This document shows positions 1 to 64,000 of a stretch of DNA of 64,000 bases, piece after piece. The notes under the pieces were generated by a model. It had not been told where the DNA came from. It searched no databases and saw only the letters and a list, made by a program, of their open reading frames with translations. The stretch's first letter is position 1, and the number at the start of each line of letters is the position of its first letter. This DNA is from a virus. The translations under genes and the position numbers were made by a program. The DNA is taken from IMG/VR virus record IMGVR_UViG_3300026457_000013, positions 18,253 to 82,252 of that record. The stretch is one strand, 5' to 3'.

Positions 1-28
1 GGATGATCTGTGAGTATGATGGTATCGA

Positions 29-280
29 GTGGATAGCAGAAACGCACAGGACTTGGCGATGACACCTAACATAGTCAAGCAAGTATTAGAATTATATAGC
101 CAAGATATTGCTAAGGTTACTAAACTAACCAACAGTGATATTTTGGCTACAAGTGTTTTTAAGCTGCGAGATTATGAACTTGCCACGCTACTTCAAATGA
201 TATATAATAAAGGTATGACTGACACCTTAGACAGTTTAGAAAGTGACGTAGAAGATATAGGTAGAAGTCAGTACGATTAA
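29..280 (+). CDS. hypothetical phage protein
   Basis: 83 aa ORF, co-oriented with neighbours; true start may differ. Confidence 0.55.
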   Translation: MDSRNAQDLAMTPNIVKQVLELYSQDIAKVTKLTNSDILATSVFKLRDYELATLLQMIYNKGMTDTLDSLESDVEDIGRSQYD

Positions 281-291
281 AGGAGAATAAC

Positions 292-855
292 ATGGCCAAT
301 TGTTGGCTTATCAGTGACATGCATTTTGGTCATGCTAATATTATAAAATTTACCAGGCACGACGGCACTTGGCTGCGTCCCTTTAGTAGTGTTGAAGAGA
401 TGGACGAATACATGATCGACAACTGGAACAGTGTTGTCAATAGTAAAGACCGTGTATACATGCTAGGTGATGTAGTTATCAATCGTAAAAACCTACATGT
501 GTTGGGCAGACTTAGCGGACGTAAGGTGTTGATCAAAGGCAATCACGATATTTTTCCTGCTGAAGAATACCTCAATTACGTAGATGATGTTCGTGGTTAT
601 CATGTACTTGACGGTATGCTGTTGAGTCATATACCAGTACATCCAGATAGCCTACAGCGATTTGGCTGTAATATTCACGGACACCTACACTATCGTGAGG
701 TTGTACTAGCAGGTGATAAAGTTGACCCTAGATATTTTAACGTAAGTGTAGAACGTGTTGACTATACTCCAATCAGCTTTGAAGAATGTAAGCGTATAAT
801 TAAATTTCGTGGTGGTCATGTAGGCTTCCACGAACACGGTGAAAGGGCAATGTAG
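292..855 (+). CDS. calcineurin-like metallophosphoesterase
   Basis: SDMHFGH, LGDV, KGNHD, SHIP and IHGHLH motifs; AAGGAG RBS. Confidence 0.9.
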   Translation: MANCWLISDMHFGHANIIKFTRHDGTWLRPFSSVEEMDEYMIDNWNSVVNSKDRVYMLGDVVINRKNLHVLGRLSGRKVLIKGNHDIFPAEEYLNYVDDVRGYHVLDGMLLSHIPVHPDSLQRFGCNIHGHLHYREVVLAGDKVDPRYFNVSVERVDYTPISFEECKRIIKFRGGHVGFHEHGERAM

Positions 856-1124
856 TGGCATATTATATCAGAGACGGTGAATTAGTACCTGTAGCTATTC
901 CATTAAATCAACGTGTTAAGATTGGCAAGTACTACGAACCACCACAACTAAGCTATCTTAGCAATGACCAGCTGTGGATACAAGATGTTTATGTGTTCAA
1001 GCAAATTCCCTGGTATATGATTAAAAATCGCTATGAACGTTACCTACTATACGCTACCTTATACGGTGCTATAGTAGTAATGCTAACCATGATTGGCCGA
1101 TATTGGCTAGGAGCACCCAATTGA
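855..1124 (+). CDS. hypothetical membrane protein
   Basis: Stop/start overlap with upstream gene; C-terminal hydrophobic helix. Confidence 0.65.
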   Translation: MAYYIRDGELVPVAIPLNQRVKIGKYYEPPQLSYLSNDQLWIQDVYVFKQIPWYMIKNRYERYLLYATLYGAIVVMLTMIGRYWLGAPN

Positions 1125-1321
1125 ACAAACAATTAGTAGAAACTTATCGTCGCCGGAGTTTTGCTAGGTTTATGAAGAATGAAACCAACTATGAACTCCT
1201 AGTGCAACTTGTAGTTGAAGATTGCCTGGCAATTATAGAAGCTAATAAGTCACCTAATAAAGTGGCAATGACCAATAAGATTAAACAACACTTTGGAATC
1301 AGTCATGGAACAGAAGTATGA
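1103..1321 (+). CDS. hypothetical protein
   Basis: In-operon ORF; likely TTG start near 1121 after AGGAG. Confidence 0.55.
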   Translation: MARSTQLNKQLVETYRRRSFARFMKNETNYELLVQLVVEDCLAIIEANKSPNKVAMTNKIKQHFGISHGTEV

Positions 1322-1469
1322 AACTATCGAGGTTGAGTTAACTGACGAAGAATTTTTACAAATAGCAAAACTTGCACACGATCTAGACGTTACCTTTAAC
1401 AAAATGGTAGAGCGTATTCTGTGGGATGAAATTAATAAACAAGGCGATCTTTTTAGTGGAGATGCGTAG
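1305..1469 (+). CDS. small protein, possibly ribbon-helix-helix-like (54 aa, MEQKYETIEVELTDEEFLQIAKLAHDLDVTFNKMVERIL...)
   Basis: Read directly from sequence (below ORF-track cutoff); fills the gap between 1321 and 1469. Confidence 0.6.
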   Translation: MEQKYETIEVELTDEEFLQIAKLAHDLDVTFNKMVERILWDEINKQGDLFSGDA

Positions 1470-1777
1470 TGGATCAAGAGATTATTGACGCAATTAACAG
1501 TGCTCTTAAACCAAATCAACAACCACAAACACCCACAAAATTGTCGCCAAGATTTAAGGCACTGGCTAGGGAATGTGGCTTTGTATTTTGGAATAGTGAA
1601 CCACACGGCCCTGGGCCTGGACATATTGACTGGAGCTGTGATTATACTAGTGAGTTTGAACACTATAGCCGTGAACTTGTAATCTGGACTTGTGAACTAA
1701 TGCGGCAGGAGATTGTACGCGACTACTTGTTTAGATCAAGTGAAAATACATATAAGCACCTAGTAGTTCAAGATTAA
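1469..1777 (+). CDS. hypothetical protein
   Basis: GTG start overlapping upstream stop; GGAG RBS. Confidence 0.6.
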   Translation: MDQEIIDAINSALKPNQQPQTPTKLSPRFKALARECGFVFWNSEPHGPGPGHIDWSCDYTSEFEHYSRELVIWTCELMRQEIVRDYLFRSSENTYKHLVVQD

Positions 1778-1787
1778 AAATTTTATC

Positions 1788-1817
1788 TTGAACTTGTAGC
1801 CCAAACCTTGCTATAAT
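1788..1817 (+). promoter_or_regulatory. sigma70 promoter TTGAAC-18-TATAAT (extended -10)
   Basis: Consensus match with AT-rich UP element. Confidence 0.8.
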
Positions 1818-2180
1818 ATTATTATAGTCAGTGAGGAAAGTAAAGCCTGACAAGGCCCACAGCTTTAAATGACATTTTGCCACGCTTAGTAAATATTTTA
1901 TCTTATACAAAATGTGCATTGTAGCGACCACTGACTGTACTTGGCAGTATCCTAATGGCTAATAATCTACAGGAGAAATCAACGATAAAAAATCTTAGTT
2001 GCTTCCAACAACTAAGCGCGATATAGCCAGCGTTAGGGGCTTTAGGTTAGTTGCCAAACCTCCCACTGGGCAGACATCCAGGTTTAGGGTAAAACGGTAA
2101 CGGAGTCTACCTTACTCCGACTAAGGTATGGACAGAGTAACAGCTCAAGCTAGGGCCATGTGGAAGTGGTGGCTAGCCAA

Positions 2181-2279
2181 ATCCTCTGATGATTCATTGC
2201 GATATGATGAAACCCTAAACCCACAAGGTTGACGCTGTGGCCTTCAATTGCCGCACCTGCCGCGGTTTAGGGTAAGGAT
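2181..2279 (+). ncRNA. type I hammerhead ribozyme (predicted cleavage after A2274, GUA)
   Basis: Stem I ATCCT/AGGAT; CTGATGA core; stem II TCAT/ATGA; GAAA; stem III CCCTAAACC/GGTTTAGGG; then TA. Confidence 0.7.
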
Positions 2280-2458
2280 AATAAGGCCCGATAAGCTTGC
2301 TGTCACATTCCCTAGTGGCTAGCGGCCAATGTCGAGGCGGGTGAGAGTCCCGTCAACTAAAATATGTGAGTGATGGTGGACTACGCATAAGGTTATTTGA
2401 GACCTGCGGACTGTCGTCCAATAGTAACAAGACAATATGATCCAGTTTAGGGACTGGT

Positions 2459-2507
2459 ATCATATTCAAGCACACTGGTCGCCTCGTCAAGTGTGTTTGA
2501 ATATGAT
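2459..2507 (+). other. 18-bp hairpin, possible RNase III processing site
   Basis: ATCATATTCAAGCACACT / AGTGTGTTTGAATATGAT with one G-U pair. Confidence 0.5.
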
Positions 2508-2515
2508 TTTTCTTT

Positions 2516-2539
2516 GGCAGCCACTTGGCTGCCGTTTTT
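2516..2539 (+). terminator. intrinsic terminator
   Basis: GGCAGCC-ACTT-GGCTGCC followed by GTTTTT. Confidence 0.7.
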
Positions 2540-2552
2540 GTCTGGAGAACAA

Positions 2553-2795
2553 ATGTATACATGTAAAGTTGTTAACAGCTTAACTAGTGCCGTTGTTGAT
2601 GAGTTTGAGGTTGACTATCTTTACGAAGCTAGACTAAAGTTTAGCAGGTGGCATGCAGATGCAGACCCAACACAATACGATTGTCACGTCTACGACGAGT
2701 TTGGCGATGCCATAGACTTTACCAGCGATATTGATAGTAGTGTGTACGAGCCTAGTGAGTACGATGAGTGGATGAGTTATGACCCAGATTGTTAA
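2553..2795 (+). CDS. acidic hypothetical protein
   Basis: GGAG RBS before ATG 2553; acidic C-terminus (EYDEWMSYDPDC). Confidence 0.7.
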   Translation: MYTCKVVNSLTSAVVDEFEVDYLYEARLKFSRWHADADPTQYDCHVYDEFGDAIDFTSDIDSSVYEPSEYDEWMSYDPDC

Positions 2796-3033
2796 ACTTG
2801 CCAAAGAGCACGGTGCTACACACAAGGCAAACCTAGGTGTTTATCAGTTCTATGAATATGAATGGGTCAACTATAATAATGCCCTAGTTGAAGTAGCGCT
2901 AGAGGCATTACAAGACTTACGCGGATATTCGGGCGTTGGCGCCGACGGCAATCCACTGTGCACCCACAGTTGGAACAGTGCACTGCTTGCAGCTGAACAG
3001 CTTATCAAGGAGCGCATCCTTGGCACTGTATAA
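2779..3033 (+). CDS. hypothetical protein
   Basis: Overlapping in-operon ORF. Confidence 0.6.
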   Translation: MTQIVKLAKEHGATHKANLGVYQFYEYEWVNYNNALVEVALEALQDLRGYSGVGADGNPLCTHSWNSALLAAEQLIKERILGTV

Positions 3034-3304
3034 ACACTTATGCCCAGACTGGGACTTCCTAGAAATAGACGATGAGTGTGAGGAGTTTAATACTTGTACA
3101 TGCAAGATAGATAGTAGTGGTCAAACAGCTAAATTTACCGCTGGCACTAAAGTACTAGTACTGCCAAATCAAATGCAGGCTACTGTTATCAAACAGCACC
3201 TAAGCTATGACGGGCCTGAGAGTTTTTGGGGCAATGTACTAGTAGAGTATAACGATGGTATTCGTGGTACTTGCAATAATTGGCAACTAAAATACATAGA
3301 GTAA
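3020..3304 (+). CDS. hypothetical protein (possible SH3-like C-terminal half)
   Basis: AAGGAG RBS before TTG 3020, in frame with the 2936 ORF. Confidence 0.6.
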   Translation: MALYKHLCPDWDFLEIDDECEEFNTCTCKIDSSGQTAKFTAGTKVLVLPNQMQATVIKQHLSYDGPESFWGNVLVEYNDGIRGTCNNWQLKYIE

Positions 3305-3307
3305 AAC

Positions 3308-3394
3308 ATGGATCATGACAACCACGGCTACAAGCGCACTATAATTTTTGTGTTACTGTTACTCTCACTCGTATTAGCCATGTTATTCGGCTAA
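3308..3394 (+). CDS. 28 aa membrane peptide MDHDNHGYKRTIIFVLLLLSLVLAMLFG
   Basis: Directly follows upstream gene; single hydrophobic helix. Confidence 0.45.
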   Translation: MDHDNHGYKRTIIFVLLLLSLVLAMLFG

Positions 3395-3409
3395 ACGGAA
3401 AATATTCTC

Positions 3410-3438
3410 TTGAAGTGCCGGCCTAACCAGTGTATAAT
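3410..3438 (+). promoter_or_regulatory. sigma70 promoter TTGAAG-17-TATAAT
   Basis: Shares AAATATT..CTTGA and TATAATATT flanks with the promoters at 3674 and 4129. Confidence 0.8.
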
Positions 3439-3462
3439 ATTTATATAATGTGAGGAGCGACA

Positions 3463-3663
3463 ATGACTATTGAAGTGTATACACGTAAGGCTAAATTTGC
3501 CGAACTTAGTGCATATTGCCTTCACGCTAGTGATGGTGATTTTATGGAGGTATGTGAGTGGAGTAATGGTGAAGGGTTTGATGTTACCATCAACAACCGT
3601 ACCCTGCAGTTCACATATGGCCAGTGGGACTGTTTACGAGTTTTGGTAAATTATAAAGACTAG
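3463..3663 (+). CDS. hypothetical protein
   Basis: GAGGAG RBS; own promoter. Confidence 0.75.
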   Translation: MTIEVYTRKAKFAELSAYCLHASDGDFMEVCEWSNGEGFDVTINNRTLQFTYGQWDCLRVLVNYKD

Positions 3664-3673
3664 AAATATTCAC

Positions 3674-3702
3674 TTGATTTGTTGGTCAGAAGTCTGTATA
3701 AT
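3674..3702 (+). promoter_or_regulatory. sigma70 promoter TTGATT-17-TATAAT
   Basis: Consensus match. Confidence 0.75.
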
Positions 3703-3824
3703 ATTATTTATCGGTTAGAGAACAATCGCCAGAGAGTACAACCAACTAATATTCGGGCTAAGCTATGACTTAGCAGCGGTACTCCCTCTAACCCTAGACA
3801 AATAGCAAATTACAAGGAGCACCT

Positions 3825-4118
3825 ATGCGATTCAAGTATACTGCAAAGAAGCCTAGCCGAGATCAGCTTGCTGGCATGAGTGCTAGCCAATTTAAGACCA
3901 TGTTAAAGCGTAAGGGTTTTAAGGTTGATCGTGACTTCTTTAAGATAGGTGCAATGGCTAAGCGTGGTAACAGACTGTATCGCTTTCGTTACTGGGCATA
4001 CCCTGATTTCTTTGTAGACATTAGCTGCCCTCTCGATGAATTTGATCGTTGGGCTAATAGTGTGGACAGTACCATTAACTTCTACAACTTCATCGAAACA
4101 CAAACACTAAAGCAGTAA
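3825..4118 (+). CDS. basic hypothetical protein
   Basis: AAGGAG RBS. Confidence 0.75.
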   Translation: MRFKYTAKKPSRDQLAGMSASQFKTMLKRKGFKVDRDFFKIGAMAKRGNRLYRFRYWAYPDFFVDISCPLDEFDRWANSVDSTINFYNFIETQTLKQ

Positions 4119-4128
4119 AAATATTCAC

Positions 4129-4157
4129 TTGAAGTTTATGTTCCCACAGTGTATAAT
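4129..4157 (+). promoter_or_regulatory. sigma70 promoter TTGAAG-17-TATAAT
   Basis: Consensus match. Confidence 0.8.
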
Positions 4158-4951
4158 ATTATTATTGAGTGACAAGTTTAGGGCGAACCAGGGCCAACAT
4201 TAATCTGTTGGATAAGTTCTTAATCTGTGTTGAAAACACCCTTAACACAGACCCCACGAATGGCAGATGGTCGTTGTTAAATGTGGATACTAAAAATATC
4301 CGCTCCTGAAAGGTGCAAATCCTAAAAGTATAGTCGGGCGAGAAGGCCGGGCAATCCAAGGAGATCAACCAAGGGCTATATGCAGAGTGCCAGGTAAAAA
4401 CAACATTGACCAACCAACCTATTTGTATAATCACCGGCTTGATCCCATGCAACTGGTGGTTATACAAATGTGTTGAAATCTGTGGCCAACGTGCTTGCGT
4501 AGCTAACCTGCTGCGGAACGGACGCACATGGTGGAAGCTGCAACCACCCTAAAGGAACCAGCCCCCTAGTTTGTCAATAGTTATAGGGGTTAACCAAAAG
4601 ACCTGTTACCGTAGCATATACGTAGTTATGCGTTATCTAACACGAGAGTTAGAAACCAGTGGAGCCGATTCTGCGAAAGCATGGCGGCCACCCACTACAT
4701 GCCAGTAGCTCAAACGTGCTCAGAGCAAAGGTGTGCTAGAAATAAGCCCTCTAGCCTGGCCAACAATTCAAACACAGTGCAGAGTGAACATTAGCCTATA
4801 GCTAGCTGCCAGCAACTAAAAACAGTGCGTTGCTAAGGTTTGAAACCGATCCAGTTTAGGGTCGGGGTTTAGCAGTAACCTAAAACTGCTTGTGCCCTAA
4901 GGGGCCAATGCGCCAACAATAAATGGCAAGGCTATAACCACAGTGCCTGGT

Positions 4952-5021
4952 TAGTCGCGTTCTTATAATTGTTAATAGCCCTCAACGCAGGGTAATCTAG
5001 GTGCAAATCCTAGACGCGCTA
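4952..5021 (+). tRNA. degenerate tRNA-like cloverleaf with non-canonical anticodon loop
   Basis: Acceptor CGCGT/ACGCG; D stem TTAT/ATAG; CCCT/AGGG arm with 6-nt loop; T arm CTAGG-TGCAAAT-CCTAG; no CCA. Confidence 0.45.
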
Positions 5022-5202
5022 GTTGCCCATCTTGGCTGGAACCCAAGACCTAAAGCAACTAAGAACAGCAAATGTTCGTGGCATCAACTACACCGACTTA
5101 CGACGACTCGCAATCGTCTAGAGTGTAGACAAAGATGAATGGTGGTCGTAGTAGCACTACATAAAAGTAATCCACCCCATTAAACCAAAAACAGCGCAGT
5201 TC

Positions 5203-5231
5203 AAAAGCCCGCCTTGTGCGGGCTTTTGTTT
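5203..5231 (+). terminator. intrinsic terminator
   Basis: AAAAGCCCGC-CTTGT-GCGGGCTTTT. Confidence 0.85.
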
Positions 5232-5250
5232 ATCTAAAAGGCTATAAAAC

Positions 5251-5463
5251 ATGTCTCAAGAATTAACCAACCAGCAACTAAAAGACCTTAACGACGATGT
5301 CCAAGAATTCATCGACAAGCTAAGGATACACTACAACGACGATACCCTAGCCATTGCAGCAGCACTAACGCAGTGGGGGCTAAGGCTTTACAAGAGTGAG
5401 CTGAGCACACCAGAATTCTACCAACTATTAGTCTACACAATTGAAACTAACCGCTTCCTCTGA
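5251..5463 (+). CDS. hypothetical protein
   Basis: 70 aa ORF with weak AAGG RBS. Confidence 0.6.
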   Translation: MSQELTNQQLKDLNDDVQEFIDKLRIHYNDDTLAIAAALTQWGLRLYKSELSTPEFYQLLVYTIETNRFL

Positions 5464-5498
5464 CCCTAAACCTCAACAACCCTCACTAAAAAATTCAC

Positions 5499-5528
5499 TT
5501 GTTTTTGCTTATGCAAATGTGATATAAT
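5499..5528 (+). promoter_or_regulatory. extended -10 promoter TTGTTT-18-TATAAT
   Basis: TGnTATAAT with AATTCACTTG flank like the other early promoters. Confidence 0.65.
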
Positions 5529-5787
5529 TTATTATAAATTGAAAAAATTTAGAATTAGCAGCTGTACAGTGCAACTAGTACAAAACTCTGGGGGGTGTCC
5601 TGGCAAGGGGGGATCCAGGGGGCTTTGTGCTAGGTAGCTCGCAACCGGTACAAGGCTAGCTAATTCTAGAGATTTAGGGTCAAATCTCGAACCTTAAAAA
5701 GAGCAAATATAAAAATTAAAGCAAATTTTCCCACCCCCCAAAAGTGCTCCAGCCCTAGCAAAACCACAACTAACCAAACAAGCTAAA

Positions 5788-6537
5788 ATGTATATTAGAC
5801 AGCAAGATATAAAAACCTTAGAACTGGATCACCTAGCCAATCAAGCTACTGAATCAATTGAAACCTGGGTAAAAGACAACAATCTTTGCAACCATGCTAG
5901 CTGGCTACTACCACAGCTGGTAAATTGGTTTGGCAGCTGGCAACTCTACAATGACGGTAAAACTACTGTAGCCAAAAATTGCACCAATAATTGGGCTCGT
6001 GCCATTTATAGGATTAGTCGTGTAAAGCGTAGCTTGCTCATTAGAACACAAACTAAACTGCCACAGTATGGGCAGCTAACTCCACTCCTTATGTTAGGAT
6101 TTAAGCGCTATCAAGGTTATAGCTATGAACAATTTCGTGAAATCGAGGGCTTAGAGTGGTTGCTGGAACCTGATTTATATGAATCACTAGTAAATATAGA
6201 GCCTATAGACCTTAGCCAAAACAGACTACTAGCTATACGCACTCAAGGGTTAATTACAAAAAGCGGATCAAAAACTGGTGAGCTTAAAAATCCAGAGAGT
6301 ACTTGGTCACTAACAGGTATCAAGGACACTGAATTAGGCAACTACCCTAAACTTGTGCAAACTATGGTTTGTCAAATTTGGCTAGCACATCCCAAGCATC
6401 GTAACAGTGACATGATCTTAGACCCTAATAATTGGGATGCAATGCCTAAACCATTAATAGATGATACAAGCGGCATTGTTAGTGTATCCAAGGAATCGAC
6501 CAAGGTGCTAACACGCGAGATATTGCCATGGGACTAA
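5788..6537 (+). CDS. hypothetical protein (249 aa)
   Basis: Long ORF with genome-typical codon use; no family recognised. Confidence 0.75.
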   Translation: MYIRQQDIKTLELDHLANQATESIETWVKDNNLCNHASWLLPQLVNWFGSWQLYNDGKTTVAKNCTNNWARAIYRISRVKRSLLIRTQTKLPQYGQLTPLLMLGFKRYQGYSYEQFREIEGLEWLLEPDLYESLVNIEPIDLSQNRLLAIRTQGLITKSGSKTGELKNPESTWSLTGIKDTELGNYPKLVQTMVCQIWLAHPKHRNSDMILDPNNWDAMPKPLIDDTSGIVSVSKESTKVLTREILPWD

Positions 6538-6597
6538 TTATAGTTGATAGTTTAGTTACTAACAATTTTAATAATATAACGATTTAGGGTCAAAATT

Positions 6598-6909
6598 ATG
6601 AAATACAACAAGGAACTAACTGACAAGATTGTGGAGCAGTATAAAAGTGGTCAAACCGCTAAACAAATAGCAGAAGGTCTTGGCGTCGCTGACCGTAGCA
6701 TAATTGCCAAGCTGAGCAGTTTGGGTGTCTACCAAAAAAAGACGTATGTCAACAAACGTGGTGAGGTGCCCATCAAGAAGTACGAGATGATCGAACGATT
6801 GGCCGAATTGTTGGAGGTGCCAAGCGATCAGCTGGAGAGTTTGGAAAAAGTCAACAAAAACGTACTTAAATTGCTTGAAAACCGCTTATCTGACCCTAAA
6901 CCGCAATAA
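6598..6909 (+). CDS. T5 A2-like DNA-binding protein (paralog 1)
   Basis: HTH followed by RSIIAKLSSLGVYQKK and ESLEK, resembling T5 A2 from memory. Confidence 0.7.
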   Translation: MKYNKELTDKIVEQYKSGQTAKQIAEGLGVADRSIIAKLSSLGVYQKKTYVNKRGEVPIKKYEMIERLAELLEVPSDQLESLEKVNKNVLKLLENRLSDPKPQ

Positions 6910-6940
6910 TCGTCGATAATCCAGCTAAATTCTAGCCAAT

Positions 6941-6967
6941 AAGCCCTGCCTTGTGCAGGGCTTTTTT
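6941..6967 (+). terminator. intrinsic terminator
   Basis: AAGCCCTGC-CTTGT-GCAGGGCTTTTTT. Confidence 0.85.
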
Positions 6968-7015
6968 ATTGTGTGACATAGTGGGTTTCTGCGGTTTAGG
7001 GTCAGAATTATTTAC

Positions 7016-7045
7016 TTGACTTGGGTCAGGGATTTGCACTATAAT
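7016..7045 (+). promoter_or_regulatory. promoter TTGACT-18-TATAAT with no downstream gene, followed by TTGGCGC
   Basis: Degenerate member of the repeated module. Confidence 0.6.
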
Positions 7046-7246
7046 GTTGGCGCAGACCCCCAAGATTTTGCACTTGTGGAGTTTTGGCACTGGCGCAAGC
7101 TCAAAGTTTAGCACTTGAGTTTTTGCACTGGCGCAGCACCACTGGTGGTGTGCTAAGTTCTAGAACGTATAATGTTATGGACCCTAAACCGTTATGGTTT
7201 ATATAATTTAGCATGGTTACAGAAATTGGTACGTTATAGAAACTAA

Positions 7247-7328
7247 CCGACCAGCGGCGGCTTAGGGTCGACAAACGGTGGCATTTTCGCTTGACACCCA
7301 CGCAAATTTTATGGTAAAATTTGGCGCC
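7247..7328 (+). promoter_or_regulatory. repeated module 1: box pair + TTGACA-18-TAAAAT + TTGGCGCC
   Basis: CCGACCAGCGG-N10-TCGACAAACGG-N12-TTGACA. Confidence 0.8.
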
Positions 7329-7370
7329 ATATCGTTATAAATTATATAAATCATAACCTGGCCAATCGAC

Positions 7371-7475
7371 CCGACCAGTGGCAGTTAGCGGCTGATGAAC
7401 GGCAGGAAAAACGCTTGACACCCGCGCAATTATACTAGTATAATTGGCGCCACCGCTATAAAAAATATAGCGGTG
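7371..7475 (+). promoter_or_regulatory. repeated module 2: box pair + TTGACA-18-TATAAT + TTGGCGCC + hairpin
   Basis: CCGACCAGTGG-N10-CTGATGAACGG-N12-TTGACA; CACCGCTATA/TATAGCGGTG hairpin. Confidence 0.85.
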
Positions 7476-7508
7476 CAAATTCTATATTTTATAACCGTTA
7501 TGTGAAAA

Positions 7509-7540
7509 ATAACGGCCCGCTCGGGGCCGTTATGGTTTTT
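7509..7540. terminator. bidirectional terminator
   Basis: ATAACGGCCC-GCTCG-GGGCCGTTAT flanked by A and T runs. Confidence 0.7.
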
Positions 7541-7546
7541 AGAATC

Positions 7547-7861
7547 CTAGTCTACCAAATCCATTTCCAGCATGTTATCAATTATATAACCTGGAAGCTT
7601 GGTAGTTTCGCAATTCATATAACGCTCTAGGGCTAAGAACTCGCCAATCTTGCGATCAAACTTGTCATTATCAGCGCACCAAGCAAAGCTAACGTCATAA
7701 AATTTAGCATGACGCGCATTGTGCGCACAAGGCATGGCCACAAGAGCGAATCCGTTTTCATCACCCATAGGTGCGCGAGTGTGGACAATTCCGCCAGATT
7801 CTAGAACGTAGGCAAGCAAGTCCTTACGAATGATTTTTTGGTTTTTGGTCATTTTTTCCAT
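7547..7861 (-). CDS. hypothetical pre-early protein
   Basis: AAGGA RBS; 104 aa. Confidence 0.75.
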   Translation of the reverse strand: MEKMTKNQKIIRKDLLAYVLESGGIVHTRAPMGDENGFALVAMPCAHNARHAKFYDVSFAWCADNDKFDRKIGEFLALERYMNCETTKLPGYIIDNMLEMDLVD

Positions 7862-7916
7862 AACAGTAGTTCCTTTTAGAGTTTAGAACGGAACGGGTTT
7901 TGGCCCGTTCCAGTTT

Positions 7917-8243
7917 TTACAGCGGTTTGCTGTTAGCTAAAGCATCGAAAATCGCTTTAAGAGCCGACTTGTTAGCCTTAGTTAGCGATTCTATATCGTT
8001 TTCCGATAGGCGAAGAATCGCGCCGATTGCATCGGCCGTTACATCTTTTTTAACGGGCTTTTCGCCAGTTTTTGTAACGTACTGTTTTGCAACATAAACT
8101 TTCTCGCGCGAAAGTTTCGCTACAATCGAACGAACGGTTTTACCCATAGCCGAAGCAATATCTTCGACCTTGACGCCCGCCTGATAGTCCGCTATAATTT
8201 TAGCGGTTTGCTCGGCGGTATAGTTAACGGCTTTTTCTGCCAT
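7917..8243 (-). CDS. T5 A2-like DNA-binding protein (paralog 2)
   Basis: Start MAEKAVNY with AGGAG RBS; KTVRSIVAKLSREKVYVAK. Confidence 0.8.
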   Translation of the reverse strand: MAEKAVNYTAEQTAKIIADYQAGVKVEDIASAMGKTVRSIVAKLSREKVYVAKQYVTKTGEKPVKKDVTADAIGAILRLSENDIESLTKANKSALKAIFDALANSKPL

Positions 8244-8383
8244 TGCTATAGCTCCTAGAACTGTTGCAGTTTCGACCCCATGTCCCCTGCAACAGAACCC
8301 ATTATACACCTATCTGCCTGGCAGATTGTCGCCCTAGCGACAATTGGCCTACCATTCATCAGGTGGATCAGCGGCAACCCCAC

Positions 8384-8508
8384 CCGACCAGCGGCAGACT
8401 GCATCCGACGAACGGCACCCCGCAGGGCTTGACACGCAGGCAAAAATTATGATATAATTATATCATAATTTTGGCGCCATCGCTCTAAATTCTATAACTT
8501 AGAGCGAT
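8384..8508 (+). promoter_or_regulatory. repeated module 3
   Basis: CCGACCAGCGG-N10-CCGACGAACGG-N13-TTGACA-18-TATAAT; TTGGCGCC; ATCGCTCTAA/TTAGAGCGAT hairpin. Confidence 0.85.
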
Positions 8509-8513
8509 ATAAT

Positions 8514-8547
8514 AAAAAATATAGCGGCTTGTGCCGCTATATTTTTT
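8514..8547. terminator. bidirectional terminator
   Basis: AAAAAATATAGCGGC-TTGT-GCCGCTATATTTTTT. Confidence 0.85.
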
Positions 8548-8935
8548 ATAACGTCCTCACAATTGGTTCGTTTTTATTTATATAATATTCATGGGTTGCG
8601 CTTGGTGGCAAGCCATACTCTAGCATCATGCGCCGCCAATCAGGGCCATGCCAAAAGTCTGTGGGGTCTTCGCCATTAATTATATAATCTGCAACATGGA
8701 TTAGCTCATGCGGTACAATAACGCAAAGCATCTCGGCTTTATAACGGTTAAAAAACTTGCTAGCAAATTCTACCTCATGCACCTCGCAGTGTGCGAGGCC
8801 CGCAGTGCGATACATGCGATTGCTAATTCTAACTTTTGGAACGCTATGCGTTTTTAGTTCTGGCCACAATTCTTGCATAGCAGTCCAGTGTAGGGTAACA
8901 GCGGCTGTTACAACTTTTATCAACGAATCGGCCAT
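8546..8935 (-). CDS. SprT-like zinc metalloprotease
   Basis: RMYRTAGLA, HELIH (HExxH) and HGPDWRRMM. Confidence 0.85.
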   Translation of the reverse strand: MADSLIKVVTAAVTLHWTAMQELWPELKTHSVPKVRISNRMYRTAGLAHCEVHEVEFASKFFNRYKAEMLCVIVPHELIHVADYIINGEDPTDFWHGPDWRRMMLEYGLPPSATHEYYINKNEPIVRTL

Positions 8936-9171
8936 AATTTATACCTCGCAATAATTGTTACAAGAAATAGATTGACGATATAGTTTGCTATAAGAATCAT
9001 ATCGCCTTTGGGCACGATATAGACTGTCATGGAAACCATACCAGTCCACCACATTGTTATAAAACCTAGTGTAAGCCCGTCTGAGTTTTTAGAACGATAG
9101 GATTCAATGGCTTGGGGCAGGGCCGAAGCCCCAAGCAGTATAGAACCTAGAACGCCGAATGTATCAAACAT
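8920..9171 (-). CDS. PQ-loop / SemiSWEET-like 3-TM membrane protein
   Basis: Start MFDTFG; ALPQAIESYRSKNSDGL; three hydrophobic helices. Confidence 0.8.
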   Translation of the reverse strand: MFDTFGVLGSILLGASALPQAIESYRSKNSDGLTLGFITMWWTGMVSMTVYIVPKGDMILIANYIVNLFLVTIIARYKLWPIR

Positions 9172-9856
9172 TGTAATGATCCTTGACCTGAAATTTTTTC
9201 CAATCATAGGGCTCGATCTTATCGCGCCAACCTTTAGAACGTACAATTTTTTGTAGGATTGGAATCTCAAAATCGCGGGCATCCTCAAGGGCAGTGTGGG
9301 GTTCAGTAGTAAGATTACCAGTTACAAAACCTGCAACAGTCTCGGCATCAGTCTTGAACGTCATATTACCTTTATCGGTCGCATTATTAAAACGATGATT
9401 GTCGAGCACAAAACGCTTATACTTTTTGGAACGGCAGATGTTACCTACAGCGGCTTGCCAAAGGCAAAAGCGGCTAGTGAAAGAATCTAGAACGATACCA
9501 GAGTTAGCACATTTGCTAGCGTCGAAGGCGAGATTGTATGCGGTTAGAATAGGGTCATAAGTACCGATACATTTATTAATCCAATTATTTATAGCGGTTA
9601 CCGACGCAAGCATACGTGTACCAGAATCTAGCATGTTCTGATAATTAGCACGACGACGCTCAAGGTTAGCAGAGGCCCAGAAACCGTTATTGTTTTTGTC
9701 ATGGAATAAGGTTGCAGGGTCATAGAACTCACGAACTAGAACGCTACAACTATTGTAAATCTTGCCGTGACGGTCACAAACCACAATGGCAAAATCCATA
9801 ACGGTATCGTTGATAGTCGTTTCAGTATCTAGAACAGCGAAGTATTGTCGTTTCAT
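9164..9856 (-). CDS. DEDDh 3'-5' exonuclease
   Basis: LDTETT, AYNLAFD and HTALEDA; resembles a T5 pre-early gene from memory. Confidence 0.85.
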   Translation of the reverse strand: MKRQYFAVLDTETTINDTVMDFAIVVCDRHGKIYNSCSVLVREFYDPATLFHDKNNNGFWASANLERRRANYQNMLDSGTRMLASVTAINNWINKCIGTYDPILTAYNLAFDASKCANSGIVLDSFTSRFCLWQAAVGNICRSKKYKRFVLDNHRFNNATDKGNMTFKTDAETVAGFVTGNLTTEPHTALEDARDFEIPILQKIVRSKGWRDKIEPYDWKKFQVKDHYNV

Positions 9857-9961
9857 AATTTATAACCTAGTAAATGTGACAGAACCCCTAGTATACCACA
9901 AAATCCGCGCAAGTGCCAGTTTTGGCTGCCGCCCATCGGCTGTGGGCCGCCGCACATCCGA

Positions 9962-10075
9962 CCGACCAGCGGTCGCCAGGAGCCGACGAACGGTCGGCCC
10001 GGGCCTTGACACGCCTGCAAAAATTATGGTATAATTTTTGGCGCCATGGCTATAAATTTTATAATTTATAGCCAT
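9962..10075 (+). promoter_or_regulatory. repeated module 4
   Basis: CCGACCAGCGG-N10-CCGACGAACGG-N12-TTGACA-18-TATAAT; TTGGCGCC; 13-bp hairpin. Confidence 0.85.
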
Positions 10076-10087
10076 AACGTGGAACAG

Positions 10088-10103
10088 TGTTCCACGTGAA
10101 ACC
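10088..10103. promoter_or_regulatory. parS: parS site TGTTCCACGTGAAACC, with adjacent half-site ACGTGGAACA at 10077-10086
   Basis: 15/16 match to the bacterial consensus TGTTNCACGTGAAACA. Confidence 0.8.
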
Positions 10104-10306
10104 TAAACTTTGTGCAAACTATCCCAAATTGCAAGATTACGCTGTGCCATTTTTTGGTACAATTCAGCGCCTACCAAGTGGCCGCGACTAATATCGTTTC
10201 TAGAATATTGTAAATATCGTTCTGCATTTTCTAACAACATGCGACTAGCAAGTTTGTGCCAAAACGTAGAACGATTGGCTAGGTCTTTCCAATATTGCTC
10301 GCTCAT
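10103..10306 (-). CDS. hypothetical pre-early protein
   Basis: GAGGA RBS; overlaps upstream stop. Confidence 0.7.
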   Translation of the reverse strand: MSEQYWKDLANRSTFWHKLASRMLLENAERYLQYSRNDISRGHLVGAELYQKMAQRNLAIWDSLHKV

Positions 10307-10488
10307 ACTAATTCCTCAGGTAAACTGTTATATTCTTTATAAAGGCTATCGTACATTCTAATAACCCAACCTATATCGTTCCAATCGCTAACCGTTCCAA
10401 AATCTGGACGATAGCCGTATATATCAAAATACAGATCGCAAAATTTGTCCTGCATTGCCCAAAGTTCTATAGCCTTTACATTTTTCAT
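10303..10488 (-). CDS. hypothetical pre-early protein
   Basis: Start MKNVKA after AAGGA; D.Y.DIYGYRP motif. Confidence 0.7.
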   Translation of the reverse strand: MKNVKAIELWAMQDKFCDLYFDIYGYRPDFGTVSDWNDIGWVIRMYDSLYKEYNSLPEELV

Positions 10489-10489
10489 A

Positions 10490-10966
10490 TCAATGTCCTT
10501 GTTTGCTTGGAACATAAACGCCCCTAATGTTAAAGTAATCACAAACCGCTTTAAGATATGCTACATTATCCTCATAAAATACAGCGTCATTAAAATGATA
10601 ACCTAAATTGCTATACAATTTGAAAATCCGTTTTAGTCCTTCAATCTTGAGAGTAGCACCAGAACGGTTATCATTTTCATTACGGCTAACTATATGGTCA
10701 GGTGTACCTAGTCTGCTATAAATAAATGCACGATCAGGGTTCCGCAAAATGCGGGCAGTAGCAATAACAACAATACAGTAGGGATCATCGAGATCGTTTT
10801 TATATTGTTCTGCAAGTGGTAACAGTGAATCCTCCAGTGCGCGATATTCATTAGCACGCCAGTAGTCGAGGTCAATGCGCTCAATACCGTTATCAACAAT
10901 GGTACGATACCTGTGCATACTGCAAACGATTGTGCCATCCATGTCATAGATTGCTATCCTTTTCAT
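10490..10966 (-). CDS. HAD-superfamily phosphatase
   Basis: IYDMDGT, IATAR, conserved K and YEDN motifs. Confidence 0.85.
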   Translation of the reverse strand: MKRIAIYDMDGTIVCSMHRYRTIVDNGIERIDLDYWRANEYRALEDSLLPLAEQYKNDLDDPYCIVVIATARILRNPDRAFIYSRLGTPDHIVSRNENDNRSGATLKIEGLKRIFKLYSNLGYHFNDAVFYEDNVAYLKAVCDYFNIRGVYVPSKQGH

Positions 10967-11172
10967 AACCTATATCCTTATAAAGTCTAGAATGTTGTAA
11001 GGTTTAACTTGTCTGCCCTTGCCCTATCGGCCCTATCCGAGGGTAGGCGGGGTTACTAGCCGCCTAGAGTCATGCCCTACAACAGAAACAAGTATACCTG
11101 AATTTTTGAGGTCAAATGTCGTCCAAGCGACAATTGCCTACCATCCATACCTTACAGCCTGCCACACATCAG

Positions 11173-11283
11173 CCGACCAGTGGTCGACCCTACCCGATGA
11201 ACGGCGGCCCTGGGGCTTGACACGGCTGCAAATTATATGCTATAATTTGGCGCGTCAGCGCTCTAAGTTCTATAACCTAGAGC
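11173..11283 (+). promoter_or_regulatory. repeated module 5
   Basis: CCGACCAGTGG-N10-CCGATGAACGG-N12-TTGACA-18-TATAAT; TTGGCGC; GCTCTA/TAGAGC hairpin. Confidence 0.85.
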
Positions 11284-11285
11284 AG

Positions 11286-11301
11286 TGTTTCACGTGAAAC
11301 T
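11286..11301. promoter_or_regulatory. parS: parS site TGTTTCACGTGAAACT
   Basis: Perfect 14-bp palindrome GTTTCACGTGAAAC; 15/16 match to consensus. Confidence 0.85.
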
Positions 11302-11411
11302 GTATCGTGCTAAAAACCATAGCATGCCCATAACGTACAACCACAGCATCATCATAATAATGTTTCTATAATTCATATCGTTATAGTAGGGGCTTGCGCC
11401 CCTACCCCTTG

Positions 11412-11738
11412 CTAGTCGGCAGATTGCCTGATAAAATCGCTGATTGCACGCAGTGCGCTCTTGTTAGCTTTCGTTAACGATTCTATATCGTTCTCTGAGA
11501 GCTTGAGAGCTGCGCCGATAAAATCAGCGTGAACGTCTTTTTTGATGGGGCTTTCGCCGTTCTTGGTTCTATATTCTTTAGCGACGTAAACCTTTTCACG
11601 GCTGAGCTTTGCTACAATTGAGCGAACAGTCTTGCCCATTGCTTGTGCAATTTGCTCAACGCTAACACCGGCCTGATAGTCGGCCACAATCTGAGCAGTT
11701 TGCTCAGGGCTATAATTAGGGGCTTTGGCTGTTGCCAT
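11412..11738 (-). CDS. T5 A2-like DNA-binding protein (paralog 3)
   Basis: Highly similar to 7917-8243; AGGAG RBS. Confidence 0.85.
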   Translation of the reverse strand: MATAKAPNYSPEQTAQIVADYQAGVSVEQIAQAMGKTVRSIVAKLSREKVYVAKEYRTKNGESPIKKDVHADFIGAALKLSENDIESLTKANKSALRAISDFIRQSAD

Positions 11739-11771
11739 TTCAGCTACTCCTGTTGTGTTGAAAGAAACTCT

Positions 11772-11845
11772 AGTATAGGCTAGTTGTAGTGCTAAGTCAA
11801 GTAAAAAATCTTACCGCTCGTCGGCCAGTAACTACCATTGGTCGG
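11772..11845 (-). promoter_or_regulatory. promoter TTGACT-17-TATACT with the same upstream box pair, driving A2-like paralog 3
   Basis: Minus strand CCGACCAATGG-N10-CCGACGAGCGG-N13-TTGACT. Confidence 0.8.
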
Positions 11846-12018
11846 CTTAACACAGTTATAAACTTTACTACAAGTTTTGTGCTAAGTTATAGAACTTATA
11901 CCGACCAGGGGCGGTTGTTAGACTTTATATAACTTATAGCGGTGGGGCCCTCGCTTACGGCCTATCATTAAAAATTTTTCGAAAAGACCAAGGTGCCAAA
12001 TCCGACCCTAAACCGTAC

Positions 12019-12063
12019 CAACAGCCACAACAGCCACAACAGCCACAACAGCCACAACAGCCC
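12019..12063 (+). repeat. tandem repeat (CAACAGCCA)x4 plus one imperfect copy
   Basis: Read directly from sequence. Confidence 0.95.
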
Positions 12064-12084
12064 ACTGCCCAAAAAATTTTCAAC

Positions 12085-12114
12085 TTGCCTAACAACTACC
12101 ACCCATGATATACT
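12085..12114 (+). promoter_or_regulatory. promoter TTGCCT-18-TATACT for the terminase genes
   Basis: Extended -10 TGaTATACT; A/T-rich UP element. Confidence 0.65.
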
Positions 12115-12134
12115 CCAATAAACTGGAGAAACCA

Positions 12135-12605
12135 ATGACTACACACCTACCAGCCGAAACCCTACAAATCTCACCAGAAGCACTGGAAGTAGCCAACTGC
12201 TATCTTCAGCTTAATGATGCTAAAAGGGTAGCCCATGAACTAAGCCTACATCCAGACCAAGTCACACAAATCTTAGGTCGCCGCGAGGTCAAGCAGTATA
12301 TTGACCAAGTATTCTTTGACATGGGCTACAACAACCGATTTTTAATGCGTCAGGCAATGGATGCACTAATCAAGCAAAAGTTTTCTGAGTTGGAGGAAGC
12401 TGGTGTTGGATCTAGCAAAGATATTGCAGACTTATTACACCTGTCGCATAAAATGTCAATGGATCTCCTAGACAAGCAATTGCAGCTGGAAAAGCTGCGC
12501 ACACAAGCTCCAGGCCCACAAAAGCAGGTGAACGTGCAAATCAATGATGATGGCAGCAAGTATTCGCAGCTTATACATAAACTTGTGAGTGGAGACGGCA
12601 TATGA
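12135..12605 (+). CDS. terS: terminase small subunit (T5-like)
   Basis: ISPEALEVANCYL and VFFDMGYNNRF; GGAG RBS; upstream of terL. Confidence 0.85.
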   Translation: MTTHLPAETLQISPEALEVANCYLQLNDAKRVAHELSLHPDQVTQILGRREVKQYIDQVFFDMGYNNRFLMRQAMDALIKQKFSELEEAGVGSSKDIADLLHLSHKMSMDLLDKQLQLEKLRTQAPGPQKQVNVQINDDGSKYSQLIHKLVSGDGI

Positions 12606-12700
12606 GTGCCCTATGGTTCACCCTAAACTGTATCGGCCTTAGCATCTTAATAACAATAGCACTAGCGGAACTCATCCATGCTCGTAGTAAGCAGAAATAA
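12602..12700 (+). CDS. 32 aa membrane peptide MSALWFTLNCIGLSILITIALAELIHARSKQK
   Basis: ATGA overlap with terS stop; hydrophobic helix with basic tail. Confidence 0.4.
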   Translation: MSALWFTLNCIGLSILITIALAELIHARSKQK

Positions 12701-13967
12701 CGTAGAAACAGAGTACATTAAGGAGTTTGATCCTACCAAGCGATTTATCAAACTGCCTATCGACAACTACTTACGACTCTTAAATCTATACGATACCATC
12801 AACAGGCCCCAAATCGCACTAATCAATAGTGTTAATGATCCACAGTATAGGTTTATCTGTGCTGCACTTGCCAGACGATTGGGCAAAACATACATAGCCA
12901 ATGTTATAGGTCAGCTGGTTACACTAGTACCCAACAGTAATGTACTTATCATTAGCCCTAACTATAATTTGAGTGCAATCAGTTTTGAGCTGCAGCGTAG
13001 GTTAATCAAGCATTTTGACCTGGAAGTAACCCGTGATAACCTCAAGGACAAGATTATTGAGCTCAGCAATGGATCAACTATCAGAATGGGATCTATTAGC
13101 ACAGTGGATTCAACAGTTGGTCGTAGTTATGACCTTATAATATTCGACGAGGCTGCACTTAGTGAGCATGGCGAGGACGCATTTAACATTGCCTTACGCC
13201 CTACACTAGACAAACCATCGGCAAAAGCCATATTTATTAGCACACCACGTGGTAAAAACAACTGGTTTTCAAAGTTCTGGTCGCGTGGATTTGACCCTAA
13301 CTTTCCAGAGTGGGTTAGTTTGCAGGCAGATTATTCGGAGAATAGCCGCATGGCACAGTCGGATGTTGATGAAGCACGTAGATCCATGTCGAAGTCGGAG
13401 TTTGAGCAGGAATATATGGCAAGTTTTACTAGTTACTTAGGCCAAATTTATGAAGGGTTTAAGCCTGAGTATATCCTAGACCAACTACCAGACCTGCGCG
13501 GTGAAGCTATTGCTGGTGTAGATGTAGGATACAAGGATGCCACTGCCTGGGTTAACATAATATACGACTATAATACCGACTGTTTTTATGCTGTAGAAGA
13601 TTATTTGGAGCCAGAGCGTACTACTAGAGAACATGCCGAACATTTTCATAGAATGATAGATAGTTGGAGTATACAAACTGTATTTATTGATAGTGCAGCA
13701 GCACAATTTGCTGCTGACCTAGCTTACAACTACGATATTGCTACTACTAAAGCTAAAAAAGACGTACTTGCAGGCATTGCATACGTGCAAACACTAGTCC
13801 AGCAAGGCAGATTTAGGGTACACAGAAATTGTCACCACGTTATAGCTATGCTAGATGCTTATCAGTGGGATAACCGCGAAAATTTAGCGCGTGAACGTCC
13901 TAAACACAACGAGTACAGTCACATGGCTGATGCTGTTCGTTATGCACTATACAGTTATGTAGTATAG
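12678..13967 (+). CDS. terL: terminase large subunit
   Basis: Walker A ARRLGKT, Walker B IIFDEAA, ISTPRG, nuclease HMADAVRYA. Confidence 0.95.
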   Translation: MLVVSRNNVETEYIKEFDPTKRFIKLPIDNYLRLLNLYDTINRPQIALINSVNDPQYRFICAALARRLGKTYIANVIGQLVTLVPNSNVLIISPNYNLSAISFELQRRLIKHFDLEVTRDNLKDKIIELSNGSTIRMGSISTVDSTVGRSYDLIIFDEAALSEHGEDAFNIALRPTLDKPSAKAIFISTPRGKNNWFSKFWSRGFDPNFPEWVSLQADYSENSRMAQSDVDEARRSMSKSEFEQEYMASFTSYLGQIYEGFKPEYILDQLPDLRGEAIAGVDVGYKDATAWVNIIYDYNTDCFYAVEDYLEPERTTREHAEHFHRMIDSWSIQTVFIDSAAAQFAADLAYNYDIATTKAKKDVLAGIAYVQTLVQQGRFRVHRNCHHVIAMLDAYQWDNRENLARERPKHNEYSHMADAVRYALYSYVV

Positions 13968-14656
13968 GGTACTTTCCAGCCTTTGTATTGTTTTTTATGT
14001 CCACGCAATACTTCGCCTAATGAGCCGTGGTTTAAATTATGCTCTCTACAAAAACCCCTAAGACTGGGCTTAATGTCATAAATAATATTATCAGGACTTA
14101 TTATTTGAGGATAACCTGTAGTTTTAATATTTTTCGCAACCTTTCTCTTAGTACCCTTTAACTCTAAAAGTAATTTATATTCTGCTGGATACAAATTTTT
14201 TAACCAACTATGTGATGCGCCACTAGAAACATCTGCTAATGCTCCGCGGCTAATACCTGTTATTTCTATAATTTCTCTATGAGTTAATTTATTATCTACA
14301 AGATAGTGAAAAACTTCTATAATTAAGTCATTACTATATTTTGCGTTGCCGGCATTTTCACCATATAAATCCTGTCTATTTGTAAAACTTTTAAAAGCAT
14401 TAAACCCATTATTTACAGAATCATATATTGCAATAGCTTCTTCTTCTATAGAATCTAATTCATCAACAGTACATTCAACCAAAATTTCTAAGTTTGGCAT
14501 ACCAAATTCATTGTAAGCTTGCTGTAATTTTTTTCTGCTTTTTTGATTTTTTAGCGAAGTTTTATGGCTAATATATCTGCGCTCAATATCTATAGATTGC
14601 CCTATGTATACTTTATTAGTTCCACAAAAATTTAATTTATAAATGCCAACTGTCAT
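13955..14656 (-). mobile_element. free-standing GIY-YIG homing endonuclease
   Basis: VGIYKL..KVYIGQS..IERR; NUMOD-like C-terminus; AT-rich; antisense to the operon. Confidence 0.9.
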
Positions 14657-14688
14657 TGTACTAGTCCTCTAAAAAGTTTATATAATCC

Positions 14689-14785
14689 ATTTTACAGGAA
14701 TGATTAAAAATTTTCAAGTAGTAAATTTTATTAGTAGCAAAGTAAAATTTACTACTTGACATTTTTGTATCTTTTAAGTTATAAT
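14689..14785. promoter_or_regulatory. back-to-back promoters around a 17-bp inverted repeat
   Basis: Minus TTGAAA-17-TAAAAT; plus TTGACA-18-TATAAT; IR at 14714-14730 / 14743-14759. Confidence 0.75.
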
Positions 14786-14810
14786 AGCTAAAATCGTGGA
14801 ATAATATTTT

Positions 14811-15272
14811 ATGGCAGTAAATACTAATAAACGTATACCAATAAAGCATATACGAGACAAAGCTAAAAGCGCATATGAAAAGCAATCTCACTGCTATATT
14901 TGTGAAAGCCAAAAAGAACTTGAATTACATCATCTACACAGCCTTACATATTTATTAGAAGCGTGGGTAAATAAAAAAGGTTATGATATTAGTACTGATG
15001 AAAAAGTTCTAGCAATTCGTGATGAGTTTATTGCAGAGCACCGTGTGGAAATATATGATCTAGTTTTTACCTTGTGTAACAAACATCATGTACAACTGCA
15101 TGGAATTTATGGTAAATCACCAATACCTAGCTCTGTACCTAAACAACAGCAATGGATAGAATTGCAGCGTAATAAATATTTAAGTGGTCAGCAAGATTTT
15201 CGTGGTAGTAGCTATGGCTCCTATTTTGCACAGTTCACAGGGGACTTAGATGGTACTAGAAAGATTACGTGA
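14811..15272 (+). CDS. HNH nicking endonuclease (T5-like, upstream of portal)
   Basis: CYIC..LELHHLH..TLCNKHHVQLHGIYG; T5 synteny. Confidence 0.85.
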   Translation: MAVNTNKRIPIKHIRDKAKSAYEKQSHCYICESQKELELHHLHSLTYLLEAWVNKKGYDISTDEKVLAIRDEFIAEHRVEIYDLVFTLCNKHHVQLHGIYGKSPIPSSVPKQQQWIELQRNKYLSGQQDFRGSSYGSYFAQFTGDLDGTRKIT

Positions 15273-16422
15273 GTGGGTAGTTGAAAAACTAAATCCTGCT
15301 CAAATACGCATTAGTGAAGGGGAGGGTAGTAGTGTAGGTAGTACACAGCCTATAAGCTATAGATTCTACTTTCGTGATATAGACTGTGTAAACACTAGTG
15401 TTAACAAGGTAGTTGCCGCTTGCGCTAGCCTTGATTACGATATAAAAGACAAACAACATGAAGGTGTAATAGCTGGATTACGTCAAAAGACCCTAAACAC
15501 ACTACTTAACTTTAGACCAAATCCCTATCAGAGTGCACAGGAGTTTCGCCGCAGTTTATTCACAGATTTCTTATTAGACGGCAATGCCTTTGTGCATTTT
15601 GATGGTACATTTATGTATCACCTGCCAGCAGAAAATGTGGAAATATTAACTGACAGCAAAACGTTTATTAGTGGCTATAAGTATAATGGCGAAATTTTGT
15701 TCCGCGAGAGTGAAGTATTCTACTTTCGTGATGTAAATTCGGAGAGTATCTATCGCGGGCAGAGCAGGTTATCGGCTGCGCGTCAAAGTATAGATACACT
15801 ATGGAACATGCACGAGTTTCAGCAAAACTTCTTTAAAAATGGTGCTATATTTGGCATGGCACTAACCACAGAAAATACACTGTCACAAGCTGCTAAAGAA
15901 AAAACCTATCAGTACTGGGCACAGCGATATAATCCGCGCAGTGGTGGACGTCGCCCAATTATTCTAGATAGTGGATTGAAGCCTGTTAAATTGCAGGACA
16001 ATGACTTTCAAGACCTAGACTTTGATAAAGCTATTGCACGCCACAGCGAGCGCGTAATGACAACCATAGGTGTACCGCCTATATTATTGCAGGGTGGTAA
16101 CAATGCTAACATTGCCCCTAATCTTAAACTATTTTACCTGGAAACTGTACTGCCAATCGTTAGGTTATATGTTTCCGCAGTGGAAAGATATTTTGGATAT
16201 GACGTGGCAGAAGTAACCAATAATGTTAGTGCACTACAGCCAGAATTAAAAGACGTAGCAGCTTATCATAGCACACTAGTTAATGGCGGCGTTATAACTC
16301 CTAACGAAGCCCGTATAGAATTACGGTATCCAACCATAGCTGGAAATGATACCCTAAGAATACCTGCTAACATTGCAGGTTCAGCAGCCAATCCATCAGA
16401 GGGTGGTAGGCCTAGCAACTAA
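15250..16422 (+). CDS. portal protein (HK97/T5 pb7-like)
   Basis: RPNPYQS, LLDGNAF, GVPPILL and ITPNEAR. Confidence 0.95.
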   Translation: MVLERLREWVVEKLNPAQIRISEGEGSSVGSTQPISYRFYFRDIDCVNTSVNKVVAACASLDYDIKDKQHEGVIAGLRQKTLNTLLNFRPNPYQSAQEFRRSLFTDFLLDGNAFVHFDGTFMYHLPAENVEILTDSKTFISGYKYNGEILFRESEVFYFRDVNSESIYRGQSRLSAARQSIDTLWNMHEFQQNFFKNGAIFGMALTTENTLSQAAKEKTYQYWAQRYNPRSGGRRPIILDSGLKPVKLQDNDFQDLDFDKAIARHSERVMTTIGVPPILLQGGNNANIAPNLKLFYLETVLPIVRLYVSAVERYFGYDVAEVTNNVSALQPELKDVAAYHSTLVNGGVITPNEARIELRYPTIAGNDTLRIPANIAGSAANPSEGGRPSN

Positions 16423-16432
16423 GAGGAGTAAG

Positions 16433-18433
16433 ATGGATATAAAAAACAAAGTACTCTATTTTGACAGCAAGTTTACTGCCAAGGCTGCCGGCGAGGACGA
16501 TGACAGTATCATGATTGAAGGTTATGCTTCTACTAATGATCGGGATCGTCAAGGCGATGTAGTGCCAGCAGGAGTTTGGAAGTCAGGTATGGTAAACTAC
16601 CTGAAGAATCCAATCATCTTAGCATATCATAATCACACAATGCCAATTGGCAAAATGGTTGATTATAAAGCTGATGAGCATGGACTGTGGATTAAAGCAC
16701 AGATTCCCAGTGAAGTTGGCGATATTTACAAGTTGATCAAAAAGGGTATATTAAGCGCATTTAGTATTGGGTTTAGGGTCAAAGATGCTGAGTATGAGCA
16801 GGCCAGTGAAACCTTTATGATTAAAGATCTAGAACTACACGAAATCAGTGTAGTTAGTGTACCTGCAAATCAAAACACACTATTTAGTTTAGCCAAGGCA
16901 TTTGATAGTGCCCAAGAGTTCGAGTTATTTAAACAGCAATTTGCCGATGTTAGCGAATCAGCTAAAGGGCTAGAGTCCTCTACAAACGCAAATAGCGAAA
17001 CCAAAAAGGAATGGAACATGGATCCAAAAGAGTTAGAAAAATTATTGGCCGACGCTGCTGCTAAGGCTGCTGCTGAAACAGCACGTGCTGTTGTAGAGGC
17101 TCAAACTAAAGCTGCTGAAGAAGCGCAGCGTAAAGCTGATGAAGAAGCACAGCTACAAGCTAAAATTAAGGCTGCTGTTAGCGCAGTTCAAACAGTTGAC
17201 ACAGGTGCAGAAAAGCTATTAGCTGAAGTTGAAAAGCGCTTAGCCGAGCAAGCTGACAGCCACAAGAGCGCCCTAGAAGGTCTAGAGAGTGCACTACGTG
17301 AAAAAGCTGCTGAGCTAGAAGCTATTCAAAAGAGCCGTATGCAGTTTAGTGATGTTAAGAGCAGCGACGGTGGTGCTACATACGCAGAAAAAGAAGCAGC
17401 TGTATTTATCAGCAAGATCACTAAAAAGCCTATCGAAGAAACCAAGTATGCCAAGAGCCTAGTACAAAAGTACGCTAGTGGCGGTACAGCTGGTGCTGCT
17501 GGATCGGGTGGTGGAGCAGGTGGTGCAGTTCGCCTACCAGGTCAAGTTTGGGAACTAGAAGTTAGCACCAACATGGAAAACGAGATTCGTCGTCAGCTAG
17601 TTGTTGCTGGTACAATCCGTCAGATCAACATGCCACAGCCTTTCATGAAGCTGCCTATCAATCCAGATGCTGGTGCAGATGCAACCTGGGTAGCAAACAG
17701 TGATTTTGGTGCTGCAGCTAGCAGTGGTACAGCTCGCACACATGCGCTCAAAGACATTGAGATCAGCAGCGCTAAGCTAGCTACCAAAGAGTACATCGCC
17801 TTTGAAGAAGAGGAAGATGGTCTTATTGCCCTAGTACCTATCATCCGCGATGCAATCACACGTCGTATGGCTAAGACACTAGACAAGTCTATGCTCCTAG
17901 GTAATGACGTTGGTGCTACAACATATGCGGCTGGTATCAATGGTCTAGCATTTTATGATGGTAGCGCTACAAGCAGCCCAACAGTTGCAGTTGGTGGTAC
18001 TGGAGCAACAGGATTTACATTTGCTAAATTCCAGGCTGCTCGTCGTGCATTAGGTGTTTGGGGCTTAGAGCCTAGCGAATTAATCTGCTTTGTTAGCCAA
18101 GCAGCATATTATGATCTACTAGAAGATGCTACTTTCCAAAGCACAGACAAGATTAGTGAGTCACGTAACACACTAATTACTGGTCAAGTTGGACTAATCG
18201 CCCAAACTCCAGTTGTTGTTAGTGCACAAATGACAGGTGCAGCTGCTAACGATGCACTAGCCGTTATAGTTAACCCACGCAACTTTGTTGTTGGTAATCA
18301 TCGTGCAATGCGTATTGACACAGATGACGAAGTTATCAATCAGCGTCGTGTTATCGTTGCTAGTATGCGTATCGCTATGAGCCGCTTAACAAGCAATGAA
18401 GGTAGTGGTGTTGTAACAGTTCGTTACGTTTAA
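16433..18433 (+). CDS. prohead protease in frame with the major capsid protein
   Basis: GAGGAG RBS at 16433; IEGYAST, HNH, AFSIGF and EISVVSVPAN protease motifs; coiled-coil scaffold; HK97-fold capsid. Confidence 0.9.
   Translation: MDIKNKVLYFDSKFTAKAAGEDDDSIMIEGYASTNDRDRQGDVVPAGVWKSGMVNYLKNPIILAYHNHTMPIGKMVDYKADEHGLWIKAQIPSEVGDIYKLIKKGILSAFSIGFRVKDAEYEQASETFMIKDLELHEISVVSVPANQNTLFSLAKAFDSAQEFELFKQQFADVSESAKGLESSTNANSETKKEWNMDPKELEKLLADAAAKAAAETARAVVEAQTKAAEEAQRKADEEAQLQAKIKAAVSAVQTVDTGAEKLLAEVEKRLAEQADSHKSALEGLESALREKAAELEAIQKSRMQFSDVKSSDGGATYAEKEAAVFISKITKKPIEETKYAKSLVQKYASGGTAGAAGSGGGAGGAVRLPGQVWELEVSTNMENEIRRQLVVAGTIRQINMPQPFMKLPINPDAGADATWVANSDFGAAASSGTARTHALKDIEISSAKLATKEYIAFEEEEDGLIALVPIIRDAITRRMAKTLDKSMLLGNDVGATTYAAGINGLAFYDGSATSSPTVAVGGTGATGFTFAKFQAARRALGVWGLEPSELICFVSQAAYYDLLEDATFQSTDKISESRNTLITGQVGLIAQTPVVVSAQMTGAAANDALAVIVNPRNFVVGNHRAMRIDTDDEVINQRRVIVASMRIAMSRLTSNEGSGVVTVRYV
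17018..18433 (+). CDS. major capsid protein precursor from an internal start (471 aa)
   Basis: AAGGA 7 nt before in-frame ATG (MDPKELEK); size typical of a T5 pb8-like capsid with delta domain. Confidence 0.65.
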   Translation: MDPKELEKLLADAAAKAAAETARAVVEAQTKAAEEAQRKADEEAQLQAKIKAAVSAVQTVDTGAEKLLAEVEKRLAEQADSHKSALEGLESALREKAAELEAIQKSRMQFSDVKSSDGGATYAEKEAAVFISKITKKPIEETKYAKSLVQKYASGGTAGAAGSGGGAGGAVRLPGQVWELEVSTNMENEIRRQLVVAGTIRQINMPQPFMKLPINPDAGADATWVANSDFGAAASSGTARTHALKDIEISSAKLATKEYIAFEEEEDGLIALVPIIRDAITRRMAKTLDKSMLLGNDVGATTYAAGINGLAFYDGSATSSPTVAVGGTGATGFTFAKFQAARRALGVWGLEPSELICFVSQAAYYDLLEDATFQSTDKISESRNTLITGQVGLIAQTPVVVSAQMTGAAANDALAVIVNPRNFVVGNHRAMRIDTDDEVINQRRVIVASMRIAMSRLTSNEGSGVVTVRYV

Positions 18434-18509
18434 TTAAACTTAGGCAGGGTTCATACGAGCCCTGTCTCTAAAGCCTGATCTAGCAGGTTTTAGAGACACA
18501 GGAGGATTT

Positions 18510-19073
18510 ATGGCTGACCTAATTACTAGAACAGATTATAAAAAATATCTTGGTATTACTACTAATAATAGGGACGCTGAAATTGACCTGCTAATTCCAA
18601 AAATTAGCCAGCTTATTAAAACCTATTGTCGCAGAACTTTTGTTGATTATTATAACGATTTAAAAACAGAGGTTTATAATGGTGGATTCAATAAAATCCT
18701 ATTACAAGAAACCCCTGTAGTAACTATAGATAGTTTTAGCATAAGCACAGACTATGGTCAGACTTATACTGCCCTAACAGAGTTTACCGATTATGTACTA
18801 GACGGTGATATATTAGTTTCATTAAATTCATATGGTTTTCGCGAGTATTTACGTGGTTATCAAATTGTATATTATGGTGGTTATGATACTGTACCAGAAG
18901 ATTTACAATTAGCTGCATTTGATCTGCTAGAATATTATACAAAAAATAACAGCGCTGTGCATGTAAATCGTGACGTAACTCCAAACGTAACGCAAATACA
19001 GTATGTTGCTAGTACAAATTTTCCAGCACATATTAAGCGGGTATTGGATCAGTATATTGCGGATTATGCGTAA
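18510..19073 (+). CDS. head completion / head-tail adaptor (T5 p144-like)
   Basis: YYGGYDTVPEDLQLA and FPAHIKRVLDQY; synteny. Confidence 0.85.
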   Translation: MADLITRTDYKKYLGITTNNRDAEIDLLIPKISQLIKTYCRRTFVDYYNDLKTEVYNGGFNKILLQETPVVTIDSFSISTDYGQTYTALTEFTDYVLDGDILVSLNSYGFREYLRGYQIVYYGGYDTVPEDLQLAAFDLLEYYTKNNSAVHVNRDVTPNVTQIQYVASTNFPAHIKRVLDQYIADYA

Positions 19074-20653
19074 TGAGTATAGCTCAGTTTTCACCAATAC
19101 TGCGAGCGCGTATAATTGACATTTATGGTGATAAGAATAATAAAGTAGACCTAGCTAGTTTTAAGAAATTAACTAGAAAAGAATTGTTTAAGGCAGTAAT
19201 AGATACTAAGGATATTAGAAAGCGATTCCAAAGTAAAGATTACCATACTTCTAGTTTAACGCTAGAAGGCATTACAGCACTAAATAGAAAATTAGTAGAT
19301 AAACTAGAAGATGAAAAAACTAAAGAAATAGTTGCTAGTCTACTAAATAACGATAATTTTTTTACTACATTTGTAGGTTATATAGAACAAACAGAAACAG
19401 TTAAAGAATATGGTGCTGGAGATTTTAGAATAGAAAAAGTACCTGAAAAGAAATTACGAGATTATTTTATACAGTTTATAAGTGATAAAATACCTGGACT
19501 ACCTGCTGCAACATTACAATTACTCAAAGATAATGTTGAGAGTGGTCACTTAGCTGGAATATTCTTTTTAAAAGCTAAAGTTGCGCTTGGTATACAAGCC
19601 AAGTTTAGTCAAGAAGTTAGTGCTACATATAGAGATTTTACTATTTCTATGCCAGGTCTCGAAGATCAAACAGCTATAAATGCACTAGAAAGTGTACTAA
19701 AAGCTATTTTAGATGCGGATTTTTTAACCAGTAATTTAATTACAGAATCCCAAGTATTTATAGATGCAGTAAAAAATGTTCTTGGTGATAATCCTAGTTT
19801 AATTACGGAGTTACAGTTTCAAGAAGATAATAAAAAAGCTGGAGATTTATTACAACAAGCAGGGCGTCAATTAAATAATTTAATTAAAGCAGCTAGTGCT
19901 AGAGAGGAATCGGCCGCTGAAGCGGCAATCAGCAACTTAATAGCAACCTTAAAACCTGTAGTTCAAGAAATTTTAGCTAAAGCAGAAGAACTAAAATCTC
20001 CGCTAAGTGAGCAAGGTTTGTACGATCCAATTGTTAAAAATGCAAAATTTTTAAGCGAGCAGTTAATTAATACGCCTGGCTCAATAACTATTAAAGATGG
20101 TATAGCTAAGCAAATAGGTGAAGTAATAAAAACAGGCAAATCTACTAAAACACAGTCTGTTAAAATAAAACCAAGACCTATTAAACAAAAACATAAAGAA
20201 GTGTTAGATATTAGTCAACCTGTTAAAGAGTTTAAGCAAGCAGCAGATAAGCTAAAGCAAGCTATAAAAAAGACAAAAATGTCTGCTAATACTAGAGTTG
20301 TAGCCTCTAAAATTGCGGCTAAAGAAACTTCTTTAAAAACTTTACAAGAGTTATTATCAGCCCACCTTATCAAAACTGTAAAACAAAACATGGGTAACGG
20401 CAGTAGACGTGATGTACTAAACTTACGTAGCGGTAGATTTGCTGAAAGTGTAGTAGTAGAAAGACTAACTCAAAGTCGTGAGGGAATGATAACCGCATAC
20501 TATAATTATATGCGTAATCCATATGCAACTTTTAGCGGTGGCGGCAAGCAGCAGTATCCTAGAAGCAGAGACCCTAAACTGCTAATAAGCAAAAGTATAC
20601 GCCAACTAGCCACACAAGCTAAAATAACTAAGTTAAGGGCCGTATTAGTATGA
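19073..20653 (+). CDS. tail completion / neck protein (p143-like C-terminus, long N-terminal extension)
   Basis: LNLRSGRFAESV, YMRNPYATF and RDPKLLISKSIR; synteny. Confidence 0.7.
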   Translation: MSIAQFSPILRARIIDIYGDKNNKVDLASFKKLTRKELFKAVIDTKDIRKRFQSKDYHTSSLTLEGITALNRKLVDKLEDEKTKEIVASLLNNDNFFTTFVGYIEQTETVKEYGAGDFRIEKVPEKKLRDYFIQFISDKIPGLPAATLQLLKDNVESGHLAGIFFLKAKVALGIQAKFSQEVSATYRDFTISMPGLEDQTAINALESVLKAILDADFLTSNLITESQVFIDAVKNVLGDNPSLITELQFQEDNKKAGDLLQQAGRQLNNLIKAASAREESAAEAAISNLIATLKPVVQEILAKAEELKSPLSEQGLYDPIVKNAKFLSEQLINTPGSITIKDGIAKQIGEVIKTGKSTKTQSVKIKPRPIKQKHKEVLDISQPVKEFKQAADKLKQAIKKTKMSANTRVVASKIAAKETSLKTLQELLSAHLIKTVKQNMGNGSRRDVLNLRSGRFAESVVVERLTQSREGMITAYYNYMRNPYATFSGGGKQQYPRSRDPKLLISKSIRQLATQAKITKLRAVLV

Positions 20654-21090
20654 CAAAACGAACACAAATAGTAAGCGCCCTAGCTGAAAAATTTAAGATT
20701 ATAGACGGTACAGCTCCTTATATAACAGACTTAAAAAATCAAAGCTTTGCCAAACTAAAATTCTGGGATGAGATTAATGACTTTCCTGGAGTATATTTAA
20801 CACCAGGAACTGAATTGCGTGAATATCATCCTGCAGATTTTGCCTGGGGCATGCTTGGAGTATGTGTAAAAGTTTACTGTAAAAGTGAGGATAGTTCTCA
20901 AGAACAACTAGAGCAACTATTAGCTGATCTAGAAACTTGCATAGATGCAAATCGTCAATTAGTATATGATTCAACAAATGCTTATACAACAACAGAAATA
21001 TTAATAGACTCAATAACTACGGACGAGGGCCTATTAGCTCCCTATGCAGTTGGCGAGATTAACTTACAGGTCAGATACCAGATTATGTAA
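20650..21090 (+). CDS. tail terminator (p142-like)
   Basis: LKFWDEINDFP and SITTDEGLLAPY; synteny. Confidence 0.85.
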   Translation: MTKRTQIVSALAEKFKIIDGTAPYITDLKNQSFAKLKFWDEINDFPGVYLTPGTELREYHPADFAWGMLGVCVKVYCKSEDSSQEQLEQLLADLETCIDANRQLVYDSTNAYTTTEILIDSITTDEGLLAPYAVGEINLQVRYQIM

Positions 21091-21168
21091 GCAACCGTAT
21101 TCATAAAGCCTGGTACAGATAAACGTCTAGTCAAGGCTAGCTGAATACCCATAAAAAGGGATAAAAAC

Positions 21169-22416
21169 ATGAGTTTTAATTTACTTCGTAATAGTAGAGT
21201 GTTTTTTACTACTGCAGTAGGTGATACAGGTTCTGCTCTAGGAGTTATTGGTGGAGCTCTAGCAGTTGGCGGTAATGCTGTAATTAGTAATACTAATACC
21301 CGTGAAATTCAAGTATTAGACGGTTTTGGGTTTAGTCAAAATACTACGTCGGAAACAGTTACACTAAATGAAACAGGTGCTGTACCTGTACGTGGACAGC
21401 GTACTTTCAACACACAGCTAGATCCTGTTGATTTTAACATGACTACTTACATTCGTCCATATGACGACAACACTATTCTTACAGCTGAAGAAAGTGTATT
21501 GTGGAACGCAATGTTTGCTGTTGATCCAATTGGTGGAACTAATCCAGCTTGGACAAACGGTGATAGTACAGTTACTCCAGAAACTCCTGCCACTGTAGTA
21601 GCTACAAATAGTAACAAGCACCAGCTACAACGCTTTGGTTTAATTGTTATTATGGACACAGCATGCTTTTTAATTGATGATTGTGTGTTAAACACAGCAA
21701 CTATTGATTTCGGTATTGACGCTATTGCCAGCATTGCTTGGGCAGGACAAGCTAAAGCAATTAGACCAGTTACCGGCCCAACAGCAATTGGTAGTGGCAC
21801 ATTTACTGGTAGTGGCATATTTAATGCTAGTACATTTACACAAAAGATTACTACAGCTGCGTTTATTGCCAACAAGCTTAGCACCTTTACACTACAGGCA
21901 GGCCTGGGCAGTCCAGGAACACCCCCTGCTACAACTACCTATTACAACCTACCCATTACTGGTGGTAACCTAACAATTAGCAACAACGTTAGTTACTTAA
22001 CACCTGCTAACCTGGGTATTGTTAACAATCCAGTTACATATTTTGCTGGTACACGTGCAATTAGTGGTAGTGTTACAGCATATCTACGTAGTGGTAGTGC
22101 TACTGGTGCCAATAATACTAGCGACCCAAGCACTGGACGTAAACAAACTATACAATTGCTACAAGATTTGCTAGCAGGTAGCAGTACCACAGTAGATCCT
22201 AGATTTTACATGAAACTTGTAATTGGTGGTTCTACCGCTAATGATCGTGTAGAAATCGAAATGCCTGGTGTAGTGCTTACTATTCCAACAGTTGCTACTG
22301 AGCAAGTTATTAGTACAACTATTAACTTTACGGCTCAAGGTACTGATACAATTGGTGGCGTTCGCAACTTTGATCTTGAAGAAGCTAACGAAATTAACGT
22401 CAAATATTACGCATAA
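21169..22416 (+). CDS. major tail tube protein (pb6-like)
   Basis: MSFNLLRNSRVF, EIQVLDGFGFSQ and YLTPANLG. Confidence 0.9.
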   Translation: MSFNLLRNSRVFFTTAVGDTGSALGVIGGALAVGGNAVISNTNTREIQVLDGFGFSQNTTSETVTLNETGAVPVRGQRTFNTQLDPVDFNMTTYIRPYDDNTILTAEESVLWNAMFAVDPIGGTNPAWTNGDSTVTPETPATVVATNSNKHQLQRFGLIVIMDTACFLIDDCVLNTATIDFGIDAIASIAWAGQAKAIRPVTGPTAIGSGTFTGSGIFNASTFTQKITTAAFIANKLSTFTLQAGLGSPGTPPATTTYYNLPITGGNLTISNNVSYLTPANLGIVNNPVTYFAGTRAISGSVTAYLRSGSATGANNTSDPSTGRKQTIQLLQDLLAGSSTTVDPRFYMKLVIGGSTANDRVEIEMPGVVLTIPTVATEQVISTTINFTAQGTDTIGGVRNFDLEEANEINVKYYA

Positions 22417-22468
22417 GTTTTATCAACCGAGACCGGTATAATGCCGGTCTCACTAACCTTAAAAACAA

Positions 22469-22885
22469 ATGGCAGATCTTAGTTTAAAATCTTTATTAGT
22501 ACCCTCTAAAAGTGTTGAGGTAGAATATCCTGGTATGCCAGGTTTTATTATTGATGTGGCTTTTTTAAGTCGTGAAACACTTATTAATATTCGCAAAAAA
22601 GCTACAAAAACTACGTTTAAAAATCGTCAACCTCAAGAAGAATTAAATGACGATCTTTTCCTACAACTATATGTAGAAAATGCTGTAAAAGGCTGGCGTG
22701 GTTTAAAAATTAAATACTTAGAACAATTAGCACCTGTAGAAGTTGCACATCTTGACCAAGAAGATGAGCTAAACTTTACTAGTGAAAACGCACTATATTT
22801 AATGAAAAATAGTGGTAATTTTGATAGCTTTATTAGTGAGCAGGTTACAGACCTGGGAAACTTTTCCAAGAACAGCTCCAAGTAG
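22469..22885 (+). CDS. tail assembly chaperone (G-like)
   Basis: Between tube and tape measure genes; ends at a slippery site. Confidence 0.85.
   Translation: MADLSLKSLLVPSKSVEVEYPGMPGFIIDVAFLSRETLINIRKKATKTTFKNRQPQEELNDDLFLQLYVENAVKGWRGLKIKYLEQLAPVEVAHLDQEDELNFTSENALYLMKNSGNFDSFISEQVTDLGNFSKNSSK
22855..22861 (+). other. -1 programmed frameshift site G GGA AAC
   Basis: X XXY YYZ pattern; the -1 frame is open and continuous into 22921-23256. Confidence 0.85.
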
Positions 22886-22920
22886 TCGAATCTCAGCTAG
22901 CCAATTATTTTGAAAATTTA

Positions 22921-23256
22921 ATGGTTGGTGGCGTTACAAAAGAAATGTATCTTGAGATGTGCTCTATGATGGGTTCAGAGCCTGTTGAAAGCGAAATTCC
23001 AGTTGAACTAGATGATATGCCACTAGAAGTGCAGCAAGCAATGTTAGTTTATCGTATGCTGCGTGATGAGTGGGAAGGTTTTAGTGGATCGTACCTAGGC
23101 AAAAGCTATATTGGACTAACAGAAATATTGCAGTATACAGAAATAGAGCCTAGTGATCACAAATTAATAGTTATGCTTATTAAAACGATTGATAGCATAC
23201 GAAGCCAACAAATAGCTAAATATAGAGAACAAAAGAAGCCTGCTAGCAGTAGTTAG
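22921..23256 (+). CDS. tail assembly chaperone (T-like frameshift extension)
   Basis: In the -1 frame relative to the upstream chaperone. Confidence 0.8.
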   Translation: MVGGVTKEMYLEMCSMMGSEPVESEIPVELDDMPLEVQQAMLVYRMLRDEWEGFSGSYLGKSYIGLTEILQYTEIEPSDHKLIVMLIKTIDSIRSQQIAKYREQKKPASSS

Positions 23257-23267
23257 TAGGCTTTTTT
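23236..23267 (+). terminator. intrinsic terminator
   Basis: AAGCCTGCTAGC...GTTAGTAGGCTTTTTT. Confidence 0.65.
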
Positions 23268-23287
23268 ATTACTAGAAATTTTTGCTA

Positions 23288-23316
23288 TTGACATTTATTT
23301 ACCCTTGTGCTATAAT
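23288..23316 (+). promoter_or_regulatory. promoter TTGACA-17-TATAAT
   Basis: Perfect consensus plus extended -10. Confidence 0.85.
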
Positions 23317-23357
23317 TGGTGTAAATCTGTGCAAATCTTACTAAGCCTGGAGTAAAT

Positions 23358-26300
23358 ATGGCAGGTAATAAAATAAATATTGACTTAAGCGTTCAAGATC
23401 AGTCTAGTACTATAAAACAACGTACTAACGATGCCAAACAGCTTAATAACGAGCTAGAAAAAGCTCAAAGATTGATGACCGGAACTAAATCTGGCAGTAG
23501 AGCTATGCGCGCAAGTTATGGTGGCGTGGCAGGTGGGGAGGTTGAGGAGTATAATCGTGCACGTGGTGCTGCTGGAGTAGGCGGTGCTAGCGCACGTGAT
23601 TTTGCAGACCAAGCTCGTGGCCTTGGTGGGTTAGTAAGATTATATGCTACCTATGCTGCTAATATATTTGCTGTTACCGCTGCATTTAGTGCACTGCGTG
23701 AAGCAATGCAAACAGATATTATGGTTAAGGGCTTGCAACAACTAAGTGCTGCTAGCGGCACTTCCATGGGCAGCTTAGCCAAACAGTTTAGTGACGTAAC
23801 AGACGGGGCTATTAGTTTTCGCGAATCTATGCAAGCAACTGCTAAAGCAGTAAGCAGCGGATTATCTAGCTCACAGTTTATTGAATTAGGCAAAGTAGCT
23901 AAAGGTGCTAGTCAGGCATTGGGCTTAGATATGAGCGATGCTGTTAGCAGACTTACTCGCGGTATTACTAAGCTAGAACCTGAATTATTAGACGAACTTG
24001 GATTGTTTACAAAAACAGGTAAAGCTGCAGAAGAGTATGCTCGCAAAGTAGGTAAAACTGAAGCCCAGCTAACAGATTTTGAGCGTCGTCAAGCTTTTGC
24101 AAATGCTGTACTAGAAGAAGGACGTCAAAAATTTGGCGAAATAGCGCAAGCCGGTAATCCATATGATAAACTACTAGCACAATTAAAAGATGTTGCACAA
24201 AGTATACTAAGCACAGTTAATAGTATTATTACTCCTATAGCTAAATTATTAGCAGACAATACTGGGCTTATAGGTGCAGCTATTGCACTAGCCGCTATAA
24301 AGATTACCAAGCAAGCTATACCAGCATTAACTAGCTGGCAAGCTGGATTAAAGGACGCTGCAAAAGCTGCTAAAGATCGCATGGGCGATGTTAATGAAGC
24401 GTTTCAAGGGGTATTCTATAGTAAAACAGCTGCAGCTGCTGGAATACCTGAGTTAGAAAAACAGCTAAAAGCCGCACAGCAAAGCCTTACCAAATCTGTA
24501 ACAGATAAGCGTACACTAGAAAGTAGTAGCTTTAAACAAGTAACTACTGCTAAAGAATTAAGCGATAAAGACCGATTAAAACTAGCAAAAGATATTGATA
24601 AATATGAAACTAGTACAGTAAAGCACAGACAAGATCAAGTTGCAGCTGCTAAAGAAGTATTGCGAATTGATAGTGAAATTAAAAATATTAGAAATCAACT
24701 TAATGCTGCCTATGATAAAACCAACGATCAAATGGATAAGCAAGCTAAGTTTGGTAGTGCTATTTGGCAACGTGAACAGCTGACCCGAGCTGCACGTCAA
24801 CGTTATGCTGAGCTAGAAATACGTAGTCGTGTAGCAGAAAATGTTGATACAATGGGCGTACGCGGAGCTGTGCAGGAACTATACAAAGAAACCGCAGCTA
24901 GTAAAGATCTTAGCAAAATGGGTAAGTTTAAAACAGTTACGCTAGGTACATTAGCCGCCGTAACTCGTGGTATAGAAATAGCTGCCAGTGCATTTAGCAG
25001 ATTCTTTTTTGTAATTGGTGCAGCAGTTGCAGTATTTCAGGTGCTTGATAGTATATTTAGTAAAAACAACGAGCAAACACAAGCACTAAATAAAAGCTTG
25101 GATATACTCAATGATACCACCCAAACAGCCAAAGATACTGCTGATAAGTATAAAGACAGTATTAGTGGCGATGCTATAATAGCTTTTAGTAATAGTCTAG
25201 ACGAGTTAACACAATCACTAAAAAATGTTACTAAAGGATTCATAGAAGCACAAGAAGCTGCAGGATATTGGGATTTTATTTGGGATCGTATAAAAGATGT
25301 AACGCCATTTGTTGACAGTTTGCAAGAATCAACCTCAAAAAGCATTGGTAAAAGTTTAGTAGCAGCTATAAAAAGTGTACCTGAAGGCCCAATGCGAGAC
25401 GAGCTTAGTCAAAAGTTCTTTAAAACACTAAAGCTGGGCGATACTGCACTAGTTAATACAGAAACATTTACAAATGCACTAAAAGGCTTAGATGCAGAAA
25501 CATATGGCAAAGTTATACAACAGCTTGGTGTGGATCAGGCCGGTGTTAACGAAAAATTTAAAGAAAGCACTATTTATTTAAGAGACTTAGAATCTAGTAC
25601 TGAAGCTGCTACAAAAGCTCAACAAGCTTTTAATAATAGTTTAAAGGATACTAGTCCCGTAGCACAATTTTTTAGAACTAGTATTAGTCTTGCAGACACA
25701 CTATCTAAAGCACTAAAACAAGTAGACTTTAATGCTCAATTAGGTGCATTAGACAAACTGTCTAAAGTAGATCTAACAATTTTTGATCCTAGTGTAGCAC
25801 TGGAAATAGCCAAGCAAGTAAATGCTTATAAAGATGCCGCGCCTAGATATAAAGAACTAACTAGTATCGCTGCTGATGCAGAAAAAGAAGTAGCTAGACT
25901 AAATCAAATGATAATTGATTCACAGATAATAGACCCGTTTACTGGTTTAGTTTATGTGGACCCTAAACTGCAAAAAAGTGTAAGTGAAGTTGAAGACACA
26001 CTGAATAAGGCCAAAAAAGCCGCCGAAGATTTAAAAGAAAAAACTAAACAAATAGCGAATGAAACACAGCTACTAATAGAAAAGAGTGTTGGAGCCACTA
26101 TTGCTAGAAGTTTAGATGCGTTTAGTACAAAATTAAGACAAGCAGTTGTAGAACAGCAAAAATACATATTAAGTAAATTTCCAGTTAGTACTGAAGCAGG
26201 CATTCAGCTAAGCAATAAGTTAGCCAAAGAACAAATTGATCTAGACTTTAAATTGATAAACAGCCAAGAAATGCTTAGTGCTTCTCAAGATTTACTACGC

Positions 26301-28538
26301 ATACAAATTCAGCGTCTAGCAGATATTGAAGAACTAAAAAATCTACCCAAAACCGCAGAAAATATACCGCGCGCAGTAAAATTAGCAGGCAGAATTGGTG
26401 AAGCTGGCAGAGCAGAAGAGCTATTTTCTGGCGGAACATTAGCAGAACTAAGATCAGCAGCTATTTATAATCCAGCACTTTATGCGTTAGTAGAGCGCAG
26501 ACAAAAGCTAGCACTAGCTCAACAACAAAAAGGTATTAAAAGTTCTATAGAAGATTTTAATACTGCACTTGCTGATATTGCACTAGCAGCCGATGATAAA
26601 ATAAAAGTATTAAATACTTTTATAAAAGGATTAGAAAATAGTATTAATTCTGTTGTTACCGATACTGAGTATGGTATAGGAACAAAGTCCGTCATGTTGT
26701 TACAATTGGCAGAGATCCAGCGCAAAAAGTTAGTGGAAGAAGGCCAAAAACAAGTAGATATTGCCATTAGAACTGGCAGAGAACTAGTTTCTACTGCTAA
26801 AGGTGATACCAATAAGACATTGGCACAAGAAGCTGCCAATGAATTAGAACGTAGAGCTCGATTAGAAAGCCAGATTAATTTAGAACTATTTGATCAGTCT
26901 GAAAACATAAGACAAGTAAATCAAAATAATCAAGACTACCTATCAATCTTAGATATAAAATATCAAAAATTAGACAAAGAGCTAGCTTTACAGCGCGAGT
27001 TAAGAAATTTAGAAACACTAAGACTAGATAATAGATTAAAATTAGAAGAAGAACTATTAGGTCAAGCAGATAGATTTAAAATATTAACTGATGACCAAAT
27101 CAGAAATCAACGTAAACGTATACAAGAACAAAGAATAGAACGAGAATTAGCAAATAATTTATTTCAATTACAAGAAAGCAGAGCACAAGCAGCTAGAGAT
27201 GCTGTAAAATCTGGCGGAATTGGGGACGACTCAGGAGCAGCTACTCCACAACAAATAAGAGCAAGCGAAGCATATGCACTAGAACTAGACCGACTAAGCG
27301 CACTAGAAAAACAATATAAACTAACAGCCGAAGGCCAACGACAGCTACTAGAAGCACAAAATCAATTTACACTACGCGAAGAGGCATATGCAGATGCATT
27401 TGTTCGTAGCTTTGATCGCATGACTGATGCCGTAGTAGAGTTTACAAAAACAGGCAAACTTAACTTTAAAAATCTAATAAATAGTTTCTTAGAGGACTTA
27501 TTGCGATTTGAGGTTAAAACTGCTATGCAGCAAACTCTTAGTAGTTTAGGCGGCGGAATGGGCCTAGCCAAAACCGTACTAGGTCGTGTTGGCCTAGCCA
27601 GTGGCAAGCAAACACCAGAAACTATGCTGCAGCCTAAGGGCACTGAAGGCGATCCACTATATGTTTCAATAGTCGGACCAAGCATATCAAGCTATACTGG
27701 CTTAGGTAGACAGCCAGGAAAACCTGCGCCTATAGTTAGTAGAGATTCTCCAGATTTTTATACTGGCAGGCAGTTTGAGGCAGATTTACCAACACCAAAT
27801 ACTAGTGAACTATTAGCTGCTAATCGCATACCTTTTATAGTTAGTGGAGCCGAAGGCCCGTTTATTTATACAGATGTTAGACCAGAACAAAAAACGTTTG
27901 AAGAAAAAAAGTTTGAGGTATTAGGCAGTAAAGTAACACGCGAAAGTTTAGTTTTTGGCGAGCGCTGGGCGGAGGCAGTAACTCCTTCAATAGAAAGAGT
28001 TAGTGAAAATCTTAAACGTAGTTTTACTGTAAATCCTCAAGCTCTTGCTGATAGCATGATTGAGGGTTTCGAAGGCGGCTTCCAAGGCTTAGCTAGTATA
28101 GTGCAAAGAACCGCATTACAAGCTGGTGGAAGTTTGCTTGGTGGTTTATTTAAGAGTTTACTTGGTGGTGGAGGAGGTTATGGCTCAGCATATGATGCAC
28201 TATTAAATCCAGGACTATTTGGTGGTGTATTTGCTAAAGGCGGATCACTATCAAGTGGAGAATGGGGTATTGCAGGAGAAGCAGGACCCGAAATCGTAAC
28301 AGGTCCAGCAACTGTGTATCCTATGCAAAATACTAGCCAAGGTAAAGTTGAAGTTGTTGTAAACAACTACAGCAATGCTAGTGCAGAAACTCGTGAAACT
28401 ACCGACAGTCGCGGTAATCGTCGCATTGAGGTAATCGTTGGTGAAATGGTAGCTGGTGAAATGTCTAGATCAAACAGCGCTGTACAGCAGTCACTAACAA
28501 ATAATTTTGGTGCTAGACCAATGGTAGCAAGGAGATAA
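23358..28538 (+). CDS. tape measure protein
   Basis: 1726 aa helical; T5 pb2-like N-terminus; lambda-like C-terminus (EFTKTGKLNFKNL, FAKGG..AGEAGPE). Confidence 0.92.
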   Translation: MAGNKINIDLSVQDQSSTIKQRTNDAKQLNNELEKAQRLMTGTKSGSRAMRASYGGVAGGEVEEYNRARGAAGVGGASARDFADQARGLGGLVRLYATYAANIFAVTAAFSALREAMQTDIMVKGLQQLSAASGTSMGSLAKQFSDVTDGAISFRESMQATAKAVSSGLSSSQFIELGKVAKGASQALGLDMSDAVSRLTRGITKLEPELLDELGLFTKTGKAAEEYARKVGKTEAQLTDFERRQAFANAVLEEGRQKFGEIAQAGNPYDKLLAQLKDVAQSILSTVNSIITPIAKLLADNTGLIGAAIALAAIKITKQAIPALTSWQAGLKDAAKAAKDRMGDVNEAFQGVFYSKTAAAAGIPELEKQLKAAQQSLTKSVTDKRTLESSSFKQVTTAKELSDKDRLKLAKDIDKYETSTVKHRQDQVAAAKEVLRIDSEIKNIRNQLNAAYDKTNDQMDKQAKFGSAIWQREQLTRAARQRYAELEIRSRVAENVDTMGVRGAVQELYKETAASKDLSKMGKFKTVTLGTLAAVTRGIEIAASAFSRFFFVIGAAVAVFQVLDSIFSKNNEQTQALNKSLDILNDTTQTAKDTADKYKDSISGDAIIAFSNSLDELTQSLKNVTKGFIEAQEAAGYWDFIWDRIKDVTPFVDSLQESTSKSIGKSLVAAIKSVPEGPMRDELSQKFFKTLKLGDTALVNTETFTNALKGLDAETYGKVIQQLGVDQAGVNEKFKESTIYLRDLESSTEAATKAQQAFNNSLKDTSPVAQFFRTSISLADTLSKALKQVDFNAQLGALDKLSKVDLTIFDPSVALEIAKQVNAYKDAAPRYKELTSIAADAEKEVARLNQMIIDSQIIDPFTGLVYVDPKLQKSVSEVEDTLNKAKKAAEDLKEKTKQIANETQLLIEKSVGATIARSLDAFSTKLRQAVVEQQKYILSKFPVSTEAGIQLSNKLAKEQIDLDFKLINSQEMLSASQDLLRIQIQRLADIEELKNLPKTAENIPRAVKLAGRIGEAGRAEELFSGGTLAELRSAAIYNPALYALVERRQKLALAQQQKGIKSSIEDFNTALADIALAADDKIKVLNTFIKGLENSINSVVTDTEYGIGTKSVMLLQLAEIQRKKLVEEGQKQVDIAIRTGRELVSTAKGDTNKTLAQEAANELERRARLESQINLELFDQSENIRQVNQNNQDYLSILDIKYQKLDKELALQRELRNLETLRLDNRLKLEEELLGQADRFKILTDDQIRNQRKRIQEQRIERELANNLFQLQESRAQAARDAVKSGGIGDDSGAATPQQIRASEAYALELDRLSALEKQYKLTAEGQRQLLEAQNQFTLREEAYADAFVRSFDRMTDAVVEFTKTGKLNFKNLINSFLEDLLRFEVKTAMQQTLSSLGGGMGLAKTVLGRVGLASGKQTPETMLQPKGTEGDPLYVSIVGPSISSYTGLGRQPGKPAPIVSRDSPDFYTGRQFEADLPTPNTSELLAANRIPFIVSGAEGPFIYTDVRPEQKTFEEKKFEVLGSKVTRESLVFGERWAEAVTPSIERVSENLKRSFTVNPQALADSMIEGFEGGFQGLASIVQRTALQAGGSLLGGLFKSLLGGGGGYGSAYDALLNPGLFGGVFAKGGSLSSGEWGIAGEAGPEIVTGPATVYPMQNTSQGKVEVVVNNYSNASAETRETTDSRGNRRIEVIVGEMVAGEMSRSNSAVQQSLTNNFGARPMVARR

Positions 28539-28539
28539 T

Positions 28540-28902
28540 ATGCCTATTCCTGTATGGCCAGTAACATTGCCACAAAGTCCTCAAAAAGACTTTCAAGAAA
28601 CTATTGGCATAAATATTGTTCGTTCTAGTATGGATGCAGGTCCGGCCAAGCAGCGATTGCGTGGCCGTAGACCTAGTATGCTAAGTTTAAGTTTTATAAT
28701 GACTACCAGCCAAACACAAACACTAGAAACTTTTGTAAACACCGACCTGCTAGGCGTAAAGCGATTTACATTTACACATCCTAGAACTGGTGCTAGCGTT
28801 GAGTGTAGGCTAGTGCCGCAAGGCGATGGACAATTTTTTACGCTTCAATATCGTGCGCCAGGATACTGGCAAACTAACTTACAATTTGAAGTATTACCAT
28901 GA
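28540..28902 (+). CDS. distal tail protein (lambda gpM-like)
   Basis: WPVTLPQ, RSSMDAGPAKQR and FTFTHP; follows the tape measure gene. Confidence 0.75.
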   Translation: MPIPVWPVTLPQSPQKDFQETIGINIVRSSMDAGPAKQRLRGRRPSMLSLSFIMTTSQTQTLETFVNTDLLGVKRFTFTHPRTGASVECRLVPQGDGQFFTLQYRAPGYWQTNLQFEVLP

Positions 28903-29456
28903 GTAGACTGAGTACACTATCCGCAGACGCTATACGCGCTATGTTTTCGTCTGAAACAGACGAGCAATTAATTATGCTTGTAACTATTACAGATCCAGAA
29001 GATCTAGCAAATCCTATACGTTTAGCAGATGGATTTACTCAACGACTTACTGGAGCTACAGCTACAACAAACACTATTACAGGCGATACTACTGATAGTG
29101 AAGTAATTTATGGCGTTATAAGTAACAGCCTTAGATATGTATTTTTACCAATGCAAATTACCCTACCCACAGAGCAAGAAACTGGGGTAGGAAATTGCTC
29201 AATTGTATTTAATTATGTTACACAAGAAGCAATCTATTTAATTAGACAACACCTTACAAAACCAGCTGAAGTAAATATACAATTAATACTAGCTAGTGAT
29301 CCTAACTACATAGAAGCTAGTTTTCCTAAATTTTATATTACCAACGCCATTTATAACGCTGAAAGTATACAACTACAACTAGAAATGATTAGCTTTAGTC
29401 GTGAGCCTTTTCCTAACTTTAACTTTACACCATTATATTTTCCAGGATTGTTCTAA
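28899..29456 (+). CDS. minor tail protein (DUF1833 / gpL-like)
   Basis: FLPMQITLP and EPFPNFNFTPLYFPGLF. Confidence 0.75.
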   Translation: MSRLSTLSADAIRAMFSSETDEQLIMLVTITDPEDLANPIRLADGFTQRLTGATATTNTITGDTTDSEVIYGVISNSLRYVFLPMQITLPTEQETGVGNCSIVFNYVTQEAIYLIRQHLTKPAEVNIQLILASDPNYIEASFPKFYITNAIYNAESIQLQLEMISFSREPFPNFNFTPLYFPGLF

Positions 29457-32400
29457 TGAATTATAATAAATATATTGGCTTACCATATAAAGAAAATGGT
29501 AGAAGCACACAAGGTGTAGACTGCTGGGGATTAGCCAGACTATTTTACAAGCACGAGCTAGGCATAGAATTGCCTAGCTATACAGAATTATACGCTGGCA
29601 GCTATGACCCTAAGGTTGTAGCTGCTATTGACTATTATAAGGATGGTTGGGAGCCAGTTGCTAACCCACATCCAGGTGACCTATGTTTGTTCAATATCCT
29701 AGGCGAACCAGCTCATATTGGCATATACATAGGCGATCAACGATTTATACACAGCAGAGATGGTTTAGATAGCGTAATTGAACGCCTAGATAACTTTAGC
29801 TGGAAACGCAGACTACTAGGATTTTACAGATATAAACCTACTAGCATTATAGCTACTGGCAAACCGCATCCACTGCAGTGGTCTAATACTGTACTAGAAG
29901 GTGTGCGTGTAGGTACTACATGCAGCGAATTCGCTAGCTATATTATTGATAAGTATAAGCTAGGCAAACGACTAGCTAATAAGCTGCTGTTAACTATAGA
30001 CGGTGTAATAGTACCACAAGAACAGTGGAATACTACAATTATTAATGCTGGACAAAATATCAACTATAGAGTAGTTGCTCAAGGACGTCAAGGATTACGC
30101 CTAGTATTAATGATTGCAGTATTTGTAATCTCTCAAGATCCAGTAATAGCTGCAAAAGTAGGTGCTGCAGTTGGCGGCACTGCCGCAGTTGGCAGCGCAA
30201 TTATACAAATTGCTGGTACTGTACTCATCAACGCAGCATTTCCTATTAGACCCCCTGAGGTAAAAGATCCAGGACAAACAATTGGTGCTAGCCTATTTAC
30301 TGGCAGTCAAAATCAAGCCAACCCATTTGGTGCAATTCCAGTAGTACTTGGACGCAATCGTGTTACTGGTGTACTAGGTGCAACACCATATATAGAAACA
30401 CTAACCAATACCAACCTACTACACTTATTAATCATCTGGGGATTTGGCCCACTGCAAGTTGATGAAAATACTATTAGTGTTGGTGCTACACCGCTTAGTG
30501 AATTACATAGTGACAAACTATTATATAATAACACAGAGGTAGCTTATACACTAGGTGGATTAACTACTGAAACTCAAGCACAAGCAGATACCTTTAACAG
30601 CTATTATCCTAGCGATGTACAACAACTACCAGCTAGTCCAGTTGAACTTGTAAATAATAACAATGACGGAAATCCTTGGACACTAGTAACATTTACACAA
30701 CCAGCTACTAGCATTGATGTTGCCTTTAATTTTCCTGAAGGTTTGCGGGCTATTTATACCAAAGATGGTAAAACAGACAAGTTTAATGTTAGCCTAGGAA
30801 TTGAAATTGTACCTGCTAATCAAGTACAAACTAATCCTAACCTAGATAGTACCGCTAGTAGTAATATTGATTATTATAATTTAAGCAGCAGTAAAACTGA
30901 GCAGGTAGATGTACCGCAACTATGGGTTATTAATGAAACTACTTCAGCTACTATTTATCAACGATTTACTGCTTGTTTGCGACCAAATGCAGACAGCTTA
31001 ACTATATTTGCCGGAGCTGCTAGCGATACTAATAGTAGTAATCCTAGTGCAGCTTATAAGTCCTATTTAAATAGCACTGCATATACTCAACTATTAGGCA
31101 CACAGCGTGACTTTATTTTTGAACCACAAATTCCCAGCGGGTATTTACGACTGTACAGCTTTACACTAGACAGCGGTAATAACATATCTAATCAAACAGA
31201 TCATACTAGTGGTTATACCACGCTGGTCAAAAGCGGCCTTAACTTTTCACTAACACAATCTACTAAGCAAGACTATAGTAGTGGTGGTGCAGAAACACTT
31301 TTCTTACCAGCATTTAATATTACGGTTAGCGCTGGTAGTTTAACTAGCACAACACTTAGCAGTGCTAATGCTGTAACACAACTAACTGTATTTAACAGTA
31401 GAACTAATTTTGCCAACATAACAAACGTTACTAGAACTGATGATATTTGGCATAATTTTTTAAAGCAATACGGCGTTTGGGGCACTGCAGATATATCTAC
31501 TAGCGTTAGCTTTGATCAACAAACAACATTTACTGCTCCATATGATGGTACCTACCTATTAGATTTTTCAGCTGATGATTATGGCCAGGTATACATTGAT
31601 AATGTTACAGTTGGTACTAGTACACCAGTAGTTAGTGTAAGCAAAAACTTTAGAAGCTTTACTACCAAAGAAGTCTACTTAGGTGCTGGTACGCATACTA
31701 TTAGAGTTACTGCTACTAGCGCTCAAGCAGTTGGAAATACGGGACAATCATCAGCAGGTATAGCTTGTGTAATTAGATTTGTTTATGATGGTGTACAAAA
31801 TGTACTACCAACACGCGGTTATAAAATAATTACAATTAGCAGAAATTACAAAGATGCATTTAACTATGTATATAAACTAGAAAATATACCTAGAAATACT
31901 TATGCTGTACGTGTTAAACGTATTACCAATGATGACCCAGAACAAATAGCAGACTGGCGTGTAGCTTCTAGAGTATCGCTGCAGGTAGTTAGTGCATATG
32001 ACAGTATAGATAATCCACCACTTAAACCACTGCCTAAACGAAAACTGCGAAATAATAGCGGTACAGTAATTGCAGAAGAGCCGCGTAATTTAGCTAGAAC
32101 TGCTATTAAGGTACAAAGTACTAATAAAGTAAATGGTACGCTGCAAGGCGTAAATGCTATGGTACAAACTATAGCAAAAATAAATATTGCTAGTAACGGC
32201 ACTTATACGTATGGTGCAACAAATAATCCAGCAAGTTTATTTGTGCATGTACTACAACATACTGCTAATAGTTATAGTGTTAATGACAGCGAAATAGATT
32301 GGCCTACTATAGCCAGCTGGTATAATTTTTGCAATGCTAATTCAGCTGCTGAGTACAAGGTAAACTACAACCAACCTATATTAGCCTATAATAACGTTAT

Positions 32401-34195
32401 ATCTAGTACGCAAAATTTAATGGAATTGCTACGCGATATTTGTGCTGCAGGTATGGCTAGTCCTACTTATGTTAATGGTAAGTGGAGTGTTGTAATAGAT
32501 AGACTTAGATCACATACTATTCAACATTTTACTCCACATAACAGCTGGGGATTCGAAAGTACAAAAACATTAGTTAGAATACCAGATGCATTTAGAATAG
32601 CATTTGCAAACGAAACTAAAGCTTATCAAGCTGACGAAATCATTGTTTACAACTATGGTTACGGCGAAACAGATGGTTATATAGTTACTAGCGGCAGTTT
32701 TGTTACCGGCAGAACGTATAAGATTACTAAACTGGGAACTACTACGCAACAGCAGTGGAATACTGCGGCAGGTACTAGTGGTGTAGTTTATGTAGTAGGC
32801 GATACCTTTGTAGCAGCAGCTAGTGGCAGTGGAAATGGTCAAGCATTTACTACACAAGGTACTAGTGGCAGAGCTGTTAAAGGTGCGGAAATATTTGAAC
32901 AACTAACACTACCTGGTGTAACTAATCCAGATCAAATTAGATATTTTGCAAGCTGGCACCTAGCACAATTAAAACTGCGACCCGAAACTTACTCACTAAA
33001 TAGTGATTTTGAGTACCTAGTATGTACACGCGGTGATTTAGTAAAAGTAACACACGACGTTCCGCTCTGGGGCGTTGGATCTGCTAGAATTAAAAGTATT
33101 AGTGGAAATACTATAACGCTTACTGAAGCAGTGCTGTTGGATAGTACCAAATCTTATAGTATAACTATTAGAACTAATGCACTTACAACTACTGAAGGTT
33201 CTGGATCAGTTACTAGAGCTATTCAAAATGTAGGTACTAGTAACTATTATACTACAGTTACTACTACAACTAGTTTTACTGGTGTAGAAGCCGATAATCT
33301 AGTAATGATTGGCGAAAACAATAGTGTTAGCCAAGATCTTATAGTACTTAGTGTTGAACCTACTTCAAACGTAAGCGCCAGATTGGTGTTAGCTGATTAT
33401 AGTCCTGATATTTATACTAAAGACTTAGATAACGAATATATACACTTTAATTCTAATATCACGCTACAAAATACAGATATAGTAAAAAATACTATTATTA
33501 AAGCACCCAAAGTAACAAATGTTTCTAGTAACACCTATTACAGCACAGAAATATCTAATGGCAACTATGCTAATACAACCATTATTAGCTTTAGTAATCC
33601 TACGGATTTAACAGCTAATACAACGCATGTTCAGCTACAAGTAATTGAATCGAACAGTGTATTCAACGACCTAGATCCACAAAATACATATTTGGTTAAT
33701 AAGGATACTGGCAGTTTAACAGTTGTTGGACTCAAAACCGGTTATACTTATAAAACTCGTGCTAGGTATTCTAATAGTACTGCTAGTGTGTTTGGTCCCT
33801 GGAGCGATGAACAGATATTTTATGTAGATGGTAAAAGTGATAATCCGTTTGCTGTTACTGATGTGGCTATTACGTTACAAGGTACTAATATTATAGTTAA
33901 ACCTATAATTACTGGTACTGAACCAGCAAACCATAAAACATATGTATTTAGACTATATAGAACAACTAGTAGCGGTAGTGCAGATTTTTGGACAACTAGC
34001 TGGGATAGTACAAATATGCTAGAAATACAAAGTAGAACACAAGCAGTATTTAATCTACTAAACTTGCCTAGAGATACTGGCAGAATAAGTAGTAGTGGAG
34101 TTAATTATAGAATAGCTTGCAGAGCACTAGATAACACTGATGTTTATAGTACTACTAGTGCTGTAGGTAGTATAAAGATTCAGACCTTACAGTAA
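29456..34195 (+). CDS. fused tail tip protein: NlpC/P60 + gpI-like + gpJ-like central fibre
   Basis: GVDCWGL..HIGIYIG..FIHS; NPFGAIPVVLG; TNNPA; PA14-like insert; FN3-like C-terminus. Confidence 0.85.
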   Translation: MNYNKYIGLPYKENGRSTQGVDCWGLARLFYKHELGIELPSYTELYAGSYDPKVVAAIDYYKDGWEPVANPHPGDLCLFNILGEPAHIGIYIGDQRFIHSRDGLDSVIERLDNFSWKRRLLGFYRYKPTSIIATGKPHPLQWSNTVLEGVRVGTTCSEFASYIIDKYKLGKRLANKLLLTIDGVIVPQEQWNTTIINAGQNINYRVVAQGRQGLRLVLMIAVFVISQDPVIAAKVGAAVGGTAAVGSAIIQIAGTVLINAAFPIRPPEVKDPGQTIGASLFTGSQNQANPFGAIPVVLGRNRVTGVLGATPYIETLTNTNLLHLLIIWGFGPLQVDENTISVGATPLSELHSDKLLYNNTEVAYTLGGLTTETQAQADTFNSYYPSDVQQLPASPVELVNNNNDGNPWTLVTFTQPATSIDVAFNFPEGLRAIYTKDGKTDKFNVSLGIEIVPANQVQTNPNLDSTASSNIDYYNLSSSKTEQVDVPQLWVINETTSATIYQRFTACLRPNADSLTIFAGAASDTNSSNPSAAYKSYLNSTAYTQLLGTQRDFIFEPQIPSGYLRLYSFTLDSGNNISNQTDHTSGYTTLVKSGLNFSLTQSTKQDYSSGGAETLFLPAFNITVSAGSLTSTTLSSANAVTQLTVFNSRTNFANITNVTRTDDIWHNFLKQYGVWGTADISTSVSFDQQTTFTAPYDGTYLLDFSADDYGQVYIDNVTVGTSTPVVSVSKNFRSFTTKEVYLGAGTHTIRVTATSAQAVGNTGQSSAGIACVIRFVYDGVQNVLPTRGYKIITISRNYKDAFNYVYKLENIPRNTYAVRVKRITNDDPEQIADWRVASRVSLQVVSAYDSIDNPPLKPLPKRKLRNNSGTVIAEEPRNLARTAIKVQSTNKVNGTLQGVNAMVQTIAKINIASNGTYTYGATNNPASLFVHVLQHTANSYSVNDSEIDWPTIASWYNFCNANSAAEYKVNYNQPILAYNNVISSTQNLMELLRDICAAGMASPTYVNGKWSVVIDRLRSHTIQHFTPHNSWGFESTKTLVRIPDAFRIAFANETKAYQADEIIVYNYGYGETDGYIVTSGSFVTGRTYKITKLGTTTQQQWNTAAGTSGVVYVVGDTFVAAASGSGNGQAFTTQGTSGRAVKGAEIFEQLTLPGVTNPDQIRYFASWHLAQLKLRPETYSLNSDFEYLVCTRGDLVKVTHDVPLWGVGSARIKSISGNTITLTEAVLLDSTKSYSITIRTNALTTTEGSGSVTRAIQNVGTSNYYTTVTTTTSFTGVEADNLVMIGENNSVSQDLIVLSVEPTSNVSARLVLADYSPDIYTKDLDNEYIHFNSNITLQNTDIVKNTIIKAPKVTNVSSNTYYSTEISNGNYANTTIISFSNPTDLTANTTHVQLQVIESNSVFNDLDPQNTYLVNKDTGSLTVVGLKTGYTYKTRARYSNSTASVFGPWSDEQIFYVDGKSDNPFAVTDVAITLQGTNIIVKPIITGTEPANHKTYVFRLYRTTSSGSADFWTTSWDSTNMLEIQSRTQAVFNLLNLPRDTGRISSSGVNYRIACRALDNTDVYSTTSAVGSIKIQTLQ

Positions 34196-34204
34196 GGAAA
34201 GTAT

Positions 34205-37200
34205 ATGGCATTAACAATTACACCAGGTCCAAAATCTTTAGAATTATATTTTACTGTACCCACAGGCAAGATATATATTGATGATGATACTAACAGTCCT
34301 CTATCTACTCAGGTAGAGGAATTAGTACAGCGCGATGACCTAGTTAACTTAAAAGTTTGGGCTAGTACAACTAGTGGTTTTACACCAGATGCTAGTACAC
34401 TAAAATATGACGCTACTTTTCAAAGCAAGCTAACACTAACAGATTTATTAGCTAATACAACCTATTATGTAAAGTACGCCTATATTAGTAAAATAGATCC
34501 TGATAGTTATACTATATCAGCTCAATCAAGTGCTACTACAGAAAGCGGAGTAGCACTACTAACACTTGACCCTACTGATTGGGCTTTTATTTTTGATAAT
34601 AATTTGGCTACCACAGCCAATTATCCCGCTAGTATTACGTTTACCGCAAATAAACAAAATATAACAGGTGCAGTAACATTTACAGCTACTGCATATAATA
34701 GTAGTAATACTAGTTTAGGCAGTATTACACTAACTGGCACCGGCGATATTAGAACACTTACTGCAGCTAACTTTAATAGCTTAGGCACAACTACAGTTAG
34801 ATATGTAAAAGTAGTTGCTACGCTAGGAACACTTAGTGATACTGTGACTATTTGGCGTGGTGATAATGGTAGTGATGCACTAACATTTTTATTAACTAAT
34901 GAATCACATACAGTACCAGCAGATAGTAGTGGTAGTGTAACTAGTTATACTGGTGCAGTTACATATGCTGCAATATTTCGTGGCATTACTAATGAAACAA
35001 GTTTATGGACTATTACTAAAAGTGATGGGACCGGTTTAACGACCACATTAACTGGCACAGGCACTAGTAATATAACGCTTACTGTCAACACATTAGCTAG
35101 TGGAACAGATAGTGCAATTAGCACAATTACTGCTACTAGAACAGGTTACCCTACATTAACAAAAGACTTTTCTATTAGTAAAAGTAAGGCGGGTACTAAT
35201 GGAACCAATGGTTTACCAGGAGCCACAGGTCCAACCGGCCCACAAGGTAATCCAGGCAGTGCCGGTACAACTGGACTAGAGGGTATACGTACTATAACAG
35301 CCTATAGATTACGTAGTCAAAGTGATGCACTACTAACAACAGCACCCAGCAATACTAGTGGTGCAACCGCTCCTGTAGATTATAGTCTAACAGCACCTAG
35401 TGCTACAGTTGGTCAAGTAGTTTGGTATAGTTTTGGCAGATATAATCCTAATGCTACTACCTTAGAAAGCATACCAGCAAATACTACAATATGGAGTGTA
35501 CCAATTGCTGCTAGTGTATTTCAAGATATACGCAGTGATAACTGGACTGGAGGCACACCTAGTGGCGGTACATTTACTAGCAATACAGGATATTATTTAA
35601 ACAGAACTGAAGGAAGCTTATACGCTACTAATGCATATTTACGTGGTCAATTAGTAACAGGTGTAAGTGGTGCTCAGCGCATTGAAATAAATAAAACTGA
35701 TGCTAATAAAGTAGCTATTTATAATAATTCCGATGAATTACTAGGTTATTTTGGTGGTCTTGGAACAAGCGCTTCACCATTACTAAATCTTACTCCAGTA
35801 TTAGGACTTTTTAATGTTGTATATGGAGCTATAACCGTACTTCCAAATCCTGCTGGTACAATAGGCGAATCCGCCGCTTATTTTGCTAGAACTATAGACT
35901 CAACAATTACTAGCGAACTAGGCAGTTGGACTACCAATTATGGCGTAACAGTAAAAAAAGGTGCCTATGGTTCCGTTAATTATGGATACCTAGCACAAGG
36001 ATATTTAGGATACTCTGACTCATCTAGTTATAGTGCGGCCGGTAGATTTTATAATGCTCAAGGTGGTACAGAAGTTTCAATTGGTGATTCAGCCGGATAT
36101 GCATTAAATATTCGTAGCGGAACTTTTAGATATGGTAGTGTAACTATTAGTGCGCCACCTAATAATACTACAACATATTTACGTGCTGATGGTACTTGGA
36201 GTAGTGTTTCTGGTTTACCTAGTGGTGGCACAGCTACACAAGTATTAATTGGTAACGGTACTTGGACTGATAGTCCACAACTTGTAAATCCTGCTGCAAG
36301 TGGTGGTTATTATGGTATTAGTGCTGGAGTTAGTAAGAAAATCTTAGACTATGACAATAGTGCTATGGCAACTATTGTTGGCAGAGAGATAACTAATGGT
36401 GGCTTTGTAATAACCAGTAATGCCGTTAGACCATTACAATTACGCAGCACAGCAGTAACAGATCTAGGAACTACCAGTGGTGGCGACTACACTTTTAGAA
36501 ACTTTGGTTGGGGCGGGTACCTAATACCTCCACCACCAGGCGGCACTGGCTCATTTTTACGAAGTGATGGTACCTGGGGCACAGCCAGCGGGCCACAAGG
36601 ACCTACAGGTCCAACAGGGCCGCAGGGCATAGCCGGTCCAACAGGCCCACAAGGTACGCAAGGTACGCAAGGAGTAGCAGGTCCTACAGGTCCACAAGGT
36701 ACGCAAGGAGTAGCAGGTCCTACAGGTCCACAAGGTACGCAAGGTACGCAGGGCACTCAAGGTACACAGGGAGTAGCAGGTCCTACAGGTCCTACAGGTG
36801 CAACTGGTACGGTTAGTGCCGGTACACTTACTTCTAACCTTACATTTCAAAAAGATGTACCCCAAATACTATTAAGATCAGCAGGTGCTGCAACACAGTG
36901 GTATATAGGTGCTAATATCAGTGATGGTGTAAATGACGGAATTCATATTGGTCAAGGTACAGGCATTGGCGGAACGCTAAGAGTAAATATAGATTATTTA
37001 GGTCGTATTAAAGTTCCAGAAGTATATAATACTACAGTAACAGGTCGCGATGTTTATGTAGATAGTTCAGGTATGCTTGGTTACTTAAGTTCAACACGTG
37101 CTAGTAAGACTAACATTAGCCCATTACCTAATACTAATTGGATATATAATCTGCAGCCAATAACTTTTAATTTTAAAAAGAAAGATAAGCTTGGTAGATA

Positions 37201-37402
37201 TACTAGTGATATAGAAACAGATATACAATATGGTTTAATTGCTGAGGATGTAGAGTTGGTAAATGACGAATTATGTATTTATGATATAATCGACGGTAAA
37301 AAAATTCTACAAGGTATTAGTTATTCAAAACTTATAGTTCCACTAGTAAAAGCAATTCAAGAGCTCAAATTAGAAATTGAATTGCTAAAAACACAAGTAT
37401 AA
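34205..37402 (+). CDS. tail fibre with collagen repeats and C-terminal peptidase S74 chaperone
   Basis: GPTGPQG repeats; [18 protein letters not shown] and [15 protein letters not shown]. Confidence 0.85.
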
Positions 37403-37416
37403 ATATTGGAGTTAAA

Positions 37417-37719
37417 ATGAATTGGTCAATTATTAGATTAGAGGTTAAACCAAGTTACAATAATTTGCAAGATGTTGTAGTTTTAGTAAATTGGATGCTT
37501 ACAGCATCTAACAATGGTGTTACAGAAACTATAGAAGGTATTACACTAGTTGATCCACCAGGTGAAGTGTTTGTAGCCTATGAAAACTTAACACAAAATG
37601 AAATTTTTGATTGGGTATGGAACAAAATAAGTAAAACTGGAACAGAGGAATTATTAACTCAAAGAATACAAGATAAAATTACACCACCAACCGTTAATAA
37701 ACCACTACCGTGGAACTAA
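37417..37719 (+). CDS. tail fibre-associated small protein
   Basis: FVAYENLTQNEIFDWV and C-terminal PLPW; GGAG RBS. Confidence 0.7.
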   Translation: MNWSIIRLEVKPSYNNLQDVVVLVNWMLTASNNGVTETIEGITLVDPPGEVFVAYENLTQNEIFDWVWNKISKTGTEELLTQRIQDKITPPTVNKPLPWN

Positions 37720-37846
37720 ACAAATAAATTATATTAGATAATTAAAAAATTTTACATAACAAAACTACTATGACCTGGCGACTGAGCTGACTAAACCAAC
37801 TTGGATACCGCAAAAGGGTCTATAAAGAACTGAAAAAGTTCACGGT

Positions 37847-37884
37847 AATGCCCTGCTTAATATTGATTAAGCAGGGCATTTTTT
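37847..37884 (+). terminator. intrinsic terminator
   Basis: AATGCCCTGCTTAAT..ATTAAGCAGGGCATTTTTT. Confidence 0.85.
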
Positions 37885-37888
37885 ATAG

Positions 37889-37917
37889 TTGACAACCTCT
37901 TGCCCTTGTGCTATAAT
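37889..37917 (+). promoter_or_regulatory. promoter TTGACA-17-TATAAT for the accessory fibre operon
   Basis: Consensus; shares CCCTTGTGCTATAAT with the 23288 promoter. Confidence 0.85.
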
Positions 37918-38041
37918 ATACAAGAGTCAAAAAAGGTTTAAATATTTTTACTTGACAATAAGCAGTGCCACTAAAACACAGTTGGCAGCCTAGCTACAAC
38001 TAAACTTGTATCTTAATCACTGCTAACAAATAGGAGCTGCA

Positions 38042-38386
38042 ATGGAAGTCGTAGAAAATCACAGCCTGGTACAAACAATTAGCGTAGCAGCTATGGCTAT
38101 AATTGCACTATCAGTAGGAGTGCAAAAATTATTAAAAGACTGGCGTAGTACTGATGCAGAAACAAGTGTAATCAAGATGATGCATGAAGAGTTGGAGCGC
38201 ATGGGCCAGCATAATAGTAAGCTTACTGAAGAATTAACTAAGCTACAATTAGATATAGTTGAATTAAACAGTCAACTAACTAAACTTAGCATTGAAAATA
38301 ATAAGTTGCAGGAAGAAATTGCTGCGCTTACTACGGAGTTAAATAGTTTTAAGAAACTGGCAGCTCTTAGAAAGGTAAAGGTCTAG
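38042..38386 (+). CDS. membrane-anchored coiled-coil protein (holin-like candidate)
   Basis: One N-terminal TM segment then heptad repeats. Confidence 0.55.
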   Translation: MEVVENHSLVQTISVAAMAIIALSVGVQKLLKDWRSTDAETSVIKMMHEELERMGQHNSKLTEELTKLQLDIVELNSQLTKLSIENNKLQEEIAALTTELNSFKKLAALRKVKV

Positions 38387-38387
38387 T

Positions 38388-38987
38388 ATGGTTCCTGCAA
38401 AAGTTAATTATAAAATTTATCAGGGTACTACCTTTAAACAAGTATATCGCTGGGAAACCGATACCAAGTATTATGCTAATGTACAGTCTATAAGTAAGAG
38501 CGGACCTTGTATAATTACTACTAGTGCCGCACACAGTATACCACCTGGATGGCGTATTAGAATTACCAATGTTGGTGGTATGAAAGAAATTAATAGTACT
38601 GGTGATGATGATTATCATTTTGTTAATAATGTTACAGCCAGCACATTAACTGTTAATAGTATTAATAGTAGTGGCTATACTAATTATACTACTGGCGGAA
38701 CAGTAGAGTATTATGCTCCTTATCCGCTGCAATACTATAGTGCTGTATTACAAATTAGAGCAAATGTTAATAGTGATACAGTTATACTAGCACTAAATAG
38801 TGGAGCTGGTGGAGGCATTGTACTAGATACAAATAATAGTACAATAACAGTTACATTAACTGCTCAACAAACAGCGCAATTTAACTTTACTACTGCCGTT
38901 TACGGCATGGAATTAACAGATACTAGTGGCAATGTAACTCCGTTTATTGCTGGCAATATAACTGTGGTAAAGGATGTAATACGATGA
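38388..38987 (+). CDS. virion fibre-attachment protein (BppU N-terminal-like)
   Basis: [24 protein letters not shown] and GNITV pattern. Confidence 0.6.
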
Positions 38988-41533
38988 GTATTGTACAAAC
39001 TAATACCAGCACTATTGTAATTGATAATACACAAACCAGAGTTATTGCCGGCGGCATGATGGGCCCAACTGGGCCAGCCAGTACCGTAGTCGGTCCCACA
39101 GGGCCAACAGGTGCTCAAGGTATTGCAGGTCAGGGTATTAGTGTTAAAGGTACTGCAGCTACAGTAGCTGGTCTACCTAGCAGTAATAATCAAGATGCTG
39201 ACGCCTATATAGTAACACAAAATAATCACCTATATGTTTGGCAGGCTAGTACTAGTACTTGGATTGATGCTGGTGCTATTGTAGGACCACAAGGTGCTAC
39301 AGGTGCTATAGGCCCAACAGGTGCCACAGGCGTTATGGGTCCCACAGGTGCAGCTAGTAACATAGTAGGACCTACAGGTGCTACAGGACCCACAGGACCA
39401 ACAGGAGCAGCTAGCACTATAGCAGGTCCTACAGGACCTACAGGTGCTCAAGGTAACACAGGACCTACAGGTGCTCAAGGTGCAGCTAGTACTATAGCAG
39501 GACCTACAGGTCCACAAGGTCAAGGTGTACAATTAAAAGGCAGTGTTGCTACTGTTGTGCAATTACCTGCTAGTAATAATACAGTAGGTGACAGTTATGT
39601 TGTTACTCAAGATGGTCACCTATATGTATGGACAGGTAGTACCTGGGCAGACAGCGGTCAAATACAAGGTGCCACAGGCCCTACAGGTGCACAAGGTCAA
39701 CAAGGTGCTACAGGTCCTACAGGTCCTACAGGGCCAGTAGGTATACAAGGGGTACAAGGCCCAGCTAGCACAGTGCCTGGCCCTACAGGTAGCACAGGAC
39801 CTACAGGTGCACAGGGTATACAAGGGGTACAAGGCCCTGCCAGCACTGTGGCAGGCCCAACAGGACCTACAGGTGCACAAGGTATACAAGGTGTTCAAGG
39901 CCCAGCTAGTACAGTAGCAGGACCAACAGGGCCTACAGGCAGCACTGGACCTACAGGAGCTCAAGGTGCAGCTAGTACAGTAGCAGGACCTACAGGACCT
40001 ACAGGTGCTCAAGGTAACACAGGTCCACAAGGTGCAGCTAGTACAGTAGCCGGACCAACAGGGCCTACAGGCCAACAAGGTCAACAAGGTCCAGCAGGCC
40101 CAACAGGTAGTGCTAGCACTGTAGCAGGTCCTACAGGTCCCACAGGTGCAGCAGGTGCTCAAGGTATAGCAGGCACAGCAGGTGCAGCAGGTCCCACAGG
40201 CCCTACAGGAGCCAGCGGCGCTAGTGGCAGTCAAGGTGTGCAAGGGCCTACTGGTGCACTTGGACCACAAGGTCCTACAGGACCCACAGGTGCCAAAGGC
40301 AATGATGGTACCAGTGTACAAATTATTGGTAGTGTGGCTAGTGCAAGTAATATACCAGGATACCCTAATACGCATACAGGTGCTATAGGCGATGCTTACT
40401 TAGTAACCGCTGACAGTCATCTTTGGGTATGGACAGGTACTACGTGGCAAGATGTAGGAGTAATTAGTGGACCAACAGGTAGTACAGGTCCTACAGGTGC
40501 CACAGGTGCAGCTAGTACAGTAGCAGGTCCTACAGGTCCTACAGGTAATACTGGTCCACAAGGTATTAATATTACACTGCGTGGCGAAGTTGCACAAGTA
40601 GCTAACCTACCAGCCAGTAATAACACAGTTAATGATGCCTACATTGTTACTAGCACTGGACACTTATGGGTGTGGAATGGCAGTAACTGGTTTGATGCTG
40701 GCACAATTGTTGGACCACAAGGTCCTACAGGACCAGCTAGTACTGCACTAGGTCCTACAGGTGCTCAAGGTCTGCAAGGTCCAGCAGGACCTACAGGTCC
40801 CACAGGTGCTATAGGTCCACAAGGTGTTGTTGGTCCTACAGGTCCTACAGGTCCACAAGGTGCGGCTAGCACAGTAGCTGGTCCTACAGGTGCTCAAGGT
40901 GCACTTGGTCCCACAGGACCCACAGGTGCACAAGGTGCAGCTAGCACAGTAGCAGGTCCTACAGGTCCTACAGGTAGTATAGGTAATACAGGCAACACTG
41001 GTCCAACAGGACCAACAGGCCAACAAGGTACAGTAGCATTTACTTTTAGCGATACTGCACCAGTTAGTCCACAACTAGGTGATAGATGGATTGAAAGCAG
41101 TACTGGTATTGAGTATACTTATATAAATGATGGTAACTCACTACAGTGGGTAGAAACTAGAAACGGTTCACTAATTGGACCACAAGGTCCTACTGGCCCT
41201 AGTCAAAATCTTACACCCTATACTAGCGCAAATACTGGTGCGTTCAATCTTAGTAACAGCAATTATCAAATTTGGGCAGTTACTGGCGGTAATTACACTG
41301 TAAGTTTTACTAATTGGTTGGCTAGTGGTCAACTAACAGAATTGTTAATAGAAGCTCAAAATGTACAATCTAGTGGTGCAGTGATTACTTGGCCTACAAT
41401 AAACTGGATTAAGAGTGATGGCTCACTAACTACAACTTTTAGTCAATCTGGCATAGTTTTAACTAACTTAGACTTTATATTAATTTGGTCCAGAGATGGC
41501 GGAACCACTATTTATGGAAAGGTTATTAGATAA
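38984..41533 (+). CDS. collagen-like fibre protein
   Basis: Long Gly-X-Y (GPT) tracts separated by four LP..N..DAYIV...HLxVW modules. Confidence 0.9.
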
Positions 41534-41578
41534 TGAATAATACGCTTTCTATAAGAGTTATTAAGCATTGGAAAAATT

Positions 41579-43339
41579 ATGCCAGATATTAATTTTCCAT
41601 CAAATCCTAGTGTTAATGATACCTATAGCTTTAATGGACGTACTTGGAAATGGAACGGCAAAGGCTGGGAATCATTAAACACAGGTCAAGGAGTTCAAGG
41701 ACCAACTGGGCCAACTGGTCCGGCTAGTACAGTAGCAGGCCCTACAGGTGCACAAGGTATAGCAGGTCCTACAGGTCCTCAAGGTGCAGCTAGTACAGTA
41801 GCTGGTCCCACAGGGCCACAAGGTAGTGCAGGAGCAGCAGGACCTACAGGTCCTCAAGGTGCAGCTAGTACTGTAGCAGGTCCAACAGGACCACAAGGTA
41901 GTGCAGGTCCTACAGGTGCTAGTGGAGCAGCAGGACCCACAGGACCACAAGGTACAGCAGGCAGTGCAGGACCCACAGGACCACAAGGTACAGCAGGCAG
42001 TGCAGGACCCACAGGACCACAAGGTACAGCAGGTACAGCAGGTCCTACAGGTGCACAAGGTACAGCAGGCCCTACAGGTGCAGCAGGTCCAACAGGTGCC
42101 ATAGGACCAACCGGTGCACAAGGTGCAGGCAGCGCAGTTAGTGTTAGTGATGAAGGCACACTGTTAACTAGCAACGTAACTAGCTTTAATTTTGTTGGCA
42201 GCGGAGTAACCGCAACTAATACTAGTGGAGCAGTTACAGTTACAGTTAGTGGTGGCGGTGGTAGTGGAGCTACTTATGCTATTAGTGCTGAAACAGCCAC
42301 AGGCGGTGCTAACTTACGATTAACTGGCAGCGATGCTAGCACAGACGACGTTAAATTACAGGCTGGCGATAATGTAACCATTACTAGAAACGACGCAAAT
42401 ACTATTACTATTGCTAGTACTGGTGGTGGGGGTGGTAGCAGTGGACCAGTCTTAGAAACTAGCCAAACTATTACTACACCATATATAATTACTAATGGTA
42501 AAAACGCGCTAAGTGTTGGACCAGTAACTATTGGTGCAGGTGCTAGTATTACTATACTACCAGGTCAACGTTGGTTAGTAGCTGGCGATACTGGCATGTC
42601 TAGCAGTGTTACTGGTGTAGGAGGTGCTAGCGGCACTGTGCAAAGTGTAAATATATCTGGTGGAACCACAGGTCTTACAGCGACTGGCGGACCTATAACC
42701 ACTACAGGAACTATTACGCTTGCTGGTACTTTAATTCCTGCAAATGGTGGTACAGGACAAACAACTTTTACTAATGGTCAATTATTAATTGGTAACTCTA
42801 CCGGCAATACACTTACTAAAGCAACCCTAACCGCTGGTTCAGGCATAGATATTACTAATGGTAATGGTTCTATTACAATTGCTTTATCGGCTGGTGGTGG
42901 GGTAGCATATTCAACTTATACGTATACCGGAGACGGTAGTACAACCACATTTGCCGCCGTTAGCGGAATTACTGTAAATAATATTCTAGTATTAGAAAAC
43001 GGTGTTACACAAGTACCAACTACTGATTATACTGTTTCAGGTAGTAATGTAGTATTTACCACTGCTCCTGCAACCGGTGTGAACATTCAGATTCGTGTAA
43101 TGGGTGGAGGCGGTGGCGGTAGTGTACAGCAAATATCAACTGGTGCTGGATTAACTGGCGGACCAATTACTACTACAGGAACTGTTAGCCTTGCCACCAG
43201 CGGCGTTACCGCAGGCAGTTATACAAATGCTAATATTACAGTAGATACTTATGGTAGAATTACTTTAGCAGCTAACGGTAGCGGTGGTGGAATAACAACA
43301 GGAAAGGCTATTGCCATGGCAATGGTATTTGGAGGATAA
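41579..43339 (+). CDS. collagen-like fibre protein
   Basis: INFPSNP..TWKWNG N-terminus; GPT tracts; fibre repeats. Confidence 0.85.
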
Positions 43340-43340
43340 T

Positions 43341-43712
43341 ATGGCAGCACCAAATATAGTCAATGTTACAACCATTATTGGTAAAACCGTTGGTAAGGCC
43401 CTTACTGCAAGTTTATTAGATATAGTAACTAATAGTGCAGCCAGTAATAAAGTATTTAAGATAAATAGTATTATTGTGTCTAACGTACACGGAACTAATA
43501 ACGCCGAAGTTAATGTAGTATTTTATGATAGCAGTGAAGGTGCTGGAACAAATTTTTATCTAGCTAAAACAATAATTGTACCTGCCGATTCCAGCCTTGT
43601 AGTTATTAGCAAAGATGCTAATATTTATCTAGAAGAAGGTGATATAGTTCGTGCACAAACTACAGCTACTAGCCTACTAGAAATAGTAGTAAGTTATGAG
43701 GAGATTAGCTAA
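43341..43712 (+). CDS. virion structural protein (MAAPNIVNV-type)
   Basis: GGAGG RBS before 43341; beta-rich. Confidence 0.75.
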
Positions 43713-45733
43713 TGCGCGGTAATGGCGGCATTATTGGAGCTGCTAATCAACCAACCGTTAGCTCTGCTAAAGGCATTTGGTCTTTAATGGAGCAACTAGT
43801 AGCTAAGCAAAGCGGCACTTGGCCAGTATTTGGCTACACCGTCATCCAAACCTTTACAGCTACCAGTACGTGGACTTGCCCTGCTGGGGTGACAGAGGTT
43901 GAGTATTTGGTTGTCGCTGGTGGGGGTGGGGGTGGAACGGGGATAGGCGGTGGCGGCGGTGCGGGTGGATTTAGGACGGGAACAGGTTTATCTGTCACTG
44001 CGGGAACTGATTACACTATTACTGTTGGTGGAGGCGGCGCTAGATCAACAGGCTCGCCTGGAACTATTGGCAATAATGGTACGGATAGTTCTATTGCTGG
44101 ATCGCCGATTACGGAAAACCCCTCTGGAGCCGGTACAAATACTTTCAAGGCTTATGGCGGTGGCGGTGGCGGTGGTTTTCTTGTTCCGGGAAGTCCTGCT
44201 CCTTACGGAACCGTAACGGGTGCTAATGGTGGTTCTGGGGGTGGAAGTTCGCATACAGGAAATTCATCTTCTGGAAATGGAAATACACCATCAACATCTC
44301 CTTCGCAAGGGTCAAACGGCGGTGTTGGTTCTGGCCCTGGCACTTCCTATGCAGCAGGAGGTGGCGGGGGTGGTGCTAGTGGCGCAGGAAGTGCAGCGGC
44401 AGCGGCCACGAGTTCGGCTGGCGGGAATGGTGGCGCAGGAACAGCATCAACTATTTCTGGAAGTAGTGTTACTTATGCTGGTGGCGGCGGTGGAGGAACG
44501 AATACGGTTTCTCCAAAAACTGGCGGCACTGGCGGCACTGGCGGAGGTGGAAATGGTTCAGCTACTGCTAGTGTTGCTGGAGGCGACGGCACAGCAAACA
44601 CAGGTGGTGGGGGTGGTGGTGGTTATGGTGATACTCCTGCTAACAAAACAAACGGCGGCACAGGCGGCTCCGGTATCGTCATCCTAAAGTACACCGTACC
44701 TAGCCAAACCGTCTTTGTATTCAAAGGCACGACTACGTGGAAATGCCCGACAGGTGTAACCAGCGTTGACTATCTTGTGGTTGCGGGTGGCGGTGGTGGT
44801 AATGGATATTATGCCGGAGGAGGGGGCGCTGGTGGCCTTCGTACTGGAACAGGATTAAGTGTTACAGCAGGAACCGACTACACAATCACTGTCGGCGGTG
44901 GCGGGGGTTATAACACAAACGGTTCCAATTCAGCCTTTGGCCCTATTACTTCACTCGGAGGTGGTTTTGGGGCTCGTGGCGGTGGAAATTTTGGTGGTAA
45001 CGCAGCCAGTTCTGGGGGTTCTGGTGGTGGTGGTGGGTCAACAAGTGCATTTACAGCAGCTGGAACAGGGAACCCATCTGCATCCGGTACGGCATCGTCT
45101 ATTTCTGGAACTACGCTTACTGTTGGTGGGACAGTAACAAATACATTTTTAGTTGGAATGATTCTTAGCGGAACTGGTGTAACTGCTGGAACCACAATAA
45201 CAGCTCTAGGAACAGGAACAGGCGGAGCGGGAACATATACTGTTAGCGCAAGCCAAACTGTTTCAAGCACAACAATTACAGGCGCTTTAAGCGGAACAGG
45301 TATTAGCGCAAGACAGGGCTATGATGGAGGATCTTCTGCTGGCCCTAGCGGTAATTATGGTTCGGGCGGCGGCGGCGGATCTGGTGGGGCCGGAGCAAAT
45401 GGTGGGACGGTTGGTGGTAATGGTGGGGCGGCAACGGCATCTAGTATAACCGGCTCTTCCATATATTATGCTGGCGGTGGTGGTGGAGCTGTTGCTAATG
45501 GTTCTGGGTATTCAATGGGTTTAGGTGGAGGAACATCAACTACTTCACAAAAAGGTGGCGGCGGGGATGGAAGTATTAGTGGAGTTAGTTCCGGATTTAC
45601 ATTAACCGCCGCTACGCCAGGAACTACAAATACCGGAGGCGGGGCTGGTGGCGGCAGTGGGCAGCTAAACCCAAATAATGATGTAGCAACAAACGGCGGC
45701 TCCGGTATCGTCATCATAAAAATAAATCAATAA
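43712..45733 (+). CDS. glycine-rich domain virion protein (two [10 protein letters not shown] modules)
   Basis: [13 protein letters not shown]...GGSGIVI occurs twice. Confidence 0.8.
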
Positions 45734-45741
45734 GAGGGTCT

Positions 45742-45996
45742 ATGACAACAAAGGTATTTAGGTTTCTGGGGATTGACACAGCCATGCACTTGCTTCGTCC
45801 GGGTGCTAAGTGGGAAATCTCTAACAACGTCTTTACACGCTGGGATGATCCTAGACCTTGTCCGAGTATTGAAGAAGTCTATTGGGTGATAGACAAGATC
45901 AGAGAGTTTGAAGATTCAATCCCTACGATCTGGCTACCTGAACAGTTAGAAGAAATGGGCATCAAGCAAAAGGAAATTGAAGATGCAATTGCATAA
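45742..45996 (+). CDS. XkdW-like small protein
   Basis: LRPGAKW..WDDPRPCPS. Confidence 0.55.
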   Translation: MTTKVFRFLGIDTAMHLLRPGAKWEISNNVFTRWDDPRPCPSIEEVYWVIDKIREFEDSIPTIWLPEQLEEMGIKQKEIEDAIA

Positions 45997-46585
45997 TCTG
46001 TTTCCGACACCTGTAGGCTTTGCTGAGCTAGGTCGTTCATTAAGCGATGAGGAGTTGTTCTTCATCCGTGAGTTACAGACAAGACCGAATCAGGGAAATA
46101 CGACAAGCACTGATAACTTCGTACTTCGTAACCCTGTGCTGACGAATCTACGTTCGTTCATCGAGGATGCTGTTTCGGAATACTTCAAGTCCACAGTCAA
46201 TCCTAAGCACAATGTAAGTCTGAGAGTGACGCAAAGCTGGTGCAACTATAGCGAGCAAGGTCAGTACCACCACAAACACGCACATCCCAACAGCTATATC
46301 AGTGGCGTGTTTTATGTGCAAACAAACCCTGATGATCGGATTTACTTCTACAAAGATGGCTGGCAGCAAATTAAGTTTCCACCACAAGAGTGGAACGCAT
46401 ATAATAGCGAAAGCTGGTGGTTTGAGGTTACTGCTGGCAAGCTAATATTATTTCCATCGTCACTAACCCACATGGTTCCTGAAATTAAAGGTGAAGATAC
46501 TCGCATCTCACTATCGTTTAACACTTTTCCAGTTGGTGTAGTCGGAGAAGAAATGGACTTAACTGGACTTAAATTGGAAATTTAA
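45983..46585 (+). CDS. 2OG-Fe(II) oxygenase (TIGR02466-like)
   Basis: LFPTP, HAHPNSYISGVFYV, LFPSSLTHMV and RISLSFN. Confidence 0.85.
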   Translation: MQLHNLFPTPVGFAELGRSLSDEELFFIRELQTRPNQGNTTSTDNFVLRNPVLTNLRSFIEDAVSEYFKSTVNPKHNVSLRVTQSWCNYSEQGQYHHKHAHPNSYISGVFYVQTNPDDRIYFYKDGWQQIKFPPQEWNAYNSESWWFEVTAGKLILFPSSLTHMVPEIKGEDTRISLSFNTFPVGVVGEEMDLTGLKLEI

Positions 46586-46588
46586 CCT

Positions 46589-46951
46589 ATGGCACATTTT
46601 GCAAAAATTGACGAAAATAACCTAGTTACTCAAGTAGTTGTTGTAGACAATCGTGATACTAGTGATAGTAGTGGTGTTGAGCGTGAGCATATTGGTGCTG
46701 CTCACTTAGAAAAAATTCTTGGTGGAACTTGGCGGCAAACTAGTTATAACGGCAATTTTCGCAAAAACTATGCTGGCATAGGTTATACTTACGATAGCGT
46801 AAGAAATGCATTTATTCCACCTAAACCGTTTAACAGCTGGCAATTAGACGAACAAACGTGTCAGTGGACAGCACCTCAACCATATCCACAAGATGGACAA
46901 ATGTATAGTTGGAACGAAAATACCACAAGTTGGCAAAGGACTGAACTATGA
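46589..46951 (+). CDS. fibre-associated small protein
   Basis: [26 protein letters not shown]; paralog at 60104. Confidence 0.75.
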
Positions 46952-47154
46952 CAACCAAAATCAATGATAAAAATATTGCTACAACTGGTGTTACAGCAGG
47001 CAGTTATACTAATGCTAATATCACAGTAAACAGTCAAGGGCAAGTTACACTAGCAGCTAATGGTACTGCTGGAGGTGGTAACACAGTAATTGATGGCGGA
47101 TTTCCAGATTCTAGCTATCTATCTATACTGGCTATTGATGGAGGTACTATCTAA
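46948..47154 (+). CDS. small fibre-repeat protein
   Basis: [14 protein letters not shown] shared with 41579-43339. Confidence 0.65.
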
Positions 47155-47889
47155 TGCCACAACAAATTCAACTTAGACGAGGTACGGCAGCAGCTTGGAC
47201 TAGTGCAAATCCTACACTAGCTGCTGGTGAATTAGGTGTTGAAACCGACACCAATAAATTTAAGGTAGGCAATGGCAGTACTAGTTGGACTAGTTTGCCG
47301 TATGCTACCAAAGGTGATACAGGGCCAACAGGCCCAACTGGGCCACAAGGTACCACAGGCACCACAGGTGCCACAGGACCAACCGGGCCACAAGGTGCTG
47401 CTGGTAATGTTAGCACTAGTGTGGCAAATACCTTTACAGCAGCTCAAACCTTTAATAGTGGCAACCTAAAACTAGCTGGTAGTACCAGTGGCAGTGCAAC
47501 ACTTAATGCGCCTGCTGTAGCTGCTACAAATACATATACTCTACCAGTAGATACTAGCACCCTAGGCTATGTAAATACTCCTACCAATAGTCAAAGTGCT
47601 AACTATACCACTGTACTAGGTGATAGTGGAAAAACGCTTATACATCCTAGCACTGATGCTAGTGCTAGAATATTTACCATTGATGACACTAGCCTATGAT
47701 GCAGGCACAGTAATTACATTTATTAATCAAACTTCACAGCAACTAACTATTACTTGCTCAACAGCAAATAACTTATATCTAGCAGGCACAGGTACTCAGG
47801 GAAGTCGTGTACTAGCACAGTATGGTCTAGCAACTTGTGTTAAAGTAGCTACAAACTACTGGTTAATTAATGGAAACGGACTAACATGA
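47154..47889 (+). pseudogene. Mtd N-terminal-domain fibre protein split by a frameshift near 47688
   Basis: IQLRRGTAAAWTSANP N-terminus; ORF stops at IDDTSL*, and the domain continues as LAYDAGTVITFIN in another frame. Confidence 0.6.
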
Positions 47890-50800
47890 CAGGCATACTT
47901 AATTTATTAGCCAGTGGTAAGCCACCTGCAGCAGCTGTTACAGCTTATCAAATTGAGCGTAGTTTAAGATTTAACAGCAGCGATAGCGCATATTTAAGCT
48001 GGACACCTCCAGTAGCTGGCAATCGCAAAACCTGGACTTGGAGTGGTTGGATTAAACGCACTAATTTTGCGACTACAAACATACTGTTTTCGGCGTTAAA
48101 CACTGGACAAAGTACCTTTCGATGCGAGTTTGACGCTACATCAAACAAGCTCTATTTCAGAAACTTCATCTCTGATACTCCAAATCTAAACCTTATTACA
48201 ACACAAGTATTTCGCGATTCGTCTGCGTGGTATCACCTTGTGTGTGCAGTTGATACCACGCAAGCTACAGCGTCCGATCGCGTCAAGCTGTATATTAACG
48301 GTGTTCAGATAACATCCTTTGACACAGCCACATATCCCTCGCAAAACTATGACACTTGGGTTAACGCGACTACAGTCCATAACATAGGTTCTGAGATTGG
48401 TGCCTATGGTTGGTTTAACGGCTATATAGCCGACGTTCACTTTATCGACGGCCAACAGCTAACACCAGCAGCTTTTGGTGCAACCAGTGCAACCACAGGC
48501 GTTTGGACACCTAGTGCCTATACAGGTACCTATGGTACTAATGGCTTTCGCTTGCCATTTAGCGATAATAGTAGTGCGCTAAACTTAGGTTGCAACACTG
48601 CACAAACTGGTGATGAACTGTGGCCATATACGACACTACACCTTAGCGGCAATCCTGCTAATACCAGCGGCTATAACTGCTTTAGTGATAAAAGCGGTCA
48701 AAATAATGGCAATGGTTTTCCTATTACAGTTAACGGCGACACACGCAGCAGCAGTTTTAGTCCGTATGGGACTAGTTGGAGTGCATATTTCGATGGTGCA
48801 AGCGACTACATTCAATACACAAATTCAGATTTTTCTGTTTCTACTGGAGACTTTACGGCAGAATGGTGGATGTATGTTACATCCGATAAATCTCAAGTTG
48901 GGATAATGACCGCAGCATCCAATCCTAATTTGACTATTGGCTATGGAAGTGGGTCAGCAAATGCCAGACAGGTGTATGTTGAATGGGGTGGGTCAGGCGC
49001 TTATATAGGCTCCATGTCTAATTACGCAAACGTTTGGGTTCATATTTGCGTCATGAGAAGCTCTGGAACTGTTTACACGTTCCAAAACGGAACTCTTTTA
49101 AGCTCCGTTTCTAAATCTGCCGCTTTAGGTTCTACAGCCAATATGGTAATTGGCACTAACTCAGGCGATATAGCGGCTCAAAGTTTTCCTGGTTATTTAA
49201 GTAACGTAAGATTTTCTAAAGTTGCCGTTTATAGTACTTCTGGGTTTACGCCTAGCACTTCGCCATTGACCAGAACAAGTCAAGGCGCAACAAACGTCCA
49301 ATTTTTAACGCTTCAGTCTAACAGATTTTTGGATAGTAATGGTGTTAATACGCCAGCATCAAGCCCGTTAACAATAACTAAGAACGGTGATGTAACCGTA
49401 GCCAGCTTCTCCCCATTTCTAGAAACTGACACTACTAGTGGGTCAGGCTACTTTGATGGTAATGGGGATTTTCTAGCTACGCCTACTACTGGGCAGTTTG
49501 CAACTACTGGCAACTTTACAGTGAGCTTTTGGTTTTACACATTATCTAGTAATCAACAAGTTATCTTAGGCAATCACGCCAACACCAGTACCACATCAGG
49601 TAATTGGATGGTCACAGTTGAGAATGGTACGTTTGGTTACTATATTAACGGTGGCGGTGGTGCAGCACAGATTTATTCTGCTGCAAATACGTTTGTACCA
49701 GGGCAGTGGTATTTTGTGTCATTCTCGAGAAGTGGCAACACTGTAACTGCTTACTTAAACGGTGCCACCGTAGGCTCTATAACTAAGACAGATACTTTTG
49801 GTAATGCCAGTCAAACCGTGCATATTGGCCAAAGGCCTTATGCAGGTAGCCCTGTTTCTGTAGTTGGTTACATTGCAGATGTAAGATTTGTAGATGGAAC
49901 TGCTATTGCTGGAACTACAGTACCAACCACTCCTGTTACCGCCATTTCAGGAACTCAACTTCTTACCCTACAAGACCGTGCTAACTACAACAACAGCGGC
50001 TTTCAGGATAGTTCTCAGTTTAATCATGTTATTACTAGAAACGGCAATGCCACACAAGGTACGTTTAGCCCGTTCTCACAGACTGGGTGGGGGAATTATT
50101 TTGATGGGAGTGTCGATTCTTTAAGTTTGGCAAGCAACGCTGCTTTTGCTTATGGAACTAGCGATTTTACGTGGGAAGTATGGGTGTTTCCTACTGCTTC
50201 AACGTGGACATCTGGCTCTGGTAATTTTTACATCATTGAACACGCCACAAACGGCGGTACGCTTTTTTATTATCAAAATAGAATTGCTTATTACAATCCA
50301 ACAACTGGAACTGGTAGCGCACTTTACACAAGCGGAGGAACGGTTGCCCCTAACCAGTGGAGTCATATTGCAGTATCGAGGGAATCTGGAACCACAAGAA
50401 TTTATGTAAATGGGCAATTAAGTACCAGTGGTAGTGATGCAAATAATTACGCAGCACAAGCGGTAACTATTGGCAGGTCTGGAGTCGGGACTCAAGAGTA
50501 TTTTGGCTACATGTCAAATGTTCGCATCGTCAAAGGCCGTGCTGTCTACACATCAGCGTTTACACCTCCAACCACCCCACTAACCCGCACCACAGGCGGC
50601 ACAAACCCACCACAGGGTACAGAATGTTCGCTGCTTACCTGCCAAAGCAACCGCTTCCTAGACAGTAACGGTGTCAATATACCGGCATCTAGCCCACTCA
50701 CCATCACAGTAAACGGAAACACCTCCGTACAAGCCTTCTCTCCATTCACCCCCAGTGCTAGCTGGAGTGCTGCCGCTTATGGCGGTTCGGGCTACTTTGA

Positions 50801-53800
50801 GGGTAGTGGAGATTATTTAACAGTTGCAAATAACGATGCACTGAATTTAGGTAACTCTGACTTTACTATTGAAGGCTGGTTTTTTTCCGGCGCAAGTTTT
50901 GGAGGGCTGTTTGCGAAAAGAGGGTCTAATACAATAGCAGGAATCGCCGCATATACAGACGGCACAAAGATTCAATATTTGTGTGCTATTGGTGGTAGCT
51001 GGGCCGTCAATATGCTAGGTACGGCTAACTGGGTATTTAATCAATGGAACCACTTTGCGTTTGTTAGAAGCGGTAGTACGTTTACCAGTTACATCAATGG
51101 AGTTGTAAGCGCCACGGCTACAAATAGCGGAACGATTGATACAAATACAGGTGGGTTTGCAATTGGAGCGACTGCCGCAGACGGTGCTGGTTTGGCGACA
51201 TCTCCTTTTTATCTTGGCAGCATGCGAGTAGTCAAAGGCACCGCTGTATACACCGCAGCCTTTACCCCACCCAGTGGTCCACTTACAGCAATACCAGGCA
51301 CTAGCCTCTTACTGAACTTTACCAACGCTGGCATAGTTGACTATACCGGCAAAAATGTTCTAGAAACCCTAGGCAATGCCAGTAACGTTACCGCGCTGAA
51401 AAAATCACTTATATCTGCTAAAGGCAGTTTATATTTTGATGGTACGGGTGATTCTGTTAATGTGCCAAGTAGCAATTCTATTAATTTTGGTTCAGGCAAT
51501 TGGACAATAGAATTTTGGATGTATACTGCAAATGTAAGCACTCGACAAGACATTCTAGACAGACGAGCAACAGCAACAGTTACTGGTTGGATGCTTTGGA
51601 TGAATGGTACAGCAGCTAGACTGGCATTTTATACTTCTTTTGGTTGGCCTTTCATAACATCTAATACAGACATTATAGCTAATACTTGGACTCATGTTGC
51701 TGTTGTAAGAAATGGTAATTCTTTCAAAATGTATCAAAACGGAGTTGAAGTTGCATCAGGCACTAACGCATCTGCAATGCCTGATGACAATACTTATCTC
51801 CGAATTGGCACCAGTGTTGAAAATGCTAATTATTATAACGGCTACATACAGGACCTTAGAATAACCAAGTATGCACGCTATACAGGTACATTTACACCGC
51901 CTGTACGCACCTTTGCACACAATGTCCTAGACATTGGCCACAAGCAGTGGACGCCTGTAAACTTTAGTGTGGCTAGTGGTGCTGGTAATGATAGCCTAGT
52001 AGATACACCTACACCATATGGTATTGATGCGCCAGTAGCAGGTAGTTATGCAACTTTTGATGCTACATCAAGCTCAGTTACCCTAAGCAACGGCAACTTA
52101 ACTCTTACCGGCGTAGCCGGAGCCGGTTACAATAAAGCCAATACTACAACAGCCGTTTCTTCAGGCAAGTGGTACTTTGAAGCAACTTTAGTTAGTGCAG
52201 GCACTGATACCAGCATAGGTATTAGCCAGGGCAATAGCTCATCGACTTATCCGGGGCAGGAAGCAACTTCATATGCCTATGTGCTGGAAAAAGGTCAAAA
52301 GTTCAATGGCAACTCGCCGGCTGCATATGCAGCGTCGTTGGCTGCTGGTGATGTCTTCATGTGCGCTTTTGATTTAGATAACAACAAGCTGTTCTTTGGA
52401 AAAAACGGCACTTGGTTTGCAAGTAGTAATCCGGCTACTGGAGCAAATCCAGCTTTCACGCTTACTGCTGGAACATACAGAGCAGTTGGTCGCCCATACG
52501 GCACTAACACGGCTACCTTCAACTTTGGTGCTAGCACATTTGCCTATACACCGCCAACTGGCTTTGCAGGGCTGCAAGATTTTGTATCTGGCGGCGTAGT
52601 GCGCGGCAATTATGCAACACTAAATCCCATTAACAATTCAGGTGGAACTTTTACAAACGGTAATTTAGATTGGACTACCCCAGCCACAGATCAACGAATG
52701 GCATTATCTTCAATGTCAGTGTCTGGAATATCAAAATGGTATTGCGAATTTACTATGGGATCTAAAACAGGGTCATATTGGTCAGTAGGAATATTTGGAA
52801 ACTCAACTGCATGGAATCCAAGATTACAGTATCGTAGTGATGGAGCAAGATGGGTTGATTCTACCCAGCAGGCAGGTAATTGGTCCAGCTTTACTCAAAA
52901 TGATATCATTGGGATTGCTTTCGATGGTCCCACAGGAACAGCTACATTTTATAAAAATGGTGTCTCCCAAGGAACTATGACAGTGACTGATCTCACCGTG
53001 CTACAATATTTTGCATGCACTTCTGATGGTTCTGGCGGAACAATGAATTATACTGTTAATTTTGGTCAACGCCCATTCAACTACACTGCACCTAGTGGGT
53101 TCAAGGCACTGTGCACACAAAACCTATCAACACCTAGTATAGTTAAATCTAACACGGCGTTTGATGCACTTGTTTGGTCCGGCGACGGCGTCAATAACAG
53201 AAAGCTCACAACAAACTTTAGTCCAGATTTGTTTTGGGTTAAGGCTAGAAATAGCGCCGCCTACCATTCAATAAACGATTCGGTGCGCGGAGCAAACGCA
53301 ATCCTGCAGACCAACACAACCTCCGCTGAACAAGTCAATTCAAACGGCTACGTTACTACGTTTGCCGCAGATGGCGTAAATATAACAAACGGCTCTGACA
53401 TAAACGCATCGGGAACGAATTACGTTGGCTGGGCTTGGGACGCTGGTACTACTACCGTTACAAACACGGCAGGAACTATTAGTGCTCAGGTTCGCGCAAA
53501 TCCAACTACAGGATTTTCTATAGTTTCCTATACAGGAGTTGTCGGTGGAAATAGTGTTGGTCATGGTCTTGGCGTTGCTCCAAAATTTATAATTGTCAAA
53601 GGACGTACAACAAGCGCTTGGATAGTATATACACAAATGACTGGTGTAAATGCATATTTATATCTTCATACTAGTGGTGCAAGCGTTAGTGATGCTGGTA
53701 TTTGGTCAGGTACAGGCAGCGGAGTTACTAGCAGCACTTTTGGTGTTCGAGGTGCATCAGACAATGGACTTACTGGAGTAAATCTAATTGCTTATTGTTT

Positions 53801-54143
53801 TGCTGAAGTTCCTGGTTTCTCAGCTTTTGGTAGTTATACAGGCAACGGCAGCACAGATGGACCGTTTGTCTACACAGGATTTAGACCGGCTTGGATTATG
53901 ATAAAACGGTCCGACAATACGGAAAATTGGAATTTGTATGATACTAAACGCAACAGCTACAATGTTGCAGATTCAGAACTATATCCGAATCTTAGTAATA
54001 GTGAAGGAACTTATGCTGATAGAGATTTTTTATCAAATGGGTTTAAAATTAGAAACACTAACATAGGCAGAAACGCCAGTGGTAGTACTTATATCTACGC
54101 AGCCTTTGCTGAAAACCCCTTTAAATATAGCCTAGCGAGGTAA
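47886..54143 (+). CDS. giant LamG/concanavalin A-like and SPRY repeat virion protein
   Basis: 2085 aa; repeated YFDG..GDFT.E.W..W.H.A..R modules; SGKWYFE SPRY-like domains. Confidence 0.85.
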   Translation: MTGILNLLASGKPPAAAVTAYQIERSLRFNSSDSAYLSWTPPVAGNRKTWTWSGWIKRTNFATTNILFSALNTGQSTFRCEFDATSNKLYFRNFISDTPNLNLITTQVFRDSSAWYHLVCAVDTTQATASDRVKLYINGVQITSFDTATYPSQNYDTWVNATTVHNIGSEIGAYGWFNGYIADVHFIDGQQLTPAAFGATSATTGVWTPSAYTGTYGTNGFRLPFSDNSSALNLGCNTAQTGDELWPYTTLHLSGNPANTSGYNCFSDKSGQNNGNGFPITVNGDTRSSSFSPYGTSWSAYFDGASDYIQYTNSDFSVSTGDFTAEWWMYVTSDKSQVGIMTAASNPNLTIGYGSGSANARQVYVEWGGSGAYIGSMSNYANVWVHICVMRSSGTVYTFQNGTLLSSVSKSAALGSTANMVIGTNSGDIAAQSFPGYLSNVRFSKVAVYSTSGFTPSTSPLTRTSQGATNVQFLTLQSNRFLDSNGVNTPASSPLTITKNGDVTVASFSPFLETDTTSGSGYFDGNGDFLATPTTGQFATTGNFTVSFWFYTLSSNQQVILGNHANTSTTSGNWMVTVENGTFGYYINGGGGAAQIYSAANTFVPGQWYFVSFSRSGNTVTAYLNGATVGSITKTDTFGNASQTVHIGQRPYAGSPVSVVGYIADVRFVDGTAIAGTTVPTTPVTAISGTQLLTLQDRANYNNSGFQDSSQFNHVITRNGNATQGTFSPFSQTGWGNYFDGSVDSLSLASNAAFAYGTSDFTWEVWVFPTASTWTSGSGNFYIIEHATNGGTLFYYQNRIAYYNPTTGTGSALYTSGGTVAPNQWSHIAVSRESGTTRIYVNGQLSTSGSDANNYAAQAVTIGRSGVGTQEYFGYMSNVRIVKGRAVYTSAFTPPTTPLTRTTGGTNPPQGTECSLLTCQSNRFLDSNGVNIPASSPLTITVNGNTSVQAFSPFTPSASWSAAAYGGSGYFEGSGDYLTVANNDALNLGNSDFTIEGWFFSGASFGGLFAKRGSNTIAGIAAYTDGTKIQYLCAIGGSWAVNMLGTANWVFNQWNHFAFVRSGSTFTSYINGVVSATATNSGTIDTNTGGFAIGATAADGAGLATSPFYLGSMRVVKGTAVYTAAFTPPSGPLTAIPGTSLLLNFTNAGIVDYTGKNVLETLGNASNVTALKKSLISAKGSLYFDGTGDSVNVPSSNSINFGSGNWTIEFWMYTANVSTRQDILDRRATATVTGWMLWMNGTAARLAFYTSFGWPFITSNTDIIANTWTHVAVVRNGNSFKMYQNGVEVASGTNASAMPDDNTYLRIGTSVENANYYNGYIQDLRITKYARYTGTFTPPVRTFAHNVLDIGHKQWTPVNFSVASGAGNDSLVDTPTPYGIDAPVAGSYATFDATSSSVTLSNGNLTLTGVAGAGYNKANTTTAVSSGKWYFEATLVSAGTDTSIGISQGNSSSTYPGQEATSYAYVLEKGQKFNGNSPAAYAASLAAGDVFMCAFDLDNNKLFFGKNGTWFASSNPATGANPAFTLTAGTYRAVGRPYGTNTATFNFGASTFAYTPPTGFAGLQDFVSGGVVRGNYATLNPINNSGGTFTNGNLDWTTPATDQRMALSSMSVSGISKWYCEFTMGSKTGSYWSVGIFGNSTAWNPRLQYRSDGARWVDSTQQAGNWSSFTQNDIIGIAFDGPTGTATFYKNGVSQGTMTVTDLTVLQYFACTSDGSGGTMNYTVNFGQRPFNYTAPSGFKALCTQNLSTPSIVKSNTAFDALVWSGDGVNNRKLTTNFSPDLFWVKARNSAAYHSINDSVRGANAILQTNTTSAEQVNSNGYVTTFAADGVNITNGSDINASGTNYVGWAWDAGTTTVTNTAGTISAQVRANPTTGFSIVSYTGVVGGNSVGHGLGVAPKFIIVKGRTTSAWIVYTQMTGVNAYLYLHTSGASVSDAGIWSGTGSGVTSSTFGVRGASDNGLTGVNLIAYCFAEVPGFSAFGSYTGNGSTDGPFVYTGFRPAWIMIKRSDNTENWNLYDTKRNSYNVADSELYPNLSNSEGTYADRDFLSNGFKIRNTNIGRNASGSTYIYAAFAENPFKYSLAR

Positions 54144-54147
54144 AAAT

Positions 54148-54789
54148 ATGTTTGTAATAGTTAAAAGTGGTGAAATTACAGGCACTATTGAGCCTGGCCG
54201 CAGCTTAGTAATTGATAGTATTGACTATGGTCCTGACTGGCGAAATTTAGTTGATTTATCCAGCTTAGGTATTTTAGAGGTAGTAGAAAGTCAAGAACCT
54301 GATCAGCGCTTCTATTGGACTAATAGTAGTATACAACTATTTAATGGTATACCACATAGAGTATACACTGCTACAGCCAAAGACTTGGATAGTTTAAAAC
54401 AGCAGTATATTGCAGCTAACAAACAAAACTGCAATCAACAGCTGCAAGAAACAGACTGGATGCTGATTAGAAAACTAGAGCGCAATATAGCTGTTCCACC
54501 TGTGGTGGAACAAGCGCGCACAGAGATTGTTGCAAACTGTAATCAGCTAGAAGCTAGTATACTAGCTGCAACTACTGTAGAGGAGTTAATAGATTTAGTT
54601 AGTCCAGGCAGTCAAAAGTACGTGCCAAGCAGTGTTCAACCAGATCTACCTGTACCACAACTACAACCAACACCTGTTCAGCAGGTGTTAGTTGAGCAAC
54701 AAACACCCGTTGAACAGGTATTAGCAGCACCACCTGAACAACTAAGTGTTGATACACTAACTACTAGCCAAATAGCTACACTAGTATAA
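54148..54789 (+). CDS. tail fibre assembly-like protein
   Basis: PDQRFYW and LQETDWMLIRK; P/Q-rich tail. Confidence 0.6.
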   Translation: MFVIVKSGEITGTIEPGRSLVIDSIDYGPDWRNLVDLSSLGILEVVESQEPDQRFYWTNSSIQLFNGIPHRVYTATAKDLDSLKQQYIAANKQNCNQQLQETDWMLIRKLERNIAVPPVVEQARTEIVANCNQLEASILAATTVEELIDLVSPGSQKYVPSSVQPDLPVPQLQPTPVQQVLVEQQTPVEQVLAAPPEQLSVDTLTTSQIATLV

Positions 54790-54798
54790 GGAACTAAA

Positions 54799-55248
54799 AT
54801 GTTATATGCACGAGTAATTAATGGCCAAATCTATGATCAAGCTGCACTAGCAGACCTATTTCCCAATACTAGTTTTCCACAGGCCGGACCCACACAGGAA
54901 TTTTTAGCCGGTGAAAATTTGGTACCTATTCAAGAGCGCAAGCAGTATGATGCACAAACACAGGTCCTAGAGCGTGTGCCTGCTTATATTGAAGATGGAG
55001 TTGTATATGTAGTGAAGGCACGTGCCAAAACTAGTGAAGAACTACAAGCTGAGCAATTGGCCCTAGCAGCACAAAATGAGCGGCAAGCCAAGCAGCTACT
55101 AGCCAGCACAGATTGGACGCAGTTGGCTGATGTAACACTGGTTAATAAGCAGGAGTTTGCCACCTATCGCGCACAACTTCGCCAAATAGCAACAAACCCA
55201 CAAGCTGTGGTAACATGGCCAGCACCTCCCGCTAATGTTTGGCAATAA
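54799..55248 (+). CDS. tail fibre assembly chaperone-like protein
   Basis: LASTDWTQLADV..YRAQLRQI..VTWP. Confidence 0.7.
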   Translation: MLYARVINGQIYDQAALADLFPNTSFPQAGPTQEFLAGENLVPIQERKQYDAQTQVLERVPAYIEDGVVYVVKARAKTSEELQAEQLALAAQNERQAKQLLASTDWTQLADVTLVNKQEFATYRAQLRQIATNPQAVVTWPAPPANVWQ

Positions 55249-55263
55249 ATAGGAATATAACAA

Positions 55264-55791
55264 ATGGCTAATGTAATCAATGCACAAAATGGTATAGCTA
55301 GCACTGCTGATGCTACCAATGACCTTAATATTCAAGCAGGCGGCAGTACCTTTGTAGAGATTGCTAGCGGTGCACTTAACTTAAAAACCGCTGGCACAAA
55401 TGCACTGCAAGTGGATACTAGCCAGCAAATCACACTGCCCAAACGTCTTACACTGCCAGCGCAAAAGATCAAAGTTAATGATATTGGCACGCAAAGTACT
55501 GCTAGCGCCACAGTTACCATTAACCTAGCTACACATACCATACATACTATAACACTAGCAGCTGCTACAACTTTTGCATTTTCAAATGCACCTAGCAGTG
55601 GCGAATCGCAGGTAGTTTACCTGCGCATAACAAACGGTGGCAGTACTACTATAACCTGGCCTGCCAACACCAAATATGCTGGTGGCACACCGCCTACACT
55701 AACCACCACTGGTGTAGACCTACTAGGTGTTGTCTACGACTTGGCTACTACCACCTATATGGTATTTGTTATTGGACTAGATGTAAAATGA
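55264..55791 (+). CDS. fibre-base structural protein
   Basis: ITWPANTKYAGGTPPTLT..GVDLL. Confidence 0.65.
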   Translation: MANVINAQNGIASTADATNDLNIQAGGSTFVEIASGALNLKTAGTNALQVDTSQQITLPKRLTLPAQKIKVNDIGTQSTASATVTINLATHTIHTITLAAATTFAFSNAPSSGESQVVYLRITNGGSTTITWPANTKYAGGTPPTLTTTGVDLLGVVYDLATTTYMVFVIGLDVK

Positions 55792-58700
55792 ATGAGCTAT
55801 TAATAGCAACTCAAAAAACCAGTGCTGTACAAGTTGATCCTTACTATAACCTAGTAAGCCTACACCTTAAAGGCGATGTAAATACTGGTCGCGACTACAA
55901 TGCCTTTTCCGATGCTAGTTCAAATAACTTTAGGCTTACTAATAGTGGTGATGTGCGTGGTACTAGTTTTAGTCCGTATAACACTAGTTGGAGTGCGTAT
56001 TTCGATGGTACTGGGGACTTTGTAACCACGTCGTCTTCAGCCGCACTTGCTCTTTCAACGGGTGACTTCACTGCTGAATGCTGGGTATATCCAGTTTCTA
56101 TACCAAATTGGGGTGGGATCTACAGTTCTGATCCCACTACGGGAAATGCGGGATTAGCTTTTGGATTTAGGAACACAGGTGACGGTCAGCTTCAAGTAAA
56201 GCTAGGAAACGATGCAAGTCAAGATGCATTTTACTCAACGTCAAACGTCAGGCTTCAAACCTGGTCGCATTTGGCCGTGGTACGCAGCGGGTCTGGCACA
56301 AACAACGTAACTTTATATATCAATGGTGTAGCCGCTGGTTCAATGACAAGCAATCGTGATGTAACGCACACAATTGCGGTACTTGGACGCTGGTACACAA
56401 CATCGGATAACTACTACTTCAACGGCCATCTTTCTAATTTTCGGCTTATCAAAGGTCAAGCCTTATTTACCGGAAACTTTACGCCGACCACATCGACCCT
56501 TACCTCGTCATCGGTTGGGCATACAGGAACTGGTGTAGCAGCGTCCTTAACGGGCACCGTTAGCCTACTTACCTGTCAATCCAATCGATTCATCGATAGC
56601 ACCACACCCAACGCTGCCAAGTCTGGTGGCTTGACTCTTACACCAAGTGGCGAAACTCGCATCTCCAGCTTTAGCTCATTTCTTGATAGTGATACCACTA
56701 GTGGGTCGGGGTACTTTGATGGTAGTGGGGATTATTTGAGTGCGGCAAGTAATGCTGCTTTTACACTTGGAAGTTCATCAGATTTTTGTATTGAGGGTTG
56801 GGTTTATTCAACAGGCACACCAGGGACAGACGCGGTTATTGCAGGAACTTGGCAGAATGGTTCATCAGCTTTTGCTAATCGGTGGCTTCTTTCTTTAAGG
56901 ACTAGTGGAACTGCTATTTACTGGTGGGATTCAACGGGTAGCCCAGGAATCACTTATACAGGAATAACAACAAATCAATGGGTGCATATTGCAGTTGTAA
57001 GAAATTCTGGAACTATAACGCTCTATGTAAATGGTGTATCTAGAGGAACTCAAACCACAAACCAAGCGTATACAACCCAAGATTCTTTGAAAGTTGGCGG
57101 TGGAATAACAGGAACCTCGGATTTTCCTGGATATATTTCAAGTTTAAGAGTTGTACTAGGTTCTCCCGTATACACCACAGCTTTTACCCCACCCACCGCA
57201 CCCCTAGCCGCAACTCAATCTGCTGGAACAAATATACAGGCAATCACGGGAACGCAGACAGCCCTACTCACCTTACAAGAACGCGGTGCCTACAACACCA
57301 TTGGGTTCCAGGACGAAAGCGAATATCAACATGTGATTACTCGTCCCAGTGGAGCAAACGTAGCGCAGGGTACGTTCAGTCCTTTTAGCAATAGTGGTTG
57401 GTCGAATTCATTCAACGGGTCTACTGATTGTTTATCTGTTGCTAGTCACGCAGATTTTAATTTTGGCAGCGGAAATTTTACAGCAGAGTGTTGGGTAAAT
57501 TGGAACACAGCTTCTGGAAACGCGGATCAAGTTATTTTTGCATTTGGCTCTAGTGGTCAAACTGAAGCTGGATTTAGGCTGGTTAGCAATAACACGATTG
57601 TTTTAGATGTTGATGAATCTGTAAGAGTATCTTATTCCTTTGTTCCAACTGCTGGAACTTGGTACCATTTTGCTGTTGTTAGAGATGCAGCCAACACCTA
57701 CAAAATCTATCAAGACGGAGTACTAAAAGCCACAGGAACCTATACATATACACAAGCTCAAATTGGTCTTTTTATTGGTGGTATTAACTGGGCTAACAAC
57801 TACGGTGTCAATGGGTTTATCTCTAATTTTCGGGCTGTAAAAGGCATTGCGGTATACACAGGAGCCTTCACTCCGCCCACCGCGCCGCTAACAGCAACTC
57901 AGTCTGCCGGAACTAATATCTCAGCAATCACAGGATCAGCAACTTCAATCCTAACGCTGCAAAGCAACCGTTTTGTTGATAACAGCGTTAGCCCCAAAAC
58001 CCTCACGGTTGGCGGCTCCCCCCGTGTCACCCCCTTCTCACCCTTTGCACCGTTTGCCTATGATGCTGCTGTGCATGGTGGGTCGGCGTATTTTGATGGG
58101 AGTGGGGATTATCTAAATCTGGCTTCTAGTGACGCCTTCAATATTTCATCCGGCGACTTCACGATAGAAACCTGGGTATACAGATCGTCCACGCAAGCAT
58201 CTACATATCCACGCATACTGACGATTGGAAACGCCAACTACAGTGCGCTGATTTTGTGGACCTCAGGAAACACGATTACCGTTGACGTATCTACAAACGG
58301 AGCTTCTTGGACTAATTGGACGTTTGGCGGAGCAACAATCACTAACGACACTTGGACCCATCTAGCCTTAGTCAGAAACGCCGGAACGATCAGTTTGTAC
58401 AAAGATGGTGTATCTCAAGGAACTCCGGTTTCAAATTCATCTTTCCAGCTTGCAACTCCTGCGATATATGTCGGAACCTTATTTAGCCCTGCAAGCAATT
58501 ATTGGACGGGCTACATTGGCTCAACCAGAATTGTCAAAGGCACTGCCGTATACACCAGCAACTTTACCCCACCCAGTGGCCCACTTCCCCTCCTTGACAA
58601 CACCAGTCTACTACTTAATTTCACCAATGCCGGAATCATTGATAGCACTGGTAAAAATATCATCGAGACCGTAGGTAACGCTGGTGTGGTCACAACCAGC

Positions 58701-60098
58701 ATTAAGAAGTATGGAAGCGGCAGCATGTACTTTGATGGGACGGCTGACTATTTGGTAGGAAGATCAACGGACTTGTTGTCGTTCAACACAGGCGACTTTA
58801 CGGTTGAGATGTGGGTTTATCCTACTTCGGTAGCCGGTGCTATTGTGTTAATTGACACTAGGGCATCAGGAACAGATTCTGGGTGGGCGTTTTATATTAA
58901 CTCTTCTAGCAGGCTGGCTCTTTTTACAAGCAATGCTGACCGAATAACAGCAGCATCTGCATTAAGCGCAAGCACTTGGACGCATATTGTTTTAGCCAGA
59001 TCAGGTAGTACCCTTGCTGTTTATATGAATGGTGTGCAGTCTGCAACGGCTACCTACTCAACAACAATGACTTGCCCTGGAAGGATTTCTATTGCATCAG
59101 GTTTTGATAATCTAGCCCCATTAAACGGCTACATCGATGACCTCCGCATCACCAAAGGTTTCGCACGCTACACAACTAACTTCACAGCCCCAACCAAAGC
59201 CCACCCAGACAGTGGTGTGCTGAGCACCTTAACCACTAGCATGGTTGCACCTAGTACGGTTGACTATCTTGTGGTTGGTGGGGGTGGTGGTGGCGGTAGA
59301 GAAAACTTTTCTTCTGGCCTTGGTGGTGGTGGCGGTGCCGGAGGGTTTATCACAGGTGCAACTACTGTTTCGGCTGCAACGAACTATGTAATTACAGTAG
59401 GCGGTGGTGGTCCAGGATTAACCGCCGCTGGAACTTCAAATGATGGATTCCCATCGTCTATTGTTGGTGGAACAAGTCCAAGCGCATTTACCATTCCAGG
59501 TGTTGTTGCTGCTGGCGGTGGCGGAGGTGGTGGAGGAACTTCCCCTGGAATTGCCGGAAGAGCTGGTGGGTCAGGCGGTGGCGGGGGTACACCTTCTCCT
59601 AGTAATGGCGGCGCTGCTTCTCCGGCTGGGCAAGGAAATGCTGGTGGATCGTATTCTGCAACTTCACCAAATTCTGGAGGCGGTGGCGGTGGAGCTGGAG
59701 AGGCGGGAAATACTGATGGGCAAGGTGAGGGAGGTGACGGAACAGCTTCTTCTATTTCCGGTTCTTTAGTAACTTATGCTGGTGGTGGTGGTGGAAGCGC
59801 ATCTTTTCTTACGAAAAGTGGTGGATTGGGCGGCGGAGGTGATGGAGGTAATGCACCTTCTGGCCCGTCAGCACAACCAGGTGGCACAAACACTGGCGGT
59901 GGCGGTGGCGGTGGATTTAACAGCACTCCTGGCGGGACTTCAGGAGCAGGTGGCTCCGGTATCGTCATTATTGCTTATCCAAGCACGTTTAAACCACTAA
60001 AAGCCAGCCTAGGCTTAGTCTATACAATCGATACGGTTACCCGAGCTGGGTACCGAGTTTATAAATTTACTGCCGGTACCGGCACTATTAGTTGGTGA
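55788..60098 (+). CDS. LamG repeat + glycine-rich virion protein
   Basis: 1436 aa; five LamG-like modules; paralogous to 47886-54143. Confidence 0.85.
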   Translation: MNELLIATQKTSAVQVDPYYNLVSLHLKGDVNTGRDYNAFSDASSNNFRLTNSGDVRGTSFSPYNTSWSAYFDGTGDFVTTSSSAALALSTGDFTAECWVYPVSIPNWGGIYSSDPTTGNAGLAFGFRNTGDGQLQVKLGNDASQDAFYSTSNVRLQTWSHLAVVRSGSGTNNVTLYINGVAAGSMTSNRDVTHTIAVLGRWYTTSDNYYFNGHLSNFRLIKGQALFTGNFTPTTSTLTSSSVGHTGTGVAASLTGTVSLLTCQSNRFIDSTTPNAAKSGGLTLTPSGETRISSFSSFLDSDTTSGSGYFDGSGDYLSAASNAAFTLGSSSDFCIEGWVYSTGTPGTDAVIAGTWQNGSSAFANRWLLSLRTSGTAIYWWDSTGSPGITYTGITTNQWVHIAVVRNSGTITLYVNGVSRGTQTTNQAYTTQDSLKVGGGITGTSDFPGYISSLRVVLGSPVYTTAFTPPTAPLAATQSAGTNIQAITGTQTALLTLQERGAYNTIGFQDESEYQHVITRPSGANVAQGTFSPFSNSGWSNSFNGSTDCLSVASHADFNFGSGNFTAECWVNWNTASGNADQVIFAFGSSGQTEAGFRLVSNNTIVLDVDESVRVSYSFVPTAGTWYHFAVVRDAANTYKIYQDGVLKATGTYTYTQAQIGLFIGGINWANNYGVNGFISNFRAVKGIAVYTGAFTPPTAPLTATQSAGTNISAITGSATSILTLQSNRFVDNSVSPKTLTVGGSPRVTPFSPFAPFAYDAAVHGGSAYFDGSGDYLNLASSDAFNISSGDFTIETWVYRSSTQASTYPRILTIGNANYSALILWTSGNTITVDVSTNGASWTNWTFGGATITNDTWTHLALVRNAGTISLYKDGVSQGTPVSNSSFQLATPAIYVGTLFSPASNYWTGYIGSTRIVKGTAVYTSNFTPPSGPLPLLDNTSLLLNFTNAGIIDSTGKNIIETVGNAGVVTTSIKKYGSGSMYFDGTADYLVGRSTDLLSFNTGDFTVEMWVYPTSVAGAIVLIDTRASGTDSGWAFYINSSSRLALFTSNADRITAASALSASTWTHIVLARSGSTLAVYMNGVQSATATYSTTMTCPGRISIASGFDNLAPLNGYIDDLRITKGFARYTTNFTAPTKAHPDSGVLSTLTTSMVAPSTVDYLVVGGGGGGGRENFSSGLGGGGGAGGFITGATTVSAATNYVITVGGGGPGLTAAGTSNDGFPSSIVGGTSPSAFTIPGVVAAGGGGGGGGTSPGIAGRAGGSGGGGGTPSPSNGGAASPAGQGNAGGSYSATSPNSGGGGGGAGEAGNTDGQGEGGDGTASSISGSLVTYAGGGGGSASFLTKSGGLGGGGDGGNAPSGPSAQPGGTNTGGGGGGGFNSTPGGTSGAGGSGIVIIAYPSTFKPLKASLGLVYTIDTVTRAGYRVYKFTAGTGTISW

Positions 60099-60103
60099 TT
60101 AAC

Positions 60104-60445
60104 ATGGCACACTATGCATTTTTAGATAGTAATAATATTGTAACTGAGGTTATTGTGGGACGCGATGAAGGCACACTAGGCATAGACTGGGAACAGTTCT
60201 ATGCCAGTGAGCGTGGTCAACCTTGTGTACGTACTAGTTATAATGCCAACATACGCAAAAACTATGCTGGCATTGGTTATAGTTATAATCCAACATTAGA
60301 CGCATTTATACCATTACAACCTTATCCAAGCTGGCAACTAGATACAACAACTTGCCAGTGGACGGCACCACAGCCATATCCTAGTGATGGTGCCATTTAC
60401 ACCTGGAATGAGTCTAGCAGTAGCTGGCAAGTATTAGCAACATGA
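60104..60445 (+). CDS. fibre-associated small protein (paralog of 46589)
   Basis: [22 protein letters not shown]. Confidence 0.75.
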   Translation: MAHYAFLDSNNIVTEVIVGRDEGTLGIDWEQFYASERGQPCVRTSYNANIRKNYAGIGYSYNPTLDAFIPLQPYPSWQLDTTTCQWTAPQPYPSDGAIYTWNESSSSWQVLAT

Positions 60446-61305
60446 GTAGTCCACTACTAAGATTTGGCAAACTACCGCGCGTAGTTCCACTAAGCGTTAG
60501 CTACCTAGTAGTAGGTGGTGGTGGAGGTGGCGGCAGTGGAGCAGGTGGCGGTGGCGGAGGTGGTGGTGTAGTTGAAAGCTTAAACATTATAGGCTATAGC
60601 TTAAACAGCGCGTATACACTAACTGTGGGCTTAGGTGGTGTTGGCCAATATTATAACTCTACTCCTACTATACCAGCTACTCAAGGCGGTCTTTCACAGT
60701 TTGCTGGTATAGTTGCCTATGGTGGTGGTCGTGGTGCTGGTTGGGGCAGCAGTAATCCCACCTATACTACTGGCGGCGACGGTGCTAGTGGCGGCGGTGG
60801 CTGGGGCCAAGGCGGCATGGGTGGCAATGCCAGCCAAGGCTACCCAGGCGGCGAAGGTGGCGGTTTAACCGGCAGTCGTCGCGGTGGGGGTGGTGGCGGT
60901 GCAGGTGGACCTGGCGGTGTTAGTGTAGCTGCTGGTGGCAGCGGTGGTGCTGGCGTGCAAAGTGCAATTACTGGTAGTTATTATGGTGGCGGTGGTGGCG
61001 GTGCAGGATTTGCTACTACTGGCACTGGCGGCACAGCTGGTATTGGCGGTGGTGGCTTAGGTCAAGGTGCTAATCAAAGTGGCACACCAGGCGGTGCAAA
61101 CACTGGTGGTGGAGGCGGTGGAGAACACGGCACTGCTCAAAATGGTCAAGCTGGTGGCAGTGGCGTTGTAGTTTTGCGTATACCAGATAGTTTTTCAGCT
61201 AACTTTAGTGCTGGAGTTGTTTACCAATTAAACAACTCCAGCGGATATAAAACCTATACTGTTACTAGTGCCGCTAGCGGCCAAACAGTTACTTTTTCTA
61301 GTTAA
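60442..61305 (+). CDS. glycine-rich domain virion protein
   Basis: YLVVGGGGGGG...GGSGVVVLR. Confidence 0.75.
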   Translation: MSSPLLRFGKLPRVVPLSVSYLVVGGGGGGGSGAGGGGGGGGVVESLNIIGYSLNSAYTLTVGLGGVGQYYNSTPTIPATQGGLSQFAGIVAYGGGRGAGWGSSNPTYTTGGDGASGGGGWGQGGMGGNASQGYPGGEGGGLTGSRRGGGGGGAGGPGGVSVAAGGSGGAGVQSAITGSYYGGGGGGAGFATTGTGGTAGIGGGGLGQGANQSGTPGGANTGGGGGGEHGTAQNGQAGGSGVVVLRIPDSFSANFSAGVVYQLNNSSGYKTYTVTSAASGQTVTFSS

Positions 61306-61314
61306 AATAATTTT

Positions 61315-62385
61315 ATGCGTTCAAGCAAGTTAAAAATATGTGTTTATGCTATTAGTAAAAATGAGCAACAATTTGTACAACGATTTTGTAATAGTGCTAG
61401 CCTTGCCGATTTAATACTAGTTTGTGATACAGGCAGTACTGATGGTACAGCAGAGTTGTTAAAAGAGTGTGGTGCACAAGTTTACAACATAGCAGTAAAA
61501 CCCTGGCGATTTGATACTGCACGTGATACTGCTCTTAATCTAATACCTGGTGACTATGACGTATGCATTAGCCTAGATCTTGATGAAGTCCTAGAACCTG
61601 GCTGGCGTGAAGAAATCGAGCGTGTGTGGACTGAAGGCACTACTAGATTGCGCTATAAATTTGATTGGGGGCATAATATACTATTTTACTATGAAAAAAT
61701 ACATCATCGCTACGGCTATCACTGGCATCATCCAGTGCATGAGTATCCGCGTGCTGATGGACGTATTCAAGAAGTTTATGCACACACAGATAAACTACTA
61801 GTATCACACCATCCAGATCCAACAAAAAGCCGCAGCCAATACTTAGACCTATTACGACTAGCCGTTAGCGAAGACCCACACTGTTCACGCAATGCTTTTT
61901 ACTTTGCACGTGAACTAACCTTTTATAACCTGTGGAGTGAGGCCATAGGTGCGCTAAACAACTACCTAGAATTACCAGGCAGTACTTGGCCTAATGAACG
62001 TTGCTATGCTATGCGGCTACTAGGCAAGTGCTATGAAAATTTAGGTGATCTGGTAACTGCACAGCGTTGGCATAGACTAGCTTGTATTGAAGCGCCTAAT
62101 ACTCGTGAACCTTGGGTTGACCTAGCACTAAATTGTTATAGTCAACAACAGTGGCTAGAGTGTTACTATGCTAGTAAACAAGCAGTTAGTATAGTGGACA
62201 AACAACTAGTATATACCTGTGATCCTGAAGTATGGACAGGTAAGCCGCATGACTTACTAGCTCTTAGCAGTTATAATCTAGGTTATTTTAGTGAAGCTAT
62301 ACACCACGGCAAATTAGCCGTAGAACTATCACCACATGATAGTAGAATGAGGGATAATCTAGCACATTATTTACTTAAGGAGTAG
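61315..62385 (+). CDS. GT2 glycosyltransferase with TPR repeats
   Basis: AISKNE, DTGSTDGT, RFDTARD, SLDLDE and VHE; helical TPR C-terminus. Confidence 0.9.
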   Translation: MRSSKLKICVYAISKNEQQFVQRFCNSASLADLILVCDTGSTDGTAELLKECGAQVYNIAVKPWRFDTARDTALNLIPGDYDVCISLDLDEVLEPGWREEIERVWTEGTTRLRYKFDWGHNILFYYEKIHHRYGYHWHHPVHEYPRADGRIQEVYAHTDKLLVSHHPDPTKSRSQYLDLLRLAVSEDPHCSRNAFYFARELTFYNLWSEAIGALNNYLELPGSTWPNERCYAMRLLGKCYENLGDLVTAQRWHRLACIEAPNTREPWVDLALNCYSQQQWLECYYASKQAVSIVDKQLVYTCDPEVWTGKPHDLLALSSYNLGYFSEAIHHGKLAVELSPHDSRMRDNLAHYLLKE

Positions 62386-62387
62386 TA

Positions 62388-62942
62388 GTGTTCTTATTAA
62401 ATTTTATACCTGATTGGTTTTTTCCACTGTTGGCTACCGCTTGTGTACTACTATTTTTTATAACCAGATTTTTTGCACACCTAATACCACAAGCTAAAGT
62501 TGTACACTACAGTTGTATTCCACTATTTGCACTTACAGTATTTTTCATGGGTGCAAATTGGAATAACAACTACTGGCAAGCTAAATTGGCTGAAGAAACT
62601 GCTAAAGCAGAAGCTGCAGCCAAACAGCAAGAGCTAGCTAATAACGAACTTAAATTGGAACGAGAAGCTAAACTGAAAGAACTTAAGCTTTCAGCAGAAC
62701 GTGAACGTCAGCAAAACAAGCGTTTTATTGAGGTGTTAAAGTCCAAGGACGCTACAGTGCAAAATGTATTGGCAACACTTAGTAAGGCTGAACAGGACAA
62801 ATATGCTGCTCTAGGCGAAAAGGATAAACAAGCTGCTAATAAAAAATTGGAAGATGTATTAGCAAATGCTAAAAATTGTCCTACTGTACCTGAGTTATAT
62901 GTAGAACGATTAAATAATACAGCCAGAGGTATAAAACAATGA
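62388..62942 (+). CDS. inner-membrane spanin (Rz-like)
   Basis: N-terminal TM segments, coiled coil, C-terminal Cys. Confidence 0.7.
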   Translation: MFLLNFIPDWFFPLLATACVLLFFITRFFAHLIPQAKVVHYSCIPLFALTVFFMGANWNNNYWQAKLAEETAKAEAAAKQQELANNELKLEREAKLKELKLSAERERQQNKRFIEVLKSKDATVQNVLATLSKAEQDKYAALGEKDKQAANKKLEDVLANAKNCPTVPELYVERLNNTARGIKQ

Positions 62943-63199
62943 AATGGATAGTATTCATACTAGCATTACCACTAGCTGGGTGTTTACAAACTTTTAAGGT
63001 AAATCCGCCCTGGCCAAATGTACCTGATCCAACAATGCTTACGCAATGCGAAGTATTAAAAACCATAGACGCACAAGCTGTAAGCATGGCAGAACTTGTA
63101 GACCTAGTACAACAAAACTACCAGCTATATCACCTTTGTAAACTAAATAACGATAGCTGGGTTAAGTGGTATAACACTCACTGGAAAAAGGACAAGTAA
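62939..63199 (+). CDS. outer-membrane spanin lipoprotein (Rz1-like)
   Basis: Lipobox LAGC; Pro-rich segment; two further Cys. Confidence 0.8.
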   Translation: MKWIVFILALPLAGCLQTFKVNPPWPNVPDPTMLTQCEVLKTIDAQAVSMAELVDLVQQNYQLYHLCKLNNDSWVKWYNTHWKKDK

Positions 63200-63813
63200 T
63201 GGAATTAACACTAGATCAACTTAAGCAGGTTATACCAAAAAATCAATATGTTAGCTACTGGCATCATGCACTAGAACAATTACTACCACAATATGAGATA
63301 AACACACCAGATCGTATAGCTGCCTTTTTAGCACAGTGTGCACATGAGTCGGGTGGTTTTGTGTTTATTAAGGAAAACCTAAACTACCGCTGGCAAAGCC
63401 TACGTAAAGTATTTCCCAAGTATTTTCCCACAGATGCATTGGCGCAGCAATACGAAAAGCAACCACAAAAGATTGCTAATCGTGTATATGCAAGTCGCAT
63501 GGGCAATGGTCCTGAGGAGTCGGGAGATGGCTGGCGATTCTGTGGGCGTGGATTAATACAGGTAACTGGCCGAGATAACTACAGCTGGTTTGCAGCTAGC
63601 CTACAGATTAGCCCTGAAGAGGCGTCAGAGTACATGGAAACCTTTGAAGGTGCTGCACAAAGTGCTTGCTGGTTTTGGGAATCAAACAATCTCAATCAGT
63701 GGGCAGATAAGCAGGATATTTTAACATTAACAAAACGTATCAATGGTGGTACAATTGGCTTAGAAGATAGAAAAAAACACTATGAGCATTGTTTACACGT
63801 ACTAGCTCATTAA
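63199..63813 (+). CDS. GH19 endolysin
   Basis: AFLAQCAHESGGF, ENLNY, GRGLIQVTGRDNY and TKRINGG. Confidence 0.92.
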   Translation: MELTLDQLKQVIPKNQYVSYWHHALEQLLPQYEINTPDRIAAFLAQCAHESGGFVFIKENLNYRWQSLRKVFPKYFPTDALAQQYEKQPQKIANRVYASRMGNGPEESGDGWRFCGRGLIQVTGRDNYSWFAASLQISPEEASEYMETFEGAAQSACWFWESNNLNQWADKQDILTLTKRINGGTIGLEDRKKHYEHCLHVLAH

Positions 63814-63833
63814 ACTTAGTCTAGGAGACTAAT

Positions 63834-64000
63834 ATGAAACGAGTATTAGCCTTTCTTTTAATAGCACTAACAACATCAGTATTAGCCCAAACTAATACTA
63901 GTACACAAAATACTACTGCTGGCACTACAACTAGCACAACCGGATTAATTGATCAAGGTAACTATGACGGTGGCAGAAGCTTAGTAGATACTAACAGTAC
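63834..64000 (+). CDS. secreted protein, truncated by window end
   Basis: AGGAG RBS; signal peptide MKRVLAFLLIALTTSVLA. Confidence 0.65.
   Translation, partial: MKRVLAFLLIALTTSVLAQTNTSTQNTTAGTTTSTTGLIDQGNYDGGRSLVDTNS

Follow-up and report, generated by a model that had tools for sequence, protein, structure and literature searches.

In phage arrays of tRNAs and small RNAs, the tRNAs serve as punctuation, and RNase P cuts at tRNA 5' ends. Hammerhead ribozymes of all three topologies are described as common in bacteria, with the type II form that carries a pseudoknot being very common and with a stem II that can be very short, and the examples given include intergenic hammerheads of the phages PaP3 and Bcep176 as well as hammerheads that flank the anti-restriction gene ardA in polycistronic RNAs (Perreault et al. 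2011, PMC3088659). Thousands of bacterial and phage hammerheads are now known and, in the part of the literature represented by PMC6765202, their roles are treated as unsettled, the processing of polycistronic transcripts being one suggestion.

The locus described here lies in a 64-kb stretch of DNA, referred to below as the window, which is the last part of the 82,252-bp IMG/VR record IMGVR_UViG_3300026457_000013; siphovirus-type genes (terminase, portal, head, tape-measure and tail fibres) are encoded on this record. Positions are those of the window, and the features are on its + strand unless indicated. Between 1778 and 2552 the list of open reading frames contains no long + strand ORF, the next ORF starting at 2553, and one-base indels between relatives argue against coding in this stretch. 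At its head is a sigma-70-like promoter (1788–1817, TTGAAC-18 nt-TATAAT) that has 10 of 12 matches and a TG before the -10 hexamer and is conserved in relatives. The leader part of the noncoding RNA, delimited by alignment with relatives, occupies 1825–2004, and about 46 nt of it (about 1944–1989) are present in the window and absent from four IMG/VR relatives. The leader is followed by a structured RNA of an unnamed family (module A, 2015–2178), by the hammerhead element (2181–2279) and by a nearly invariant noncoding RNA (module B, 2275–2471), the final hairpin of which (2434–2466) shows UUUAGGGA in its loop. Two hairpins, each followed by a T-run, are found within 2461–2544, the first (2461–2505) read by eye and the second (2515–2534) having 8 pairs and a terminator-like appearance; together they look like terminators that close the noncoding unit ahead of the ORF at 2553. 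From promoter to terminator, the noncoding RNA spans about 1825–2540.

A preliminary description, based on the letters of the DNA, had listed the core elements of a type I hammerhead at 2181–2279 in their proper order, together with a U-U mismatch at the core-proximal position of stem II, and every one of these letters was found in its place. The 5' strand of stem I (AUCCU, 2181–2185) pairs with AGGAU (2275–2279), the latter providing the first bases of the predicted 3' product; this stem is open and only 5 bp long, and the element has type I topology. The core segment C3–A9 (CUGAUGA, 2186–2192) leads into the stem II hairpin (2193–2208), composed of U2193·U2208, the helix UCAU/AUGA (2194–2197/2204–2207) and the loop UGCGAU (2198–2203). 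Next come G12, A13, A14 and A15.1 (GAAA, 2209–2212), of which A2212 pairs with U2273. Stem III consists of 9 bp formed by CCCTAAACC (RNA CCCUAAACC, 2213–2221) and GGTTTAGGG (RNA GGUUUAGGG, 2264–2272) and encloses a 42-nt domain (2222–2263) with an inner hairpin, UGUGGC/GCCGCA (2236–2241/2250–2255). U16.1 and A17 (2273–2274) complete the core and the GUA cleavage triplet, and cleavage would fall between A2274 and A2275, a position which we take from the established hammerhead consensus.

To both strands of the window we applied a descriptor that called for a stem I with 5 bp or more, CUGANGA, a stem II with 4 bp or more in which a single mismatch next to the core was tolerated, GAAA, a stem III with 5 bp or more that closes up to 90 nt, and finally U and H. 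It identified exactly one site, and none in 300 dinucleotide shuffles, so the motif is not a chance product of composition. The record from which the window is taken has no second copy of the hammerhead. The 3' strand of stem III coincides with a recurrent motif, GTTTAGGG(T); there are 17 copies of GTTTAGGG in the window, compared to 2.29 on average, and never more than 8, in 100 dinucleotide shuffles, and 20 copies across the 82-kb record.

Relatives were collected by two routes. Four IMG/VR contigs with the whole noncoding stretch were reached via flanking proteins, and metagenome contigs were scanned with a 20-nt anchor inside module B, chosen outside the hammerhead to avoid selecting on the hammerhead itself; of the 30 loci that the scan returned, 15 were homologous and 15 were unrelated GC-rich chance matches, giving 20 contigs in all with the window included. 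A covariance model of the hammerhead (R1), built from 10 sequences, was run on 17 sources, L017, L126 and L131 being left out as their 124–125-nt stretch duplicates that of another contig. One hammerhead was found in each of 16 sources and none in L109, so that, with the three duplicates counted, 19 of the 20 contigs carry it. Searches elsewhere yielded no further members: the GenBank phages (50,697 records) contain no match to window positions 1700–2700 or to two module A relatives, a genome contig collection gave 0 matches to a 22-nt module B anchor, and viral contigs scanned with the stem III 3' strand plus stem I returned only the same 4 IMG/VR contigs. A looser pattern, CTGATGA N{8,30} GAAACCCTAAAC, hit 12 loci on viral contigs, all unrelated and probably due to chance, and was dropped as biased. 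The clade that carries the element is a small group of uncultured freshwater or river siphovirus-like phages.

Conservation and covariation were computed on the 16 distinct sequences, the alignment of which, fitted to R1, is almost gap-free. Each of the 13 conserved hammerhead positions (C3 U4 G5 A6 N7 G8 A9, G12 A13 A14, A15.1-U16.1 and H17) agrees with the consensus, and 0 of the 13 core columns vary, compared to 44 of the 102 hammerhead columns overall (hypergeometric P = 3.4e-4). Conservation of the core at homologous loci had been named beforehand as one of the observations on which the hammerhead reading could fail, and the core proved to be invariant in 16 of 16 distinct sequences. Within the proposed helices, 98.5% of 400 cells are paired, as opposed to 31–42% when the partners are slid, and the covariation score of 0.352 exceeds that of shuffled alignments (0.136), with 0 of 500 shuffles scoring as high.

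The search for covariation in relatives that the preliminary description had proposed bore out two of the helices. Stem II exists in three versions, GCUGG/CCAGC (11 sequences), GCCAC/GUGGC (1) and UUCAU/AUGAU (4, including the window), and the inner stem III hairpin in four, UGAUAG/CUAUCA (6), UGUAGC/GCUACA (5), UGUGGC/GCCGCA (3) and UAUGGC/GCCAUA (2). Both-sided changes affect 4 of 5 pairs in stem II and 5 of 6 pairs in the inner hairpin, where 100% of the cells are paired; since the helix versions are few (3 and 4) and the strands lie less than 20 nt apart, block inheritance adds to these counts. The stem II and inner-hairpin versions are differently combined among contigs, and the G·U pairs fit the + strand only. 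Stem I (5 of 5 pairs invariant in the 16 sequences) and most of proximal stem III (6 of 9 pairs invariant) never vary, and covariation therefore neither supports nor contradicts these pairs.

Stem III also shows how the window differs from its relatives. Fifteen of the 16 sequences share one 3' strand (GGUUUAGGGUA), L118 having GGCUUAGGG instead, and the 5' strand in relatives reads CCC-AAACC (10 sequences), CCCAAAACC (1) or CUCUAAACA (1), with one position bulged or mismatched. The only perfect 9-bp stem III belongs to the window-type allele. The preliminary description had noted that stem III is built from the recurrent motif, and this holds in the window with its 17 copies of GTTTAGGG; as the 5' arm differs in 12 of 16 sequences, however, the perfect motif-built helix is peculiar to the window-type lineage.

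A comparison with the Rfam hammerhead models using Infernal, which had likewise been proposed, turned out otherwise, with no hammerhead at gathering score in the window or its relatives. In gathering mode there were 0 matches in the whole window and, in the loci of 8 relatives, only tRNAs and no hammerhead family; at E up to 10, window positions 1700–2700 gave no hammerhead and only two junk matches. The best result was to Hammerhead_3 (RF00008) at 4300–5350 of L002, a relative with a canonical stem II, at 23.2 bits compared to a gathering score of 48.5 (E 0.033). This match covers CUGAUGA, stem II and GAAAC and is partial, the rest being forced into type III topology with non-standard pairs. 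The element is probably missed by Rfam owing to its 42–43 nt stem III domain and its 5-bp stem I. Loop II occurs in conserved variants (UGCAACU, UGCAAUU, UGCAAU, UGCGAU and UGAGAU) and A-rich strands flank stem I, but among the stem I/loop II tertiary contacts, stem I extensions and loop II pseudoknots sought by eye, none is kept across all sequences, L128 included. Fast natural hammerheads usually have a stem I/stem II tertiary contact, on which rapid cutting at physiological Mg2+ depends.

Judged by sequence comparison, with a core invariant in 16 of 16 sequences and with stem II and the distal hairpin of stem III showing compensatory changes, the element at 2181–2279 is a genuine type I hammerhead fold, as the preliminary description had read it. 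It has the defining sequence and structure features of hammerheads and is not a new kind of ribozyme.

The RNAs on either side of the hammerhead are separable modules. Module A was modeled from 13 sequences (covariance model R2), the window copy, a seed sequence, scoring 179.4 bits, and it stops 2 nt short of the hammerhead's stem I in every one of the 16 sequences. Among 77 other phage loci, fetched through a phosphoesterase gene, 18 contain a match to R2 (E up to 0.01). Across 15 distinct sequences of module A, both-sided changes affect 26 of 42 pairs, and 90.3% of the cells are paired versus 35–42% with partners slid. The copies in other phages sit in tRNA arrays, and in 6 of the 18 relatives a tRNA begins 4–10 nt 3' of module A. 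None of the 18 shows a hammerhead behind module A, and in 17 of them no CUGANGA occurs within 400 nt downstream. Module B, by comparison, has 55 predicted pairs, 0 of them with a both-sided change in 13 sequences. Neither module has an Rfam match in window positions 1700–2700 or in L002 4300–5350, and the same is true of module A in L068 3120–3345. That modules A and B might be RNase P-like or tmRNA-like was considered on the basis of motifs such as GAAAGUCC and rejected for want of Rfam support; ARAGORN, moreover, finds no tmRNA in the window, and one candidate pseudoknot is not kept in relatives.

Two relatives illustrate the arrangement of these parts. L128 retains the hammerhead with module A, a 223-aa ORF being inserted right after AGGAU and module B following 0.7 kb later; stem I AAGGA is 5 nt before the ATG of the inserted ORF, which has a weak Pfam match to a TOD1/MUCI70 glycosyltransferase-like domain (E 7.6e-6). 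L109 shows no module A and no hammerhead within the 3,246 nt covered, and a promoter of the same type as that at the head of the noncoding stretch (TTGAAC-17-TATAAT) is located directly 5' of module B, setting the transcript start within a few nt of the predicted cleavage-product start. The hammerhead is kept behind module A whatever follows, which indicates that the ribozyme travels with module A and marks its boundary, and such a position fits a processing element whose body is left on the upstream product, as in type I. Particular to the element are its type I topology combined with a structured stem III domain, its location between noncoding RNAs, to one of which it is fused, its being missed by the Rfam models, and a natural weak allele, namely that of the window.

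What these data show directly is the sequence, its conservation and covariation, the modular setting and the presence in RNA libraries; that the RNA cuts itself, where it does so, which ends it leaves and to what purpose are inferred. During or after transcription, the three helices would fold around the CUGAUGA/GAAA/UA core and the RNA would cut itself between A2274 and A2275. The upstream product would consist of module A and nearly the whole ribozyme, ending in a 2',3'-cyclic phosphate, and the downstream RNA, which is module B here and an mRNA in L128, would be freed with a 5'-OH. The ribozyme would serve as punctuation in a multi-part RNA, forming the 3' end of module A and freeing the RNA downstream; the same boundary could, in related phages, be set by a tRNA that follows module A directly, presumably through RNase P. 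The self-processing of a multi-part noncoding phage RNA that the preliminary description envisaged gains support from the comparison of relatives, in which the flanking RNAs behave as separable modules, and we regard it as likely, with some room for doubt, that the element is a self-cleaving processing ribozyme of the type I hammerhead class.

Sequences from the environment show that the locus is represented in RNA libraries. Seventeen runs on record as RNA (river or freshwater metatranscriptomes) contain 37–57% of the sampled words of 1800–2560. The comparison with these runs used assembled contigs, which cannot show RNA ends. In X4, a 420-nt contig covers 1990–2411 and crosses the predicted cleavage site; its 18 differences from the window are all outside 2117–2344, and the identity across that stretch implies that uncut molecules, or DNA, of the window-type allele exist. 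In X1 and X2 there is no contig over 2254–2321 and 2254–2295, respectively, the predicted site falling within both gaps. Contigs stop at 2253, not at 2274/2275, and coverage resumes at 2322 in X1 and at 2296 in X2; sequencing-adapter letters are present at the 2253 ends of both runs and, in X2, also at 2296. Because contigs cannot show ends, these gaps speak neither for nor against cleavage at 2274/2275. X5 has no contig cover around the predicted site. Contig depth inside the noncoding stretch is about 100–5900, compared to 7–54 for contigs that reach the flanking genes, a hint, depth per contig being a poor measure, that the noncoding RNA is abundant.

In hammerheads, the pair that closes stem II next to the core is usually G10.1-C11.1, which contributes to a metal site and is not absolute. 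It is G-C in 12 of the 16 distinct sequences and U·U in the other 4 (the window, L103, L111 and L115), and its occurrence in four distinct sequences marks the U·U allele as a maintained variant and not a sequencing error. The U·U counts against full activity of the window copy and not against the fold. Energy calculations separate the two alleles further: in three relatives the minimum-energy fold is the exact hammerhead secondary structure, with an unpaired-core probability of 0.63, whereas that of the window element contains a shifted stem II, UUCAUU/GAUGAA (2193–2198 with 2206–2211), in which G12-A14 would be paired, and the unpaired-core probability is 0.06. With its U·U and its competing register, the window allele is expected to cut itself at a lower rate or to a lesser extent than the alleles found in relatives.

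It is accordingly conceivable, and an alternative that we take seriously without favoring it, that the hammerhead of the clade works and the window allele is crippled or deliberately slow, most transcripts staying uncut; in another form of the same idea, cleavage would be conditional on Mg2+, co-transcriptional folding or a protein. The U·U, the 4-bp A-U-rich stem II, the competing 6-bp register that sequesters G12-A14 at minimum energy, the sharing of the allele by 4 of 16 sequences and the X4 contig, identical to the window over 2117–2344 and crossing the cleavage site, are all compatible with this alternative. Yet the hammerhead-competent fold of the window allele is merely 1.0 kcal/mol above the minimum, the remaining core and all other helices are intact and include the sole perfect 9-bp stem III, and the spanning contig could derive from DNA or from uncut RNA that is in the minority. 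Very short stem II helices are, moreover, tolerated in natural hammerheads, at least among those presented in PMC3088659.

If the element were instead a non-catalytic three-way junction within a larger structured noncoding RNA, its likeness to a hammerhead being coincidental or a relic, the missing Rfam hammerhead at gathering score and the missing stem I/stem II tertiary contact would be in keeping with it, and the high conservation of the whole region makes the invariant core letters less telling. We nevertheless consider such an inert junction improbable. All 13 core positions match the consensus exactly and stay invariant in an element where 44 of 102 columns vary (P = 3.4e-4), the descriptor has 0 matches in 300 shuffles, and the element remains where separable RNA modules meet, no matter which sequence comes next.

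A switch had also been suggested, in which a copy of the motif upstream, at 2081, competes for stem III. In this riboswitch-like alternative, GGUUUAGGGUA at 2081–2091 would compete with 2264–2272 for CCCUAAACC and turn the ribozyme off, and in the window GGTTTAGGGTA at 2081–2091 could pair equally well with 2213–2221. The relatives, however, speak clearly against it and leave it a very small probability: the upstream copy is not conserved, being replaced by CUGUGG (CTGTGG) in 6 of 12 aligned sequences, and its partner within module A changes too (CACUGG to CAGUAG), a compensating change which indicates that the upstream GGUUUAGGGUA belongs to a helix of module A. Most relatives, furthermore, are without the perfect CCCUAAACC arm.

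An element acting at the level of DNA, with the inverted GTTTAGGG copies (2213–2220 on the - strand and 2265–2272 on the + strand) as a protein-binding palindrome or similar and the RNA fold as a by-product, is scarcely credible despite the over-representation of GTTTAGGG (17 copies versus 2.3 expected, 20 in the 82-kb record) and the almost invariant 3' arm GGTTTAGGGTA, as 12 of 16 sequences have something other than the motif in the 5' arm (CCC-AAACC, CCCAAAACC, CTCTAAACA), so that the inverted DNA repeat is not conserved although RNA pairing is largely kept, and as the compensatory changes and G·U pairs of stem II and of the inner hairpin are explained only by an RNA of the + strand.

Returning to the processing ribozyme, which is the reading we prefer, its parts can be joined into a tentative scenario, about which we are more doubtful than about the ribozyme itself. 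The hammerhead would have taken over a punctuation role at a boundary which, in related phages, may be marked by a tRNA immediately behind module A and cut by host RNase P. Lastingly joined to the 3' end of module A, itself a member of a widespread and covarying RNA family, it would release a module A that ends in the ribozyme and a 2',3'-cyclic phosphate, and would free the RNA downstream, a second noncoding RNA or an mRNA, with a 5'-OH. The window allele, with its two registers for stem II, would be a slow-cleaving variant tuned to fix the proportions of joined and separated RNAs. The relatives constitute a natural comparison series, in which the ribozyme is followed by a noncoding RNA or by an inserted gene, or is replaced by a promoter or, in other phages, by a tRNA, and there are two natural alleles of differing stem II strength at one ribozyme; the processing hypothesis is thereby directly testable. 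The locus also provides a case of a well-supported hammerhead, its stem III extended by a long domain, that escapes the Rfam models, and it draws attention to module A as a structured RNA family, so far without a name, in the tRNA arrays of phages.

Among described systems, the element is closest to the type I hammerheads (Rfam clan CL00010; RF00163, Hammerhead_1, and its relatives), with which it shares the order and letters of the core, an open stem I, the GUA triplet and a covarying stem II. It differs from them in the 42–43 nt stem III domain with a covarying inner hairpin, in a 5-bp stem I with no recognisable loop-loop or pseudoknot contact, in the U·U at 10.1-11.1 of the window allele and in that no Rfam model reports it at gathering score. 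The hammerheads described by Perreault et al. 2011 (PMC3088659) are likewise intergenic in phages and presumed to cut multi-part transcripts; compared to the examples presented there next to protein genes, the one described here is of type I and has a structured noncoding RNA on either side, with one of which it is fused. In its position the hammerhead corresponds to the punctuating tRNA, which in 6 of 18 module A relatives begins 4–10 nt behind module A, where the hammerhead is found here. Unlike tRNA punctuation, the hammerhead would need no host enzyme for the cut, and the predicted ends would differ accordingly, being a 2',3'-cyclic phosphate and a 5'-OH here and a 3'-OH and a 5'-phosphate there.

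The structured RNA that ends 2 nt before stem I of the hammerhead ribozyme (module A, window 2015-2178) belongs to a structured RNA family that so far has no name. Among 77 other phage loci, a covariance model built for this family hits 18, with the best copies found on contigs L037 (5675-5835), L068 (3164-3325), L077 (3733-3896), L056 (6159-6321) and L059 (5506-5665) and weaker matches at 13 further loci. Changes on both sides of the helix are seen in 26 of the 42 pairs of the model, and the 3' core is strongly conserved, consisting of GGACAGRGUAAC..CUCA followed by a GGGGC...GUAGC helix. Neither Rfam nor the phages in GenBank yielded a match to module A. The copies are set in phage tRNA arrays, often with a tRNA 4-10 nt downstream.

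On the other side of the ribozyme lies a second noncoding RNA of approximately 197 nt (module B, window 2275-2471), which ends in a hairpin with UUUAGGGA in its loop. Module B is nearly unchanged among 13 distinct sequences, which offer no covariation by which to judge its structure. In the related phage contig L109, a copy of module B (1494-1677, minus strand) is driven by its own promoter. At least one extra noncoding module, for example a long hairpin with GAUUAGGGUUCGAUAC, follows module B in the relatives L002, L016, L018, L109 and L128, with none in the window, and in L056 one of these extra modules directly follows module A (6322-6375). The modules are shuffled among phages.

In a single relative, L128, an open reading frame for 223 amino acids (1335-2006, minus strand) is inserted exactly behind the hammerhead; its predicted product shows a weak match to the TOD1/MUCI70 glycosyltransferase-like domain (Pfam E-value 7.6e-6). 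The AAGGA of stem I is located at Shine-Dalgarno distance from the ATG of this frame, and cleavage by the hammerhead would produce an mRNA with a 5'-OH and a leader of about 9 nt.

In two RNA runs from river and freshwater metatranscriptomes, contigs end at window 2253 with sequencing-adapter letters attached, and in one of these runs another contig starts at 2296, preceded by adapter letters; each position is 21 nt from the predicted cleavage site of the window's ribozyme. These ends may reflect short inserts, reverse-transcription stops or real RNA ends.

In stem III of the hammerhead, the nearly invariant 3' strand is formed by one copy of a recurrent motif, GTTTAGGG, which usually takes the form GTTTAGGGT(C). 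The motif is approximately 7-fold over-represented in the window, with 17 sites (among them 4176, 4854, 5464, 6345, 6894, 6994, 7182, 12006, 12621, 15491, 16771, 20572 and 25961), all within the first 26 kb, and 20 copies in the entire 82-kb record; it is present on both strands, within genes as well as between them. A second copy of the promoter-like string TATAATATTATTAT is found at approximately 4150-4183, with GTTTAGGG at most 12 nt after it, and may represent a promoter of the kind seen at 1812.

In the part of the record that precedes the window there are 11 tRNA genes (record positions 553-13816), including an array of eight (13119-13816) some 6.3 kb ahead of the noncoding unit that harbors the ribozyme. 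Within the window, a single frame at 16373-18433 fuses a prohead protease to the major head protein, and a GIY-YIG/HNH-type homing endonuclease gene (13955-14656, minus strand) lies directly behind the large terminase gene, on the opposite strand. A metallophosphoesterase gene (phrog_547; 292-855, plus strand) precedes the noncoding unit by 1.3 kb and keeps synteny with that unit in relatives, and a polynucleotide-kinase-like protein (phrog_415) is encoded at 10490-10966 on the minus strand. It is tempting to speculate that such phosphoesterase and kinase-like enzymes heal the 2',3'-cyclic phosphate and 5'-OH termini that a ribozyme would leave or, alternatively, participate in tRNA repair.

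Follow-up and report, generated by a model that had tools for sequence, protein, structure and literature searches.

A short minus-strand gene cluster lies just ahead of the terminase genes in the 64,000-nt stretch of viral DNA analysed here (the window) and carries two 16-mers that resemble the bacterial centromere site parS, namely parS-A (TGTTCCACGTGAAACC, 10088–10103) and parS-B (TGTTTCACGTGAAACT, 11286–11301). The two sites flank a gene for a Dmp-like HAD phosphatase (10490–10966, minus strand; phrog_415) homologous to the pre-early dmp gene of T5, which detected it by tblastn in this record (E = 2.9e-7) and in the relative G001 (E = 4.6e-12); dmp of Vibrio phage PG07 as query also gave a match (E = 5.4e-7). 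Downstream of Dmp, two small minus-strand ORFs (10103–10542) encode proteins of 67 aa (p67, 10103–10306) and 79 aa (p79, 10303–10542) that match no family and are present in relatives, and parS-A is non-coding and adjoins the stop codon of the first. Further left lies p230 (9164–9856, minus strand; phrog_20187), a 230-aa gene for which an RNase_T-type exonuclease is a lead only (atlas search, RNase_T-like at 0.94–0.95 only). On the right, the last three codons and TGA stop of a hydrophobic 28-codon micro-ORF (11290–11376, minus strand) fall inside parS-B, and the ending of this ORF, ARY[S/C]FT and stop, recurs in relatives. The next gene, HTH2 (11412–11738, minus strand; phrog_323/1725), encodes an A2-like double-HTH DNA-binding protein with paralogues at 7917–8309 (minus strand) and 6598–6909 (plus strand). 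A PDB sequence search with HTH2 gave matches at chance level only. Among the NCBI names of HTH2 homologues, two refer to Betaproteobacteria and Oxalobacteraceae, too weak a basis for host inference.

The plus-strand genes terS (12105–12605) and terL (12678–13967) begin a structural block collinear with that of T5, running terS–terL–portal–protease–capsid–tail. T5 late proteins matched this record (G000) in 10 of 13 cases and in order, with TerL at 46% identity (E = 1.8e-123), and the nearest cultured TerL proteins are those of T5-like Vibrio phages (48%). On this sequence evidence the phage is T5-like (Demerecviridae-type), as the earlier note had judged, and is an uncultured phage from a river. 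Megablast of positions 9000–13000 against cultured phages returned no match, and a tRNA scan found no tRNA genes in the window. IMG/VR holds 496 TerL relatives, and near-identical DNA occurs in 20 river runs under 20 study codes, and in 15 of these runs half or more of the sampled words were present. Host inference from metagenome-assembled genomes (MAGs) was dropped, as the labels of five contigs with a TerL relative disagree (Pseudomonadota, Saccharibacteria, Verrucomicrobia and Methylococcaceae).

Scored against the 16-bp palindromic consensus TGTTNCACGTGAAACA, parS-A and parS-B each match at 15 of 16 positions, with the single mismatch at the last base, and the 14-bp core of parS-B is a perfect palindrome. 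At up to two mismatches the window contains these two places only (four strand-wise matches), compared with a mean of 0.15 matches in shuffled windows, of which 1 in 100 reached four. One base upstream of parS-A stands an extra inverted half-site, ACGTGGAACA (10077–10086), which is the reverse complement of the first 10 bases of parS-A. The earlier note had placed both 16-mers and this half-site exactly here, and its observation that the 64 kb hold no other such site extends to the whole 82,252-bp record, where no third parS-like site was found. Half-sites number 28 in the 82 kb, against 18.4 expected, and do not cluster anywhere besides the two sites and the one extra half-site.

Related genomes retain the sites. 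Of 80 related IMG/VR loci, 31 carry a site at up to two mismatches, invariably upstream of terL and never downstream of the terL start; most of the other loci lack the upstream flank, and where at least 4 kb upstream of terL is present, 14 of 16 loci keep at least one site. Synteny mapping of 20 of the 80 loci placed a site in the p230-to-Dmp interval, the place of parS-A, in 13 of 15 mapped loci, and in the Dmp-to-HTH2 interval, the place of parS-B, in 12 of 16, the latter often as the perfect 16-mer, which is frequent in relatives. The earlier note had made its reading depend on conservation among relatives, and this is what the scan found.

The pattern of variation is that of bacterial parS. 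Although matches at up to two mismatches could have differed at any position, positions 1, 5, 12 and 16 account for all of their differences except one, which falls at position 8, and T occupies position 1 in 44 of 48 unique contexts. Flanks drift while the parS core stays constant, and the clade varies at no position at which bacterial parS is fixed. The three core variants of the clade, GTTTCACGTGAAAC, GTTCCACGTGAAAC and GTTCCACGTGGAAC, are all natural chromosomal parS of different bacteria, with the same variants known in Bacillus, Streptococcus, Pseudomonas, Myxococcus, Vibrio and Caulobacter (PMC7022226 Table 1), in agreement with the canonical chromosomal identity first assigned to the sites. 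Judged from their conservation in related contigs, the sites are under selection. They are also dispensable: two relatives, L073 and L078, share the gene order and the cassettes (described below) and yet have no site, L072 and L081 have one site only, and copy number among relatives ranges from 0 to 4. Part of the conservation of parS-B could reflect coding constraint of the overlapping micro-ORF; wobble positions, the four bases after the micro-ORF stop and the non-coding A-type sites are all equally invariant.

Both sites follow the same promoter-and-hairpin arrangement. Cassette A (10006–10073, plus strand) comprises a −35 element (10006–10011), a −10 element (10030–10035), GGCGCC (10040–10045) and a hairpin (10048–10073), and fires towards parS-A, against the neighbouring genes; cassette B (11217–11283, plus strand) comprises a −35 element (11217–11222), a −10 element (11241–11246), GGCGCG (11249–11254) and a hairpin (11260–11283), and fires towards parS-B. 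The promoter-like element ahead of each site matches TTGACA-N18-TATAAT at 12 of 12 positions (10006–10035 and 11217–11246), and each site lies 33–44 nt behind its consensus promoter–GGCGC–hairpin cassette. Modules A and B align with 78% column identity and both sites fall at minus-strand ORF ends, which bears out the earlier description of a repeated module with sites after a promoter and hairpin at gene boundaries. Across the clade, a cassette promoter precedes the site in 50 of 50 sites, with the site 28–55 nt behind GGCGC in the firing direction. The cassette hairpin is short, often with a T-run, and occurs in relatives in several unrelated versions.

Minus-strand ORFs end at the sites and cassette hairpins precede them, a placement that would suit a nucleic-acid structure, namely a hairpin or cruciform that ends or stabilizes transcripts made from the cassette promoter or from the minus-strand genes. 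In A-type contexts the half-site is kept in most cases while its 3-nt spacer varies, so that the upstream half-site and the first parS half form a 9-bp inverted repeat with a variable 3-nt loop, and in some relatives the palindrome of B-type sites extends to about 26 bp, a length that would also suit a hairpin or the site of a larger protein contact. We nevertheless consider a structural role improbable. Instead of covarying, the sequence stays invariant; the core by itself would fold into a stem of 5 bp and a loop of 4 nt, with no T-run; the parS 14-mer is the sole sequence shared between A- and B-type contexts; and cassettes without parS already have their own hairpin and T-run. An Rfam scan (E-value mode, 6500–12500) gave no match at the sites and sub-threshold matches only elsewhere. 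The commonest A-type core is, moreover, asymmetric, with C at position 5 and A at position 12, and would mismatch in a stem, which argues that it is not an RNA stem.

The place of all 50 sites behind the promoter would fit an operator for another host factor, acting as a roadblock switch of the backward promoter that senses host state rather than recruiting the partition machinery. We give this little credence: we know of no other bacterial factor with the same 16-bp specificity, and no other recognizable operator recurs among 87 unique cassettes near terL, in which parS variants dominate the tight palindromes and, hairpin stems aside, nothing else recurs. If ParB itself were the roadblock, this account would merge with the loading of host ParB, the explanation that we favour.

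The gene context points to pre-early DNA. In T5 and PG07 the pre-early DNA lies just upstream of terS on the collapsed map, the same position as the parS region here, and the left terminal repeat or first-step-transfer DNA of T5 (NC_005859) has in common with this region a Dmp homologue, A2-like genes and strong host-type promoters. The differences are that no A1 homologue is present here and that the genes run on the strand opposite to the strong promoters. Thus, of the T5 pre-early trio, dmp has a homologue, A2 has an A2-like counterpart (HTH2 against T5 A2 by hhalign, probability 70%, E = 4e-5, 96 columns) and A1 is without a match, T5 A1 and PG07 A1 both giving none in G000 and G001. The region also falls within a block of about twofold contig depth (7540–12140, boundaries approximate), a candidate terminal repeat or pre-early region: in DNA run X1, contig depth is 38–50 inside the block, 26 to its left and 20–22 to its right, a weak signal drawn from the contigs of one run that is possibly the source sample. 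Since the sites flank the Dmp homologue beside A2-like genes within this block, their assignment to pre-early DNA is supported. Of the earlier proposal that the sites lie in first-injected DNA, then, the pre-early context (Dmp, A2-like genes and a position upstream of terS) stands, while a terminal repeat is only hinted at by the roughly twofold depth.

A packaging or terminus signal read by terminase might be expected in such a place, as the sites lie 0.8–2 kb upstream of terS, are near terS/terL in every relative and fall inside the candidate terminal repeat. However, L073 and L078 have no site although their TerS and TerL proteins are 71–74% and 73–74% identical, the variable copy number does not suit such a signal, and the depth boundary, placed approximately at 12140, is about 840 and 2,040 bp away from the sites, which stand inside it rather than at it. 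T5 and PG07 likewise have no parS-like site in the stretches examined (for T5, two stretches at up to three mismatches). We regard a packaging role as highly improbable.

We found no partition genes in the phage. ParB_N, HTH_ParB, AAA_31 and CbiA had no match at E ≤ 1 in any of three records, G000 (this record, 78% complete), G001 (96%) and G003 (56%), and neither a tyrosine integrase nor a resolvase was detected in them; as a control, the par and recombinase families turned up in 9–14 of 14 reference genomes. The earlier note had reported no parA/parB and no lysogeny genes in the window and had named a phage-encoded ParAB elsewhere as grounds for rejecting its reading; none was found in the rest of the record or in the 96%-complete relative either. 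The own ParB and ParA that define a self-encoded phage or plasmid ParABS cassette were thus seen in 0 of 3 records, and the site, borne on a phage record without parAB, is no chromosomal centromere. What is present is a host-type parS without a phage ParB, the class of orphan host-type sites exemplified by phi29. With no tyrosine integrase or resolvase found and a T5-collinear genome, the phage may be of virulent type, as far as life style can be read from sequence. This phage could conceivably encode a ParB too divergent for Pfam.

A phage DNA-binding protein might instead read the palindrome as its own operator, whether an A2-like double-HTH protein, the product of a small regional ORF or a divergent ParB, in which case the identity with host parS would be mimicry or coincidence. 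The region has three A2-like DNA-binding paralogues, one of them 110 bp from parS-B, a site at about +50 of a strong promoter occupies a plausible roadblock-operator position, and 22% of the genome is missing from this record. Against this, L073 and L078 have no site although their A2-like genes, Dmp, p230 and cassettes are retained; T5 has A2 and no parS-like site in the two stretches examined; and L072 and L081 have the site with no detectable p67 or p79. The predicted model of HTH2 (pLDDT 84) weakly resembles a bipartite transposase-type HTH rather than ParB, its best Foldseek matches being of the Tc3/IstA type and weak, with no PDB match at E ≤ 0.001 and no ParB among the matches listed. 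ParB_N and HTH_ParB are absent from the 96%-complete relative, and the clade tolerates precisely the variants that bacterial parS shows. An operator of the phage's own therefore seems to us unlikely, if still worth entertaining.

Taken on their sequence, the two 16-mers are real and selectively maintained copies of chromosomal parS and, with moderate confidence, most likely loading sites for host ParB on a virulent-type T5-like phage. With no ParB or ParA in the phage, the ParB of the host is the most likely reader; we infer its binding from what is established of ParB–parS biochemistry and from the case of phi29. Inside a cell that contains ParB, dimers of the protein would nucleate on the sites, close into CTP clamps and spread outward, and the outcome would be a host partition complex on the pre-early, probably first-entering, DNA of the phage. 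Each site forms the last element of a fixed cassette consisting of a putative sigma-70 consensus promoter, GGCGC(C), a short hairpin and parS, pointed against the neighbouring pre-early genes. A probable task of the promoter or hairpin is to protect the site from read-through or to set a limit to ParB sliding on one side.

Comparison with known systems sets this arrangement apart from each of them. Plasmid prophages such as P1 (mentioned in PMC12704722) are temperate, with ParA and ParB proteins of their own and sites specific to the element, whereas this phage has no par genes, integrase or resolvase and its site is the universal one of the host; the likeness lies in the centromere-like sites on a phage genome. 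Chromosomal parS–ParB(Spo0J)–CTP complexes use the same 16-bp palindrome, including its natural variants, but the sites here are not on a chromosome, have no adjacent origin or parAB operon and belong to an element without ParA or ParB. The closer likeness is to phi29, a virulent Bacillus phage without its own ParB or ParA that carries several copies of host chromosomal parS; it is reported to have five sites used by host Spo0J (PMC2731898; Meijer et al. 2005, as summarized in PMC2731898 and PMC9437464). Our positive-control scan of phi29 recovered four perfect consensus sites in 19,282 bp. In phi29 the sites fall inside genes 10, 15, 16 and 17 or at their ends, spread across the right half of a protein-primed genome of 19 kb, whereas the present clade has 1–4 sites, all at gene ends, behind a backward promoter–hairpin cassette in the pre-early region of a T5-like genome of about 100 kb. 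The reported role of the phi29 sites is segregation into the prespore, which needs a sporulating host, whereas cultured relatives of the T5-like phage described here infect Gram-negative bacteria.

The novelty implied by the earlier note was therefore overstated, given the reported use of phi29 parS by host Spo0J (PMC2731898) and the many other IMG/VR viral contigs that an exact-parS scan found without ParB. Among IMG/VR records with a perfect parS, 48 of 50 had no ParB_N match, so orphan parS may be a general phage strategy; a phi29-like contig (L161) carries three perfect sites in a record without a ParB_N match. Our literature search found no paper that describes a host-type parS in either a T5-like phage or a virulent phage of Gram-negative bacteria.

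As a first guess at purpose, by analogy with phi29, the sites may couple the phage genome to host ParABS/SMC positioning, for retention or inheritance in a stalled infection or for placement in the cell; a single parS is reported to be often sufficient for segregation (PMC7333895). Titration of ParB is our second guess. Much more doubtful is the idea that host ParB, loaded within the first 1–2 kb of the entering genome, would act through spreading of CTP clamps and ParB condensation, with SMC and ParA, to reel in, compact or position the DNA, replacing in this clade the missing A1 function of T5 second-step transfer, with the backward promoter serving as a one-sided clamp barrier.

If host ParB does load at these sites, co-option of the partition machinery by virulent phages would not be confined to phi29 and sporulation but would recur in a large, abundant freshwater T5-like clade (the 496 TerL relatives). 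The host would then be limited to lineages with ParB, and one 16-mer and one host protein would offer a handle on how first-entering DNA is dealt with, on the backward promoter cassettes and on persistence in slow-growing hosts.

The source record, whose bases 18253-82252 form the window, is a linear IMG/VR virus sequence of 82,252 bp, estimated by CheckV to be 78% complete. The coordinates that the earlier note had claimed for two parS sites are correct: site A (TGTTCCACGTGAAACC, 10088-10103) and site B (TGTTTCACGTGAAACT, 11286-11301) each differ from TGTTNCACGTGAAACA by one mismatch, at the final base in both. As also claimed, the 64-kb window holds no third parS-like site at up to two mismatches, and the other 18 kb of the 82,252-bp record adds none; dinucleotide-preserving shuffles of the window gave a mean of 0.15 matches at this threshold, and the presence of two parS-type sites is confirmed to be far beyond chance. 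The half-site proposed at 10077-10086 is present as ACGTGGAACA, an extra inverted copy one base upstream of site A. The stop codon of p67, a small minus-strand ORF (10103-10306), adjoins site A, and a conserved, hydrophobic minus-strand micro-ORF of 28 codons (11290-11376) has its last three codons and TGA stop inside site B. Across relatives and the window this micro-ORF spans 25-28 codons and ends in ARY[S/C]FT before the stop; it recalls the single-transmembrane mini-genes annotated beside the T5 right terminal repeat.

The earlier note proposed looking for parS in related genomes, and the site proved to be conserved there. A TerL search of IMG/VR returned 496 relatives, of which the best 80 (TerL identity 73-100%) were taken with flanks of up to 10 kb; 31 of these 80 loci carry parS with no more than two mismatches. 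Most loci without parS do not include the upstream DNA. Where a locus extends 1.5 kb or more upstream of terL, one or more core sites are present in 28 of 44 cases; the proportion is 18 of 23 for 3 kb or more and 14 of 16 for 4 kb or more. None of the 80 has a site downstream of the terL start. In a gene-by-gene map of 20 of the 80 loci, parS lies between the genes for p230 (9164-9856, minus strand) and the phosphatase-like Dmp homologue (10490-10966, minus strand) in 13 of the 15 mapped loci with both genes, and between Dmp and the helix-turn-helix protein HTH2 (11412-11738, minus strand) in 12 of 16. The 96%-complete relative G001 (102 kb) has exactly one site in its whole record, a perfect 16-mer. 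This 102,184-bp genome is collinear with the present one in reverse and contributes approximately 30 kb missing from the present record; by synteny, its contig ends meet inside the genes for the SprT and PQ-loop proteins, which makes the assembly circular in effect.

In two loci, L073 and L078, parS is missing although the gene order is unchanged and the cassettes described below are present; parS is therefore an accessory element gained or lost within the clade. A role as a terminase signal is argued against by the absence of the site from relatives with 71-74% identical TerS and by its variable copy number, which ranges from 0 to 4 across loci. With up to two mismatches permitted anywhere in the 16-mer, departures from the consensus occur at positions 1, 5, 12 and 16 and, in one locus, position 8, and nowhere else; T at position 1, which lay outside the core search pattern, occurs in 44 of 48 unique contexts. 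The core takes three forms (GTTTCACGTGAAAC, GTTCCACGTGAAAC and GTTCCACGTGGAAC), all of them natural chromosomal parS of different bacteria (Table 1 of PMC7022226), and varies freely only at the consensus N, with its symmetric partner. The hairpin ahead of parS takes several unrelated forms, and between groups the flanks cannot be aligned. That the site itself acts as an RNA or DNA hairpin is argued against on three counts: the commonest core in contexts like that of site A is asymmetric, the sequence is invariant and without covariation, and the parS 14-mer is the only sequence common to A- and B-type contexts.

Sites A and B are each the terminal element of a repeated plus-strand module, which comprises a GC-rich leader, a promoter-like element (TTGACA-N18-TATAAT, score 12/12; 10006-10035 and 11217-11246), TTGGCGC(C/G), an AT-rich hairpin (10048-10073 for A, 11260-11283 for B) and parS, with 44 nt from GGCGC to parS at site A and 33 nt at site B. 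Promoter and hairpin recur without parS at about 7016, 7291, 7415 and 8429, and the plus strand between 7016 and 11246 carries six sigma-70 promoter cassettes that match the consensus fully or nearly so (four score 12/12), each with TTGGCGC(C) and a hairpin. All credible genes here are encoded on the minus strand, so these strong promoters aim against them. Throughout the 80 related loci the cassettes share the orientation of terL (93 of 93); the parS core lies 28-55 nt past GGCGC in 47 of 87 unique cassettes, and a promoter precedes parS at all 50 sites having enough upstream sequence. In relatives without parS, the cassette terminates in a hairpin and T-run and would yield a transcript of roughly 40 nt. 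The Rfam family RF03532 ('cis-regulator of HTH transcription factor') gives a sub-threshold match over the cassette at 7415 and its terminator (7427-7552, plus strand), at 32.3 bits (E 0.008) where the gathering score is 100.

The phage is T5-like, as the earlier note had claimed: 10 of 13 T5 late proteins match the genome in T5 order, namely terS (12105-12605, plus strand), terL (12678-13967, plus strand), T5.153, portal, protease, major capsid protein, adaptor, neck, tail terminator and tail tube. Its TerL is 46% identical to that of T5 (E 1.8e-123), and the nearest cultured TerL proteins are those of T5-like Vibrio phages (48% identity). Within the large tail or fibre genes, the stretches 35200-47400 and 42200-61200 contain long collagen-like (Gly-X-Y) and glycine-rich repeat arrays as well as repeated modules of approximately 650-700 bp. 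Upstream of terS, minus-strand genes encode a SprT-like protein (8546-8935), a PQ-loop protein (8920-9288), p230 and, between the two sites, the Dmp homologue, which T5 dmp matches at E 2.9e-7 (4.6e-12 in G001) and the dmp of Vibrio phage PG07 at E 5.4e-7. A double-HTH protein has three paralogues (6598-6909, plus strand; 7917-8309 and 11412-11738, both minus strand) and 2,555 environmental homologues at E ≤0.001; this family aligns with T5 A2 over 96 columns (hhalign probability 70%, E 4e-5). Searches with A1 of T5 and of PG07 found no homologue. The pre-early protein p230 (phrog_20187, 230 aa) has no known function and no Pfam family; as no more than a lead, its neighbours in the protein atlas are 3'-5' exonuclease clusters of RNase_T type (scores 0.94-0.95), and it might be a candidate stand-in for the host-DNA degradation linked to A1 in T5.

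In the T5 record, the right terminal repeat lies 3 kb from terS, and the left copy, with dmp as its outermost gene, is annotated as the first-step-transfer DNA that is first into the host; the collapsed PG07 record has the order A1-dmp-terS-terL. We conclude that sites A and B lie in a homologue of the T5 pre-early region. Logan contigs of one DNA run, X1, possibly the source sample, have mean depths of 38-50 between about 7524 and 11640, compared with 26 on the left side and 20-22 from position 12191 on, across the well-conserved terS and terL; these contig means weakly suggest that the block at approximately 7540-12140, at about twice the depth of both flanks, is a candidate collapsed terminal repeat of some 4.6 kb. 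Of the earlier note's placement of the sites in probable first-injected DNA, the pre-early homologue is supported, by Dmp and the A2-like alignment; that this region may be a terminal repeat and may enter first is plausible.

The claimed absence of parA, parB and lysogeny genes also held, as ParB_N, HTH_ParB, AAA_31, CbiA, Phage_integrase and Resolvase gave no match at E ≤1 in the present record, G001 or a further relative, G003, in searches that gave matches in 9-14 of 14 control genomes. A phage-encoded protein as reader of the sites is argued against by several observations: L073 and L078 retain all neighbouring genes without a site, whereas L072 (the G001 locus) and L081 retain a site without p67 and its neighbour p79 (10303-10542, minus strand); T5 has A2, yet two T5 stretches examined have no parS-like site; and the predicted HTH2 model (pLDDT 84) weakly matches bipartite transposase-type HTH domains, not ParB. 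Given the lack of phage par genes and the evidence against a phage reader, a hairpin and a terminase signal, host ParB is the most economical candidate for the reader, as established ParB-parS specificity would suggest. The earlier note's interpretation of these as host-ParB sites is in part supported, by conservation, natural chromosomal variants and the absence of phage par genes.

Orphan sites of this kind have precedent. The phi29 genome is described as having five parS sites for host Spo0J (PMC2731898, PMC9437464), which is stated to take part in segregation of that genome into the prespore (PMC2731898, citing Meijer et al. 2005; PMC9437464); our scan of the phi29 record found four perfect consensus matches (10445, 15903, 17243 and 18760). 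Orphan host-type parS that serve host ParB on a virulent phage are therefore a known principle. Scanning IMG/VR for exact copies of the perfect 16-mer identified at least 119 viral stretches, with no close relatives of the present phage among the matches listed; ParB_N matched 2 of 50 such records tested (48 without) and 1 of 14 that were at least 90% complete. The matches listed include several complete genomes of 15-18 kb that have inverted terminal repeats and carry 2-4 perfect sites, among them the phi29-like L161 (15.9 kb, inverted terminal repeats, three perfect sites), which encodes upper and lower collar, major head protein, encapsidation ATPase and a protein-primed-type polymerase. 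The novelty here lies in the phage family, in how strictly parS is tied to a backward promoter-hairpin cassette and in its confinement to pre-early DNA, and probably also in the host type.

After entry, host ParB would nucleate at the one to four sites, shut as a CTP clamp and spread, and the promoter or terminator-like hairpin just upstream may shield the site from read-through transcription or limit spreading there. Of the purposes this could serve, the boldest, which we rank fourth, is that condensation by ParB assists the uptake or organisation of incoming DNA in a clade without A1; tuning of the antisense promoters by ParB acting as a roadblock ranks third, and sequestration of ParB by replicating phage DNA second. 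By analogy with phi29, we favour a link between the phage genome and host ParABS/SMC that may provide positioning, retention or inheritance in stalled infection. If true, such a link would suit slow-growing river bacteria.
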